A stretch of 64,000 nucleotides of DNA from contig OX597819.1 of the NCBI GenBank assembly GCA_951406725.2, positions 131,006,001 through 131,070,000 on the forward strand, in the 5' to 3' direction. The stretch's first letter is position 1, and each line of letters starts with the position of its first letter. Below the pieces are notes generated by a model. That model ran no database searches and had not been told where the DNA came from. It worked only from the letters and a program-made list of their open reading frames with translations. The position numbers and the translations under genes are program-made. Shown piece after piece: positions 1-64,000 of this stretch. This DNA comes from Octopus vulgaris. Its lineage: Eukaryota.

Positions 1-124
1 ACGGTGGGGTCCTTCTTTCCTTTCATCTCTTCACAGTTTACTAATTAATTTCACTAATTGATTTCACTCTGAACTTGATACAGAGTAGAAATGACTGCGA
101 TAGTTTACAGCCAAATTTTCACCA

Positions 125-197
125 GCCGAAATAGCTCAGTTGGGAGAGCGTTAGACTGAAGATCTAAAGGTCCCTGGTTCAATCCCGGGTTTCGGCA
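125..197 (+). tRNA. tRNA-Phe: tRNA-Phe(GAA), intact
   Basis: 73 nt GCCGAAATAGCTCAGTTGGGAGAGCGTTAGACTGAAGATCTAAAGGTCCCTGGTTCAATCCCGGGTTTCGGCA: canonical metazoan tRNA-Phe with paired acceptor stem GCCGAAA/TTTCGGC, GAA anticodon, A and B boxes; T-run (Pol III terminator) at ~214-225. Confidence 0.97.
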
Positions 198-604
198 TCC
201 GGTGGCTGGTCTGCTTTTTTTTTTTCTTTCGTTCTTTATTAAATTTTAATTTTAATTTGACCTTTCATTAATTTTATTTCCATTCGTTTTGATTTTTTTT
301 TTTTTAATTTTAATTTTAATTTTCTTCTTGCTGCATATCTAACTATCTATTTGTATCATTAATATACACGAAAGATGATGGTTCTGTTTTACGTGCTCCA
401 GATATTTCATCGTTAATATTGTTCTAAAAGTGATAAGGTTATCACAATAAATTTGGGTTTCTCTGCCTTTATGCATCTAATTATTATGGTTTTTCTTCAT
501 GCCAGTGATGTAGATAGTGAGTGATTTACATACAGGAGTCGAGTGATCCCAATTTTAACCCGGACTTCAACACACGGTGGTTGGTAATTGTTATAAAATA
601 TATC

Positions 605-836
605 GGTTTCTTTACTACCCACAAGGGGCTAAACACAGAGGGGACAAACAAGGACAGACAAACGGATTACGTCGATTACATCGACCTCAGTGCGTAACTG
701 GTACTTAATTTATCGACTCCGAAAGGACGAAAGGCAAAGTTGACCTCGGCGGAATTTGAACTCAGAACGTAACGGCAGACGAAATACCGATAAGCATTTC
801 GCCCGGCGGGCTAACGATTCTGCCAGCTCGCCGCCT
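605..836 (-). mobile_element. tRNA-derived SINE, family A, with 20-bp target-site duplication
   Basis: Minus-strand head GGCGGCGAGCTGGCAGAA...GAGTTCAAATTCC; flanked by TAATTGTTATAAAATATATC at 585-604 and 837-856. Related copies at ~12825-13070, 23150-23355, 36378-36593, 36612-36845. Confidence 0.85.
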
Positions 837-1464
837 TAATTGTTATAAAATATATCTTTCATCTTTTACTTTATTTCAGCCATGCTGACTGCGGCCATGC
901 TGACTGCGGCCATGCTGGGGCACCGTTTCGTAGAATTTTAGTTGAACGAATCGACTCCAGTACTTTTTGTAATACCTGGTACTTATTCTGTCACCTTTGC
1001 CTAACCCTGAAGCTACAGGGACGTAAATGCACCAACACCGATTGTCAAGTGGTGGCAGTGTACAAATACACATGCACATACATACATACATAACTACATG
1101 CATACATACATACATACATACATACACACATACACAGATACATACATACACACATACATACACACATACATGCACACATACACACACATACATACATACA
1201 TACATACATACATACATACATGTATATATAAATCGACCCCAGGACTTTTTTTAAGCCTGGTACTTATTCTATCAGTCTTTTTTGCCGAACCGCTAAGTTA
1301 CGGGGATGTAAACACACCAACACCAGTTGTCAAGTGGTGATGGGGGGGACAAGCACAGACACACACATAGATATATATGTATGTATATAGGGGGATAATT
1401 CACAAAAAAAAAACAAAAGACGAAGACAGGTGGTGTAGACAACAAGTAGATATATTAGTTTAAC

Positions 1465-1647
1465 GCTAAAAGCACCCACTACACTCTCGGAGTGGTTGGC
1501 GTTAGGAAGGGCATCCAGCTGTAGAAACTCTGCCAGATCAAGATTGAAGCCTGGTGCAGCCATCTGGTTCGCCAGCCCTCAGTCAAAATCATCCAACCCA
1601 TGCCAGCATGGAAAGCGGACGTTAAATGATGATGATGATGATGATGA
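1465..1647 (+). mobile_element. SINE/RTE-tail repeat, family C, ending in (GAT)n
   Basis: AAAAGCACCCACTACACTCTCGGAGTGGTTGGCGTTAGGAAGGGCATCCAGC...AACCCATGCCAGCATGG...(GAT)n. Copies at ~6357-6712(-), 8560-8889, 12408-12573, 23966-24150, 27568-27828(-), 41186-41330, 41868-41962, 42003-42121(-), 42450-42718. Confidence 0.8.
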
Positions 1648-1654
1648 TATATAT

Positions 1655-2094
1655 ATACTCTTTACTCTTTACTCTTTTACTTGTTTCAGTCATTTGACTG
1701 TGGCCATGCTGGAGCACCGCCTTTAATCGAGCAAATCGACCCCAGGACTTATTCTTTTCGTAAGCCCAGCACTTATTCTATCGGTCTCTTTTGCCGAACC
1801 GCTAAGTGACGGGGACGTAAACACGCCAGCATCTGTGGTCAAGCAATGCTAGGGGGACAAACACACACACACAAACACACACACACAAACACACACACAC
1901 AAACACACACACATACACATATACATATATACGACAGGCTTCTTTCAGTTTCCGTCTACCAAATCCACTCACAAGGCATTGGTCGGCCCGGAGCTATAGC
2001 AGAAGACACTTGCCCAAGATGCCACGCAGTGGGACTGAACCCGGAACCATGTGGTTGGTTAGCAAGCTACTTACCACACAGCCACTCCTGTGCC
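1655..2094 (-). mobile_element. tRNA-derived SINE, family B, ~400 bp with internal microsatellite
   Basis: Head GGCACAGGAGTGGCTGTGTGGTAAG...CCGGGTTCAGTCCCACTG, tail (GAGTAAAA)n. Near full-length copies at ~33413-33795(+), 39805-40211(-), 43989-44362(+), 51804-52204(-), 58322-58710(+). Confidence 0.85.
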
Positions 2095-2674
2095 TATATA
2101 TATATATATAAATTTTGTACAACTCTTTTATTTTTTCATTCTTTCTTTCTATCAGCCCCTTCACACTTACTTCATTCTTTTCACTCTTCTTTCTTTCATT
2201 CCCCCTCTCTCACATTTCCTGGCTTTCTCTTCATTCTCACCTTCCCTCGTCTTTCACTTCACTCTCTCCTTTTTTCTTCTCGTCCCTCCATAATTCTTCT
2301 GTCCCTCTGCCTCTACCTCTCTCTCTTCTCTCCCCACATGACCAGTGTTCGGCCAAGCCTGACCTTTCTTTCTTGGTTCGACTACCATCCGTGCAACATC
2401 TATATTCTTCCCCATGCCGTTTTTTTTCCATCCTTGTTTTCCTATACATTTGCCGCTTTCTTCCAAGGAATATAATGCTCTTAGCTTAGTTTTTCTTTGA
2501 GGCTGGCCAGATTGGAGCAACTCAAGTATAACCAGTTGAAATTGCAAAGATAATCTGGAACTCAACTGAGGAAAGAAAACTTCGAAAGACCCGTCCATGT
2601 TTTTTCTTGTCTGTCTTTTGTATCATGTGTCTGAATGTTTTGCGTTCTTATCCTATTTTTTGTATTCCTTTATA

Positions 2675-2704
<30 letters not shown>

Positions 2705-2706
<2 letters not shown>

Positions 2707-3669
2707 ATTAGTGAATGGAAGAAATGGAGTTGAACGAAGATTGTACAGAATTCCTTTTATTACATTCTACACATGTTTCAAAGGCCACAATTTTCCAAAT
2801 TCTGATTAAATAAGGATACCATATTGCAGCTTTCTCTTCAGGAAAAACCAGGAATTACGTTGTCAGAACAAAACAAAACAAAGGCGCAGCAAAGCAATTC
2901 GAACGAGGACGCTCGTTAAGAGCCCATGGGTAAAATGTTTATCAATGTACGTTGAAATCGGGGGGTTGGTGGGGGCCGACAAAAAGGTCCGTTGGAATAA
3001 ATCCAGGTCAGGCCGCGGTCAAATCTAGTAGGTGAGGAATTAATGAGAACAAGGGGTGTGGAGATGTTCTGTGTGACCAAAGTTAATATTCTGAATATTT
3101 TAAGAATTCAGGGTGTATTTTTTAGGTGCGAGACAATACCTACCTAAAAGCATGTGTGTGTATACTAGCCTATGTGTGCGCCGCCGTATGTTGGCGAGGG
3201 GCGCTAGATAATGAGCACTGCTGACAAAAGCCTGTCAGGCGGCTGAAATAATTCTGTGTTCGTGTGTCCGTCTGTGGCCTGCTTGTCTAAAAATTATCCT
3301 CGTCAAAGAATCAGGGGGGTATATAATTCCAGCGCTTGCTTCTAAAAAACCGACCAATCGCCTAAAGGGAGTAATTTCCCCTTGCAATAGTAATTCAGAG
3401 ATTTTTAAAAAATTTTTTCAAAAATTATTTTCATTTTAATAGGGTATCAAGGTGTTAATTGTCTTAGGTATCATTTATATGTAAGAAACGTATGACGCCG
3501 CCAATGGGGACATCGAAAAGCAGTCTGTAAAAGCCCGTTTACCAAACGGCCTCTAGCGAACAATATGTGGAAAAGCTGTGATTTTTTTCTGCTGTGATTT
3601 TTGCTACCCAGGTATCGGTTAAATTTTTGAATAATCCGTAACAAGATAATTCATCTTTCCATTTCAACA

Positions 3670-3670
<1 letters not shown>
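2705..3670 (-). mobile_element. Probable Penelope-like element remnant with hammerhead-type motif at 2766-2843
   Basis: Bounded by (TA)n microsatellites on both sides. Minus strand reads TTC-CTGAAGA-long stem-GAAACATGTGTA-GAA followed by AATAAA; upstream sequence looks like a decayed ORF. Confidence 0.5.
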
Positions 3671-3720
<50 letters not shown>

Positions 3721-5723
3721 GATGGAGTTCATTCAGTTTCCATCTACCATATCCATTGGTCAGCCCAAGGCTATAACAGAAACACTTTCCCAAGGTGCCA
3801 CACAGTGGGACTGAACCCAGAACCATGTGGCTGAGAATCAAACTTCTTACCACACAGCCACACCTGTGCATATATATATATATATATAAAACTTACAGTT
3901 AATAAAGTCTGGGTGTGTTGCATTCTGTTACTTAATAAATAAAAACAATGTATTGTAAATAAACAACAACAGGTAAAAAATGTATATATATACTGAGTGT
4001 ACAACCGGACAGGAGATAGACAAGAAGGTCCCTAATTCTTCATCAGTTATCTACCAAAATGGTTATACTCAGTTTCACACCATTAATGATAAGACTGAGA
4101 ATTTCCCATGCTAGAATATAGGGCCTTGAGAAAATAAAACCATACAAAGTAGACATACAAAAGTTGACAAAATGTAATTGAAGGCAAAATACATAGGAAA
4201 CAAGCAAAATATAGCCTCAGGGCCAAAAAGACAAGAATGGTGGGTAACGCTTGAGAATCCATCCTAAAGGGCCCCTCTTTCCCCTCTACTTGCTGCTGAC
4301 ACATGACCTGTGCCCAGCTTTCCTTTCATCCCCCACCTTTTCCCACCAGTTGCTGACTGGTCGTAAATTCTCCGTGTCTTGCTATTTACTGATTCCTGTA
4401 TCCTTTGGGATGGATTCTCTGGTGTTACCCATCATTTTGTGCCAAAATCTGAAATCAATATCTACTTGAGATTGATGGTCATTTCATCATTTACCAACAA
4501 CTCAGCTCGTTACAGCATCAGTTTTCCACTTGCCCATCACTTGCTGAGGAAGACGCTAAATCATCAGCTGTGGTTAGACATTTCCGTTGATCGTACGTAA
4601 CCAAGAAGTATGTTGATGCATTTAAGCAGAATTTTCTACCCTGTTTGTATCTGAAGCTGGGTATTTTTTAAAAACCAGCTGATGTTCAGTATTCAACTTC
4701 AACAGGGCATCTTTAACATGTTCTTCCAGCTCGACAAAACTCTTTCTTCTCACTCAGGATGCTGGGAAACTATGCTGACCCAACAATATCTGGCCATAGC
4801 AGCCTAAAATTAAAATTTAGGTCCAGTGATTTGAACTCACGATCAATGTGTCAGCAGTATTGCAAAGAGATGAGTAAATTGAATGGTACGGTCCACCAGT
4901 TGTCCCTTAGCCTCTCTTTAGCCATATTGGATGGATGTAGCCCCTTTGATCAGGAGATCTTTATCAATACGCCATGTATGAACTGTCACCCCAGTTTTGA
5001 TGTTACCATGCAATTTCAGGAATTTCAAGGTACTCAGTCGATCTTAACCATGAATTCCCATGCAGGGCTGTTTCGGTTGAGTTCACAAGGCCCATGCATG
5101 TCGCTTGTAGTGATGATAGTGTTGTTTCAGATTCTTGTTTTGTCAAGAATTTGATTGCAGATTACTTTGTCAGTCAACCGAGGTGTCTTTGACTTGCTTT
5201 CACTTTCCATAATGAAGAGAAAGTGAGCCAGCATCATTTCTTACTTCTACCATTCAACTGTTGTAGAATGGACAACTACTTTGCTAAATACCTCTGCCTT
5301 ACAGATATCATCAAAGAATGATGTATTTGAGTTTGAAAGCATACATGCACAGATCACATTGAGCCCCTAGCCTTCTCTCTGGCAACAATAACAATCATAA
5401 TCAGGAAACATTTTTTCACGCTAAGAGTTGCTGAAGCCTAGAACAAACTGCCGGCATCAGTTGTTAGTTGTCGGAGCACTGCATCCTTCAAAACTTCCAT
5501 GCTTTCTGAGATTCGCCAACACTACACCTGATTTGTTTCCCCTCCATACACACACAAGCATGTATCTGACTCATGCATTGTTCGCTTTCCAGACATTTGT
5601 ACATTACTGCATATACTCTGATAGTTTTGGTGCACCTGAGCACTGCATACAATAATTTCATTATTATTATTATAATGTCAAGCTACTTTGAATTGATAAT
5701 CATGGTGATGGAGGATATAGGCT

Positions 5724-5791
5724 TGCCATACTGCCATACTGCCATACTGCCATACTGCCATACTGCCATACTGCCATACTGCCATACTGCC
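5724..5791. repeat. 8-bp tandem repeat (TGCCATAC)n, ~8.5 copies
   Basis: Directly visible perfect repeats. Confidence 0.9.
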
Positions 5792-8700
5792 CGATAACTG
5801 TCCTTTCAAATTTGGAAACACTTATTGTAAAAGCAAAGTGCCAAATACAGAATGTGGCCCCTGCATCAAACAGGCCCTCTTCTTATTGTGGTTTGGTTGT
5901 TCTTTACCCAGAGAATTATGTTGTGCCCAATTTTGACCTGCATCAGCTGCCACCAACTGTTTGTAATGGTTTTGAAGTTATCCTATCTCATCTGGAACCA
6001 ATTCAGACTAAGCTTCCAACCTTCATCATCATACGAGATGTGTAGGATGTAACAGAGAGTATTGTAAGCCTGGTCAACCTGATATAAGTTTGTACATTAT
6101 TCCAGCAAGGTGATTTCATTTCCAGTGTGTCCAACCCTATTTCCCTATTTTAAGTAAGGGATGATTTGAGAGAAATTGGGCTGCTATTTTTAGCAGGTCA
6201 CATATCAATACAAAGGTGTTTTCTTGTTATTCTAAAGCAGTGTTTCTTGACCATTTTTTACCCTTTGATTCCTGTTTTACTTGGGTGAACCCCAGAGCCA
6301 TCTTATGTTTTAAAAAAAATCATATTATATTTTTACAATTAAATATTATTAAGAATTCATCATCATCATCATCGTCGTCATTTAACGTCCACTTTCCATG
6401 CAAAGCATGGGTTGGACAGTTCGACCGGGGTCAAGGAAGCCAGGAGGCTGCACCAGGCTCCAGTCTGATCTAGCAGTGTATCTACAGCTGGATGCCCTTC
6501 CTAACGCCAACCACTTTATGAGTGTAGTGAGTGCTTTTTACGTGCCACTGGCACAGGTGCCAGGCAAGGCTGGCAACAGCCACGATCATTTGGTATTTTT
6601 ACATGCCACCGGCACGGAGGCCAGTCAGGACGGCGCTGGCAACGGCCATGTTCGGATGGATCTTTTACGTACCACCGGCACTGGTATCACAACTACAATT
6701 TCCATTGATTTTTGATCGATTGTATTTAAAAAATTGCTGAAATATTTTGTGTATTGTAAAAATAGAAGTAATTTATTGCACAGGAATTTTAACAACAAAA
6801 TCTTGTATGGACCCTGGATGAGAACCACTTATCTAAAGTAAATCTGTTTGATTGTTGCTTAGTCCTTGGTCAGTTGCAATCATATAAAACTTTGTTGAAA
6901 AGCATTCCAGTCATGAAAATCCTGTTGTTTCATAGGTCAAGAATTGTTGTTCAATATAACATTTAAAACAGTGGAGTGGGATTTTGTGAGAGATCTTGAT
7001 ACTATTTTCAGCAAATCAAATAAACCTGGTAATGCCAGGTCATAGTGCTAGTGCATGCATATACAGCTACGTGAGTGCGCACATACATGCGAGTACTGTC
7101 CAAATCTCCGACCAGTCACATACAGCTCGCTGGCATTCAATTGGCGTATCAAGTTTCGGGCATTTTGATTGGGTTTTGGATAGAAAATTCACAAAAAAGT
7201 CACTTCTATTTTTTTTTAATGATTTTGCAGGGTGACTGGGGAAATGTAAAGATGTGCATGACCACCGTTGGACGGTTTGAATGACCATAGAAAGTGCGAA
7301 CCCCCTAACTGAAAAATTGTGGATTTGTTTAAAGGACACACACACACACATTTTGTTGTTTATATATAGAGATAAAGAAGAAAAAACAAACTTGTCTTCC
7401 ACTGAATAACACTCTTTCCCCTCTACCTTTCTCTTATACTTTATATGTGGTTGAACTAAAACAGAAGGGATAAGTTTTGTCCATTAGATCAGTAAAGTAG
7501 TTGTAGCGGCACAAGCAGCCAGCGCCATATTGGAAGAGATCTCACAGCAGCCATTGCCATCTCCAAGACTGGAGCGAGACCTCACCTGCATCCATTTGCC
7601 ATGTGCGAGATCACAACAAGGCTCACGATGGAAACGATATAGACGGAAAACCGATTCAGACCTGTCTCTTCTCTTCTACAGTGCCATTACACAGCATCAC
7701 TGGCTGAACACCATCTCTAGCAGAACTTTCTGCCTGTCTGTCTCCAGAGGCAATGCACCCACACTATTCGGAGCTTATGATGGTAGCTGAGAGCAGCACA
7801 CTTCACCTTTCCTGTAAATAAACCAGGTGTAAATAGCAGATGTACTTGAAGTCTTTTCTCTTCACCTGCCGAAAGCCTGAACTACATAAAGAACAAGAAG
7901 AATGATGGAAGGAGATGATATTCCTCCGATATCATAAACCTTGCCTTCCATTATTAAATAGTCATCATTAGAAGCAGTTTGAGTTTTGACTTAACGAGAA
8001 AAAGGTGGTAAAGGGAAGGTTTTATATTTTTGTTTTTGTTTTAATTACATATTAACACAAGTATCATTAGAAGATTGCATTATTAAATATTACATTGCAA
8101 TTTGCAAAAGGCTGACATTTTGCTAATAATTTTTACCTTTTACTTTAAGAGTTTTTCCAGTGAACAAGTCACCCCTGGTACTTATTTTGTAAAGTATGGC
8201 AATTACTCTATCTGTCTATTTTGCTAAACAGCTAAGTTACAGAGACATAAACCAACACCAGTTGTGAAGAAGTGGACAGACAAACACAAACACATATATA
8301 CATACACATTCTTTTACTTGTTTCAGTCATTTGGCTGTGTCCATGCTGTTGATTCTTAGCGGGGGGGGGGGACTCCAGTGTTATAGGAACATCATGTCGT
8401 TTTACCATAAGACTGTCAGGTTGGATAAATAGCAAACAGTTTGCTTCTTCACTTAGAGATGAACAACAAACATTTTGCTTCTTATCAATCTCTTTCTAAT
8501 TAATCCACACTGAAGAATGGTGTAGCCCCCAGAGGCAAAATCACTTTTGGCACCATTATCTGGCCTCCGTGCCGGTGGCACGTAAAAGACACCATTCGAG
8601 CATGAACGTTACCAGCATCGCCTTACTTGCACCTGTGTTGGTGGCATGTGTAAAAGATTCGAGCAAGGTCATTACCAGTGCTGTCTGACTGGTCCCGTGC

Positions 8701-9712
8701 CGGTGGCACATAAAAGCACCCACTACACTCTCGGAGTGGTTGGTGTTTAGGAAGGGCATCCAGCTGTAGAAACTCTGCCAGATCAAGATTGAAGCCTGGT
8801 GCAGCCATCTAGCTCACCAGCCCTCAGTCATTCGTCCAACCCATGCTAGCATGGAAAGCGGACGTTAAACGATGATGATGATGATGATCTCTGAACTGTC
8901 CTGATTATTTGTTTTGTGACTCGTTACCTATTTAATAATGATAACACTGAATTAATTACTGCTTTACACAAGTTTAAAATAAAGTGAAAAAAAGACTATC
9001 ATCACTTAGAATCCAAACTGTAAACTTGGAATCAATCAATTACAGCCTACAAACTGTACTTGCATAATTTACAAACCCTTTGCATAGTTCTGTAATCCAG
9101 TGTTGCTCTAGGCAACAGAGCCACAGTAATCTTGCCAGCATGCAGAATAAATTTCTGTTATATCCCTAGTTTTGAAATACATTTTGGTTATATGAGAAGC
9201 CAGTATATAGATTATAAAAGATATTTTACGATTGTCACATCTGGATTTTCTACACCTGAAGAACTTCACCCTTACTTAAGATTATAATCTGAGGGTATAG
9301 AGAGCCTAAAGACTGGGTTTAATACTGCATTGGAAACCCCTCATCTTTTTGTTCTCTCAGGGTCTTATATGAATATATAAAAGACTGTGTTTTCCAGAAT
9401 GGAAGTGAACACCATTCTCCATGTGATCGGCTTGAAAAATTGTCAGGAGACTAGGATATTTTCCTGCTTTTCTTAACATGAAACCAATGGTAGCCTTAAT
9501 TCATAAATAACAAAATTACATCCACATATATATATATATGTATAAATGGCGTACAATGAAGACAAGTGCTCAACACTGCATTGGTGGATGTAATTTCTTT
9601 ATATATATGTAGAGGCGCAATGGCCCAGTGGTTAGGACAGCGGACTCGCGGTTGTAGGATCATGTTTTTGATTCCCAGACTGGGCGTTGTGAGTGTTTAT
9701 TGAGCGATCACA

Positions 9713-9759
<47 letters not shown>

Positions 9760-10305
9760 GTATGTGTGTATATGCGTGTATATATATATATACATAGAGA
9801 CAGACAGACAGACAGATAGATATGTAAAATTGGTCAGAAATGAAAGAGCCCTGTGGCCCTGTGGAATGGAGCAGAGTCCTGATGTGACACGTATGACCTT
9901 ACTTAAATCACCCACTGAACCCAGCACTTAACCACTGGGTCCATCACTTCAATGTAGATGGTGGCATTGCTCCTAAAACCCAACAGAAAGAAGTGAGAGG
10001 GGCCCCATTACTCACAAACCCCAGGACCATCAAAGCCACTTGTCATTGAACTCAAAGGACTGCGTCATGTTTAAGAAGCTGATGATCCCTGAGTTGCTGT
10101 GCTTAATTTGGTACAGTATACCTTTTCGTTTCACAAGCCTGGATGGAATCTAGCACATTAATACAGTGATATATCTGAAAGAGAAAGTTAAAATTTACCA
10201 AGCCACCACACAGCAAGGCATCTATTTAGTTCCGTATGTATGTGTGTGTGTGTGTGTGTGTATGTATGCATGCATGCTTGCTTGCTTGCATGTATTTATA
10301 TATCT

Positions 10306-12390
10306 CTGCAGCAATCTCTCAGAAATATGCAGAACACTTGGTGGGAGGATCTTGCTCGTGATGTTCAGGCTGATGCAAATGACAGCAAGAAGCTTTACCA
10401 TCTTATGAAGCATGTTTATGGGCCTAAGAGCTCCACATCATCCCCTTTGCTTTCCAAGGAGTTTTCCACTCTATTTACTAAATCAACAGAAATCACAGGT
10501 CGCTGGATCGAACACTTCTCTGAACTTCTAAACCATGAGTCAGTTGTGGATGAAACAGTGATTGATACGATGAAACAAAGACCCTTCATTGGCTCCTTAA
10601 ATTCCACACCCTTAATAGATGAGATAATGACATCAATAAGTAAAATTAAACTTTGGTAGGGCACCTTGAAAGGATGGAATTTGTGTTGAGGTCTTGCGAT
10701 TTGGTGGTGATTACATCATACAGTCTCTTCATGAACTTATTAGTCAATCTGGAGGGATGGTGCAATGCCTAAGGACTGGAAGGATGCAATTATTCTTTCT
10801 CTCTATAAAGGAAAAGGAACCAGAACAATGTGTGGTTACTACAGAGGTATTGCTCTGCTATCAGCTGCTGGCAAGGTTCTGGCAAATATTCTTCTTGCCC
10901 GCCTGAATGGTTGTCTCGTAAATGATGTCCTATCTGAATCTCAATGTGGCTTCTGATCTGGTAGAGGGACAATGGATATGATTTTCACAGCAAGACAGAT
11001 GCAGGAGAAGTTCTATGAGCAGAATGTGGATCTTGTCCAGGTATTCATTGAGTTAATGAAGGCCTTCGATATTGTGAATAGGGCCTTGTTATGGAAAATA
11101 CTTGGCAAACTTGGATGTCCGGATCACTTTGTATCTATAATTAAATCATTTCATGATGGGATGGAGGCTTGGGTCAATGTTGGTGGTGCCATGGCGGGAC
11201 CCATTACTGTAGAGATTGGTGTCAAGCAGGGTGACATCCTTGCCCCAACTCTCTTTTCTTTGCTGCTGCTTTTACTCATGCTTTTGCTAAGGTTAGCTCT
11301 CTGGGAATATATGTCAGATATCAATGTTCTGGCCGCCTCTTTAATCTGCACCAATTTTCTGCCAATTCAAAGGTTTCCCAGTCTCTTATTCGTGACCTCC
11401 TTTATGCAGATGACTGTGACTTAGTCACTCATACAGTGGGTGACATGCAAATACTGATGAATCGTATTTCTGCTTCTTGCAAGGCATTAGCTTGGACAAT
11501 TCTGTTGTAATGTTCCAGCCTGCACCAGGAAATCCATATGTGGAACCAGCTATCTTGGTTGAAGGAACAATTCTGAAAATGGTAGAAAAGTTTGTCTATC
11601 TGCGCAGCACACTCAGCCATTCTTGCTCCCTGGATGATGAAATATCTTTCAGGCTGCAGAGAGCAACTGATTTCTTCCGGTCTCTTCAGTCTCGTGTCTG
11701 GTCCCAGCATGGCATCACAGAGCAGACAAAAATTGCTGCGTACCATGCGTTTGTACTGACATCATCCTTTACTCATGTGAGACACAGACGTCATGTAAGG
11801 GTCCTTGAACGCTTTCATTAGAGATGTCTCAGACACATTCTTAATGTTGGCTGGACCTTAAAAACTCGTGACACACAGGTCCTGAGGACAGCTGATATCT
11901 TGAGTATTGAGGCAATGGGGTGCACAAGCACTGGTTATGTTGGACTGGACATTTTATTAGAATGAAGGATAGCAGGATCCCTAAGCAGATGCTATATGGG
12001 GAACTTGTTAATGAAAAGAGATCCCAGCAGGAACCAAGGCTGTGATTTAAGGATTGTGTGAAATCCTCATTAAAGGTCTGTGATATGCAGAAGACTGACT
12101 GGGAAGCAATGTCTGTCATTGCCTCAGATGGACGAGGCAGGTTAAGGAGTGGGTCGACACCTTTGAGAGAGCATGTTTTCTGCATGAAGAACTGAAGCGT
12201 GCTGCTCAAAAGTGCACTGCTGGTGTAGTGAATGGGGAAAGCTTTGTTTGCAGTCGTGTATGCTTGTCAAGAGCAGGGCTCATTAGCCACCAACGGAGCC
12301 ACAAATGCAAAATATAAGTTAGTCCTAGAGCACACAATGTTCCTGAAGGTCAGCAATGGTCTTCTTTGGTCATGAGTGAACGGTCATCAT
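10306..12390 (+). mobile_element. 5'-truncated, frameshifted RTE-clade LINE (reverse transcriptase pseudogene)
   Basis: RT motifs across broken ORFs: RWIEHFSELLN, PKDWKDAIILSLYKGKG..YRGIALLS..GK, ESQCGF, DMIFTARQMQEK, KAFD, GVKQGDILAPTLFS, YADD, EKFVYL; C-terminal CLSRAGLISHQRSH; multiple stops and frameshifts. Confidence 0.92.
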
Positions 12391-13414
12391 GTATGTATGT
12401 ATGTATGTCTGCCGGTGGCATGTAAAAAGCAACCAGTGCACTCTGTTAAGTGGTTGGCATTAGGAAAGTCACCCAGCCTTAGAAACCATGCCAAAACAGA
12501 CAGCTAGAGCCAGCCGCATGTCAAACCATCCAACCCATGCCAGCATGAAAAGCAGATGTTAAACGATGGTGATATATATTAATAATCTTGACCAGCAATG
12601 GTAAGAACAGATTCATTGAAGTGTAAAGCATTTCAGAGTTCCTTGAAATCTGAGAACTGAAATTATTCTCATCCCAGTAACTTCAAAAACTCTAAAGATT
12701 TTTGTACAGCACACTTAGATACCATGAACCCAAATTGGTTGAGAAAAGGCACTTAAAGTGTGCATTTGTTTACTTTTAAATTAACTTTTAAAAATCATCC
12801 TTTCATTAAATACAATAATGGTTGGCTTTGCCTTTCATCCTTTCGGGGTTGATTAAATAAGTACCAGTTACGCACTGGAGTCGATATAATCGACTTAATC
12901 CGTCTGTCTGTCCTTGTTTGTCCCCTCTGTGTTTAGTCCTTTGTGGGTAGTAAAGAAATAGGTATTTCGTCTGCCACTAGGTTCTGAGTTCAAATTCCGC
13001 CGAGGACGACTTTGCCTTTCATCCTTTCGAGGTCGACAAAATAAGTACCAGTTATGCACTGGGGTCGATGTAATTTCTCCCCTAAAATTGCTGGACTAAT
13101 GTCAAAATTTTAAATCAATAATTGGCAATTACAGTTGTCTCCCTTGATATTCTTGTAATTCTTTCAAAGTTAACCTCAGAAATATAAAAACTTTAATATC
13201 TAAATTTTATATGAATTGATTTACATATATTTTTAAATAATATATTATTATTATTATTATTATTAATAAAGAAAATCAATATCCAAACTCGTCATAACGA
13301 TATACCCGTGTGAAAGAAATTATTGCATCAAAAGTAAAAGATCTTAAAAATATAGATATTATGTGTAAAATAAATCAGATAATTTTAAAATTTTGAATTA
13401 ATTATTTAAGCATC

Positions 13415-13726
13415 GGTACTACTAGCGAACAGTGGTCCCGGGGCGCGGACTCGCGCAATCGCACAAGCTAGTCATGGCTAGTCGATCCTTACTTTGTGTT
13501 TTTGTGTGTTATTTACTTTATTTAAAAAATTATTGACTTTTTGGTTTTTGCGTTTTATTTACTTTGTTTAACCAAAATTATTTACTTTGTGTAAAAAAAA
13601 TGATTTATTTTGTGTTTTATTTACTTTGCTAGGGTAGTCGTTGTGGGATCGACTAGTCACGACTAGCTAGCCGGATGCGCGACTACGCGAGCGCGCGCAC
13701 CGGGACCACTGTTCTCAAGTAGTACC
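13415..13726. mobile_element. MITE with long terminal inverted repeats GGTACTAC...GTAGTACC (Merlin-like)
   Basis: TIR GGTACTACTAGCGAACAGTGGTCCCGG / CCGGGACCACTGTTCTCAAGTAGTACC with AT-rich interior; same family as the copies at 44.8-51.3 kb. Confidence 0.85.
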
Positions 13727-13812
13727 GAAATATAAAAACTCTAATATCTAAATTTCATATGAATTTATTTATATATATTATTTCTTAATTAGATGTGTTT
13801 CTTCATCGAACC

Positions 13813-13963
13813 CTCCTCTTTCCTCGCTTTCCTTTTCGTACGAAGCGACGGCCGCCGCCGCCGTCACGTGACCCTCTGCCCGCACCACGTGGCCTCCGTC
13901 TCTTTCCGCAGATTTCCTCCATAAGTGACACAACACGTTTTCGCGTCAATCTAAGTCTTAAAA
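13813..13963 (+). promoter_or_regulatory. RPLP2: Putative RPLP2 promoter and non-coding exon 1 (TCT/5'TOP motifs, two E-boxes, splice donor)
   Basis: CpG-rich island. CTCTTTCC motifs at 13816-13823 and 13900-13907; CACGTG at 13865 and 13886; donor AAA|GTAAGT at 13964; no ATG. The coding exon starts CAG|A-ATG, so an upstream non-coding exon is required. The link between the two is inferred. Confidence 0.7.
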
Positions 13964-14639
13964 GTAAGTCGCTCTTTCCAACCAAATTCTTACCTTTTTT
14001 CCTACCAACTGTTTCACTTAAACCTCTTCTACCTTCTGATTAATGTTTTAGATGCTTCTTACGACTTTTAACCTTAAAAAACGGAATTCCTTTTTCTCCC
14101 TCACTCCTCATGGAGCACAGCCATGCTGTCTCTCTTCAACACTTTTGTCTCTGATTTACATTAAAATGCGTTTTCCGTAGGAATTATAAAATTTCCTAAG
14201 AATTCTTCATACAGTCTAAATTAATAAAACGCAATATTTTATTATAAGTGAACCTATTATTGAAACTTTACATTTATTTCTTAACTTTTGCTTAAAAATT
14301 AATCCCTTTTTTTTCAATACATTTTAAAACTTAAGGACTACTATAGCTTTATATATATATTAATTAATTTAGGGTTCAGCAACGATTTGCCTCACCACAC
14401 AACGAATTTAGAAATAGCAGTCAAAAAGTTTTGGCTATTCTTTCTACTTAAAAGGGAGAAATTAATGATTATTTCTAAATTAATTAATTTCACCCTATAT
14501 TATTGATATATGTATATATAGCTGTGGTAATCCTTAGGTTTTAAAATGTATAAAACAGGGATATTCATTTCATTTAGCTTCAGCTCACGAGCTGTGGCCG
14601 TGCTGGGGCACCGTCATTAAAATTAGGCGAACCAGCCGT

Positions 14640-14692
14640 CGGGATTGAACCGGGGACCTTTAGATCTTCAGTCTAACGCTCTCCCAACTGAG
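14640..14692 (-). pseudogene. tRNA-Phe fragment lacking both acceptor-stem strands
   Basis: Reverse complement matches the D, anticodon and T arms of the tRNA at 125-197 with 1 mismatch; GCCGAAA and TTTCGGCA ends absent. Confidence 0.85.
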
Positions 14693-14912
14693 ATATATAT
14701 AAGTTTATATGCGTTCACATTCGATATTAATGGCGATTTCTATGGAACTGTGTGGAAATGTTAAGAACAGAGACCACGTGGCTCGTTCAAGATTTACTGA
14801 AATCAACACCACGATACTTCGAGGTTTTTGTTCAATTTATCCGTGTTTGTAGACGAAAAGCCAGACGTACATATGAAAATAAAATTCTTGTTAATGCGAG
14901 TTAAAAAGTTAC

Positions 14913-15041
14913 GCACTCCTCGACTGCTTTCACTCTTCATAGATTGTGAGTTACTGTTTTAAAGTGCAATATTAACTCGGTGATCCTGCGTACACCAACT
15001 GTCCTAATTCAGTCAGGTGCCCGTTAAGACACCGGACAATG
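14913..15041 (+). ncRNA. Candidate box H/ACA snoRNA, copy 1 (most diverged)
   Basis: Hairpin GCACT...AGTGC, H box ATATTA (ANANNA), hairpin TCGGTG...CACCGG, ACA at 15036-15038 plus 3 nt; ~130 nt; intronic in a ribosomal protein gene. Confidence 0.65.
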
Positions 15042-15819
15042 TGTATAATTTAAGTTATGACTATTTAAAATCATTACCTTTTAAAAGCCCAGGTGGTGAG
15101 ATCGAGATCAAATGCGGAGCTTGCCATTGAAGTCGTCGTTTCTGAATTTTTTTATGTGAGATTTGTAGGGAATTTGGCTGCTATTTCTAAACAAGTTGCC
15201 CTCTTCTCTCTAACCAATTGTCTCGGTTACTGGTGTAAGCACATCTGTACTATAGTGATTTTATTGCGCATCTTGTTTATGTAGAATTGTAGACTAATGG
15301 GGCATCTGGGATCTTGAAAGAGAATCTCATTCAGAGACCATGCCGAAGCCAGTGGACTTCCAGTTTTCTCTTTTAGGTGACCGTATAGGCTTCAAACCGT
15401 CTTTTTTTATTTTTTTAAACCAGTTAATGTTTGTCAAGTAAGTGTGGCCTTATGAAAAAGTTATTCACTTGAGACATGCTGGTTTGAGTTCAGTCCCGCT
15501 GGGCAGCAGTGTGCAAGTTACATTGGGCCCAACATGCAAAACTGAACGCCCAGTTTTGCTCAAGTGATATTTGCCCCCTGTAATAGGGGGTTTGTCATTG
15601 TTGCCGTTGGAATTATAGTTTGTGTCTGGGCTAGTTTTATATTTATTTTCAGGCGAGGGAAATAGTATTTAGGATAATGTTCAGCACATTATATGTCTTT
15701 ATGATTTTAAATTAACACGGACTGTGGAGCAGTTGCTGAGATCTGGGGTTCTAATGAAAGTTATTTATAACTGAAGGTGTGACATATGGGTTAGGGTTTC
15801 CATAGCTGCCATTTCTAGA

Positions 15820-15899
15820 CAGTATAGATGATGACTTTCGAATATTTTCTGATTGTATGATTAAGATTTTATGCTACTTTACCACCGTCTGATATACTG
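15820..15899 (+). ncRNA. Candidate box C/D snoRNA, copy a
   Basis: Terminal stem CAGTATA/TATACTG, box C ATGATGA (15828), D' CTGA, C'-like ATGATTA, guide GCTACTTTACCACCGT, box D CTGA (15889); 80 nt. Confidence 0.8.
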
Positions 15900-16510
15900 C
15901 TATGGCACCTGTGAAACATCTTTACAAATCATTTAGAAAGGCGACTGATTGTATTCGCTTTCTCTCTCTCTTTTCCAATTTATGCTCTAGAGGAGAGGTT
16001 TGGGTTGGATCTGTGGTTGGTAGTAATACTGTACAGTGATGCTCTTAGATTCCTGGCAAATCAGCATTTAGAAGTGTGAAGGTTGGGAGTTCCTTCAACA
16101 GCTTTAGTGTTTCAAAGTATAGTTAAGGAATTGTAGTCGACGAGTAAACCTTTTTGTGTTATCCTCAAAGACATGGCTAAATAAACCAGAGCAAGCAGGA
16201 CATGTTTCTACCAAGATTAATAGGTTATTTTGAATTTCTTTGTTAAACTATATAAGACATGTATTTTACCTGTGAATTTGTGAAATCTGTCTTACTTTTT
16301 TAAATTAAGGACAAACATGATTGTAAATTGGGTTGTTTTCCTTTAAAGCAGAAGAAAGCTATAGATCTATGTCTTCACAAGGTACTTCTCAGCAATCTCG
16401 GTACTTGTAAATTGTGAGCATGTTTGAAGATGCTATTTTCATTAAATGGTTCTAAACATATGTACATATTTAGAAAATGAAGTTATTCTTCTTAATGCAA
16501 GTTAAAATTT

Positions 16511-16640
16511 GCACTTCCTCGACCACTTTCACTCTTCATAGATTGTGAGTTACTGATTAAAAGTGCTATATTAACTCTGTGATCCTGCGTACACCAACTG
16601 TCCTAATTCAGTGTGGTGCCCGTTAAGACACCGGACAATG
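16511..16640 (+). ncRNA. Candidate box H/ACA snoRNA, copy 2
   Basis: GCACTT...AAGTGC hairpin, H box ATATTA, second hairpin, ACA at 16635. Confidence 0.65.
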
Positions 16641-17627
16641 TGGATAATTCAAGTCTGCTTCTACGCAGGAGTTCTGATCCTGTTTTGATGTACGTATGGA
16701 ATGATATGAATTTGGCTAATTCGAAAGTCTAACAGTTATGACCATTTAAAATCATTACCTTTTAAAAGCCTAGGTAGTGAGATCGAGATCAAATGCGGAG
16801 TTTGCCATTGAAGGATACAGGGCCATCTACAACGCTGTTCACAGTATGATTTCACTGAATTACGAGTTTAGGCGCTGCCCCATTTGGTACCTCTTATGTG
16901 AATGTGTTTCGAAAGTCCATGAGAACTCGTCTTTGCTGTTTTTAATATGGAATTCTCGAAATAATGTGAGATTTGTAGGGAATTTGGCTGCTATTTCTAA
17001 ACAAGTTGCCCTCTTCTCTCTAATCAATTGTCTCTGTTACTGGAGTAAGCACATCACTACTATTGTGATTTTATTGCGCATCTTGTTTATGTAGAATTGT
17101 AGACTAATGGGGCATCTGGGATCTTCAAAGAGAATCTCAACTAGAGAATACCCTAATCCGGATCATGTCGAAGCCAGTGGACTTCCAGTTTTCTCTTTTA
17201 GGTGACCGTATAGGCTTCAAACCATCTTCTTTTTTTTCTTTTACACCAGTTAATGTTTGTCAAGTAAGTGTGGCCTTATGAAAAAAATGTTCACTTGAGA
17301 CATGCCGGTTTGAGTTCAGTCCCACTGGGCTGCAGTGTTAAAGCCCAGTTTTGTTCAAGTGATATTTGCCCCCTGTAATAGGGGTCTTGTCATTGTTGCC
17401 GTTGGAATTATAGTTTGTGTCTGGACTAGTTTTATATTTATTTTCAGGCGAGGAAATAGTATTTAGGATAATGTTCGGCATGTTATATGTCTTTATGATT
17501 TTAAATTAACACGGACTGTGGAGCAGTTGCTGAGATCTGGGGTTCTAATGGAAGCTAAGACATGAAAATTATTGATAACTGAAGGTGTGACATATGGGTT
17601 AGGGTTTCCATAGCTGCCATTTCTAGA

Positions 17628-17707
17628 CAGTATAGATGATGACTTTCGAATATTTTCTGATTGTATGATTAAGATTTTATGCTACTTTACCACCGTCTGA
17701 TATACTG
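17628..17707 (+). ncRNA. Candidate box C/D snoRNA, copy b
   Basis: Identical to 15820-15899. Confidence 0.8.
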
Positions 17708-18367
17708 CTATGGCACCTGTGAAACATCTTTACAAATCATTTAACTGATTTAGAAAGGCGACTGATTATATTCGCTTTCTCTCTCTTTATGCTCTAGAGG
17801 GAAGTTTGTGGTTGGTAGTAATACTGTACAGTGATGCTCTTAGATTCCTGGCAAATCAGCATTTAGAAGTGTGAAAGTTGGGTGTTCCTTCAACAGCTTT
17901 AGTGTTTCAAAGTATAGTTAAGGAATTGTAGTCATTGTTCTTAAAGTTTTTTTGTATAGATGCTGTATTGCAAAGAGTCGGGTTTTTGCAGGTGTTACGA
18001 GTAAACCTTCTTGTGTTATCCTCAAAGACATGGCTAGATAAAACCAGAGCAAGAGGGACATGTTTCTACCAATATTAATAGGTTATTTTAAATTTCTTTG
18101 TTAAACTATATAAGACATGTATTTTACCTGTGAATTTGTGAAATCTGTCTTACATTTTGAATTCAGGACAAACATGATTGTAAATTGGGTTGTTTTCCTT
18201 TAAAGCAGAAGAAAGCTATAGATCTATGTCTTCACAAGGTACTTCTCAGCAATCTCGGTACTTGTAAATTGTGAGCATGTTTGAAGATGCTATTTTCATT
18301 AAATGGTTCTAAACAAATGTACATATTTAAAAAATGAAGTTATTCTTCTTAATGCAAGTTAAAATTT

Positions 18368-18497
18368 GCACTTCCTCGACCACTTTCACTCTTCATAGAT
18401 TGTGAGTTACTAATTAAAAGTGCTACATTAACTCTGTGATCCTGCGTACACCAACTGTCCTAATTCAGTCAGGTGCCCGTTAAGACACCGGACAATG
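18368..18497 (+). ncRNA. Candidate box H/ACA snoRNA, copy 3
   Basis: Same architecture; H box ACATTA; ACA at 18492. Confidence 0.65.
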
Positions 18498-19995
18498 TGT
18501 ATAATTTAAGTCTGCTTCTACGCAGGAGTTCTGATCCTGTTTTGATGTACGTATGGAATGATATGAATTTGGCTAATTCGAAAGTCTAACAGTTATGACT
18601 ATTTAAAATCATTACCTTTTAACAGCCTAGGTAGTGAGATCGAGATCAAATGCAGAGTTTGCCATTGAAGGATACAGGGTCATCTACAACGCTGTTCACA
18701 GTATGATTTCACTGAATTACGAGTTTAGGCGCTGCCCCATTTGGTACCTCTTATGTGAGTGTGTTTCGAAAGTCCATGAGAACTCGTCTGTACTGTTTTT
18801 AATATATTTGAAGCCTAAGGTAGTGAGATCGTGATCAAATGCAGGGCTTGCCATTGAAGGATACAGGGCCATCTACAACGCTGTCCACAGTGTGATTTCA
18901 CTGAATTACGACTTTAGGCGCTCCCCCGTTTGTCACCTCTTATGTAAATGTGTTTTGTGAAGGAAAGTATCTCGTGTTTCGAAAGTCCATGAGAACTCGT
19001 CTGTGTTGTTTTTAATATGGAATTATTGAAATAAACTAGCAGTACAGACTTGCCATTCTTTTTATTTTATAGACATCTGCGAAAGGGCACCCGAACTAAT
19101 TATATTGATGAGATTTTGTCCTAACCCGGTCTTTGTGTTACTATTGTAAAATATATTTGAATAAACCTTGTATGGCTCATTTTTCGGTGTTTGGGCAATT
19201 GAAATTTCTCGGAATTAATGGGATGTTGCTTTCTTTTTGAAGTTTGTCCTCAGATGAACCCTAATCTAACAGAAATGTAATTAAAGAAGTTCCAGTGGTC
19301 GTTTCTGCATTTTTAATCTGAGATTTGTAGGGAATTTGGCTGCTATTTCTAAACAAGTTGCCCTCTTCTCTCTAACCAATTGTCTTTGTTACTGGAGTAA
19401 GCACATCACTACTATTGTGATTTTATTACGCATCTTGTTTATGTAGAATTGTAGACTAATGGGGCATCTGGGATCTTCAAAGAGAATCTCGACTAGAGAA
19501 TACCCTAACCCAGACCATGTCGAAGCCAGTGGTTTAGGTGACTGTATAGGCTTCAAACCATCTTTTTTTTTTTTTTTTTAACCGGTTAATGTTAGTCAAG
19601 TAAGTGTGGTCTTATGAAAAAGATGTTCACTTGAGACATGCTGGTTTGAGTTCAGTCCCACTGGACAGCAGTGTGCAAGTTACATTAGGCCCAACATGCA
19701 AAACTGAAAGCCCAGTTTTGCTCAAGTGATATTTGCCCCCTGTAATAGGGGTCTTGTCATTGCTGCCTTTGGAATTATAGTTTGTGTCTGGACTAGTTTT
19801 ATATTTATTTTCAGGCGAGGGAAATAGTATTTAGGATAATGTTCGGCATGTTATATGTCTTTATGATTTTAAATTAACACGGACTGTGGAGCAGTTGCTG
19901 ACATCTGGGGTTCTAATGGAAGCTAAGACATGAAAATTATTTATAACTGAAGGTGTGGCATATGGGTTAGGGTTTCCATAGCTGCCATTTCTAGA

Positions 19996-20075
19996 CAGTA
20001 TAGATGATGACTTTCGAATATTTTCTGATTGTATGATTAAGATTTTATGCTACTTTACCACCGTCTGATATACTG
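19996..20075 (+). ncRNA. Candidate box C/D snoRNA, copy c
   Basis: Identical to 15820-15899. Confidence 0.8.
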
Positions 20076-20655
20076 CTATGGCACCTGTGAAACATCTTTA
20101 CAGATCATTTAGAAAGGCGACTGATTGTATTCGCTTTCTCTCTCTCTTTTCCAATTTATGCTCTAGAGGAGAGGTTTGGGTTGGATCTGTGGTTGGTAGT
20201 AATACTGTACAGTGATGCTCTTAGATTCCTGGCAAATCAGCATTTAGAAGTGTGAAGGTTGGGAGTTCCTTCAACAGCTTTAGTGTTTCAAAGTATAGTT
20301 AAGGAATTGTAGTTGACGAGTAAACCTTTTTGTGTTATCCTCAAAGACATGGCTAAATAAACCAGAGCAAGCAGGACATGTTTCTACCAAGATTAATAGG
20401 TTATTTTGAATTTCTTTGTTAAACTATATAAGACATGTATTTTACCTGTGAGTTTGTGAAATCTGTCTTACATTTTGAATTCAGGACAAACATGATTGTA
20501 AATTGGGATGTTTTCCTTTAAAGCAGAGGAAAGCTATAGATCTATGTCTTCACAAAGTACTTCTCAGCAATCTCGGTGCTATTTTCATTAAATGGTTCTA
20601 AACAAATGTACATATTTAAAAATGAAGTTATTCTTCTTAATGCAAGTTGAAATTT

Positions 20656-20785
20656 GCACTTCCTCGACCACTTTCACTCTTCATAGATTGTGAGTTACTG
20701 ATTAAAAGTGCTACATTAACTCTGTGATCCTGCGTACACCAACTGTCCTAATTCAGTCAGGTGCCCGTTAAGACACCGGACAATG
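20656..20785 (+). ncRNA. Candidate box H/ACA snoRNA, copy 4
   Basis: Same architecture; H box ACATTA; ACA at 20780. Confidence 0.65.
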
Positions 20786-21870
20786 TGGATAATTCAAGTC
20801 TGCTTCTACGCAGGAGTTCTGATCCTGTTTTGATGTCAGTATGAAATGATATGAATTTAGCTAATTCGAAAGTCTAACAGTTATGACCATTTAAAGTCAT
20901 TACCTTTTAAAAGCCTAAGGTAGTGAGATCGAGATCAAATGCAGGGCTTGCCATTGAAGGATACAGGGCCATCCACAACGCTGTCCACAGTATGATTTCA
21001 CTGAATTACGACTTTAGGCGCTGCCCCGTTTGTCACCTCTTATGTAAATGTGTATCGAAAGTCCATGAGAACTCGTCTGTACTGCATTTAACATGGAATT
21101 CTCGAAATAAACTAGCAGTACAGACTTGCCATTCTTTGTAACAAATGTAATCAAAGAGGTTTCAGTGGTCGTTTCTGAATTTTTAATGTGAGTTTGTAGG
21201 GAATTTGGCTGCTATTTCTAAACAAGTTGCCCTCTTCTCTCTAACCAATTGTCTCTGTTACTGGAGTAAGCACATCACTACTATTGTGATTTTATTGCGC
21301 ATATTGTTTATGTAGAATTGTAGACTAATTGGGCATCTGGGATCTTGAAAGAGAGTCTCATCCAGAGACCATGTCGAAGCCAGTGGACTTCCAGTTTTCT
21401 CTTTTAGGTGACCGTATAGGCTTCAAACCTTTTTTTCTTTCTTTTTTTTTTATACACCAGTTAATGTTTGTCAAGTAAGTGTGGCCTTATGAAAAAGTTG
21501 TTCACTTGAGACATGATGGTTTGAGTTCAGTCCCACTGGGCAGCAGTGTGCAAGTTACATTAGGCCCAACATGCAAAACTGAAAGCCCAGTTTTGCTCAA
21601 GTGATATTTGCCCCCTGTAATAGGGGTCTTGTCATTGTTGCCGTTGGAATTATAGTTTGTGTCTGGACTAGTTTTATATTTATTTTCAGGCGAGGGAAGT
21701 AGTATTTAGGATAATGTTCAGCACATTATATGTCTTTATGATTTTAAATTAACACGGACTGTGGAGCAGTTGCTGAAATCTGGGGTTCTAATGGAAGCTA
21801 AGACATGGAAATTATTTATAACTGAAGGTGTGGCATATGGGTTAGGGTTTCCATAGCTGCCATTTCTAGA

Positions 21871-21950
21871 CAGTATAGATGATGACTTTCGAATATTTTC
21901 TGATTGTATGATTAAGATTTTATGCTACTTTACCACCGTCTGATATACTG
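21871..21950 (+). ncRNA. Candidate box C/D snoRNA, copy d
   Basis: Identical to 15820-15899. Confidence 0.8.
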
Positions 21951-22587
21951 CTATGGCACCTGTGAAACATCTTTACAGATCATTTAGAAAGGCGACTGAT
22001 TGTATTTGCTTTCTCTCTCTCTTTTCCAATTTATGCTCTAGAGGGGAGGTTTTGGTTGGATCTGTGGTTGGTAGTAATACTGTACAGTGATGCTCTTAGA
22101 TTCCTGGCAAATCAGCATTTAGAAGTGTGAAAGTTGGGAGTTCCTTCAACAGCTTTAGTGTTTCAAAGTATAGTTAAGGAATTGTAGTCATTGTTCTTAA
22201 AGTTTTTGCAGGTGTTACGAGTAAACCTTCTTGTGTTATCCTCAAAGACATGGCTAAATAAACCAGAGCAAGCAGGACATGTTTCTACCAAGATTAATAG
22301 GTTATTTTGAATTTCTTTGTTAAACTATATAAGACATGTATTTTACCTGTGAGTTTGTGAAATCTGTCTTACATTTTGAATTCAGGACAAACATGATTGT
22401 AAATTGGGATGTTTTCCTTTAAAGCAGAGGAAAGCTATAGATCTATGTCTTCACAAGGTACTTCTCAGCAATCTCGGTACTTGTAAATTGTGAGCATGTT
22501 TGAAGATGCTATATTCATTAAATGGTTCTAAACAAATGTACATATTTAAAAAATGGAAGTTATTCTTCGTAATGCAAATTGAAATTT

Positions 22588-22717
22588 GCACTTCCTCGAC
22601 CACTTTCACTCTTCATAGATTGTGAGTTACTGATTAAAAGTGCTACATTAACTCGGTGATCCTGCGTACACCAACTGTCCTAATTCAGTCAGGTGCCCGT
22701 TAAGACACCGGACAATG
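22588..22717 (+). ncRNA. Candidate box H/ACA snoRNA, copy 5
   Basis: Same architecture with fully paired TCGGTG/CACCGG stem; H box ACATTA; ACA at 22712. Confidence 0.7.
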
Positions 22718-23102
22718 TGTATATTCCAGACTTTGGCTTTCTTGGTGGTGCCACATTGAGTGAATAGTCTTGCATGCTCTGAACTACTCCTTCATTCTGG
22801 TATCAATTTAGGCTCCAGACAATATATGCCAATCAGCTTTTTCTATGAAAAATCCATTATTGTCACTCAGGAATTATGTAAGAAAACTTTGCATTTTTGG
22901 GCTGTTTTGTGATTGTCATTGAAAGGTCACAATGTTGGCTTTCACTTGCATGCTACAACATACAAGTTACATCAGCAGTTGAGATTGAGAGGTAAGGTTA
23001 ATCTTTTTAGAAGTAAGTTAAGAAAATGTAGTTACCATTAAGTACAGAAAAGTGCTCAAATTTCTATTTGTTTACTTCAGCAGTCTCCACTACGGCCATT
23101 CA

Positions 23103-23382
23103 ACAGATGATGACTTTTTGATGCTCTGAAAGCCTGATTAATTTTCTATATTTCTTTATTACCCACTAGGGGCTAAACACAGAGGGGACAAACAAGGACA
23201 GACATAGGTATTAAGTCGATTACATCGACCCCAGTGCGTAACTGGTACTTAATTTATCGACCCCAAAGGGATGAAAGACAAAGTCAACCTCGGCAGACGA
23301 AATACCGCTAAGCATTTCGCCCAGCGTGCTAATGTTTCTGCCAGCTTACCACCTTAATTGCTACATTACCACCGTCTGATGT
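23103..23382 (+). pseudogene. Diverged paralogue of the C/D snoRNA, split by a family-A SINE (~23150-23355)
   Basis: AGATGATGACTTT...CTGA...CTGATTAA before the SINE; TTGCTACATTACCACCGTCTGATGT after it. Confidence 0.7.
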
Positions 23383-23754
23383 ACTTCTATGGCAAGCAAT
23401 GTGGAGATTTAACTGTTTACAAAAATAAACTGTTCAATTAGTAAATAATTGTCCCAAAAGCCTCTTAATTTCATTTTTTACGTTACACAATAAGAAACCT
23501 AAAATGCATTTTTATTTTTCAATCTGAGATTCACTTCAATTTATATTAGCTTCAGTTTGTGTGTGTGTGACAAATTTTTGCTGCTTTATAATTTTTTTAT
23601 TAGAGAAGTTCTGTTAAGGTGACTGTAACAACAAATTAGTATTTAGTGTGTTGAAAACTGGGTCTCAGATTATGAGATGCAGTCGTCAGATGAGTGAGTG
23701 TAACATAAATTTGCCTTATTGACAGGTGTGCATTTTCTTTTATCTCATTGCAGA

Positions 23755-25018
23755 ATGCGTTACGTGGCCGCTTATCTCCTTGCCACCCTTGGGGGTGTGA
23801 AACAACCAACTGAAGCTGATTTGGAGAAGATTTTAGGCAGCGTTGGTATTGAGGCCGAAGCCAGTAAAATGAAGAAAGTCATCTCACAGCTTAAGGACAA
23901 AGACCCAGCCACTCTCATTAAAGAAGGTAATTTTGGCACTGCCACGTTTATTTGTTGTTGATATTTGCACGTAAAAAGCACCCACTACACTCACGGAGTG
24001 GTTGGCGTTAGGAAGGGCATCCAGCCGTAGAAACATTACCAGATCAAACTGGGCCTGGTGCAACCTTCTGGCTTCCCAGACCCCAGTTGAACCGTCCAAC
24101 CCATCCTAGCATGGAAAGCGGACGCTAAACGATGATGATGATGATGATGATTGGCCCTCCTTTCGTTTTGTCTTGCAAGTCACTTGGTAACTTGTGTTGG
24201 CGCAAAGAAAAGCACCCGATACACACTGTAAAAAGATGGTCGTTAAGTGTCGCATAGAGAATTGTGTTGCCCTGTGACGACAGTTCTCTGGCCGGCCAGA
24301 TCCTGTCAAACTGTCCCAACCCATGGCAGCATAAAAAAACAGACATTAAATGATTATGACTTTTCTTTCTGTTTCTTCTTTCAATTGGGGGTGGATGAGT
24401 CAACATTACTTGTGTGTGCAAACAAAAGTTGGCCGTAAAACTTGACCTGCCTTCGAGTTGCTTGAGCTGCTTGGAGGATAAGGTATTAAACGTGTAACAA
24501 ACTGGAGTTGGCTTGCACAAAGGTCAGTTTGATGAAGGCTGGTTTAGGAGGGGAGGGTCTTTACTCAAAGAGAGATGAAAGTTATGATGGATGTGCAGGT
24601 TATGCCCTTCCACTAAAAGAGCCTACAGAATTCGTTGCAGTGATGTAGTATGCTGGTGTTTTGTTGATTCTATTTCTTGACTGCAGTTCCTTAGAAATAT
24701 TGTGTCTGGATTTGATTGGGTTTTCTTTTTCTCTTCTTTCACAGGTCAACTGAAGCTTGCATCTGTCCCAAGTGGAGGTGGTGCTGCTGTTTCTGCTGCA
24801 CCCGCTGCCTCTGGTGCAGCACCTGCAGAGAAAGCTGAAGGTGAGAGACTAAAACATTCCCTCTTCATTTTTCTTTTCTTTTTACTTTTTAATTTCCTTC
24901 TGTATTTTTCTAATATTTATATTTTTTCCTTTAATTCTCCATTACAGAAAAGAAAGAAGAGAAGAAAGAGGAGTCAGAAGAATCAGATGATGACATGGGC
25001 TTTGGTCTCTTTGACTAA
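23755..25018 (+). CDS. RPLP2: 60S acidic ribosomal protein P2, 112 aa; join(23755..23926,24745..24840,24948..25018)
   Basis: MRYVAAYLLATLGG...LEKILGSVGIEAE...IKEG / QLKLASVPSGGGAAVSAAPAASGAAPAEKAE / EKKEEKKEESEESDDDMGFGLFD*. GT-AG introns keep frame (172+96+71=339 nt); ATTAAA at 25043. Confidence 0.97.
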
Positions 25019-25088
25019 TGATCATCTATCATTTTTTTCTCCATTAAAGATTTATCATTGTATAAATTCTTGTTTTGCCTCTTTTTTA

Positions 25089-25147
<59 letters not shown>

Positions 25148-25196
25148 AAACAAGTAAAAAATAGAAAATGCTAAAATAATTTTATAGTGAACATTT

Positions 25197-25234
25197 CAGT
25201 ACCGGTTTCGGTCATTTTGAGACCTTTTCAACTG
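25197..25234 (-). ncRNA. Minimal type-I hammerhead ribozyme motif (U3:A8 variant), probably Penelope-associated
   Basis: Minus strand: CAG TTGAAAA GGTC-TCAAAAT-GACC GAAAC CG GTA CTG. Stem I CAG/CTG, stem II GGTC/GACC, palindromic stem III ACCGGT, GUA triplet. Confidence 0.6.
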
Positions 25235-25370
25235 TAACGATTAAATAATTAAATTTAGAAAAATTAGAAGAAAAGTTTTTTAAAACAATATTTCTATAGT
25301 AGTGTTCAGATTTAAGTGGCATTCTGCCTTTCTCTGACTCCCTTGTTTGCACTTGTGTGTTCGAGGTAGT

Positions 25371-25401
<31 letters not shown>

Positions 25402-26177
25402 TATTATAAAAGGCAGATTTTATCTGCCTCCCTTTGTCTCTTATAGAAATCTACAATATAGGATTTCTTCAATTACAATTTACCTAGCATTTTTAAGAGT
25501 AGAATGCATCGGGTCTTGCCAGATCCACTTTTTAAAATTTCAACCCCAATTAAGCAAAATTTAGAGAAAGCTCACATTGTGGTGTATGAGTCAAATGCCT
25601 TTCTTAGTGTGGGATACAGCACACGCACACACACAGTGTGCAACGAATAAAGTGAAAGTAATTCACTGTGTTTGTGTTGACAGGTAGACAATAGAATGCG
25701 ATGGCGATGTAATATTTGTTTCTGTCTATGACGCTGATAGATACATGAGTAAAATTTATGGGGAGATAAGAGTGAGTGAAAATGTTCTTGGAAGAGAGTA
25801 AATGGCGAGAGAGTGATTTGAGGAAGACTTTACATTAAATAGCCGTAGTGGCCTGTCAAATGAGAGGAGTGACAGGGTACTGGAGGAAATAGGGTGAGTG
25901 AGGAAGATGGCCCCTAGCAACCACACCTTTTAAGATAGGGATTTCTAAGGTAGCCCACGAGCATCATCACCTCATTCTACATGTCCCTGTAAATTTTGGA
26001 GTGAATCGGATGGGATAAAGTTATCTCTAAGAAACAGAAAGATCGCCCAAAAGTGTATATAAATATTTAAATGTGTTTATATATTCATCTATACACACAT
26101 GTATGTATAATGTGCGTGTATATATTTCCATAGAGGTAACCATTCAATCCATACAAAGTTTTTTAGGACGAAAATAT

Positions 26178-26969
26178 TTATATATAAAAGAAAGGTTGTG
26201 TGTCTGTCTACTCCGATTTAGATTCCTAACTACTCCCACATTTTGCGATGCAGTTTAACCAAAACCGGGTATCTTATAGTCGTGATTCATATCGAGCCCT
26301 TCTGGGTATTAGCGTGCGTCTATGATTTTACAAATAATTTACCATCATTTTTTTCCATTTTAATGCATATTTTTTTAATAAAGGGAAGTAACTCTCAAAC
26401 TTCACACCAATATGCATGCTCATATGCGACGTAATATCACATCAGCAGCATTTCCTCACACCCTCCTTGCACTTGGCGAAGGCAAAATACCAGGGGATGA
26501 AAATGGTAATATTGCCATCGATTCCATTTGTACCATTGTTAAGACGCCTTCTGATCTCAGAGATGCAGTGTTCCCAGATCTACAAGCTAATTATCAGAAT
26601 ATGGATTGGATTGGCAAAAAGGCTATACTGGCCCCGAGGAATAAAACTGTTCACCATATTAATGATGAAATGCTAAAACTCATTCCTGGGGAAGTCTATG
26701 TATATCAGTCTATCGATACAACTCCTGACCCAGAGGACGTCATCAACTATCCAATAGAGGTACTCAATTCCTTTGAGCACCCCGGACTACCACCACACTT
26801 TCTCAAACTTAAAGTTGGTGACCCTATAATGCTCATCAGAAATTTGGTTCCCCCAAAACAATGCAATGGCACACGTTTGATCGTTAAGTCCTTATCTCCC
26901 ACCGTAAACTTATGTCAATATTTGCCTGAATAATCATCATAATTCAGTGCTTTCAAGCAATTCTGCTAG
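26178..26969 (+). mobile_element. Internally deleted Helitron carrying a PIF1-like helicase fragment (~26457-26905)
   Basis: LLALGEG...AILAPRN...YPIEVLNS...GLPPHFLKLKVGDPIMLIRNL...CNGTRLIV is a typical Helitron helicase segment; 3' CTAG|T at 26966-26970. A second Helitron-like 5' end (TCTTATTATAAAAGG) lies at ~25399. Confidence 0.85.
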
Positions 26970-29588
26970 TATATATATATATATAAAGTTAATCCAAACG
27001 AGAAAACAAAAACAAAAAATCAACGCAAGGACGTGGGACAAATAAAGTATTATTGGACGCTCAGGGAAGAAGGAGTTTGACGTTTTAAGCGGAGCTCTTC
27101 GTCGGAAACATGGAAGGGAAGACAGAGGAGGGGGAATCGCTAGTGATACAGACGAGGTCACATACTATATGATCTTTAGTAATTTGTTTCTGGTAGTTGT
27201 TTGGACAATGATCTGAATGCAGTCTGTCCGAAATTGACACAACTTCATTTTGTTGAGTTGTTTTTGTGCTGCAAAGTGCGGATTCATTGGGGGACATTGT
27301 TAATGCTTAATCTAGAAATATCTCTTCTTTTCACTGCATATTAATCCTTGGAGTAATTGAGAATATGAAGCTTCGATGTTTGCAGGTCCTGCTTCTCTAC
27401 TTAGAGAAGAGCAATTACATTATAGTTTCAAATGTATTGTGTTTGCATCATGGGTGTGGGCTTTCTTCCATGTGCACTGGTTCCTTTTGACTGGTTTAAT
27501 GGAATGTAAAGTTTTGAGTTTATTTAGAAAAATAAATGGTTGGTTCAATCGTTGCCTGGTGATGGTAACATCATCATCATTTAGCATCCGCTTTCCATGC
27601 TGGCATGGGTTGGACGGTTCGACCGGGGATCTGGGAAGCCAGAAGGCTGCACCAGGCCCAGTCTGTTCTGGCAGTGTTTCTACAGCTGGATGCCCTTCCT
27701 AACGCCAACCACTCCGTGAGTGTAGTGGGTGCTTTTTACGTGCCAGACTAGGCTGGCAAATGGCCACAATTGGATGGTGCTCTTTACGTGCCGCCGGCAC
27801 GGGGACCAGACGAAGCTGGCAATGGCAACATACTATAATAATATATAAATTGTTAGTTGGCGGAATACACAGTATAGCTGTGAAGCAGTGTGGTGTGACA
27901 AATGGATCTTATATTTGCTCCTTGTGATTCTTCATTGTTCGGTGTTGGTAAATTAATGGAATAATTTGTAGATTGAGCTTGAAACATTAAGTCATGGGTT
28001 CGTCTGCCAGAGATTATTCATTCATTTTGGGATTGGCCTTATCAGCTCATACAAGTTATCTTCTATCTCCAGCTGAGTTAGCTTCATCCCTGAACAAACA
28101 CTTGCAGTGCCATGTGTGGAGCTTTATCTCATTTTAATTTCTGGAATTCAATTATTACTCCTGTTAATTTCTCCCATAATTGCAGATTTTGCTCTCTCCG
28201 AAGAGAATTTGTTTTTGACCAGAGGAGCACTCCTGCCATCCATTTTATACTGGCACTGGTCAGGTTGCTTTTGTGGTTTGCTCCTGTGCATGTTTTATCT
28301 TTGCATAGGTTTTACTGCTGCCAGCAACTTGTTAGTACTTTGGTGTGTTATGGCATCAGCACTAGTGAAGTCCACTGCAAGACTAATGAGTCTTCTGTCT
28401 TGTAACTCACTTGCCTTGATATATTTTGACATTGAATTCTGGACTGGTGGCTATCTTTAATGATGGTTAAGCAAAATGCTGAGCTTTATCAAACTATCGA
28501 GTCAGTATATGTTATAGTTCTTGCATCAGATTTTGTGGTCGTATTTCTAATTTGTATTAATATTTTAAAATTTATTGCAAGAGTGCTGTTGCTATTAGCC
28601 ACAGGCATTTATAAATTTTAGGAAAAGTTCTGATTGCTTCAAACTCGTGCTCACATTTTAAAAGTAATGAAGACAATTGTTATACAACAGAATGACTGGA
28701 ATCTCTGGTAAAGCTTCCATTATGGAGTTATTCTTATGTCATCCATCACTGGACTCCAACCTCAGAAATTCAGTGAAGGTATTTTATCGTCTATGAGATA
28801 CAAGCCTATTAAAACTGTATACCATGACTCCATGTTATTTCTTGGATTAATAGCTTCCTATCAGATTGTAATAAGCAATCACATCATTGACAGCTCAAAG
28901 CTGTGAAATAATGAATGATTAGTTCAAAAAAGCATCTGGTTTTTTTTTCCTGTCAGAGAATTTACTGCTGCTTCCTGTAGAACAGTGGTCCACAACTTTA
29001 TATTCTTCTCAAAATCTGGTGGCACACCTGAACTAAAGGTATAGGGGATAAAATTATATTCAGGTAACACTGCAGTGTACCTAGCATACTGGTTGTGGAG
29101 CACTGCTCTACTAACAGGTAACAAAATTTAGCTTCCAAGTCCTACATTTTTATTTCCCTAACCAATTCTAGCAGCTTTCATTACCTTCACTGTTTTGTTT
29201 CAGGACTTTAATAATACATCATTACTTTGGTTTGATTTGAAACTCTTAAGCTGCTATTTCTAATAAGCAAGACATCCCTCAACTTCAAAAGCTAAGTGAA
29301 CCTATATGACAATAATTCCAAGCTCTAGCAATTCCATCAGAGGTGGAAGAGCTGAGAAACATTAAGGTAAGGAGAGTGAGAAAAAGGTAACACATTCCAA
29401 TGAGAACTTCAGACTAAGCACCTACACCAAGGGGGCTTAATAGTGGAGACAGTCCGAGGTAAGAGCAATCAGGTACAATAGGATCAGACATTCAAGCGAA
29501 CAACCTTTCTGGTGGGAAGCACAGGTACTCATTCGGAAACCTCACAACTGTGCACAGTGGTTGACTTGCCACACTGGAGTAACCTTAA

Positions 29589-29799
29589 CCCTTTCATTAC
29601 CAACCCAGCTCTTGCTTTGAGTACAAATGTTTTGTTTTCATAAGTTTTGAATTAAAATCTTCCACCAAACTTTAGTCCCAATTTATGTTCCTAACACTAG
29701 CTTAATGATAATTAAGTTATTTTACTAAATTCTTTGTTATATTTAAAATTGATTGAAAGAAACACAGAGCATCTCAACAGAAATATGGTAACAAAAGGG
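29589..29799. mobile_element. piggyBac-like MITE
   Basis: TTAA|CCCTTTCATTACCA...TGGTAACAAAAGGG|TTAA. Relatives at ~35310-35500, 48982-49193, 52766-52928 (also repeated in the array) and 63450-63535. Confidence 0.8.
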
Positions 29800-32700
29800 T
29801 TAAAATGCGGGGCAAAGGTGACCCATTTTGACTAAATACCAGAAGAGGTACAATAAGGTCCTTTGCAGAAACTGCCAGGTGGGCAGACCTACCAAGAACT
29901 AACACCAATGGGTATCAGATTTCTATGGAAAGATAAGGTTCCTAAAGCAAAAGCAGCTGTGTATCATATATTTTGCCTCTGACTGGGGGAATGCCACTAG
30001 AAAGGAAGACTTATTTCCCAGGCCACTTTTGGTTCTATTCAAGAACACTTGAATGGTCATCATATGCCCAAGGCACTGGGTTAGGTCAGACTTGTTATTT
30101 CTCACCAACTGAGAAATGCTAAATCCCAAGACTTGGTTGATGAGGCTTTTGTCAAAAGATCATATGCAGGTTTATTCCCTATACAAGTCAACGGCGCTCA
30201 TGCTTTCGCCTGAGCAATGTCCTAACTTAAAAGCACCACCTGATAGGATGTAAGATCATTGTTTAGTCGTGTTTTGTGATTTGGTCTATTAAAGTAAGGA
30301 GATGTATCCAGAAATAGATGCCTTATCTGGTATGCTTTCAAGAAATTTATCCAGGTTTCGTTTGAAGGTGATGGGAACCTTTGAATTTGTCTTGGGGTAA
30401 TGTTAAATGGCTCAAAGCCTGTTGAAAAAAAATTTATTACAGTGAATTTACGTGTTGAGAGCCCGAATTGTGTCTGGCATGTGGCCACAGTCCTTGATGA
30501 ATTCTGAATTTAATGATGATATATTCTCGCTATTGTGCAAATGGTGTAGCGCTGGAGAAAAAGATTGAATGCTTTAAGATGATCTCAAGATCAGTCATGC
30601 CCTTAATTTTTCTTAGAATTTAAAGTTTATCTTTTCACGGAAAGTGCTCAAGAACAAGCTATAAGAACAACCACCTTTGTAACGAAACCAATTAGTAAAT
30701 TTACCTTTATTTTCCTAGATACATAAACCTGATGATTAGAGCATGGAAATATTTTACATAGAATCAAAAAAGGGGAAAAAAAATTAATGTAACGGCGAAG
30801 TTTGAACCCAGAAACAATAAAACCGTGAAAGTAAACTAAGATATAACAGCACTTCACAACAAAATAGATATTACAATTGAGCAATTAAGAATCCGTGAAG
30901 TTCTGAAAAAGAATTTTAAGGAAAACTGTTCGGAGGCCATGAAGAATTGTGAACAAAAATTGCACCAAATTACTTTCTTTGAAGAGTATTCATTGCAAAA
31001 TCTATTACGATTTGTGCATCTTTGTTAATAGAAATAACGACGTTGCCCCTATATACTTTTTATTCCGCTAACGTTTTAAATATATCTGGATACACGGTTA
31101 CATGAATATATACGTATGTATATATAAACACATTTATGTAGACAATATTTCACATAAATCGACTTATTTTTTTACCCAAGATAAAAAAATTGATTATAAG
31201 AATATATTTCACGAAATCTCGTTGTCATATAATATTGCCACGGCATGCATATATATTGTATATATATATTTATAAACGTGTGTTGTTATATCGAGCGAAG
31301 CACGTGCCCGTTTACTTAATTATCTCCGTCTATAAAACCAGTTTGCGGCGCCTTAAATGTTTCTTGTCCTGTAAAGTAAGTTAGTTTTAATTATCAAAAA
31401 TCTATAAATACACTCTCACGGATGTATTCCACGCGTTTGTTACCTAAATTTCTTGTTTAGATTTAAATCTATTCCGTATGAAGACATCGTTAGATACGTT
31501 TCTGTGTGAAGAGATATTTACGTTTACGCTAACTTGTAGACATAAACTTTTAATTTCCAAACATGATTTAAGGATTTGTTACCAAAACTTTAGGTCTACC
31601 AAGAATATAACCGCAAAATGCTTTTTTTTTTCCATTTTGAGAGGCCGTTATAATAGATAAATGATTTTTCGGAGTTAATTATATTAAAACTGCGGGATTA
31701 AAAGACTCTTCGACTGATACAGTGGGCTTGAATCATGAGATGTTACATTTAAAATAGTGGAAAGCACTTGCTTTCATCGTTAATGCAAACAAACACCACA
31801 TAAAAAATATATTAGTTGTCTATCTCCACGTAAACCCAGTCGAACTCATTTCACCGAGTGAGACTATCTTATTTCTTTTGTTGTAATTTAGAATATTTAC
31901 TCGTTTTCTTATTTGAGACTTTAGCGAAAGAGGAGGGTTGGCTGCTATTTCTAACAAGCAAAGTGGTTCGGAAAACTTCGTTCTGTTATAAGTAGGGTTA
32001 TAGTTTAAGTGTTAGTAAAACAAATACATATTAAATCTATAATAAACTGTTTAAATAAAGCCACCAGTCCTTTGATTGGCAGAATCGTTGGAACGTCAGC
32101 GAAAATATCTTCGGTATTTAGTGAAGTCCTTTTTTTACGTTCTGAGTTCAAATCCTGCCGCGCTCATCGTTGCTTTTCACTCAAAGATCTATAAAATAGG
32201 TAGTGACATCAATTTAATATTCCTATAAATCATCCTCAAGGAGGAATGAGGTTATAATATATTAGTTTGAAGCTTGTAAATATCGTACATAAACAAAGTA
32301 CAGCTGAGGGGGTGTTTACAGAAAAACTATTAGGAAAAAGAAATACGAAAGGTGGATTTCTTGCGGTCATGAAAGGAAATTAAGCGTTCGATTAGATCAG
32401 TCATGGACAACCTGCGGGCGGCCCGCGGGACTTACTAAATGGCACACCCAACGAAAAAATTACCTTGAGTCTTTTAGCAGCGTGAACCACGTCTTATGTG
32501 GCTTGCTTCTCGAAAAAAGTTGTTCGTGCCAGGATGAGAGGGACAGATACCGAGCTGAATAGGACTCCAAGCCTCTCAACTGTATTCTCAGTTACTATAG
32601 AGTATGTTGTGTATACTTCGTCTACTGTCCGAACACCACGGTTTGGCTTCACTGTACCATGGTGGCACAGACCAGCAGTCGATTGAATCGGCTCCAGTGC

Positions 32701-33115
32701 TTGATTGGTAATTCTGTTTATATTAATCCCGGAAGAAAGAGTCGGGGAAGGAAAATATATGATTATGTAAATAAAGAAGGAAAGAACAAGAGTGCTGGGA
32801 AATAAAAAGGATTACACCCAGAGTTGTGACTGGCCTTTTAAAGAAATGAATAAATATAGATTAATATTTCTACAATACAATATTATAGATCCATTTTTGC
32901 CAATGGTTTAGCATGAGTGTTAGGGGAAAACCGCAATCCTGGTGTTCGTCAGAAAGGCTGGTAGGAAGAAATTGGCTTTTTAAACCATTTCCTCTGTCGA
33001 GTCCTACACAAGGATGCTAATTTAAACACCCGCATAGCTACAGACTCACCACACAGATATTCTTAAAGGACACGTTGCACAGATACATGTACACACACAT
33101 TGGTACATGCACATC

Positions 33116-33298
33116 ATCATCATCATTGTTCGACCGTGGTCGAGACAATGGAATTTACCATGCTACGCCAGACTTCACGGTCCGTCATGGCATTACGGAG
33201 GTCCTGTTGCTGGATGCTTGTATCCCTGGTGATTACATCAGGGTAGGAGAGTGTGCGCCCTCTGGTATTGCGAGTAGATGGCTTCCAGAGGAGAAGAC
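33116..33298 (-). mobile_element. RTE-type LINE 3' fragment with (GAT)n tail
   Basis: LLWKPSTRNTRGRTLSYPDVITRDT..DLRNAMTDREVWR; also at ~34865-35095(+) and 40635-40970(+). Confidence 0.7.
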
Positions 33299-34133
33299 AT
33301 GGACATACAAGCAAACCATATAAAGATAAATACATAGAACAAGATACATGCACACATCTCAATAGATAAAAGTATGCATCTATAAACTTAGGAAGAAAAC
33401 TTTTTAATTTTAATGCAGGAGTGGCTGTGTGGTAAGGAGCTAGTTTACCAACCACATGGTTCCGGGTTCAGTCCCACTGCGTGACATCTTGGGCAAGTGT
33501 CTTCTGCTATAGCCTCGGGCCGACCAAAGTCTTGTCAGTGGATTTGGTAGACAGAAACTGAAAGAAGCCCGTCGTATATATGTATATATATATGTGTGTC
33601 TGTGTTTGTCCCCCTAGCATTGCTTGACAACCGATGCTGGTGTGTTTTTGTCCCCGTTACTTAGCGGTTCGGCAAAAGAGACCGATAGAATAAGTACTGG
33701 GCTTACAAAAGAATAAGTCCCGGCGTCGAATTGCTCAATTAAAGGCGGTGCTCCAGCATGGCCGCAGTCAAATGACTGAAACAAGTAGAAGAGTTAGTGC
33801 TCTACATTTTCCACATATGTGTGACATTAAGATTTATGAAATAAAAATTATTGAAGTTAAACATTGAATTAATAGTGTTTGCTTTTATTAGCGTATAAAA
33901 TATAAGCTGTTTGACTGGAAGACTCTCTAAATCTGTACAGAGACTGGTCTTTTAGCAATAATGTATTGCCAAAATATTTACAGTCTGTTCACTGCACTTC
34001 TAAAATTTTAGCAAGTTGTTAAGCTACCTAAATTCTAACTACAGGAACTATACAAAAAAAATAAAAAGCCCAATATCAGCAATAAATAAATATTACTCGA
34101 GGCTAATACAAAAGGCCTCAGGATATGAATTTG

Positions 34134-34518
34134 ATGGATGGAAGCACTCCGTCGGTTACGACGACGAGGGTTCCGGTTGATCTGATCAACGGAACAGCCT
34201 GCTCATGAAATTAACGTGTAAGTGGCTGAGCACTCCACAGACACGTGTACCCTTAACGTAGTTCTCGGGGATATTCAGCATGACACAGAGAGTGACAAGG
34301 CCAGCCCTTTGAAATACAGGTACAACAGAAACAGGAAGAAAGAGAGAGAAAGTTGTGGTGAAAGAGTACAGCAGGGATCACCACCATCCTCTGCCGGAGC
34401 CTCGTGGAGCTTTAGGTGTTTTCGCTCAATAAACACTCACAACGCCCGGTCTGGGAATCGAAACCGCGATCCTACGACCGCGGGTCCGCTGCCCTAACCA
34501 CTGGGCCATTGCGCCTCC
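34134..34518 (-). mobile_element. tRNA-derived SINE, family D
   Basis: Head GAGGCGCAATGGCCCAGTGGTTAGGGCAGCGG...GGTTTCGATTCCC (A and B boxes); partial copy at ~9612-9710(+). Confidence 0.75.
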
Positions 34519-35570
34519 TCTATGAATTTGAACTGCATCCAGTAATGGGACCCTGGCTCAGGAGTTCCAGTGTTTTGAGGAATGTAGAACCACTTCTCAA
34601 CCATTATTATTCCTAGGTCTACTCTGGCCCAGAGTAGTACCACTTGCCAGGGTTCCAGCTTTGGGTTAAGTAAATAACACGCAACCACATGTAACCAGGG
34701 TACATTGAAATCATGATGGATGTGAACTATTTCAACAGATGAAATTATTGAGTCAATGGCAAATATCTCTAGATTCTGAGAGGATAAACTGACCAAAAAT
34801 CCATCAGTGGGCAGAATCAACCAGTTTGGTTAAACTACTGCTATCATCTTGAGTTGCAGTATATGCAGATCAGTTTGCTGGACATTGTTGTAGAATTGAA
34901 AACGAGGTAATTTCTCCTCTTCTCCTCTGGAAGCCATCTGCTCGCGATACCAGAGGATGCACACTCTCCTACCCTGATGTAATCTCCAGGGATACAGGCA
35001 TCCAGCAACAGGACCTTCGTAATGCCATGATGGACCATGAAGTCTGGCGTAACAGTAAATTCCATTGTCTCGACCACGGTCGAACAATGATGATGATATA
35101 CAGATGAGATATTTCAGCTATCAGAAGGGCAACATGATTTGTTGGTCCAGACAAGTTACCCAATTTGGATGGATGAAGATCTAAAAATACAATTTTAAAA
35201 TAAAGTGAATTTTAGAATCTCAAACAACTGCAGTTGGTCGACATTAACAACAATCAGTATGAAATTTCAAAAATTCTATTATTCCTTTTAATACCTAACC
35301 ACTTGGAACTTCCCTTGGTTCTGTGATTGAAATTTCCTGTTTTGAAGTGACCAGCATTAAAGTCTTCCGTCAAAATTTCATGTTTATGTTCCAAATACCA
35401 GCTTCATATTTACCAAATTATTTTACTAAATTCTCAATAATTTTCAAAGTTAATTGAAATAAAGGCAATGTACTTAATCAGAATTATTGTAACAAAAGGG
35501 GTAAATATTTCGTTTTGGGATTTGGTTGGCAAGATTCTTTATATGAGTTCGTGTGTTGAAGCATATTCTG

Positions 35571-35809
35571 TTGTGTCTGGGGAGAGTCATTTTCTTTTTG
35601 TGCCTTGTTATGTAACACACTCACCAGTAAAATTTCCACTTTTTTCTTGTTTTTATTGTCCTAAAATTTTCATTGTGTCTCGCAACCTTTTCAGTTGCAA
35701 GACGCAACAAAAATTTTAGGACAATAAAAATAAGAAAGAAGTGGAAATTTTACCGGTGAGTGTGTTACATTATAAGGCACAAAAAGAAAATGACTCTCCC
35801 GAGACACAA
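35571..35809. repeat. ~240-bp imperfect palindrome (foldback)
   Basis: TTGTGTCTGGGGAGAGTCATTTTCTTTTTGTGCCTT... is mirrored by ...AAGGCACAAAAAGAAAATGACTCTCCCGAGACACAA around a short AACCTTTTCAGTT centre. Confidence 0.9.
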
Positions 35810-37306
35810 TAAAAAGGAGTAAAGTTAATGAAATAAAGCAATAGATTCATGAAAGAAGCAAAAGAGAAGGACCAGCAAGCTGTAGAGGGAGGACATCTAA
35901 TAGGGTTAGGGTTAAATGTGTTGAAATATATTGGGGAGATGAGAAGGAATAACTTCTGAGGTGGGAAAATACTGTTGCATATTTGATGACTTGGGTTAAA
36001 AAAAAACAAAACATATTTTGTCCTTTTTTTAAGACTAAGTACCAAGCATTAAAGATACACTCAAAGCCTCACAGAAGTACTTTCAGATCAAGCCTGACAC
36101 TTGAGAAATGCAAGCACAAGGACTGCCCTGCCCTGCATAGCTGCACCAACAGAGGTGCCACCTCCTACAAACAGAACGGGTTTGTAAGAGCACAAAGAAG
36201 ACAGGAGCTGAGCAGGTCCAGAGCTGACTCTTGGTCTCCATTCACAGCAATGAACCTTCCAGAACCTTCCAAGCCTGCATCCAGCCTCATCAGCCACAGA
36301 TGTATCATGACCCATCTTCTCCTGCATGATGTCCTTGGTCATCATCAACAGTAAATATTACTAGATTTGATATACCCATTTCTTTACTACCCACAAGGGG
36401 CTAAACACAGAGAGGACAAATGGATTAAGTCAATTATATCGACCCCAGTGCGTAACTGGTACCTATTTAATCGACCCCGAAAGGATGAAAGGCAAAGTCG
36501 ACCTCGGTGGAATTCGAACTCAGAACGTAGCGGCAGACAAAATACCGCTAAGCATTTCACCCGGCATGCTAACGTTTCTGCCAGCTCGCCACCCTAAAGA
36601 CAGATGAAATACCTATTTCTTTACTACCCACAAGGGGCTAAACACAGAGGGGACAAACAAGGACAGACAAACAGATTAAGTCGATTATAATCGACCCCAC
36701 TGCGTAACTGGTACTTATTTAATCGACCCCGAAAGGATGAAAGGCAAAGTCGACCTCAGCGGAATTTGAACTCAGAACGTAGCGGCAGACGAAACACCAC
36801 TAAGCATTTCGCCCGGCATGCTAACGTTTCTGCCAGCTCGCCACCCTAAAGACAGATGAAATACCACTAAGCATTTTGCCTAGCATGCTAACCATCCTCC
36901 CAGTTCACACAGCTTTACTTCCGATTGTAATATTAAAAAAGTAAATTTTAAGCAGCAAGCTTAGTGATTAGCTTTCACTTCAAAACATTATAGAGTTAGT
37001 TGAATTCCTGGCTGAATAAATGCAGGTAAGCAGAGTCAATTGATTATGGGGCATGATTGACATTATAACTTCCCCAGTGGATCTCTGTTCAGCATCTAAT
37101 AAAATGTCAACAACTGCTTCTCATTAAAATAAAACATTTATCAACCAGATCCAGGTCATTACTGCTTATAAGCAAAGCAACATTTAAGCATTAAACTGTA
37201 ATTGATATTCAACTATTAATTAGTAATTAAAGCAAGCATATATTATTTTGAAATAAATTTACTGCAACATAAACAATATCCATTAATCTGTTTCAGGTTT
37301 TTCAGA

Positions 37307-38356
37307 ATGAATCTTGAAACCAGGCGGGACATTTTGCGTTGTTATTACGCATCAAGGAATTCTCCTGTTGCTGCCCTTCGTTTATACAAAAAAGAAAAGG
37401 GATTAAAGCATGACCCTTGTGACCCAACGACTGTTACTAAACTTGTTAAACGTTTCGAAGAAACTTACACTCTCATGGATAAACCGAAATCTGGTCGCAA
37501 ATCATTGGCGGACGAACGGAGAAGCCTGATTGATGATGCAAAAACCTATCTGCAAACAACATCCATACGTGCCATTGCTGCAGCTACTGGAATTCCAAAA
37601 TCATCAGTTTACCGTTTACTGAGAAACGATCCTGAGTTGTATCCTTATAAAATGTCCCTGGTAGAAGAGCTGAATGAGTGGGACAAACCCAAACGCCTTA
37701 CCTTTGCCAATTGGCTTCAGGAAAATCTCCATTTGATCTCACGCATTCTTTGGAGTGATGAAGCCCACTTTTATCTTGATGGGAGAATTATTCGCCATAA
37801 CTGCAGAATCTGGAGTCGACACAAAACAGAAAATGATTTAGAACTGTCTTTGAATGGTCCCAGACTAACTCTGTGGATGGGATTTACATCTGAATTTGCG
37901 CTGGAACCATTCATCTTTGATGAAAATGAACACATCAATGCTGATAATTATCTCGCTATGTTGCAACAGCATGTGCGACCTCAACTTGTTAGAAAAGGTA
38001 AACTTTCTCAGACAATTTTCATGCAAGATGATGCACCTGCACATTTTGCACCAGCCATAAAAGATTTTCTCGTTAACACTTTCACAGGGGAACGCGTGAT
38101 CTCTCCCGGCTGTTCTAATGAATGGCCACCACGATCCCCTGACATAATACCAGTAGACTATTGGTTTTGGGGGTGTCTGAAATCTAAAATTTTTCATAAT
38201 AACTGTCCAACAACTCTGTTTGAAATGAAATGCAAAATCATAGAAGCATGCAATAATTTCACTATAGAGGACTTTTCAGCTGCTGTTGCTAATCTACCAA
38301 AGCGTGTTGAGCACTTAATACAAGCTGCAGGTGGGAATATTGATCATATTGTATAG
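37307..38356 (+). CDS. Intact Tc1/mariner-superfamily transposase, 349 aa, DD42D (rosa/DD41D-like)
   Basis: N-terminal HTH region (TVTKLVKRFEET..KPKSGRK..SIRAIAAATGIPKSSVYRLL); catalytic WSDEAHF, FMQDDAPAH, WPPRSPDIIPVDYWFWG; 42 residues between the second and third Asp; no stops. Confidence 0.92.
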   Translation: MNLETRRDILRCYYASRNSPVAALRLYKKEKGLKHDPCDPTTVTKLVKRFEETYTLMDKPKSGRKSLADERRSLIDDAKTYLQTTSIRAIAAATGIPKSSVYRLLRNDPELYPYKMSLVEELNEWDKPKRLTFANWLQENLHLISRILWSDEAHFYLDGRIIRHNCRIWSRHKTENDLELSLNGPRLTLWMGFTSEFALEPFIFDENEHINADNYLAMLQQHVRPQLVRKGKLSQTIFMQDDAPAHFAPAIKDFLVNTFTGERVISPGCSNEWPPRSPDIIPVDYWFWGCLKSKIFHNNCPTTLFEMKCKIIEACNNFTIEDFSAAVANLPKRVEHLIQAAGGNIDHIV

Positions 38357-38417
38357 CTGGACAGATCAATCAATGGATTTATGTTTCTCTAATCTACATA
38401 TATATATATATACCTTA

Positions 38418-38611
38418 TTATTAAAGCTGTAAAAGCATCACAAAAATATAGCAAAAAACTGCTACTCAGAGTTTCAATGATTCTGTTCATCAGGCACTTG
38501 TGATCAAGAATGTGATCCATTCTTGATCACAACTGCTTGATGAACGGAAATGTGAAACTCTGAGTAGTAGTTTTTTGCGATATTTTTGTGATGTTTTTGC
38601 AGCTTTAATAA
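38418..38611. repeat. ~194-bp palindrome formed by two inverted hammerhead-type motifs
   Basis: Arms TTATTAAAGCTG.../...CAGCTTTAATAA. Plus strand 38531-38572: AACTGC TTGATGA ACG-GAAA-TGT GAAAC TCTGA GTA GTAGTT. Minus strand 38457-38499 has CTGATGA..GAAAC..GTA. Confidence 0.85.
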
Positions 38612-38729
38612 CAGAGCATATTACTCTACCTCCAGTACTTGAGTACTATTTTTTCCCACCTTGTTTCACATTTATGTCCTTACTCAGGTATATATATACG
38701 TAAATATATATATATATATATATATATAC

Positions 38730-38788
<59 letters not shown>

Positions 38789-38840
38789 CCCACCTTGTTT
38801 CACATTTATGTGCTTACTCAGGTATATATATACATAAATA

Positions 38841-38890
<50 letters not shown>

Positions 38891-41800
38891 TACATACATA
38901 CATGCAGTCATTTACTGTAACTGTTTTTCATCTTTGCAAACATAACTGATTCATCAAACGCATAAATAAAATCAACATTTAACATGTACAACTGTGTATT
39001 AAATACACAAATTTAAAAACCTTGCCTCTTTTAATTTACTATCATTGAACTAGCATAAATGTAAACGCATAACTGAAAAAGGACTCAATAATGTATATCA
39101 CCATTGCTTTATCATCGGTCAGAATTTGTTTTGGCTACTTTTCTACCCTTGGATACTCTTCTTGTTACCAACCTCCACCAGTTCTGGACAAGGTATACCT
39201 AACTAAGTGTTCATGTATCTTACATCAATGAAAGAATAAGGCCTGTATCCTTAGACATAGTCACTTTTACCAGTCTTGTGGAAGTACTATGATGAGGCAC
39301 TAACATACAGATACTAGAATGGAAAAGATTAAGTATTCACTAGTAGTAACAAATGACTGTTCTAAAACTATTGCAAAGAGAGTGTATAATACAGTACACC
39401 GTGAGTCTATGAAAGTAAAAACTATTCTTCCTTTATCAAGGCACATTTCACAAGTCCAGTTGCTACTCAACAAACAATCTCTATGTTAGAGCTGAATGCT
39501 AATAATATCTGATATTATCATGATTCAACTTCAAACCCCAAGATCTAGTTTGCAATTGCTAAAGAATGGTGTGAAATGCAACATCTATCATCACAGAAAA
39601 CAGCTGAACTCGTTGCATAGGACTCAGAACATCCTTCCAAAAATTTCTTGTATCATTCTGATAGACTAATTAAAAAAAATAATTAAAAAAAAAGGAAAGC
39701 ATGGTACTCGTTAATCCTTTAGCATTTAGATTACTCATTGAGATTTCAATAATGGGATTATTTATTTTTTAAATGAGATCTTACAGTAGGTATGAGAGGT
39801 CATATACTCTTTTACTCTTTTATTTGTTTCAGTCATTTGACTGTGGCCATACTGGAGCACTGCCTTTAGTCGAGCAAATCGACCCCGGGACTTATTCTTT
39901 GTAAGCCCCGTACTTATTCTATCGGTCTCTTTTGCTGAACCGCTAAGTGACAGGGACCTAAACACACCAGCATCGGTTGTCAAGCGATGCTAGGGAAACA
40001 TACACAGACACACAAACATATACACACACACATATATATATATACATATATACGACAGGCTTCTTTCAGTTTCCGTCTACCAAATCCACTCACAAGGCAT
40101 TGGTCAGCCCGAGGCTATAGCAGAAGACACTTGCCCAAGATGCCACGCAGTGGGACTGAACCCGGAACCATGTGGTTGGTAAGCAAGCTACTTACCACAC
40201 AGCCACTCCTGCTAGTTTGAGCATAAAATTGGTGGAATATTTGGGTCAGATGTGGCCAGTTTAAATTCTAAAGGGTTAAATATATTTGGAGTTGAAGAAT
40301 GAAATACATGTCTAATTCTGGGTGGGATACCAAAAGAACTGCAACTTCTGTCTTCTAGAAAATCTAGGCATTGTTCATGGTTCATGTGATGCCAATGACC
40401 CATGACATTATGAACTATATAATGTTAAAGATCTCCAAATGTAATCCATTATTCGTTTCAACTCACTGATAAGTAAAATCAACCAGGCACAACTGCTGAC
40501 ACAAAGAATTCATTTATTAGTTTCTGTCTTTAGACTGTAGCCATGTGGGAACTGTCTCCTTCAAGGATTTTAGGCTTGACCCCAGTACATATTTCTGTCT
40601 GGTGCTTCTCTTATCTTCATGGATGCTTGGCTTGCTCCTTATGAGAACTCGAAATCTCTCGTGGAAGTGCCATCCAACCAAAGTACAAATATATGGGAAA
40701 CTACCACCTGTATCATCTCTTGTGAAAGGTAGGAGAGTCCAGTTTGCTGGACATTGTTGTAGAGCTGAAAACCAGGTAATTTCTACTCTTCTCCTCTGGA
40801 AGCCATCTGCTCGCAATACCAGAGGGTGCACACTCTCCTACCCTGATGTAATATCCAGGGATACAGGCATCTAGCAACAGGACCTCCGTAATGCTATGAT
40901 GGACCATGAAGTCTTGTGTAACATAGTAAATTCCATTGTCTCGACCACAGTCAAACAATGATGATGATGATGCTCAAAATAGGAGCTAAATCATACTTCC
41001 ATCTTAAGGAATGAGCCATGATCACAGATCTGCTCAGCCAGCAAAGATCTAGATATAGACAAAACCAGTAACATTAGACCCTTACACACTACAAAGATAA
41101 GGATATATTTAGCACTTACGGTTTTTGTATCACACATACACACACACGCGCACATGCACACAAGCCTACAATTACAATCCAAATGTTGGCACGTAAAAAG
41201 CACTCACTACACTCACGGAGTGGTTGGCGTGAGGAAGGGCATCCAGCTGTAGAAACTTTGCCAGACCTCAGTCAAAATCGTCCAACCCATGCTAGCATGG
41301 AAAGCAGACGTTAAACGATGATGATGATGATTCCAGTACTGTGATTATTAGTTCTGTAGTATATTGATGACAACTAATAAGTTTAGAAGTTTTTACGCAT
41401 GAGTGACAGGATGTCATCTGCTTGGTTTGATTTACTTTGAATCTACAATGACGATGCCTCGTAAGCATCTTGCAGGCTGGAAGAAGTTTCACCAAAGTAG
41501 ACACCATCTGATCAATGTTGGGTTGTTGTTTTTTTTTTCAACTGGTAATATTTCTGTACAACACTGCACAGTGCTAATTAGCAATCAGTTACAAGGTACA
41601 AGTTATTGAAAACCCTAATCAATGTGGCAACTAAATAGAATGGACCACCATAAACTAAAAGTAATTCTTGAATAAAGGAAACGGCTGGTTTTTAAGAAAA
41701 GGTGAATGAAATAAACAGACATAATTACAAACTAGCATCATTCCCACAATTAGCCATCAGGTTAATTGATACACAATCAAGGAAATGAATATGAAGTGTA

Positions 41801-44800
41801 CAGTCTCAATAATTATGATTATGTACAGTGCAAGAAGGTTGACAGAAAAGACAAATATACAAGTAGTGGGCTGGTGCAGCCTCCTGGCTTCCCAGACCCC
41901 AGTCGAACCGTCCAACCCATGCTAGCATGGAAAGCGGATGTTAAACGAAGATGATGATGATGAGTTTACTGAATATTTATTTTGCTGCCACTGTTTCATG
42001 AAGCATCATCATCATCATCGTTTAATGTCTGCTTTCCATGCTAGCATGGGTTGGACGGTTCGACTGGGGTCTGGGAAGCCAGAGGCTGCACCAGGCTCCA
42101 GTCTGATCTGGCAGTGTTTCTGTTGCAAATAACATTTCATATTAAAGTAGTGATGTGAGGAAACTTTTTTAATGACCTTTTCTCTTTCTCATTTTTCCTC
42201 TGAATACAATAGGCTTGTTGGGTATATAAGGTGGTATCAAAAAGTTCCCAGACTAGTTCTGCAGCATGCCAACTGATGTTCTGTTTGCAGCACAACGTGT
42301 CCAGTGTTGGTTTTCAGTTAGTCGAGAGTGTAGCAACTTGCTGCATAAAACTGTTATGGCATTGAAGTTTGGTTTTGTTTACAATTTAGCAATCTCTGTT
42401 TGTATTGTAGATTGTTGTATATTTAGTTGATTAAAACCTTTTAAACTTAGTACCAGCATCGCCCTACTGGAACCTGTGCCGGTGGCATGTGTAAAAGATT
42501 CGAGCGAGGTCGTTGCCAGTACTGCCTGACTGGCCCCCGTGCTGGTGGCACGTAAAAAGTACCCACTACACTCTCAGAGTGGTTGGCGTTAGGAAGGGCA
42601 TCCAGCTGTAGAAACTCTGCCAGATCAAGATTGAAGCCTGGTGCAGCCAGCCCTCATTCATTCGTCCAACTCATGCTAGCATGGAAAGCGGATGTTAAAC
42701 GGTGATGATGATGATGATATTCCAGTTTGGGTTTATAACAAAAACCTGGGTAAAAAAGTTATGTTTTATTAAATATAATTAGTCTAGGAAATTTTTGATA
42801 CCTCTTCATACTTCTAGTCTTCACACTCTGTAATAAAGAAGAGTCACACGTCGTTGGTGACTTAGCACTTACCTCTGAAATACCTGCATGGGTAATTAGA
42901 ATGTAAAACAAGCCTACGGATAGTTTGTAGCAAGCATGTCTGGTAGCCATGCTTTAAATTTTGTTACTGCATAATTAAATTGTTCTAAATTAGATATTTG
43001 AAAAAATATATATATCTTTGATAACATTAGTCAACAAAAAAAAGAAAAATTAGAAATGAAAGTTCTGGTGCCTTGAACGTTAAACATCATCCATTCATAC
43101 AGCTTTAATAGCGTTACTGCTTCTTATAAACATTACAAAATCACTCATATACAAGGGACAGTAAAGACCCCCTTCAGTCATGAATGACCACAGGATTGCA
43201 GCTAGAAAGTCCCCCTGCAAAGTACAAGTCCGAGCAAGGTTGTTTATGGAAGATCAGCAGTCATCCCTGAAAATACCAGCGTCCCCTCCGCATGCCACAG
43301 ATGAAAGGCAAAGGGGGCTGATACAGCTTAGCACCAGTGGTGAAGCAACACATTTCTACTGCTGAGTGAAGTGGAGCAACATGAAACAAAGGGTCTTGCT
43401 CAAGAACGCAACATGCAACCCGTGTGTCTACAGTGAGGGTCACATCATGCTACCCCACATCTTTGAACGGGGCCTTAAGTTTGATTCAGACGGCTATGTG
43501 AAACCGCCTGAATTCACATGGAATTAACCACAGTCTCTAGCAGCAATGTGAAGCCGAGAGAATTGGTACCAGGCTGAGAAATGAATACATTCTGTGGCGA
43601 TTTGTTCAGTGAAATCTTTCTAGGTGGTGCTTCATTGTGACTGAAACAAGTAAAATAACTGATGACTTTTGGTTTATCTTTCTGGTAAACTTTTGACTAA
43701 AACTTGGATCCTTTCTGTTTGGCAGACAAAAGAGTTCGGGTCTTTTTGCTTTGACCGGCAGATTTTTAAAATAATTTCTTTGTAACTAAACACTTTTAAA
43801 CTTCGTATACTGGCAGAATGTGTTTATTGTTGACAAAATACGGCAGAAATTGTATTCACCTCAATAGACGTCATTGATTGGTTGAAATTGCCGAAATGCA
43901 AGAAATTAAACAACAAGTAGCTTAGAAACTAGAATTTTCTCAAGAACGCCAAGAGAAAAAGATGTTTTATGTAACTCACTACCATTAGGGGTAGGAGTGG
44001 CTGTATGATAAGTAGCTTGCTTACGAACCACATGGTTCCGGGTTCAGTTCTACTGCGTGGCACCTTGGGTGTCTTCTACTATAGCCTCGGGCCGACCAAA
44101 GCCTTGTGAGTGGATTTGGTAGACGGAAACTGAAAGAAGCCCGTCGTGTATATGTATGTGCGTGTTTGTCCCCCTAGCATTGCTTGACAACCGATGCTGG
44201 TGTGTTTACGTCCCCGTCACTTAGCGGTTCGGCAAAAAGAGACCGATAGAATAAGTACTGGGCTTACAAAGAATAAGTCCTGGGGTCGATTTGCTCGACT
44301 AAAGGCGGTGCTCCAGCATGGCCACAGTCACATGACTGAAACAAGTAAAAGAGTAAAGAGAGAGTATACGAAGTTTAAAATTTTTTAGTTACATAGAAAT
44401 TATTTTGAAAATCTGCCGATCAACGTGAAAAGATCCGCGATAGAGGACTCAATAAACAAAAATAGAATGAAGTACAGGTTATTAAACATTATCTTTCAAC
44501 TGACTTTTGATCCTTAACATATTCGTCTCGCTTAGCTTCTTTACCACCCCGGCAGATATACGAACTTAAAAAAAGGACCCCTTTTAATGAATGAGGAAAA
44601 CGTTATTTGAAAAGTGTCGGTAGGGATGCAGGGAAAGCTTAGACATAAGCTTCCAGTAGAGTAACTTGTTGAGCTGGTTTCAATTCGCCGCTAAAACGAG
44701 TTCATTTTTAATTAATCTCTTAACATGTTCAAAGTGAAAACATCATTTAATGGATTCCAACTCGAAGAAAAATTGATAATCTTGCACAAAAGCAATTCTC

Positions 44801-44838
44801 GTTTATTTCCGTACAATTCATTTAAAAAAAAAAACGAC

Positions 44839-45149
44839 GGTACTATTTAAGAAGAGTGATCCCGGTGCGCGCACTCGCGCAAGCTAGTCGTGACTAATCG
44901 ATCCTACAACGACTACCAAACTACCTAAAATGACTATAACAAATGTTCATACAAATTCGGTTAAAAGTTATTAGAAGTTTTTTGATAAACTTTTGGTACC
45001 CCCATCATAACTTAGACGGAGCTTTTTTTTTTAAACAAATAGGGTTTTTTTTTTATAGGATAGGTAGTCATTTTAGGATCGACTAATCACGTCTAGCTAG
45101 CGCACATGCGCGAGTGCGCGCACCGGGGCTACTCTTCTTAACTAGTACC
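44839..45149. mobile_element. Merlin-like MITE
   Basis: GGTACTA...TAGTACC TIRs; flanks AAAACGAC / AAAAAGAC (7 of 8 match). Confidence 0.8.
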
Positions 45150-45321
45150 AAAAAGACAAAAAATATATATATTCGAAACATTAAACATGCAAGTATAATT
45201 TTATTCCAAACACATTTTAAAATAATTTCAATTTTACAAAAAAAAAACTAATTTTATTTAGTGACAATCAAGTCTCGTTTTAGCATCAACAAAGTCTCGT
45301 TTTCCATGAGACTTCCCAGCC

Positions 45322-45402
45322 TATATATATTTCGAAACTTGGTCGCTTCTGCCTTTATTCTTCTTCTGCGGCTGAAGTCGTCGGATGCGAGGCAAAGTAA
45401 GT
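45322..45402 (+). promoter_or_regulatory. TATA-like box, pyrimidine-rich (TOP-like) start and first splice donor of the putative snoRNA host gene
   Basis: TATATATA at 45322, ~31 nt before CCTTTATTCTTCTTC (45352-45366); short CpG-rich exon; AAA|GTAAGT at 45397. Confidence 0.65.
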
Positions 45403-45492
45403 GGACTTCCATTCAGTTATTATCCGTTATTCAGAATACAAATTATGAAATTATACTGTTACCTTTATTTGTGTAGCAGAAATACCGCATTT

Positions 45493-45785
45493 GGTACTAC
45501 TAGCGAACAGTGGTCCCGGTGCGCGCACACGCGTAGTCACGCATCCGCGCTAGCTAGTCGTGACTAGTCGATCCTATAACGACTAACTAGCAAAGTAGAT
45601 TAAACACAAAACTAATACTTTTTTTACACAAAAGTAAATAATTTTTGTTAAAAAAAGTATATAAAACACAAAAATACAAAGTAAATATTTTTTAAAACAA
45701 AGTAATTAACACAAAGTAAGGATCGACTAGTCATGACTAGCTGGCGCGTGTGCGCGCACCGGGACCACTGTTCGCTAGTAGTACC
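45493..45785. mobile_element. Merlin-like MITE with perfect 8-bp TSD
   Basis: CCGCATTT|GGTACTACTAGCGAACAGTGGTCCCGGTGCGCGCAC...GTGCGCGCACCGGGACCACTGTTCGCTAGTAGTACC|CCGCATTT. Confidence 0.92.
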
Positions 45786-47686
45786 CCGCATTTATTGTAT
45801 CTGGTAATCTGGTAATGGTAATATAAAAAGGAAAAGCCAAAAAGACTAATTCTTCGATTGATCATAGTTTTTAAAGGAACGAATGTCTGTTGAGGAATTT
45901 TAAAATAGTAAAAAGAATCTTTGGGAAACCTCAACGAATCTCCCTTATCCTCTTCTTTCATGTACATTACATTTACGTAGATCTTGTCTTATAAAATATT
46001 GGTGTCGTGTTCCAAGAGGAATCTATATCGTTTATATTATTTGAATTTCGGACGGTAACCTTTGCAGCAAACATCTAAGCGATCGCATAACTACAGTAAA
46101 GGTTTATGTCTGTTTCTATAATTTTAAATAAAACCGATCTTCCATAGGAAAGGGAGAAGAAAATTATTTTAAAAAACAGCAAGTTTTAATTCAGTACAAA
46201 CTCAGATCATGGGTTGTTGTCTGATGGTGTTTCACCGAAAACGGATTGTGTGCGGGTATTCGGCGGCGCACATGGCCCAGACGTGACCCCAATCTCACCC
46301 TTTTTTTTTTTTAACTGAAACCACGTTTTCGGCTAAAGAGATTCCGATTCTGAAAAAAGAAAAGAAATTCGCGAAAATTGCAAGTTAGGAATTTAAAATC
46401 TCACCCCCATTTCTTTATTGACTTTTTTTGAGAAATTTCTGTCGGCGAAATACGTGGAAAAATACAGATTATGATTCTGGAAAGAAAAAATTGTGAAATT
46501 TCAATTTTTCGATAAAAAGGCGGAGCTGATCGTCCCTACCCTGTCGGTCTTGTTTTTTTCGCTTTCAGGGTCAACGATTCTAAGGGAAGCCAACACGATA
46601 TTGGCACTCCTGGAGAAGAGCGGTCCCGGTGCGTGTTTTAGAGCAAGTTGTTTTACACCTATTACACTTTTTTTGTGACCAGGTCAAACGCTTTAGTTTG
46701 AAAGATTACCGTTAACAAAACAAAAAAACCCAACCTGCTGGATGTTAAGTATCCATTCTAATTGTTGGAGCGAATACAATGGAATGACTGACATTGATGT
46801 CGAACCACGGTTATTCCCGTTTCAAAGTCAACCATTAAGAAAACTTAATGGCCCTTTAGTAACTCAGTTGAATTGTGCTGGAAAATGTAACACGCAGGTT
46901 ATGATGGGAGTACGCAAAATTTCCCCCGAGTACTTCTTTAAGTTTCCGTCGGTACTAAAGGGTCGGGTCCACTCGAAAGTAACACCAATTTTGTGTGCAT
47001 ATTCGTTTTCTACGCATTTTTTTACATTTAGTAGGCTTTTTTTCGCGACTAAGTCATAAACTGTATATTGGACTGGGTACAAAGTGCAAGGGCAATAAAT
47101 CCGAATATCTTGGGACAAATTAAAAGGTTTTTAATTGCAGATTCTACCTGGAAGAGAAAATGACGACCAGCGGTCATTGCTACATTGCAGGAGGCAGCGA
47201 TTTATAGAAATCACGGATCTTTATAAATTTTCCAAGCTCTTTTGTACACAAAGTTAAGATGGAATTAAAAGCCTCTATCGGGAATGTTTGAACTGTACCA
47301 AGGAGAAAAATCATTCCAACATGAGCCATCAAAGGGGACACCTGAAATAGTGTTGACTAATTTGTATTCTAAGCAGTTTATTGGAACATTTAATAAAAAA
47401 AATTGTACTTTGTTGGTTCTGGGAGAATGACACTTGCAACATTGGCTATTTGAGTTAAAAGAAGGTTTTCTAAGTCAACAAATGCACACTTTAAGAGCCT
47501 TTTCTCAATCGATTTGGGTTTATGGTGTCTAACTGTGCTACACAAAATTTTTAGGAGTTTACAAAAGCTGTTGAGGACCGAGTCTGTCTCGATTCTTTCA
47601 TTTTTGATAAACTCCAACATGTGAACTCTAATTGAATTATTCAGTATTCTGTTACTGCTGCTATATATATATATATATATATATAT

Positions 47687-47906
47687 GGTACTACTAGCGT
47701 ACAGTGGTCCCGGTGCGCGCATCCGCGGCAGCTAGTCGTAAGTAGTCGATCCTACGACTACTTAGCAAAGTAAATAAAACAATAATTTTTTTACACAAAG
47801 TAAATAATTTTTGTTAAAGTATTTATCACACAAAAACAAAGGATCGACTAGTCATGAATAGCTAGAGCGAGTGCGCGCACCGGGACCACTGTTCTCCAGT
47901 AGTGCC
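47687..47906. mobile_element. Merlin-like MITE
   Basis: Same TIRs; TSD GCTATATA, with the left copy expanded into (TA)n. Confidence 0.85.
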
Positions 47907-48545
47907 GCTATATATTAGCAAAAAAAAAAAAAAAAAGGGTGTTTCGGATATAGTGATGGTATCCTATCGGTTTCTAATCCACTCTGCTGCCAGTGTGCCT
48001 TGAAGGTTGCCAGCATTTTGGAAGTGGCCAGTTTCTTTGTGTCCAAGATCAGAGCAGTTGGTGACCTGTGATGGAAATGTATTGATGAGAACTATGGCTG
48101 AGCAGCGGCTCTGAATTTTCATAACCCTGATGTGTGTCCTCTATATCTCTTGGATTGAACCCACTTGTCTGCTATATCTCGGTCATTGTGAAGAGGTAAT
48201 CGAACAGACTGACTCAAAATGCCAAGAACTTGAAAGCTGCCATTGTTGGTTTGGGAAATGGCAATGGAGTTGGTAAGTTGGCTTCGGAACTGTGTTAAGG
48301 ATTTAGTCCCACTGAGTGGATGTTGTTGTTGGCTGGTGTCCTTGTACTGTAGCTTAAGGGTAAAATAGGTAGGCAGAGCACATTGTATCATCACCATTTT
48401 AACGTCCTCTTTCCATGCTGGTATGGGTTGGACAAGAGCTAGCGAGTCAGAAGACTGTCCAGTTAACATTTCCCCTTGCTTTCCAAGTGTATTATTGGCC
48501 TTGTAAACGGATGCATTGCTCTTCATGCAGACCATATTGCTAGCT

Positions 48546-48774
48546 GGGACTACTTGAGAACGGTGGTCCTGGTGCGAGCATCCGCGCTAGCTAGTCATGA
48601 CTAGTCGATCCTTACTTAGTGTTTTTGTGTTATTTACTTTAACAAAAATTATTTACTCTGTAAAAAAAGTTTATTTTGTGTTTTATTTACTTTGCTGGGT
48701 AGTCGTTGTAGGATCGACTAGCTAGCGCGGATGTGGGAGTGCGCGCACCAGGACCACTGTTCTCAAGTAGTACG
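48546..48774. mobile_element. Merlin-like MITE with degenerate ends
   Basis: GGGACTACTTGAGAACGGTGGTCCTGGTGCG...CGCACCAGGACCACTGTTCTCAAGTAGTAC. Confidence 0.8.
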
Positions 48775-49324
48775 TTGCTTGTAGTTAACTGCAAAAGCAT
48801 GTCTGGTCTAGATTCATTTGTTTATAGTTTTCTGTGTAACCATGTCTAAGGTCGACTTTTTTATTGTAAGTTAAATGGAAACAAAAAATTGGGCTTTCTA
48901 GCTCAAATAGTAGCTAAGATATAACTTGAAATTTCAAAAGGTCAATTACTCACCAAATACAAGGTGATTGGTTTCAATATACCCTTTCATTACTCTATTC
49001 ATTTTGAGATGCTCTGTGTTTCTTTCAATTAATTTTAAATATAACAAAGAATTTAGTAAAATAACTAAGTTACCATTAAGTTAGTGTTAGGAACATAAAT
49101 TGTGACTAAGGTTTGGTGAAAGATTTTAATTCAAAACTTATGAAAACAAGACATTTGTATTACAGAGCCAAGGCCGGGTTGGTAACGAAAGGGTTAATAA
49201 CTTCCTTAATTTTACAAATGAAAGCATGAAATTTTGATACAACATAAATGACATTATGGAAATTAATTATTTAACCGTTTTCCTCTTTTTCCAGATTTTA
49301 TGTGCTCACGGATCTGAGAGATTC

Positions 49325-49900
49325 ATGGACAAGTACAGCACTCAGCAATGCATCCAGGTGGCAAAATTCTTCTACCAAAATCGGGGGTCGATAATTCAGA
49401 CCCAGGAGCATACTGTCGACACGTGCAGGTGAGAGATGCACCAGGTGAGGAAGTGATTAAAGCAAGGAACAGAAGCGGGAATCGTCGCAATGTCAAGTGA
49501 TGAGACAAGCGAACAATCCCATGACTAGTTCAGATTTTTTCTTGTGGGGATACCTGAAAGAGAGGGTTTACATCAAGGAACGGTAGCCGATCTGGGTAAG
49601 GATACATTTAGACCCTTTTAAAATCTGCCAAATTTGTTCAATGATGGGCCTAGTCCAAGCTTCAGAACAAGGGAAGCAATCACCTGTTTTTGGGGTGGAT
49701 GAATCTGTCCCTCCAGGCTCACATAGTTTTGCAGCTTCAGACTTCCATCTCTTTGGCTCAATAAGAGACACTGAGAGGTGAACATTATTATGGTGGTGAT
49801 CAAAGAGCGAAAAACTATTATAAGGGAATTAGATATGTTACCACCCTGTGGAGTTTTATGAAATTGGATTATATACCCTCATTCATAGGTGTAATACTGC
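49325..49900 (+). pseudogene. Decayed Tc1/mariner transposase fragments
   Basis: MDKYSTQQCIQVAKFFYQNRGSIIQTQ (rosa-like N-terminus), DFFLWGYLKERVY near 49533-49572, and SDFHLFGS (mariner-like) near 49737-49760. Confidence 0.65.
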
Positions 49901-50402
49901 CATTGAAAGGGACTGTTCAAAAGTAGGAAAGTGAACCTGTGATAGTTACAATAGTTGTACAATTTGTTTCTTTGTGTTCTTTATTCTTTTTTATATAATT
50001 ATGCCAATTGCATTACTTTCTGACTCACTAATGGTTCTTGATAGGTGAATGTTAAATTTGGAATTGTCGACTGTGCTGCCCCCAGGTTATTATAAGATGA
50101 AGTTGCAATTACATTTGTAGATTTGCCTGTATACTGTATTGAATGATGGTTTTCTGGTTATTATTCTAATTGAGATCATTTTAAACTCTGAGGACTATAT
50201 TTCTAGCAAAAAATACTCGTAATGCACTTTGGTTGAGAACTTAATGGCCTGTGACATATTTTTCTTTTGAATTTGGTGTTTGGAATAGAACATGTTTATA
50301 GTAATCTATTGTGAAATTATACGTTGTCATCAACACCACCACCACCATCATTGTCACCTTTGGTCATACCCTTCCCGAATTATGTTTTAACTTTAATGTA
50401 CT

Positions 50403-50465
50403 AATTGTGATGAATAAGATATCGCCCCAGTCTGAATTGTGTGAATGGTTTCAAGTATCATTGTG
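50403..50465 (+). pseudogene. SNORD31: Diverged SNORD31-like copy, terminal box D not recognisable
   Basis: GTGATGA(50407)ATAAGATATCGCCCCAGT-CTGA(50432). Confidence 0.65.
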
Positions 50466-50811
50466 TTCAGGTTGGTGTCCATGTTCTTAGAACTGTAGTT
50501 TGAAATAAGGCTGCTTTGTCTCTGGCAATTTGAGAGGGAATTGGCCGATTCCTTTTGCAGTCAAATTGTCTTTTTAAAGCTGAATACTTTCGAAACTTTT
50601 TGATTGTGCTCAAATCAGCTTCTTTTTATCAACTATAAAGTTTAGCTTTGTTCAAAAGAGACATTGCCTACAAATTGGTATTTTTAAATTGTGTGTCCCA
50701 GCAACTGCATAAGAGAGAATATATTTTAATCTATTTTTGCAGATTCAAAAGACACTCTGGCTTCTCCGTGGAAAAGTTGCTGGAATGCTCTGGATGAGCA
50801 TTGGAAACCTA

Positions 50812-51319
50812 GGTACTAGTCACGTAGACTGGACCCGGTGCGCGCAGACGTGCTAGCCAGTCGTGGGTGGTCGATCCTACAGTGGCTTGCGGATGCAAAT
50901 GAGCTGGTTTGCGATCAACATAAAATACTATTTTACAGAATAAAGTAAATAATTTTTAAAACTTGAATAATAATTTTTTTTTACACAAAAGACTGTTTTG
51001 AGAATATTCTTAAACATCTTTCAGAATGGTATACATTTGAATATATAATTTTCAAAAAATTACATATGTTTGTGTAAAAAAAATTATTATTTAAGTTTAA
51101 AAAATTATTTACTTTGGTAAAAAAATATTATCAATATTAATTAATTTTATTCTGTAAAATAGTATTTTATGTTGATCGCAAACAAATATGTATTGCGCAC
51201 GTGCGATACAAGTACGTATGCAATCAGCTCATTTGCTTATGCAAGTCGCTGTAGGATCGACTACCTACAACTGGCTAGCGCATCTGTGTGCGCCGGGTCC
51301 AGTCTCTGTGACTAGTACC
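50812..51319. mobile_element. Longer Merlin-like MITE subfamily (~508 bp, largely palindromic)
   Basis: GGTACTAGTCAC.../...GTGACTAGTACC; flanks GGAAACCTA / GGAAATCTG (7 of 9 match). Confidence 0.85.
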
Positions 51320-52284
51320 GGAAATCTGTTTCTGATTTTGGTTTATGTGGAGGCAGTGGATATGGTACTGGGAATGAGTCAAACCAAAGACTGCATACGA
51401 TGAACAGAATATGGCTCCTCACTCGACATAGGCTGATTAGTGATTTCAGACTACGAGACGCACGACGGTCAGGATAATGAAGGTAAGGATATTGACCAGA
51501 TGGCGGTGCGATTGGGAGTTCCCTATGGGGAACTTCCTGTAAATATAGGAAGGAAAAAATATCAAGTTATGAGAATCTAGCATTGATTTATTCAGCTGTA
51601 CATTGCTGAAATGATGGTGTTACCTGATGAGGTAGATCTTGTGCTCTTGCATAATTTTAATCAGCTTTTTAATGAACTTTTCCTGAGATGTGTTTTCAAT
51701 GGTACGGTATGTTACAATTACATTGGTAAAACTTGGAAAAAATTTAGAGTTTACTGAACAAACTGATATTGGAAGTACCATAAAAGGTTACGGGTGCTTC
51801 TGTATACTCTTTACTCTCTTTTTGCTCTTTTACTTGTTTCAGTCATTTGACTGCGGCCATGCTAGAGCACCGCCTTTAGTCGAGCAAATCGACCCCGGGA
51901 CTTATTCTTTTGTAAGCTCAGTACTTATTCTATGGGTCTCTATTGCCAAACCGCTAAGTGACGGGGACGTAAACACCAGCATCGGTTGTCAAGCAATGCT
52001 AGGGGGACAAACACAGACACACACACACACACATATATATACGACAGTCTTCTTTCAGTTTCCGTCTACCAAATCCACTCACAAGGCATTGGTCGGCCTG
52101 GGGCTATAGCAGAAGACACTTGCCCAAGATGCCACGCAGTGGGACTGAACCCCAAACCATGTGGTTGGTTAGCAAGCTACTTACCACACAGCCACTCCTG
52201 TGCCTGGTAAATTTCATGCAAGCATGCATTTAGTAAAGTCTGCCTGGTCAAATACCCTAATATTGGATAGTTGGCAATTAATGG

Positions 52285-52354
52285 ACTAATTGTGATGAAT
52301 AAGGTATCGCCCCAGTCTGAATTGTGTGGCTGAATCGGTTTAAGTGATTTTAGT
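52285..52354 (+). ncRNA. SNORD31: Diverged SNORD31/U31 homologue (box D reads GTGA)
   Basis: Stem ACTAA/TTAGT; box C GTGATGA at 52292; guide GTATCGCCCCAGT plus D' CTGA at 52317. Confidence 0.75.
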
Positions 52355-53000
52355 AAACGCTTGTCTTTCATCTTTTACTTGTTTCAGTCATTGGACTGCA
52401 ACCATTCTGTGACATTGCCTTGAATTTTAGTTGAATGTATTGAACCCAGTACTTTGTTTTTTTTTTTTAAGGCTTGGTATTTATTCTATTGGTCTCTTTT
52501 GTCAAGTAGTGGTTGAGTGGACGAACAAAGGCACAATGGACTTCTTTCAGTTTCTGTCTACCAGGTCTATTCAAAGGCTTTGGTCAACCCAAGGTTAGAA
52601 GACATTTGCCCATGGTGCCACACAGTGGGACTGAACTCTGAACTACACTTCTTACTACACAGCCATGCCCATGGGCATTAGTTTCTGCTCCTATCAACAT
52701 TGATTTCTGCTTTTCACCTTTCTTGAGTCCTAATAAAACTAGCAAGGGGCAAGGAGTTGATTTAACCCTTTCATTGCCATATTTCTACTGAAATAGGGGA
52801 GAATTTAGTAAAGGAGCTGGTGTTAGGAATGAAACTTACCATGAAATTGTGATGGGAGATTTTTCAAATCAACTTTATGAAAAGGAGGTTGCCATACCGG
52901 AGGAGGTCCCAAGTGGTGTCAAGAAGGGTTAATCCAATAGATGTGCTTCTGTTAAAAATTGTTTGAAACCCTGTTAGGTTTTATACTTCATCTTGGTAGT

Positions 53001-53071
53001 GTACTAAAGTGATGACAATGATACCGCCCCAGTCTGAATTTTGTGCGGAAACGGTACAACTGATTTAGTAC
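53001..53071 (+). ncRNA. SNORD31: SNORD31/U31 (snR67-like) box C/D snoRNA, copy 1 of 7 identical
   Basis: Stem GTACTAAA/TTTAGTAC, box C GTGATGA, guide ATACCGCCCCAGT plus D' CTGA (as recalled for vertebrate U31), box D CTGA. Guide is complementary to 28S ACUGGGGCGGUA (P-loop Gm). Confidence 0.92.
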
Positions 53072-53206
53072 ATAATTGCAATTGTCAGCTCTTAGACTTG
53101 AGTCCAGATTTTATTTTATTTCACCCAGCACATGAAGAATCTAAGTCTCTTAACTTTGCCATTGGTCTGCTATCCAGAAATAGTTTCAATTTATAAAATG
53201 TGTTAA

Positions 53207-53974
53207 CCCTTTCGTTAATATATTTCTGACCAAAATACACCCCTCTTGAGTTTCAATTAAATTCTAAAATAATCATGAATCTAGGCTTGTTTCATTAAAT
53301 AACTAACTTTTATTAACTTTATTAATGTGATATTTGGAACATAATTAAAGAAAGGGTTCTTAATTAATTCTATTGCATAACTTTTGTCTCAAAGTGACTT
53401 TAATAACAGGTAAATTGAGCAAAAGGTAAAAATATTAAAATTTTGTTTAAACATCACCATAGAAAATGAATTATCAGCTAATATTCAAATGGGTATGCAA
53501 CAAAATTTTAGGAAAGTCTGTGGCTTGGTCCAGTTTCTTCAGAAAGATCACCGAAAGAAACAGTTTTTAAATTTTCATTCCATTCAGGTGCCAATTCATT
53601 TTCTTTATCGCTGTCGGAGTTCTCAGATTCATTATCAAATACCACGTGCTTTTTTTTAGTCATAGAGTTAGATTTATCAAGGTCTTCAGTAGAAAATCCT
53701 TCGAATTCTGACTCGCTGCTTGATAGAATGAAATTCGTATCCATTTTTTGTCAGAATTACAAATTTCGGAAAAAAATCTCCCGAAATTCACGGAATTAAA
53801 ATTACACTTCGATCGTTGTACAAAACTAGATGAACTATTTACGAAATATAATTACATGTTTTCACGAATGTACTAAAGAGATTTGCTCTGATATTCTCAT
53901 TTAAATATGGATAGGTAAATGCGGGCGGGTATGAACCAAAATTTTTTTCGGGCGGCGGTTTGGTAACGAATGGG
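53207..53974 (-). mobile_element. Non-autonomous piggyBac-like element with an acidic transposase N-terminal remnant
   Basis: TTAA|CCCTTTCGTTA...GGTAACGAATGGG|TTAA; minus-strand ORF MDTNFILSSSESEFEGFS...; related truncated copy at ~55233-56203. Confidence 0.75.
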
Positions 53975-54017
53975 TTAAGCTACAAATGCTCTCTGATCAC
54001 TTTAGCATCTTGGTAGT

Positions 54018-54088
54018 GTACTAAAGTGATGACAATGATACCGCCCCAGTCTGAATTTTGTGCGGAAACGGTACAACTGATTTAGTAC
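54018..54088 (+). ncRNA. SNORD31: SNORD31/U31 copy 2
   Basis: Identical to 53001-53071. Confidence 0.92.
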
Positions 54089-55121
54089 ATAATTGCAATT
54101 GTCAGCTCTTAGACTTGAGTCCAGATTTTATTTTATTTCACCCAGCACATGAAGAATCTAAGTCTCTTAGCTTTGTCATTGGTCTGCTATCCAAAAATAG
54201 TTTTAATTTACAAAATCTGTTAAGGTTATTGAATTGTGTTCAGTGTTTTGTACAAGTTGAGCTATTGGATGGAAAGTGTCTTGCATAGTGTGGGTTGTAT
54301 TTTTTTTTGTCCTTTTTCCTGTACATAAATGGGTTGGAGCTGAAATAGCTTTGGCATTACTTGGCCAAAGTTTAATCTCTAATCCTTTTTGCTGTTTCTC
54401 ATAGTGTAGAGTTTGGGTCATCAGCAAAAATTGTTGATGCATTGAATAAATTCTTGTTGACTCTTGCATTAGTTAGTTAATTTTTTGGCTCAAAAAGCAA
54501 AAAGCAGGGCCATGTAGGGGCACATGGAGTTACGTACAGGGTAGTGTTCATGTAAAGTGTTCAGGCCACTTGAGGTCGAGGGAGACTTTGAGCCGAGCGT
54601 CTCTTTAGTCAAGTAGTGGTGAGTGGACGAACAAAGGCACAATGGGCTTCTTTCAGTTTCTGTCTACCAAGTATACTCATAAGGCTTTGGTCAACCCAAG
54701 GCTAGTAGAAGACATTTGCCCATGGTTCCACACAGTGGGACTGAACTCTGAACTACACTTCTTACTACACAGCCATGCCCATGGGCATTGGTTTCTGCCC
54801 CTCTGATAATTCCTATCAAGATTGATTTCTGCTTTTCACCTTTCTTGAGTCCTAATAAAACTAGCAGGAGGCAAGGAGTTGATTTAACCCTTTCATTGCC
54901 ATATTTCTACTGAAATAGGGGAGAATTTAGTAAAGGAGCTGGTGTTAGGAATGAAACTTACCATGAAATTGTGATGGGAGATTTTTCAGATAACTTTATG
55001 AAAAGGAGGTTGCCATACCGGAGGAGGTCCCAAGTGGTGTCAAGAAGGGTTAATCCGATAAATGTGTTTGTGTTAAAAATTGTTTGAAACCCTGTTAGGT
55101 TTTATACTTCATCTTGGTAGT

Positions 55122-55192
55122 GTACTAAAGTGATGACAATGATACCGCCCCAGTCTGAATTTTGTGCGGAAACGGTACAACTGATTTAGTAC
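55122..55192 (+). ncRNA. SNORD31: SNORD31/U31 copy 3
   Basis: Identical to 53001-53071. Confidence 0.92.
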
Positions 55193-56246
55193 ATAATTGC
55201 AATTGTCAGCTCTTAGACTTGAGTCCAGATTTTGTTTCAATTAATTTCTAACATAATCCTAAATTTAGTCTGGTTTCATTAAACAACTATTACTTTTTTA
55301 TTCATCAATATATTAATGTGATTTTTGGAAGATAATTTAATGAAATGTTCTCAACCAATTCTATACTATAATTTTTGTCACAAAGTGACTCTAATTGCAG
55401 ATAGATACAGGTAAATTCAACAAAATATAAAATTATTAGAATTTTGTTCAAACATCGCTATAGAAAATGGGTTATTAGCTAATATTCAATTGGGTATACA
55501 ACAAAATTTTACGATAGAATTTGTTATTCTGGGTAACTTTCTGATACTCATAATAATATTTATGGCAAAATAGTCTTAATTTCATTTAAGGTTGTGGGAA
55601 ACCACAAACTATCCTTTCTTTTGCTTTGTTTACATTTAGCGTAATGATTTCAAATAGGCTCATTCGAAAAAGTAAAAAGAAATATCTAAGGCTTTACTCT
55701 CCTGGGAAAGTCTGTGGCTTGGACTAGTTTCTTCAGAAAAATCACCGAAAGGAACAGTTTTAAATTTTCACTCCATTCAGGTGCCAATTCATTTTCTTTA
55801 TCGCTGTCGGAGCTCTTGGATTCACTGTTTTCACTTTCGGAAAATGAAACATCAGATTCATTATCAAATACCACATGCTTTTTTTTTTTTTTATCATAGT
55901 TAGATTTATCAAGGTCTTCAAGAGAAAATCCTTCGAATTCTGACTCGCTGCTTGATTTTATGAAATTCGTATCCATTTTTTGTCAGAATTACAAATTTTG
56001 AAAACACTATAGGAACAAATTTCGGAAAGAAATCTCCCAAAATTCACGGAATTAAAGTTACACTTCAATCATTGTACAAAACTGTAGATGAACTGTTTAT
56101 GAAGTATAATCACGTGTTTTCACGAATGTACTAAAGAGATTTGCTCTGATATTCTCATTTAAATATGAATATGTATATTTGGGCGGTTTGGTAGCGAAAA
56201 AGGTTAAACTACAAATGTTCTCTAATCAGTTTAGCGTCTTGGTAGT

Positions 56247-56317
56247 GTACTAAAGTGATGACAATGATACCGCCCCAGTCTGAATTTTGTGCGGAAACGG
56301 TACAACTGATTTAGTAC
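56247..56317 (+). ncRNA. SNORD31: SNORD31/U31 copy 4
   Basis: Identical to 53001-53071. Confidence 0.92.
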
Positions 56318-57341
56318 ATAATTGCAATTGTCAGCTCTTAGACTTGAGTCCAGATTTTATTTTATTTCACCCAGCACATGAAGAATCTAAGTCTCTTAGC
56401 TTTGTCATTGGTCTGCTATCCAGAAATAGTTTCAATTTACAAAATCTGTTAAGGTTATTGAATTGTGTTCAGTGTTTTGTACAAGTTGAGCTATTGGATG
56501 GAAAGTGTCTTGCATAGTGTGGGTTGCATTTTTTTTTGTCCTTTTTCCTGTACATAAAAGGGTTGGAGCTGAAATAGCTTTGGCATTACTTGGCCTAAGA
56601 TTAATCTCTAATCCTTTTTGCTGTTTCTCATAGTGTAGAGTTTGGGTCATCAGCAAAAATTGTTGATGCATTGAATAAATTCTTGTTGACTCTTGCAAGG
56701 CCATGTAGGGGCACACGGAGTTACGTACAGGGTGGTGTTCAGGCCACTTGAGGTCAAGGGAGACTTTGAACCGAGCGGTTGTCGGCATTTTCACCATCTC
56801 GTGAACTTTTTTTGTTTTAAGGCTTGGTATTTATTCTATTGGTCTCTTTAGTCAAGTAGTGGTGAGTGGACGAACAAAGGCACAATGGACTTCTTTCAGT
56901 TTCTGTCTACCAGGTCTATTCAAAGGCTTTGGTCAACCCAAGGTTAGAAGACATTTGCCCATGGTGCCACACAGTGGGACTGAACTCTGAACTACACTTC
57001 TTACTACACAGCCATGCCCATGGGCATTAGTTTCTGCTCCTATCAACATTGATTTCTGCTAAAAATTGTTTGAAACCCTGTTAGGTTTTATACTTCACTG
57101 TCAGCTTTGTACACCAGTGATATTGGGATCCGTTGGTCCTGATTTGTAGAGCGATTACGCATTCCGTCGTTGAATTCAGCTTTTGTTAGTAATGTGGTGG
57201 ACCTTCCAAAATCTTTGGATTGAATTTTTTTTAAGTGGGATACATGTTGGTAGAAAACAGGCTCACTTGTCTTTGCACTTTGAAGTAGTGGCAAACTTTC
57301 AAACTACAAATGGTCTCTGATCAGTTTAGCGTCTTGGTAGT

Positions 57342-57412
57342 GTACTAAAGTGATGACAATGATACCGCCCCAGTCTGAATTTTGTGCGGAAACGGTACAA
57401 CTGATTTAGTAC
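57342..57412 (+). ncRNA. SNORD31: SNORD31/U31 copy 5
   Basis: Identical to 53001-53071. Confidence 0.92.
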
Positions 57413-58817
57413 ATAATTGGAATTGTCAGCTCTTAGACTTGAGTCCAGATTTTATTTTATTTCACCCAGCACATGAAGAATCTAAGTCTCTTAGCTTTGC
57501 CATTGGTCTGCTATCCAGAAATAGTTTTAATTTACAAAATCTGTTAAGGTTATTGAATTGTGTTCAGTGTTTTGTACAAGTTGAGCTTTTGGATGGAAAG
57601 TGTCTTGCATAGTGTGGGTTGTATTTTTTTTTTTTGGTCCTTTTTCCTGTACATAAAAGGGTTGGAGCTGAAATAATTTTGGTATTACTTGGCCTAAGAT
57701 TAATCTCTAATCCTTTTTGCTGTTTCTCATAGTGTAGAGTTTGGGTCATCAGCAAAAGTTGTTGATGCATTGAATAAATTCTTGTTGACTCTTGCATTAG
57801 ATTTAATACTGATTTTGCAGTAATTGTGGTGATATCCCAGTCTGTTTAGTGAGTTCATAGTCTAATGATTTGAACCCAGAACTTTTTTTTTTTTAAGGCT
57901 TGGTATTTATTCTATTGGTCTCTTTTGTCAAGTGGTGGTGAGTGGACAAGCAAAAGTACAATGGACTTCTTTCAGCTTCTGTCTACCAAGTGTACTCATA
58001 AGGCTTTGGTCAACCCAAGGCTAGAAGACATTTTCCCATGGTGCCACACAGTGGGACTGAACTCTGAACTACACAGCCATGCCCATGGGCATTGGTTTCT
58101 GCCCCTCTGATAAGTCCTGTCAAGATTGATTTCTGCTTTTCACCTTTCTTGAGTCCTAATAAAACTAGTATGAGGCAAGGAGTTGATTTAACCCTTTCAG
58201 TGCCATATTTCTACTGAAATAGGGAAGAATTTAGTAAAAGAGTTCGTGTTAGGAATGAAACTTACCATGGAATTGTGATGGAAGATTTTTCAGATAACTT
58301 TTGAGAAAAGGAGGTTGACAGAGGCGCAGGAGTGGCTGTGTAGTAAGTAGCTTGCTAACCAACCACATGGTTCCGGGTTCAGTCCCACTGCGTGGCATCT
58401 TGGGCAAGTGTCTTCTGCTATAGCCCCGGGCCGACCAATGCCTTGTGAGTGGATTTGGTAGACGGAAACTGAAAGAAGCCTGTCGTATATATATATAAGT
58501 TTGTGTGTCTGTGTTTTTTCCCTCTAGCATTGCTTGACAACCGATGCTGGTGTGTTTCCGTCCCCGTCAATTAGCGATTCGGCAAAAGAGACCGATAGAA
58601 TAAGTACTGGGCTTACAAAAGAATAAGTCCCGGGGTCTATTTGCTCGACTAAAGGCGGTGCTCCAGCATGGCCGCAGTCGAATAACTGAAACAAGTAAAG
58701 GAGTAAGAGTATACCGGAGGAGGTCCCAAGTGGTGTCAAGAAGGGTTAATCCAATAAATGTGTTTGTGTTAAAAATTGTTTGAAACCCTGTTAGGTTTTA
58801 TACTTCATCTTGGTAGT

Positions 58818-58888
58818 GTACTAAAGTGATGACAATGATACCGCCCCAGTCTGAATTTTGTGCGGAAACGGTACAACTGATTTAGTAC
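58818..58888 (+). ncRNA. SNORD31: SNORD31/U31 copy 6
   Basis: Identical to 53001-53071. Confidence 0.92.
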
Positions 58889-59290
58889 ATAATTGCAATT
58901 GCCAGCTCTTAGACTTGAGTCCAGATTTTATTTTATTTCACCCAGCACATGAAGAATCTAAGTCTCTTAGCTTTGCCATTGGTCTGCTATCCAGAAATAG
59001 TTTTAATTTACAAAATCTGTTAAGGTTATTGAATTGTGTTCAGTGTTTTGTACAAGTTGAGCTATTGGATGGAGAGTGTCTTGCATAGTGTGGGTTGCAT
59101 TTTTTTCCTGTGCATGAAAGGGTTGGAGCTGAAATAATTTTGGCATTACTTGGCCTAAGATTAATCTCTAATCCTTTTTCTTGTTTCTCATAGTGTAGAG
59201 TTTGGGTCTTCAGCAAAAGTTGTTGATGCATTGAATAAATTCTTGTTGACTCTTGCATTAGATTTAATACTGATTTTGCAGTAATTGTGG

Positions 59291-60598
59291 TATAAGAACA
59301 GGTTCATATGCCGTCGTATCGTATAGGGAATACAATTGCACGCGATCCCATTCTTAATGAGTTATTCCATGCCGTACAATACATACAGTAACAATAAAAC
59401 ATAAGTGGATTGACGACTAGTCTTCTGTTTGGCGATAAACCTTATTTATTTTACAATCGTGTTGATGTTGGGAGTTTGTAAGCGTTAGCAGGTTTTGTGT
59501 CTGTGTGTTCGTGAGTGTGACAGAGCGAAAGGTGAATGTGATTGACATAGAAAAGTACCTGATGGTGGAGGCGGCAAAGATAGTAGACTCTCCGTGTTGA
59601 GTGTACATTTAGCATCGTAGCTAGTTGTAGCAGGAACAATTGTATATCATTTGGTTGAGCAGCGCTGTCTCTGAAGCCAGTTCTTACAAGAACTAAAACT
59701 AAAGACAGGTAATTGATTTACTGTTTATGAGGTACACGAAGTGTAAGAGTTCAATATCAAGATGTTGTGTCTCGGAGCTGAGATTAGTTGAATCACTTGT
59801 GTTTATCTTTCTCTTGATATGAACATTCTTTCAGATATATTTACTGTAGCCGTTTTCCCGTGGTGAGATTTTTACCTAACCGCTTGAGTTGAATCTGTAG
59901 TTATCTTGTGTACAAGTTAAATCTTCGTAGATAGAGACGATGTTGGCGATGACGTTGTGTCTACTGCTTGGTTTTTGCAGCGTCTTCATTATATATTCTG
60001 CTTGGTTAGTTTTCTCTTGATATAGATATTCTGCAACTGTTTTTCCGTGGTGAGATTTTCACACTAACCATTCATCTTATGTACAAGGTAAATCTTCGTA
60101 GATGGTTTTGCTTGGTGGTCGCCTGCCTTTCGAACTGGAACATGTTTGAGTATGCTCTGTGTGGTCAGAGGTTTAGTCCCCACCAGGACTAGAAACCAAA
60201 GACGAACTCTGTGGTCAGAGGTCAGTTCTGAGAAGAACTAGAAACCTAAGACGAAAAGTGTCTGAGAAACACTCTCTTATATACAGGTTAGGTGGCTCAA
60301 ACGAACTTCAGAAATGGAAAGCTGTGATTGGCTGTTTGGAACAATGGCGCGAAAATAAGCGGAGACAAATTGCGTCACGTGACAACCAGCAGTGCGAACC
60401 GTGCAGAGACCGCTCGTGTCACATGTCAACCAGTGGTGCGAACTAAGTAGAGACAAATCGCGTCACGTGTCAACCAAACGGATTAGTGTTTACAACAAAC
60501 GTTAAACTAGCTGAAGATGTTTGTAATCTCGAACAAGATTATTCTTAATGCTCTTCTCAAACAGTGAAGATAGCAATGGGGGAAACGATATTGCTACA
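59291..60598 (-). mobile_element. Solo LTR (~1.3 kb) with 4-bp TSD
   Basis: Interrupts TAATTGTGGTGATATCCC (intact at 57821 and 61449). TSD GTGG at 59287-59290 and 60599-60602. Minus strand starts TGTAG and ends CTTATA (probably mutated CA); contains CCAAT, TATATAA (~60280) and AATAAA (~59445). Confidence 0.8.
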
Positions 60599-61017
60599 GT
60601 GGTGATATCCCAGTCTGTTTAGTGAGTTCATAGTCTAATGATTTGAAACCCAGTACCTTTTTTGTTTTAAGGCTTGGTATTTATTCTATTGGTCTCTTTA
60701 GTCAAGTAGTGGTGAGTGGGCATTGGTTTCTGCCCCTCTAATAAGTCCTAATAAAACTAGCAGGAGGCAAGGAGTTGATTTAACCCTTTCATTGCCATAT
60801 TTCTACTGAAATAGGGGAGAATTTAGTAAAAGAGCTGGTGTTAGGAATGAAACTTACCATGAAATTGTGATGGGAGATTTTTCAGATAACTTTATGAAAA
60901 GGAGGTTGCCATACTGGAGGAGGTCCCAAGTGGTGTCAAGAAGGGTTAATCCGATAAATGTGTTTGTGTTAAAAATTGTTTGAAACCCTGTTAGGTTTTA
61001 TGCTTCATCTTGGTAGT

Positions 61018-61088
61018 GTACTAAAGTGATGACAATGATACCGCCCCAGTCTGAATTTTGTGCGGAAACGGTACAACTGATTTAGTAC
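61018..61088 (+). ncRNA. SNORD31: SNORD31/U31 copy 7
   Basis: Identical to 53001-53071. Confidence 0.92.
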
Positions 61089-62739
61089 ATAATTGCAATT
61101 GTCAGCTCTTAGACTTGAGTCCAGATTTTATTTTATTTCACCCAGCACATGAAGAATCTAAGTCTCTTAGCTTTGTCATTGGTCTGCTATCCAGAAATAG
61201 TTTTAAATTACAAAATGTGTTCAGTGTTTTGTACAAGTTGAGCTATTGGATGGAACGTGGGTTGCATTTTTTTCCTGTGCATGAAAGGGTTGGAGCTGAA
61301 ATAATTTTGGCATTAGTTGGCCTAAGATTAATCTCTAATCCTTTTTCTTGTTTCTCATAGTGTAAGGTTTGGGTCATCAGCAAAAGTTGTTGATGCATTG
61401 AATAAATTCTTGTTGACTCTTGCATTAGATTTAATACTGATTTTGCAGTAATTGTGGTGATATCCCAGTCTGTTTAGTGAGTTCATAGTCTAATGATATC
61501 GATGTGCTCTTAATTGCCGTACATTCTTTAGATCTATTGCTTTGTGTTGCATGTTTTGTCTAATTTACTTTACTGTTTAGTAAAAAAAAATGTGAACTGT
61601 CAATGGCTTGGCTGAAAATACAAGTCTAGCAGTCCAAATGCATTATAGATATTTCTAAAAAGGAATTCAATAGAATATTCATCCTGTTTCTGCCACAGTT
61701 ATGACTTGTATTCTAATTATATTTGCTCCTCTTCTGAATGTAACATGTAATGAAAGTCTGGAGCCAACAGAAGTTTCCTTTTCATGTATATATCTTATAC
61801 ATTTTTCTTCTTTTTTCCCCCAAACCACAGGTTCAAAACTGACAGCAGATGATGGTATTGAGCATCCATTTTAAACTATTATTTGAGGCATTCTCAAGTG
61901 CTTGATATAATTCCAAATATACAAGATCTTCATGGTGATGACACACATAAGGAATTTTCTACTGGACCAGAATTCTATACACTCTGTAGAAGAAATGAAT
62001 AAAAGTTCTTCAAAACCAACAAAATTACTTTTCTTTTTTTTTTTTTCTTTTTTTTAACTACATATTGTAGATATTGAATAAATGTTCATCATATAATCAT
62101 GAGGATTTAAAAATCATATTTTATATTCTATATGCATGTTTGATGTGTCAGTCTTTTGTAGTGATGATTATATTTTAAAAAATATGCTTTTGTTGCAGAG
62201 AAAATAGCATTATTGATCATTTTTTTTTCTATCTTCATCAGAACAAATTGCATCTTAATTTATGGGATTAACAGCAGTGTGAAAAGATTTGGGTTTTTTA
62301 GATATTCTTTGTGCTCGCATAGGAGGCCAAAGGGGTTTCTGCAGCAAGTCAATAACAAAATTAGATTAGAAAAGTCACATCCACATACCAAATGACAAAT
62401 AAATTTCATGAAATAATGCAAAACAATTGAACAGGTATGTCAAGCAACAAATGAATTTGTTGCAATCTTGTTTTACAAACATTTTCAGGATGGAAAAAGT
62501 CGTTGGTTTACTGCTCTGGTTCCTTTTTATTTCGATTCATTTTTAAACTGTTTTAGTTTAGTCTTTGGAACCTGCATTATGAAATGTGGATAGGGTTCAG
62601 ATCTCAATAAAACCAGAGGATTTGATTTTCTTTTGCTCCTTTCAGAGATATTGAATGGACTGGTTATAAATATTGTGGGTGTTAACCATCTATAAAATTT
62701 CTTTATAAGGACAAAGGGGAAGCCTTAGAAATAATTATA

Positions 62740-64000
62740 CGGAAATCAAATTTATAGGCCAAGGTTATGGAGAAAGTTATAGCCCAGTTGATCAGTGATA
62801 GGGGCCTGGATGAGAAGCAGCACCACATAAGCTGCTATATTTGACTTTTGTTTCAAAGAAAACCTTTTACAGGGTTATGACATTCAGTGGGCATTGAGGA
62901 AATGATGAATGGCCTGTGGCAGGCAGTTTGAGCTATGTACAAGGTACAGCAAGTGATGGAGGTAGGTGTTGATCAAGGTTCAGTCCTCTGCTATTTTTCA
63001 TATGCCTTCAAGCTCTCCAGGGGGTCTTGATGTGCAGCTGGATCCCTATAGGAATTAGAAGAATTGGAAGTATGGAAGCTGAAATTGAGGAGACTTAAAG
63101 GTAAGCTTAACAATGACAAGTTTTAGTAGAAAGGAAATGGCCTTGCTTGATATGTGGAAAAACTGATGTAAGTTTGGAATTAAATGGACCACCTGGAAAT
63201 GTTTTGTGTGCAGTAGGGTCATATGAACTCAATGGAAGCTGAGTCTCCAGCCTAATAAATGTTACCAGCAGTGGGTGGTTGCTCTGACAAAGTAGTAGCT
63301 AGAGTGAGGACTGTTTGGAGAAAGTTCAGAGCTTCCGACTGCAGTGAGACATGGTCTTTGAGTATGAGCATGTTGTGTATGTATGTCTGAGGCTGGCAGT
63401 TGTGTAGAGAAATTCTACTCATTAATGTGGCTAACACTAGCTGAATGATAACTGAGTTATTTTACTAAATTCTTTGTTATATTTAAAATAATTGAAAGAA
63501 ACACAGAGCATCTCAACAGAAATAGGGTAATGAAAGCTGACTTTGGGATCCTGAGCATGATGGAAAAGATGACAAAAAGACTGGGTTCTCTTGAGAAGAC
63601 CTCATTAGCAAAAGAAGTGCTCTCCACTTGCATTACAGTGATTCCTACCTCTCCCATGCATTAGGCCTGCCTCTCTCCACCATCTGCAAGCTACCCAATA
63701 ATCTCATCCATCTCTCTTGCCCTTCAGTCTCTTCTACATCTGCAGCTCCTTACTCGGTCATCCTTCAACCCTACCCATTTTAGCAGTATGCATCCCCTCA
63801 TTCTCCTTCCCATCCAATCTTGCAAATGAATTCAACTTACCTTGTACTTTGTGGGGCCATCTAAACACATCACTCTTATCTCTAGCAGTCCCTACGGTTC
63901 ATTTCCTTTTCTCCCCCACTCCTCTACTAGTTGGGTGCAGCCATCTGGGTCCTGTACTGCTGCCTTCCTCCAGTTCTCATCAATCTCCTTATCCTTTAGC
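62740..64000. mobile_element. Highly decayed LINE (probably RTE-like) fragments
   Basis: Remnant motifs such as VDLEKPFT-like, VGVDQGSVL and WPCLICGK on the plus strand; endonuclease-like residues on the minus strand near the window end; no intact ORF. Confidence 0.4.

Follow-up and report, generated by a model that had tools for sequence, protein, structure and literature searches.

What are the two small elements that recur, unit after unit, immediately 5' of the coding exons of a ribosomal protein gene in Octopus vulgaris, what would they act on, and why have they been multiplied? We addressed these questions in a window of 64,000 nucleotides (contig OX597819.1; positions count from the first letter of the window) and in the genome to which it belongs. 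Our analysis favors, at a probability of roughly 0.7, the tandem amplification of a unit that combines two likely snoRNA genes, probably sits in the 5'-UTR intron of RPLP2 and encodes RNAs that are predicted guides for four sites in 28S rRNA.

The host gene and the layout of the array

The host gene of the array is RPLP2. Three exons on the forward strand, placed by translation and, for the first, also by Pfam (23754..23926, with the ATG at 23755; 24745..24840; and 24948..25018, which runs up to the stop codon), yield a 112-aa acidic ribosomal protein, which we take to be P2 and not P1 from its MRYVAAYLL start. The Pfam family PF00428 matches the first coding exon with an E-value of 9.5e-5 and 23.3 bits, under the cut-off of 28.1. 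Sequence motifs point to a likely non-coding first exon at 13900..13963 (+), with the pyrimidine-tract start CTCTTTCC and a GTAAGT donor at 13964. From this start and the GT/AG motifs we infer a 9.8-kb intron (13964-23753), and the array-bearing stretch just upstream of the coding part is likely the first (5'-UTR) intron of the gene.

The layout of the array is of a familiar kind. Its five H/ACA-type elements are interleaved with four C/D-type elements of identical sequence, and a fifth C/D copy is diverged and split. The four tandem units (1599, 1857, 2288 and 1932 nt) differ from one another in all six pairs, at 3.8-5.2% of the shared columns plus indels, and 117 of the 1491 ungapped columns are variable. 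The C/D element, by comparison, is unchanged in all of its 80 columns (P about 0.0014 if columns are independent); it lies within the longest invariant run, 144 columns at 21834-21977 (the runner-up has 69), which overshoots the 80-nt element by about 30 nt on each side. The initial annotation had described this alternating arrangement within RPLP2, including the broken copy, and had remarked on the identity of the C/D copies in the face of differences between units; all of its elements were located, and the identity is as described.

Two RNA elements and their predicted 28S targets

The C/D copies lie at 15820..15899, 17628..17707, 19996..20075 and 21871..21950 (all +). Each contains a C box (AUGAUGA), a D' box (CUGA), a C' box (AUGAUU) and a D box (CUGA), found in copy 1 at 15828, 15849, 15857 and 15889, respectively, together with a 7-bp terminal stem and an outer stem. 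Targets were sought in the host genome's own rRNA, and the positions given here follow the host 28S numbering. The D' guide forms 11 Watson-Crick base pairs with 28S 1938-1948. The D guide has two paired segments separated by a 2-nt bulge, one of 8 bp at 1925-1932 and one of 5 bp at 1933-1937. Taken together, the two guides cover an uninterrupted stretch of 24 bases (1925-1948). Measured against an antisense of at least 10 bp ending next to D or D', the element offers 11 bp at D' and a bulged 8+5 bp at D. The +5 positions are U1928 (D) and U1941 (D'), both of which are predicted sites of 2'-O-methylation guided by the C/D RNA.

Such matches are rare by chance. In 2000 second-order Markov shuffles of the rRNA, the D' 11-mer recurs three times and the 8+5 match of the D guide once, whereas the D guide's contiguous 8-bp segment, taken by itself, turns up in 331. 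Perfect 11-nt rRNA antisense ends at 2 of 1598 positions in unit 1, one of which is exactly 1 nt before the D' box. As a control, the same script placed the SNORD31 and U24 genes of this genome on their expected targets. In addition, host 28S position 1946 carries an A-to-G change relative to the Rfam eukaryote consensus, and this change is matched by a C in the D' guide. Um sites at U1928 and U1941 are absent from the planarian, Arabidopsis, other-plant and Dictyostelium maps checked, in the published portions available to us, and the C/D RNA likely marks 28S sites missing from these maps.

The diverged C/D paralog (23100..23394, +) has its C box at 23107 and its D box at 23376, and a dispersed repeat on the minus strand, at about 23149-23360, interrupts it. 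This repeat is SINE-like by appearance and shows 74-89% identity to five other matches in the window. The paralog retains the D guide, with all 13 paired bases unchanged and only the two bulged letters different, as well as the GCCAT/ATGGC core of the outer stem. Its D' region differs; a pairing of that region around 28S U2117 (10 bp, including two G-U pairs) was rejected as too weak for a target.

The H/ACA copies, delimited by fold and target scan, occupy 14912..15041, 16510..16640, 18367..18497, 20655..20785 and 22587..22717 (all +; copy 5 was also compared with Rfam). The order hairpin, H box, hairpin, ACA box is found in all five, with H boxes at 14969, 16568, 18425, 20713 and 22645 and ACA boxes at 15036, 16635, 18492, 20780 and 22712. 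Copy 1 is the most diverged, with 6-8 differences from the others in a core of about 110 nt, while 5 of 131 columns vary among copies 2-5. Copies 1-2 have the H box ATATTA and copies 3-5 have ACATTA; as initially annotated, the box varies only at an N position, although other positions of the element vary too. Each copy folds into two hairpins (z -2.09 to -2.96), but folding by itself gives only modest support for H/ACA identity, because 1-8 of 200 shuffles fold equally well. No compensatory change occurs among the five copies in 42 predicted pairs, the copies being too alike for such a test of structure.

The predicted pseudouridylation targets of the H/ACA RNA are 28S U3935, through hairpin 2, and U3893, through hairpin 1; these two positions flank the SNORD31 site. 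The hairpin-2 pocket frames U3935 with 5+7 Watson-Crick pairs in every copy, 15 nt from the box; the pocket-to-box distance of H/ACA guides is usually 14-16 nt. The hairpin-1 pocket frames U3893 with 14-19 bp in 5/5 copies, the best match being that of copy 1 (19 bp with four G-U pairs), at a distance of 17 nt from the H box that exceeds the usual range. With the pocket limits set post hoc from the fold, the hairpin-2 pairing recurs in 0 of 2000 rRNA shuffles, and the hairpin-1 scores of 17.0 (copy 1) and 13.5 (copy 5) are reached by 0 of 200; with free boundaries and G-U pairs allowed, the copy-5 scores are unexceptional, being reached by 2/40 shuffles for hairpin 1 and by 20/40 for hairpin 2. 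The hairpin-1 guide also matches the host sequence GGUCGG where the Rfam eukaryote consensus has aggUGG. The strong and specific matches to host 28S argue, at the level of sequence, that both elements are likely snoRNA genes, as had been proposed.

Resemblances to known families and copies elsewhere in the octopus genome

No Rfam family matches the array range at gathering level, and E-value scans gave sub-threshold matches only. The earlier statement that neither RNA resembles a nameable family holds insofar as neither reaches a cut-off; it does not hold for weaker likeness, which both elements show. The H/ACA RNA is likely a distant relative of nematode ceN46 (RF01636), an RNA treated as H/ACA and detected by northern blot in the portion of the source available to us (PMC2442092). 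It aligns weakly with this model end to end (model 1-125), with a score of 14.3 bits (E 0.9) where the cut-off is 50. In this alignment, compared by eye, the 3' pocket CCGUU is common to both, the 5' pockets are near-identical (CCUCCGU versus CCUGCGU), and the hairpin-1 stem ends, the UAC start of the 3' pocket and the end CACCGGACAAU are shared. A genome search with the ceN46 model returned one unrelated-looking match (E 7.3) and did not report the array copies; as scoring reached only 45 of 132815 candidates, this search is uninformative. In human, an RPLP2 intron hosts SNORA52, also an H/ACA RNA, and a Rfam scan at E up to 10 found no match of SNORA52 to the array.

The C/D element resembles U24/SNORD24/snR24 (RF00069), a dual-guide C/D RNA directed at the same 28S stretch in the same guide order, with which it shares the guide words AAUAUUU and ACCACC. 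It differs from this family in scoring 21 bits against a cut-off of 41 and in its targets: U1928 lies 5 nt 3' of one U24 site, C1923, and U1941 lies 6 nt 3' of the other, A1935. The +5 positions of the array RNA miss both of these sites, the equivalents of yeast Cm1437 and Am1449/Gm1450. The best Rfam match is to SNORD34 (RF00147; 33.2 bits, under the cut-off of 38), with which box spacing and an AT-rich body are shared, but the family guide CCUACAUUGU is lacking. The genome has its own U24 gene elsewhere (46 bits), whose D' guide points to A1935, and a separate C1923 guide gave 0 genome matches for one exact pattern. The C1923 site is conserved from amoebae to plants and animals. A single metagenome scan, with a pattern made of the two C/D guides, found no relatives outside this genome; its one match falls within long open frames of a 157-kb contig, without a C box, and was set aside as chance.

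Elsewhere in the genome there is one H/ACA-like match and no further C/D match, in agreement with the local amplification initially proposed. The outlying copy comprises the H/ACA body only, with A7 and three repeat units behind it and an 8-nt direct repeat on either side; it looks like a retroposed RNA, which would be indirect evidence that an RNA is made. The amplification is not a singular event in this genome: SNORD31 is present in nine tandem copies in the same window, 27-38 kb from the array, and SNORD34 in three copies within 1.7 kb on another contig, above the Rfam cut-off. In the SNORD31 array, 3 of 114 columns are variable around the RNA, compared with 13-36 in each flanking bin of at most 40, the flanks including misaligned insertions.

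That animal introns normally host one snoRNA each, as the initial annotation assumed, is indeed the predominant rule in the portions of the literature available to us, which also describe intronic clusters and local duplication, Drosophila H/ACA loci being generally clustered (PMC11028025, PMC3089462). According to the same portions, the tandem repeats of SNORD113-116 and rat Bsr are homogenized by recombination and conversion (PMC11028025, PMC3089462). In these mammalian repeats the RNAs are orphan C/D species, carried by reiterated introns of non-coding host genes, whereas the octopus array combines H/ACA and C/D RNAs with predicted rRNA targets in one unit, in a ribosomal protein gene and apparently in a single intron.

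Origin, alternatives and significance

In the favored reading, an older duplication would have produced two C/D paralogs with one D guide retained; one paralog would later have been split by the SINE-like insertion, and the unit of H/ACA and C/D would then have been copied to four units in tandem, likely by unequal crossing-over. Since then, selection, conversion or both may have held the RNA bodies more uniform than the spacers. Both snoRNAs would be co-transcribed with RPLP2, freed from the intron and trimmed to protein-protected ends, and would direct modification at the predicted 28S sites. If no small exons lie between the RNAs, releasing several of them from a single intron would also require cleavage between one RNA and the next. 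We consider it rather unlikely that every unit contains a small non-coding exon, which would divide the region into several introns holding one or two snoRNAs apiece, the arrangement usual in multi-intron hosts. A motif scan finds a strong donor, TGTCAA/GTAAGT (AGTCAA in unit 3), in all four units, a pyrimidine tract with an AG 14 nt before it in three, and, in 4/4, a second acceptor-like site some 90 nt downstream of the C/D copy; in unit 1 the possible 14-nt mini-exon would be 15424..15437 (+), between an acceptor-like AG at 15423 and a GTAAGT at 15438. Yet the first acceptor is altered in unit 3, no other part of the unit varies as much as the one that contains it (26 of 81 columns), and the 14-nt piece has an upstream ATG. 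Hidden exons would alter the processing route and leave the guide predictions unaffected.

It is possible, at less than even odds, that the amplification is neutral, with one or two copies sufficing, the others carried along by unequal crossing-over and the identity of the C/D copies due to recent gene conversion. Tandem snoRNA copies do recur in this genome, broken copies are tolerated in both the RPLP2 and the SNORD31 arrays, and the invariant block reaches beyond the C/D element on both sides; this extension, however, coincides with the outer stem, whose core is kept in the diverged paralog, and conservation peaks on the RNA in two independent arrays, which random conversion tracts would not predict. 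That the RNAs bind pre-rRNA as chaperones or competitors and not as guides is distinctly unlikely. The C/D RNA could then delay folding or modulate Am1935, as its guides pair over A1935, to which the genome's U24 is predicted to be directed, its Um sites are absent from the maps checked, and snoRNAs able to pair with rRNA without modifying it are documented in the part of the source available (PMC8522698); the spacing between its guide ends and the intact D and D' boxes is nevertheless canonical, and all four boxes are near consensus, as in active guides. It is hardly credible that the array was created by misassembly or is decayed satellite DNA in which boxes arose by chance: two haplotypes or collapsed reads cannot give six unit pairs that all differ, and the rRNA guide matches are far above chance. 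Among 24 sequencing-run rows listed, 20 contain part of the stretch, from four organisms and with no RNA run listed; the evidence used here does not include them.

A bolder, and as a whole unlikely, extension of the favored amplification of two snoRNA genes would derive the C/D RNA from U24, its guides having slid by 5-6 nt to make lineage-specific marks at U1928 and U1941, perhaps in trade for the C1923 mark. The genome's U24 keeps only the A1935 guide and no exact C1923 guide was found, so that the lineage may have swapped a universal mark for new ones. In this extension the H/ACA RNA, of ancient origin and common to nematodes and this lineage, would guide the formation of two pseudouridines flanking the P-loop methylation site; selection for dose would have driven the amplification of both array RNAs and of SNORD31, the guide for that site; and nine RNAs would come from one intron.

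The array points to no new chemistry and no new RNA class. Its amplification, as we read it, predicts four exact rRNA modification sites together with their likely guides in a lineage for which our literature searches found no snoRNA target map. If the link to ceN46 holds, an RNA family curated in nematodes would be much older than its Rfam scope. Two arrays within 50 kb that both hold the RNA body uniform raise the question of whether snoRNA copy number is under selection, and the C/D RNA may offer a case for studying how new methylation sites originate beside old ones.

The array in the probable first intron of RPLP2

Upstream of the RPLP2 coding exons, four tandem units of 1599, 1857, 2288 and 1932 nt lie between 14.9 and 22.7 kb of the window; the window itself belongs to contig C6 in a genome of 2.8 Gb and 227 contigs. 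Hairpin-H-hairpin-ACA elements occur five times in the array and C/D elements of identical sequence four times, along with a diverged C/D paralog (23100-23394) that is interrupted by a dispersed SINE-like repeat; the five H/ACA, four identical C/D and one broken C/D copies described in the initial annotation were all recovered in the window. The C/D elements are identical, as it had also claimed, although the units differ pairwise in 3.8-5.2% of their shared columns. The array is a real feature and, judged by its sequence, very likely represents two rRNA-modification guides in tandem multiplication. Genome searches found no C/D copy beyond the array and one H/ACA-like match outside it, on contig C18.

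The RPLP2 coding exons (23754-23926, 24745-24840 and 24948-25018, plus strand) translate into a 112-aa acidic ribosomal protein, and the first of them matches Pfam PF00428 with a score below the cut-off. Sequence motifs, namely a start in a pyrimidine tract at 13900 and a donor site at 13964, point to a non-coding first exon followed by a 9.8-kb intron that would contain the array. Exon-like pieces of 14 nt are seen at 15424-15437, 17250-17263 and 21461-21474; by eye, an ATG within the piece would be in the RPLP2 reading frame if joined to the first coding exon, which may be chance.

Predicted rRNA targets

The target scan covered the 28S, 18S and 5.8S of one rDNA unit on contig C20. Cephalopod rRNAs are long, and this unit fits a cephalopod source, with an 18S of 2643 nt and a 28S of 4891 nt. 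Many dispersed 5.8S-like matches fall outside this rDNA array, in a search that scored 40 matches over many contigs. In control runs, the C/D target script placed SNORD31 on G3913 and U24 (SNORD24, RF00069) on A1935, the sites given as yeast Gm2619 and Am1449 in PMC8817022.

The D' guide of the array C/D RNA forms 11 Watson-Crick base pairs with 28S 1938-1948 (predicted target U1941), and the D guide forms 8 bp with 1925-1932 and, beyond a 2-nt bulge, 5 bp with 1933-1937 (predicted target U1928), the two together tiling 24 contiguous bases. The D' 11-mer was matched in 3 of 2000 shuffled rRNA sets and the D 8+5 pattern in 1 of 2000; the figure for the 8-mer alone was 331 of 2000. At 1925 and 1946 the host 28S and the Rfam consensus disagree, and there the guides match the host letters. 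The diverged paralog keeps all 13 paired D-guide bases with a different bulge.

Hairpin 2 of the H/ACA RNA encloses 28S U3935 by 5+7 Watson-Crick pairs at a distance of 15 nt from the ACA in all five copies. Hairpin 1, whose guide matches a host-specific rRNA stretch, encloses U3893 by 14-19 pairs at a distance of 17 nt from the H box. With the pocket fixed at the fold boundaries, the exact Watson-Crick pattern of hairpin 2 appeared in 0 of 2000 shuffles (2 of 200 allowing G-U), and 0 of 200 equalled the hairpin 1 match; with free boundaries, shuffles matched hairpin 2 in 20 of 40 cases and hairpin 1 in 2 of 40, so the H/ACA target assignment depends on the fold. The SNORD31 target G3913 sits between these two predicted sites.

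Neither the counterparts of U1928 and U1941 nor those of the two predicted pseudouridines are known to be modified in human or yeast. In the passages compared from the planarian (PMC11649923), Arabidopsis (PMC8583080), plant comparison (PMC11542601) and Dictyostelium (PMC8817022) papers, no equivalent of U1928 or U1941 figures among the sites given around this stretch; the planarian Dataset EV2 and the Euglena supplement (PMC7672448) may list them.

Relatives of the two RNAs

The initial annotation held that neither RNA resembles a nameable family. This stands in that neither qualifies for any Rfam family, but the H/ACA RNA shares pocket words with the nematode H/ACA snoRNA ceN46 (RF01636) and the guides of the C/D RNA fall on the stretch served by U24. 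In an end-to-end alignment the H/ACA RNA scores 14.3 bits against ceN46, whose cut-off is 50, with the pocket words and 3' end in common, and common descent of the two is somewhat favoured. The C/D RNA covers the same 28S stretch as U24 with equal guide order, but the positions to which it points lie 5 and 6 nt farther in the 3' direction. It may have descended from U24; since the D' region of the diverged paralog differs, however, the D' match could also be of separate origin. The genome's own U24 gene lies on contig C2 near 174747255 (L018:316-1575); the D' guide of this gene fits A1935, and no rRNA match above the script threshold was found for the D guide. The U24 host carries at least two more C/D guides, matching 18S 387/478 and 28S 402.

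The C18 match (near 26127305-26127425, minus strand; L006:880-1625) consists of the H/ACA body alone, free of flanking intron sequence. Seven A and three SINE-like repeat units of the family that interrupts the diverged C/D paralog come next, and an 8-nt direct repeat borders the whole. This is the form expected of a retroposed RNA, an indirect sign that the H/ACA RNA is made, although it may be of DNA-level origin. It differs from every array copy at 13-15 of 111 columns, against 1-8 among the array copies themselves, and is thus older or faster-decaying.

Multiplication of snoRNAs in this genome

A second array in the window (50400-61090) holds nine tandem SNORD31 copies, seven with identical bodies, one diverged (52286) and one broken (about 50400), and a genome search found no matches to the family outside it. 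When the four units of the RPLP2 array are aligned, the longest stretch without variation, 144 columns, spans the C/D element and its outer stem, and the SNORD31 array has the same conservation peak on the RNA body; RNA bodies are held more uniform than spacers. The SNORD31 host looks non-coding, by eye with a possible start near 46550 and small exons near 50744 and 61830. An intact tRNA gene (GAA anticodon) lies at 125-197. SNORD34 gave three matches above cut-off within 1.7 kb (C3:898140-899812; L026-L028). Two of the three known families probed (SNORD31, SNORD34 and U24) are thus locally multiplied, the counts for SNORD34 (at least three) and U24 (at least one) being lower bounds. Local amplification of snoRNAs is habitual in this genome.

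The initial annotation took one snoRNA per intron as normal. That is the predominant animal pattern, yet clusters within introns and tandem repeats are on record as well (PMC11028025), and in Drosophila the H/ACA loci are clustered as a rule (PMC3089462); the array is a variant of known arrangements. The giant squid genome paper reports 174 snoRNA loci in 34 families, with targets not given (PMC6962438), and a literature search over mostly open-access papers turned up no account of this locus or of snoRNA targets in cephalopods. The new content consists of the predicted rRNA sites, of guides that are displaced next to the U24 sites, and of a probable relationship to ceN46.

Follow-up and report, generated by a model that had tools for sequence, protein, structure and literature searches.

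A repeated box H/ACA-type RNA at the Octopus vulgaris RPLP2 locus whose 3' pocket fits both an 18S and a 28S rRNA uridine

The closest described systems are H/ACA snoRNAs with assigned or complementary sites in 18S rRNA. Human 18S U406 and its Xenopus counterpart U371 are assigned to SNORA71 (U71), and the fly equivalent, 18S-363, is a strong pseudouridine call with a log2 change of about 4. Similarly, 18S-U1174 is assigned to SNORA40 (ACA40), and its fly equivalent 18S-1205 is also a strong pseudouridine call. The Caenorhabditis RNA ceN46 (RF01636) is an H/ACA snoRNA (PMC2442092). No published target for ceN46 was found in the literature.

Published rules constrain such guides. Pairing requires at least 8 bp, three pairs on the 5' side have sufficed, and two mismatches abolish H/ACA activity under normal conditions (PMC6049503). 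The box-to-target spacing is 13–16 nt, with 16 nt being less common (PMC8763049). Even a good predicted pairing may leave its target unmodified, as with SNORA71 on 28S-4502 (PMC8522698), and point mutations are documented to switch snoRNA targets (PMC6984369).

The repeated RNA and its genomic setting

The window, i.e., the whole stretch of 64,000 nucleotides analyzed here, contains five copies of a box H/ACA-type RNA. The copies are ~130 nt long, share 90–98% identity with copy 5 and lie in tandem units of ~1.6–2.3 kb. The main features are as follows.

13899..13970, + strand: putative non-coding first exon, as read from the sequence, in which a pyrimidine tract occurs together with a GTAAGT donor; presumed start of the host transcript
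14913..15041, + strand: copy 1, the most diverged (90% identity to copy 5, with differences chiefly in the 5' hairpin)
16511..16640, + strand: copy 2
18368..18497, + strand: copy 3
20656..20785, + strand: copy 4
21871..21950, + strand: SNORD34/33-like box C/D RNA (scoring 33 bits against a cut-off of 38)
22588..22717, + strand: copy 5, box H/ACA-type RNA with two hairpins, H box, ACA and a 3-nt tail
22588..22643, + strand: 5' hairpin of copy 5
22645..22650, + strand: H box of copy 5, ACATTA, which fits ANANNA (ATATTA in copies 1 and 2)
22653..22711, + strand: 3' hairpin of copy 5, with lower stem 22653-22658/22706-22711 and upper stem 22669-22672/22692-22695
22659..22668, + strand: 5' pocket strand of the 3' hairpin of copy 5
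22696..22705, + strand: 3' pocket strand of the 3' hairpin of copy 5
22712..22714, + strand: ACA box of copy 5
23755..25018, + strand: RPLP2 (acidic ribosomal protein P2) coding exons (PF00428, E 9.5e-5; P2 chains, E 7e-13)

An ANANNA hinge box and an ACA after the second hairpin were identified in 5/5 copies. This complete anatomy of two hairpins, H box and ACA bears out the earlier note, which had read the element as an H/ACA RNA. The hairpin-hinge-hairpin-tail fold of copy 5 has a z-score of −2.7, with 1 of 200 shuffles equally stable, and the z-scores of copies 1 and 2 are −1.8 and −1.9. In copies 2–4, the lower stem of the 3' hairpin has one broken pair. The scaRNAs carry a CAB box with a UGAG-type consensus, and no such box is present in the apical loops predicted by the copy 5 fold (UCAU and UCCUAAUU).

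No H/ACA family was found by Rfam searches over 11.5 kb, either at gathering score or at E ≤ 10. When copy 5 was scanned singly, the best match was ceN46 (14.3 bits, E 0.65), which falls short of the gathering score of 50 for this family. Single scans also gave weak matches to ceN104 (copy 5), SNORA19 (copy 1) and TB11Cs5H1 (copy 2), and none for the 3' hairpin alone; ceN46 did not come up again with copies 1 and 2 or with this hairpin. The weak matches are mostly to H/ACA families.

The motif CCTGCGT occurs on the + strand of the window only at positions 14985, 16584, 18441, 20729 and 22661, and CCGTT follows 36 nt after each. As had been claimed, these pocket strands are invariant among the five copies (0/12 arm columns vary) and the spacing to the ACA is 15 nt, with CCGTT starting at 22697 and ACA at 22712 in copy 5. 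Among copies 2–5, substitutions occur at 5/131 RNA columns and 29/366 flank columns (Fisher p = 0.16). Because the copies are such recent duplicates, the invariance of the pocket is weak evidence. With the most diverged copy taken in, the 3' hairpin varies at 3/67 columns compared with 14/38 and 16/23 in the flanks. None of the 42 base pairs (0/42) shows a two-sided change among the copies.

The five-copy array sits between the putative first exon near 13900 and the RPLP2 coding exons, and RPLP2 is likely its host gene. The SNORD34/33-like box C/D RNA is present in four repeat units (~1.9 kb), at 15820, 17628, 19996 and 21871. These four copies are identical, and their D' guide differs from the SNORD34 consensus. 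A fifth copy is seemingly split by a SINE-like insertion (23106–23390); the sequence near 23170 is presumably a SINE.

Several other elements were observed in the window. Eight SNORD31 copies at Rfam gathering score lie at 50.4–61.1 kb, well beyond the end of RPLP2, and a ninth SNORD31-like copy (50400–50470, motif at 50423) scores below the cut-off. The sequence AAACGGTA, whose letters are those of the 28S target loop described below, occurs between the C' and D boxes of SNORD31 copies (53050–53060 and six more). It was considered as a partner of the 5' strand of the pocket and rejected; it cannot pair with that strand and is probably a coincidence. Ten nucleotides at 14059, near the first donor, and in two repeat units at 18906 and 21006 form the complement of the conserved 18S rRNA 3' end, with one base changed in the other units; this is possibly another guide RNA. 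In copies 2–4 only, 9 nt perfectly complementary to the 5' pocket strand are present ~25 nt past the ACA (16662, 18519 and 20807). This stretch looks like a 3' splice site and like the 5' half of a small hairpin, and could rival the pocket in the precursor. A tRNA gene with a GAA anticodon is located at 125–197.

Two candidate rRNA sites for the 3' pocket

Against the 28S rRNA of other species, positions 22697–22701 form five pairs and 22661–22667 form 7/7 pairs, giving 12/12 Watson-Crick pairs in a 15-nt register. The earlier note had proposed this 5+7 geometry around an unpaired U, and the pairing geometry is right. The 28S target corresponds to human U4218 in helix 81 (PMC11724314), two bases 5' of m6A4220. 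A human 28S oligonucleotide carries the target motif, in which m6A4220 is the second A 3' of the uridine (PMC6954407). The metazoan 28S motif given in the earlier note is real, occurring in this oligonucleotide and in 5 of the 101 metagenome matches listed.

The target had also been placed ~22 nt from the G methylated under U31 and near the peptidyl-transferase center. The distance is 22 nt in 28S rRNA; the tie to U31 looks incidental, because the SNORD31 copies lie at 50.4–61.1 kb, past the end of RPLP2. The nearness of U4218 to the catalytic center is one in sequence; the P-loop base Gm4196 contacts tRNA C75 (PMC10281867). The more relevant neighbor, m6A4220, had gone unmentioned. In the 28S register the guide pairs with A4220–G4226, i.e., with the methylated adenine itself and the 3' side of the stem-loop on which ZCCHC4 acts.

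To survey this region, metagenome rDNA was searched with a pattern composed of the complement of the U31 guide and the complement of the 5' arm, with the loop left open. The sample comprises at least 101 matches in at least 93 loci, some sharing contigs, and the five loci checked are eukaryotic large subunits. The target uridine is present in 100/101 matches listed. The three bases before it vary, with AACGG in 5/101 and AAUGG in 2/101 of the matches listed, and the 5-bp arm is possible in 7/101 of these, while the other 94 give 0–2 pairs. In both full large subunits that carry the motif, the 28S site is the top site for the pocket, and it also ranks first in 5,733 nt of target sequence. A score as high with 12 Watson-Crick pairs was obtained in 20/1000 shuffled and 4/1000 random window arm pairs against this target, which includes 1,830 nt of small subunit cut by position, with a presumed 5' end, from one metagenome locus (L006); without the small subunit, the corresponding numbers are 3/400 and 2/400. 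If the RNA already guides 18S-406, the match is less significant than these controls suggest, because 8 of the 12 paired guide bases serve both sites. A second match of the 3' pocket, at position 750 of locus L075 (3+10 pairs with G-U), is missing from the top list of locus L065 and was rejected. Locus L075 also has histone 3' stem-loops (694–739 and 3016–3062) adjoining its rDNA unit, and four loci (L004, L037, L050 and L058) have two rDNA units ~7.1–7.2 kb apart on single contigs.

To our knowledge, yeast has no pseudouridine at this 28S position. The literature search, which covered openly accessible text and a subset of the supplements, retrieved no report of a pseudouridine at this uridine, and no pseudouridine map of a mollusc or C. 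elegans. In the available part of a Xenopus/human guide table (PMC6984369), the position numbers 4188 (human, in the old numbering) and 3313 (frog) turn up solely as parts of genome coordinates. The available part of a tobacco table lists Am2643, a methylated pseudouridine at 2653 and nothing at 2644 (PMC10281867); this table gives human and yeast positions only where tobacco is modified and is no proof of absence there. A permissive fly Psi-seq table, in the part available, has rows 6423, 6425, 6427 and then 6444, with none at the equivalent position 6435 (PMC9997552). Term searches of the available text of PMC8351944, PMC13542104, PMC10662448 and of the supplement to PMC12723226 yielded no usable information about the site. 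Overall, the searchable portions of the human, frog, fly and tobacco tables hold neither a guide nor a pseudouridine for the site, in agreement with the earlier note, to which the site was not known as a pseudouridine in human or yeast. Near the site, the same partial tables show a methyladenine (human) and a ribose methyl (tobacco and yeast), and no pseudouridine. A preprint on the octopus ribosome compares 0.5 kb of 28S surrounding helix 88 with squid, Aplysia and human and finds ~90% conservation; it also reports a ribosome model deposited as PDB 9EHO. The available part of its main text prints no rRNA sequence, and neither pseudouridine nor snoRNA is mentioned there (PMC13321053).

The same pocket fits a second site, which the earlier note had missed. 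The 18S look-alike AACGGG-UA-ACGGAG (human U406) ranks third in the pocket scan. Here the pocket is shifted by one nucleotide, giving a 16-nt spacer, and C22696 is paired. Among 40 small-subunit sequences found (38 scorable, many related), 26/38 allow 7 or 10 contiguous pairs with the 3' strand and three with the 5' strand. G22664 faces G at +4 in 40/40 sequences, and C22661 faces A, a second mismatch, in 22/22 of the 18S variants listed. In all five copies, G22664 and C22661 suit 28S alone, and C22696 and A22702 suit 18S alone; C22696 lies unpaired opposite A22668 when the pocket is in the 28S register. Of the 12 guide bases paired with 28S, eight also form contiguous pairs with 18S. Crude two-arm energies overlap, with −18.6 kcal/mol for 28S and −17.8 and −19.9 kcal/mol for the common 18S variants. 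In both registers, the 3' pocket forms at least 8 bp with rRNA of other species and places a U at 13–16 nt from the box.

The 5' pocket forms 4+4 pairs with the 18S-1174 equivalent at 17 nt, outside the range of 13–16 nt and unlike ceN46-type spacing. It also forms 4+4 bp with a U of the 28S sarcin-ricin loop, 15 nt from the H box (22594–22598 and 22630–22633), in copies 2, 4 and 5, and more weakly in copies 1 and 3. The scan gave several equal 8-bp candidates, and neither of these two sites stands out. A loose search of the whole window for further RNAs that might guide any of the three sites (at least 10 pairs, G-U allowed) gave hundreds of matches or more and was uninformative.

Target assignment and its alternatives

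Our preferred reading, with a probability of roughly 0.55, is that the RNA is an intron-encoded H/ACA guide whose 3' pocket still directs pseudouridylation of 18S-406 and may also modify the 28S uridine. It is likely that the RNA descends from an 18S-406 guide and that 18S-406 is the ancestral target. The 18S assignment is supported by a predicted pairing that reaches the 8-bp minimum, by a 16-nt spacing that is allowed, by the pseudouridine in fly and the SNORA71 assignment in human and frog, by ceN46 as the best Rfam match of copy 5, and by crude energies similar to those for 28S. It is weakened by the mismatches at G22664 and C22661, by the optimal spacer of the 28S site, by the low score of the ceN46 match and its absence from the other single scans, and by the marginal fit of the 5' pocket to 18S-1174. 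That only the 18S site is modified is possible. That one pocket modifies both sites through a one-base register shift, with the ancestral 18S-406 target kept and the 28S target gained, appears rather unlikely. The earlier note had proposed a new 28S pseudouridine, and the pairing geometry for it stands; the 28S match may, however, be a by-product, because a conserved 18S uridine, known as a pseudouridine site, suits the pocket as well. A pseudouridine at the U4218 equivalent, which requires an octopus 28S loop as in human, has about even odds.

In the preferred reading, the guide RNA would be released from the RPLP2 pre-mRNA and assembled with dyskerin, Nop10, Nhp2 and Gar1, as expected from its class, and would presumably pair with pre-rRNA while the target helices have yet to form. 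Pairing at 18S would use C22696, with 7–10 pairs upstream and three contiguous pairs downstream of the target and a spacer of 16 nt. Pairing at 28S would leave C22696 unpaired opposite A22668, with 5+7 pairs and a spacer of 15 nt. Because the guide at 28S pairs with the m6A adenine and the strand beyond it, the snoRNP and the ZCCHC4 methyltransferase would either follow a fixed sequence or compete for the same stem-loop.

Complete target switching is somewhat unlikely. The pocket would then guide only the 28S helix 81 uridine, as a lineage-specific modification, and another RNA would serve 18S-406. The 12/12 Watson-Crick pairs at 15 nt and the top rank in 5,733 nt agree with a switch, the 28S site needs exactly the two bases that break complementarity to 18S, and switches by point mutation are documented (PMC6984369). 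The ~90% 28S conservation near helix 88 (PMC13321053) also favors it. However, C22696 and A22702 pair with 18S only and are kept in all five copies, the 5-bp arm is allowed by just 7/101 of the 28S matches listed, and the available tables list no pseudouridine or guide at the site.

It is improbable that this is a real H/ACA RNA modifying neither site, whether with a snRNA or other target, as an orphan, or as poorly expressed copies. The 5' pocket without a convincing target, the lower-stem pair lost from the 3' hairpin in copies 2–4, and the frequent failure of predicted pairings on real rRNA (PMC8522698) are consistent with this. A 12-pair match, however, occurs in just 0.4–2% of control arm pairs, both pairings pass the published minimum (PMC6049503), and the predicted apical loops have no UGAG-type CAB box. 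Finally, chance hairpins in a recent tandem duplication are highly improbable: the missing Rfam family at gathering score, a substitution rate not significantly below that of the flank (p = 0.16) and the 0/42 two-sided pair changes are outweighed by the complete H/ACA anatomy with a folding z of −2.7, the weak Rfam matches mostly to H/ACA families, the retention of the RNA in the most diverged copy (3' hairpin 3/67 versus flanks 14/38 and 16/23) and the C/D snoRNAs in the same repeat unit.

If only 18S-406 is modified, the RNA would be a routine orthologue missed by Rfam. If the 28S uridine is modified, the RNA would add a pseudouridine to a loop with none in the tables searched, and look-alike rRNA sites would have let a guide gain a target by two substitutions. 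If both sites are modified, the gain of a target would have been caught midway, in an octopus ribosome reported to differ at the nearby helix 88, and the new 28S pseudouridine would lie two bases from the ZCCHC4 m6A. In any case, scans against one rRNA, or by the longest perfect match alone, can miss an ancestral target.

Comparison with known guide RNAs

Compared with ceN46, the octopus RNA shows the same layout, CCGUU in the 3' pocket strand and an identical last 11 nt. As judged by eye, the pockets of the ceN46 consensus complement 18S-406 (3') and 18S-1174 (5'), sites that the octopus pockets also fit, marginally for 1174. The ceN46-type 18S-406 site forms 7–10 and three pairs with the octopus 3' pocket, with the G-G mismatch at +4; ceN46 has a C where the octopus 5' strand has a G. 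The spacers of ceN46 are 15 and 13 nt rather than 16 and 17 nt, and the perfect 28S match is an addition of the octopus pocket.

Vertebrate SNORA71 resembles the octopus RNA in its 18S-406 assignment and in having a further pairing predicted with 28S. The 28S position concerned is 4502, however, which is inactive in yeast, and SNORA71 gave no Rfam match at E ≤ 10. SNORA40 is comparable in that 18S-U1174 is a marginal candidate for the octopus 5' pocket, but its other target is 28S-4546 and no Rfam match was found. SNORA52, which we take to be the vertebrate snoRNA in RPLP2, is an H/ACA RNA that would share the host gene; it targets 28S-U1731 and also gave no Rfam match. We did not file the element under ceN46 or SNORA71, because the Rfam scores fail.

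Alternative pairings of one pocket are described for SNORA53, SNORA57, SCARNA1 and SCARNA8 (PMC8763049), and one copy of Xenopus SNORA2 is listed for both 28S-U3390 and 18S-U34. The dual loops that have been tested modify neighboring uridines of one RNA. In contrast, one of the two octopus sites is not a known pseudouridine, and the two sites lie on different ribosomal subunits.

Follow-up and report, generated by a model that had tools for sequence, protein, structure and literature searches.

Eight intact SNORD31/U31 copies within a single intron of an apparently non-coding host gene in Octopus vulgaris

Background

The yeast box C/D snoRNA snR67 guides the methylation Gm2619, equivalent to Gm2251 of E. 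coli, and loss of snR34/52/67 in yeast removes Um2724 as well (PMC11121408). SNORD31 (U31) is hosted by human SNHG1 (PMC7154078), and four U31 copies are given among the 16 snoRNA rows for Drosophila Uhg1 (PMC11014333, Table S6). The C/D snoRNAs of Drosophila are generally arranged as one per intron (PMC3089462). Tandem C/D copies that arose by local duplication are described for the DmSnR60 cluster of the Drosophila gene mfl (PMC1821038). Introns with more than one snoRNA include H/ACA clusters of Drosophila, clusters of rice and the sno-lncRNA introns of the SNORD116 region and of SLERT (PMC11028025, PMC3089462).

Here, we analyzed a window of 64,000 nt from contig OX597819.1 of the Octopus vulgaris assembly GCA_951406725.2, which carries a tandem array of SNORD31 copies. 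All coordinates refer to this window and are collected in Table 1.

Results and discussion

Identity and target of the array copies

The guide pattern, with up to two mismatches, occurred nine times in the window as compared to none in 100 shuffled sequences. With the Rfam covariance model of SNORD31 (RF00089), eight of the nine copies reached the gathering cut-off of 40 bits, which was used as the threshold for membership, and the SNORD31/U31 identity proposed in the preliminary description was thus confirmed by the Rfam search. Scores were 44.3 bits for each of the seven A copies, 45.6 bits for variant B and 38.3 bits for copy C. The latter two had been described as older variants. The copy at 50400 falls below the cut-off and has lost box C'/D; it is probably a pseudogene.

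The seven A copies represent one distinct 71-nt sequence, as had been noted before, and their identity extends to a block of 88 nt. Box C, box D and the terminal stem are present in 7/7 of them. The stem comprises 10 bp including one G-U pair and not 8 bp as given earlier, and box C' is degenerate in the SNORD31 copies. Folding z-scores of the whole snoRNA (0.03, -1.11 and 0.37) were uninformative, as expected for C/D RNAs.

The guide pairs perfectly over 12 bp with all four full-length 28S copies of the same genome. These were obtained by a family search, the initial target search having yielded three diverged LSU fragments. The partner of the fifth base of the guide is the second G of a GGGG run in the 28S P-loop, so the earlier assignment to the LSU P-loop finds its matching site in the 28S rRNA of the organism itself. 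A second guide of at least 10 bp against 18S or 28S rRNA was found in neither the A nor the B copies.

In the whole 2.8-Gb genome these nine sequences were the only SNORD31 matches found, and U31 must therefore come from the array locus. The size of the genome and its enlarged rRNAs are consistent with the cephalopod origin proposed earlier. No other snoRNA family exceeded its Rfam cut-off in the window. Weak Rfam matches to SNORA12 (E 0.12) and of miRNA models on MITEs were rejected. The same applies to two weak C/D-like candidates at 48082 and 51624, which had no match of at least 10 bp in 18S or 28S rRNA.

Table 1. Features of the host gene and of the SNORD31 array in the 64,000-nt window
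Feature	Position	Strand	Remarks
Candidate promoter and first exon	45323..45396	+	TATA at 45323; TCT/TOP-like start at ~45353; GTAAGT donor at 45397; single-copy
Host exon 2	49295..49595	+	X15 contig 49295-49595; alternative donor 49428/49429
SNORD31 copy C	50400..50459	+	sole copy in intron 49596-50742; 283 nt from acceptor; box C'/D lost
Host exon 3 region	50743..51482	+	both ends supported by joints; MITE inside at 50812-51319
Single GT..AG intron	51483..61830	+	10,348 nt; contains all eight intact SNORD31 copies; joint in RNA contigs
SNORD31 variant B	52286..52353	+	45.6 bits; guide 13 bp with one G-U; box D is GTGA
SNORD31 copy A1	53001..53071	+	box C 53009-53015; guide 53022-53033; box D' 53034-53037; box D 53060-53063; 10-bp terminal stem
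Acceptor-like polypyrimidine tract and CAG	53109..53128; repeats end at 54145, 56374, 57469, 58945, 61145	+	ends 65 nt after box D; no use in RNA contigs
SNORD31 copy A2	54018..54088	+	identical to A1
SNORD31 copy A3	55122..55192	+	identical; insertion truncates 3' flank at 55234, leaving no acceptor-like site
SNORD31 copy A4	56247..56317	+	identical to A1
SNORD31 copy A5	57342..57412	+	identical to A1
Decayed variant-B relic within repeat unit	57822..57870	+	from alignment
SINE inserted into unit A6	58322..58706	+	92% complementary over 386 nt to opposite-strand SINE 51822-52205 of the same intron
SNORD31 copy A6	58818..58888	+	identical to A1
Further variant-B relics	61450-61497; split relic 59281-59291 and 60599-60642	+	from alignment; insertion between the parts of the split relic
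1.3-kb dispersed repeat inside a relic	59292..60598		4-5-nt target duplication; both junctions in X6, one in X14; appears solo-LTR-like
SNORD31 copy A7	61018..61088	+	identical to A1; 742 nt from used acceptor
Terminal exon	61831..62017	+	AATAAA 61998-62003; single-copy; 3' end approximate

Variation and copy number of the repeat units

The tails of the repeat units differ by 1.6-5.7%. In the five copies whose tail is complete, 0 of 71 columns were variable in the core as compared to 26 of 335 in the tail (Fisher p 0.006, random-placement p 0.005), in a test that uses related, non-independent copies. A further invariant run of 73 columns is located just downstream of the core, and 15% of random placements give some clean run of at least 71 columns. 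From the difference between core and tail the A copies look constrained. The comparison of core and flank advised in the preliminary description thus gave a difference, but given the further invariant run and the random placements, gene conversion could yield the same pattern.

Core depth was 70.7 as compared to 8.6-11 over unique sequence in run X12, and 28.8 as compared to 5.6-7.3 in run X18. In DNA of other individuals the core therefore reached about 6-8-fold depth under the same species label and 4-5-fold under the other label, which answers the earlier call for a copy-number check by read depth. Copy number apparently differs between the two labels, with about 6-8 and 4-5 copies, respectively.

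Structure of the host gene

The TATA box, the pyrimidine-rich start, the GTAAGT donor and the AATAAA signal were all found in the sequence as described before. The TATA box is located 30 nt upstream of the candidate start, and the pyrimidine start is imperfect. On the + strand of the window this is the only match to TATA, TCT-like start and donor, a pattern defined post hoc, and the donor at 45397 is the strongest between 45200 and 49295. Of 115 joints and 1288 loose ends, 15 and 24 were listed, respectively, and none of those listed connected exon 1 to the rest of the host; in the contig of run X15, 16 unplaced letters precede exon 2. A G+C-rich stretch at 46205-46305 was rejected as a candidate (folding z -0.14).

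The presumed RNA data are assembled contigs of long-RNA-type runs, which were taken as RNA solely from their GT..AG joints. Such contigs drop rare isoforms, and the joints examined were 15 of the 115 listed. Exon 2 is connected to exon 3 by the GT..AG joints 49595>50743 (runs X3, X6 and X7) and 49428>50743 (X6). It resembles a decayed mariner-type relic, and a frame of 35 codons within it had no Pfam match. The start of the terminal exon at 61831, as proposed earlier together with its AATAAA, was confirmed by spliced RNA contigs, and a loose end at 51455-51480 was seen before this exon. In three exon models the longest ATG ORF has 71 codons and the longest stop-free stretch 75, values that apply if no further exons lie upstream. 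The host is apparently a spliced and non-coding gene, which agrees with the preliminary description.

One intron for eight intact copies

The joint 51482>61831, which defines the large intron, was present in three of four RNA runs from three studies, with depths of 260.8, 409.2 and 47.2. In X6 exon 3 was the sole upstream partner of the last exon. Run X15 contained neither main joint and X14 had no cover over the snoRNA core; both are gaps in contigs and not evidence of absence. The intact copies are at least 742 nt away from the used acceptor. In having several snoRNAs in one intron, the locus resembles an intronic polycistronic snoRNA cluster.

A UHG-like gene had been suggested for this region. 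A spliced host with snoRNAs in sense orientation is indeed present, but its eight intact copies share one intron and only the SNORD31 family was found. Likewise, the assumed local duplication is real, but a raised U31 dosage does not follow automatically, since the intact copies share this intron in every spliced contig. Given the single shared intron, extra dosage requires either cleavage inside this intron or nested splicing that the contigs do not reveal.

Possible routes of snoRNA release

We tentatively favor the explanation that a recent tandem duplication put eight intact copies into one intron and that several per transcript are freed by internal cutting. Copy identity, complementarity to 28S rRNA, the single intron and the multi-copy state in other individuals were directly observed; from these we infer the following course. 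An ancestral unit of ~1.1 kb, consisting of variant B, a SINE fragment, copy A and a tail, would have expanded through unequal crossing-over, TTAA-flanked elements marking some of the breakpoints. The whole intron would leave as one lariat, and the 10-bp terminal stem may allow each copy to load C/D proteins even if no 3' splice site is close by. Endonucleolytic cleavage in the spacers would then expose ends to XRN2 and the exosome, whose trimming would stop at the borders of the snoRNPs. Once mature, the RNAs would direct fibrillarin to the P-loop G of 28S rRNA that is opposite the fifth base before box D', the equivalent of yeast Gm2619 and E. coli Gm2251.

Long external stems render C/D assembly independent of splicing (PMC5519232), and endonucleolytic release of intronic snoRNAs occurs in Xenopus (PMC10557570). 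Against internal cutting, animal C/D snoRNAs are described mostly as one per intron (PMC11028025, PMC3089462, PMC1821038), and the spacers of the array revealed no conserved cleavage hairpin.

It is conceivable, if doubtful, that the only guide for the universally methylated P-loop G derives from a polycistronic C/D intron, one lariat with eight copies that are separated by an endonuclease or partly kept as an 8-9-kb multi-snoRNP RNA. To our knowledge, descriptions of such a route so far concern plants, transcripts of yeast and clusters of H/ACA snoRNAs, not animal C/D arrays.

Hidden or nested splicing, which we consider rather unlikely, would pair the acceptor of a unit with the exon-3 donor or with a donor of the previous unit, giving one snoRNA per lariat and products that are short-lived or confined to the intron. 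In six of the seven A copies an acceptor-like site indeed ends 65 nt downstream of box D, ~70 nt being reported as optimal (PMC1821038). The first 160 columns, which include the core and the acceptor region, contain 3 variable sites, and the following 246 contain 23 (p 0.0015, post hoc). However, there are 22 acceptor-like motifs in the intron, so that one near a snoRNA is unremarkable, and the six represent one inherited event. A GTGAGT donor recurs in four units (score 5.0, approximate matrix), but the nearest tail donor scores 0.7 (approximate matrix) and a recursive-splicing AG/GT motif is lacking. Moreover, neither joints nor loose ends were seen at 61145 and 61360 in X6, in which the unspliced depth was 43 and the spliced depth 198-409.

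We also think it unlikely that most copies are mere passengers, with usually one copy per intron assembling and surviving the trimming. The array would then have grown by repeat slippage, its identity would stem from recent duplication and gene conversion, and no dosage would be gained. This explanation would fit the abundance of repeats in the intron, where breakpoints carry SINEs and TTAA elements, the dead B relics that were duplicated along with the unit, and the difference in copy number suggested by depth. On the other hand, none of the A copies has a substitution or break, although the flanks have them, and identical, equally strong copies offer no obvious way of loading one alone.

That the trimmed intron persists as a sno-lncRNA of ~8-9 kb, with the snoRNPs of the outermost copies at its ends and six more between them, and is itself the product, appears improbable. 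In mammals two snoRNAs per intron give sno-lncRNAs (PMC11028025), and the array has such a layout; its spacers, however, are transposon debris with many indels, and mature U31 still has to come from this locus as the only one found. Contig depth was about 3.5-13.5 inside and 5.0-19.5 outside the span from B to A7 (single-copy-like pieces listed), which is uninformative on this point.

Finally, misassembly of one or two real copies does not explain the array: the seven perfectly identical cores might hint at one, but the units differ by 1.6-5.7% and carry private insertions, unit-specific junctions recur in the independent runs X6, X12, X14 and X18, and core depth in other individuals is several-fold over unique sequence, which makes this explanation practically negligible.

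Comparison with known systems

Multi-copy U31 in a non-coding host is already known, with four copies in Drosophila Uhg1, and amplification alone is modest news. What matters is the layout: eight snoRNAs cannot be released from a single lariat by exonucleases alone, but this is the sole U31 source found. The array provides a small natural system for testing the rule of one C/D snoRNA per intron in an invertebrate, whichever of endonuclease, nested splicing, giant sno-lncRNA or one-of-eight loading applies. Its apparently variable copy number also makes it possible to study whether an rRNA methylation that is nearly universal depends on the dosage of its guide. In the literature searched, with limited coverage of subscription papers, we found no report of this array or of a cephalopod SNORD31, nor of eight same-family rRNA-guiding C/D copies in an invertebrate intron.

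Like SNORD31 and yeast snR67, the array copies have boxes C, D' and D and a 12-nt guide for the P-loop G of the LSU. They differ in that no second guide of at least 10 bp was found, in the degenerate box C' and in the 10-bp terminal stem. Uhg1 and SNHG1/UHG resemble the array host in being non-coding, spliced and carriers of U31, but they contain five to eight snoRNA families, whereas only SNORD31 was found here. Furthermore, in a UHG-type layout each intron would hold a single C/D snoRNA, located ~70 nt from its 3' splice site; the array has eight in one intron, the nearest at 742 nt. The DmSnR60 cluster of mfl shares the local tandem duplication of one C/D snoRNA, but there every copy is in a separate intron within the 3' UTR of a coding gene and has the acceptor at a distance of about 70 nt, unlike the single intron of the array. 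Finally, multi-snoRNA introns of animals are, in the sources consulted, H/ACA clusters or pairs yielding long hybrids, whereas the array comprises eight C/D copies of one family.

Composition and identity of the snoRNA copies

The RNAs encoded in the array are members of the SNORD31 family. The Rfam model placed eight copies above its cut-off and the ninth (copy C, at 50400) just below it, which bears out the U31/SNORD31 identity proposed in the preliminary description. The seven 71-nt copies described there as identical (A1-A7) indeed share one sequence, and the full identical block around them is 88 nt long. Every A copy had a 12-nt guide and boxes C, D' and D, along with a degenerate C', and was closed by a terminal stem of 10 bp. 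Variant B (52286) differed by a C-to-T substitution within the guide and read GTGA at box D, copy C was without its 3' boxes, and three decayed relics of B were carried along by the repeat unit. The guide motif occurred 9 times in the window against 0 times in 100 shuffles. Within the 2.8-Gb genome of the species a DNA search returned only these seven places and a family search only these nine, both being lower bounds as the searches score best candidates only.

Features of the window
Feature	Position	Strand	Remarks
tRNA gene	125-197	+	anticodon GAA (Phe), 69.8 bits
60S acidic ribosomal protein P2-like gene exons	23755-25003	+	start exon 23755, later exons ~24750 and ~24989
Tc1/mariner-type transposase frame	37220-38356	+	378 codons; DUF4817 and HTH matches
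Hairpin MITE-like family	44837-45150, 45491-45790, 47685-47906, 48544-48773, 50810-51320		one within exon 3 region
Host exons	45353-45396, 49295-49595, 50743-51482, 61831-62017		first exon candidate
Copies C and B	50400-50459, 52286-52353
Copies A1-A7 (starts)	53001, 54018, 55122, 56247, 57342, 58818, 61018
SINEs	51822-52205, 58322-58706		opposite orientation
1.3-kb dispersed repeat	59292-60598		at least 42 matches

Predicted rRNA target

The A guide paired with the 28S rRNA of the same genome over 12 bp with no mismatch in all four full-length copies, the B guide over 13 bp with one G-U. According to the fifth-base rule the target is the second G of a GGGG run, which we take to be the P-loop G, its human numbering being assumed likewise. 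No second guide was found in the snoRNA copies in a search against the species' own rRNA. PMC11121408 links snR67, Gm2619 and E. coli Gm2251, and Table S6 of PMC11014333 enters Drosophila U31 for 28S-Gm3152.

Full rDNA units (L020-L027, on contigs C20, C1 and C5 of the genome, G000) had an 18S of ~2.64 kb, a 28S of ~4.9 kb and 64-65% G+C. Enlarged, G+C-rich rRNAs of this kind and the 2.8-Gb genome would be in keeping with a cephalopod. Three further LSU fragments (L017-L019) were diverged, L017 sharing 84% identity with the array copies of rDNA.

Structure of the host gene

Four sequencing runs, each from a different study and presumed to represent RNA, were compared with 45000-62600. GT..AG joints from 49595 to 50743 and from 51482 to 61831 were found in three of the four (X3, X6 and X7), with an alternative joint from 49428 to 50743 in X6. 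These joints leave copy C as the only copy of its intron and enclose all eight intact copies in a single intron of 10,348 nt. The terminal exon with AATAAA had been predicted correctly: it is spliced at 61831 in the same proportion of runs and extends beyond the signal at 61998 to ~62017, an approximate end adjoined by a repeat (62018-62061).

A TATA box lies 30 nt upstream of the candidate first exon, whose pyrimidine start is imperfect and whose donor is the best one in the stretch from 45.2 to 49.3 kb. Among 15 of 115 joints listed none came from this exon, and the exon 2 contig of run X15 had 16 extra upstream letters. Directly upstream of the TATA box (45270-45314) a short motif was present three times, twice forward and once reversed, with one more in the window; these copies are possible factor-binding sites. 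The MITE-like hairpins account for weak miRNA-model matches.

About 20 kb upstream, on the same strand and ending before the host, lies the P2-like gene, whose first exon gave a weak Pfam Ribosomal_60s match (E 0.079). No join between both genes was seen in the data examined. The transposase frame carries presumed catalytic motifs.

Release of the snoRNAs

Animal intronic C/D snoRNAs are usually trimmed by exonucleases from the debranched lariat, mostly one per intron, and two within one intron can yield a sno-lncRNA (PMC11028025). Drosophila C/D snoRNAs lie one per intron and H/ACA snoRNAs in clusters (PMC3089462), splicing-independent assembly is possible with long external stems (PMC5519232), and endonucleolytic release is documented in Xenopus (PMC10557570).

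The used acceptor is 742 nt away from the nearest intact copy and 9.5 kb from the farthest. This distance and the long stem favour, tentatively, a route in which the copies would load proteins independently of splicing and the intron would afterwards be cut internally; we infer all steps past splicing.

Two close rivals have to be weighed. Nested or rare splicing, a rather doubtful reading, could use the acceptor-like site that 6 of 7 copies have 65 nt downstream of box D. Within SINE-free 60960-62460 in X6, where all joint and loose-end rows were visible, no joint was found at the acceptor-like sites of the unit and the end of exon 3 was the last exon's only upstream partner (one run, contigs only). 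Slightly less probable still, the copies might be passengers, with a single product per intron. A stable sno-lncRNA is less likely than either and appears improbable.

The SINEs, both in this long intron, show 92% complementarity across 386 nt. Pairing between them could give a long duplex looping out B and A1-A5, a possible substrate for editing or cleavage.

Reality and history of the array

Local duplication of U31, as initially proposed, held up in the read-depth check. The tails (downstream parts of the unit) of the five full-tail copies were 1.6-5.7% apart, and the units carry private insertions. In independent runs the contig of the core, the snoRNA part, had a depth of 70.7 against 8.6-11 over single-copy sequence in X12 (organism A, same species label) and of 28.8 against 5.6-7.3 in X18 (organism D, another label), while the intronic RNA of X6 gave 43.3 against 5.0; baselines were checked as single-copy, and the ratios are rough because depth is no copy number. 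In X14 the core was uncovered. Junctions specific to A2, A4 and the 1.3-kb insertion were seen again in X6, X12 or X14. An assembly artefact is thus very improbable, and other individuals carry several copies, possibly fewer in D. The X12 core contig differed from the window solely at 61002, outside the snoRNA, and that of X18 at this position and one more. Both were unbroken from a single flank type only, which may reflect haplotype differences or assembler pruning.

The unit of ~1.1 kb appears to combine B (or a relic of it) with part of a SINE, an element flanked by TTAA, A and the tail. A two-unit block (52492-54599) is repeated at 54599-56842, and the breakpoints 53203 and 55234 coincide with an interspersed element starting at a TTAA site. 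Unequal crossing-over would be the simplest cause. The second SINE and the 1.3-kb repeat presumably entered later or were retained in single units.

Variable columns numbered 0/71 in the snoRNA against 26/335 in the flank for five copies (p 0.006) and 0/71 against 8/128 for six (p 0.027). The evidence tips only slightly towards selection, rather than gene conversion, as the source of this invariance, since the low-variation zone reaches ~90 nt past the snoRNA, across the acceptor-like site (3/160 against 23/246, post hoc), random placement gave a clean run of at least 71 columns somewhere in 15%, and the compared copies are non-independent.

Comparison with known systems

The host resembles a UHG in being spliced and apparently non-coding (longest ATG frame across exon models 71 codons), with a putative TOP start. 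To this extent the earlier assignment stands; the gene lacks both the arrangement of one snoRNA per intron and the mixture of several families, and is therefore not classed as a typical UHG. SNHG1, by comparison, hosts SNORD31 and seven other snoRNAs (PMC7154078). No report of this array was found in the literature searched, and a higher U31 dosage from amplification is unproven. Multi-copy U31 is already known from Drosophila Uhg1 (4 of 16 rows in Table S6, PMC11014333), and PMC1821038 describes tandem copies of Drosophila DmSnR60, each in its own intron ~70 nt from the acceptor. Amplification of U31 thus has precedent; it is the single-intron layout that lifts the locus above routine.
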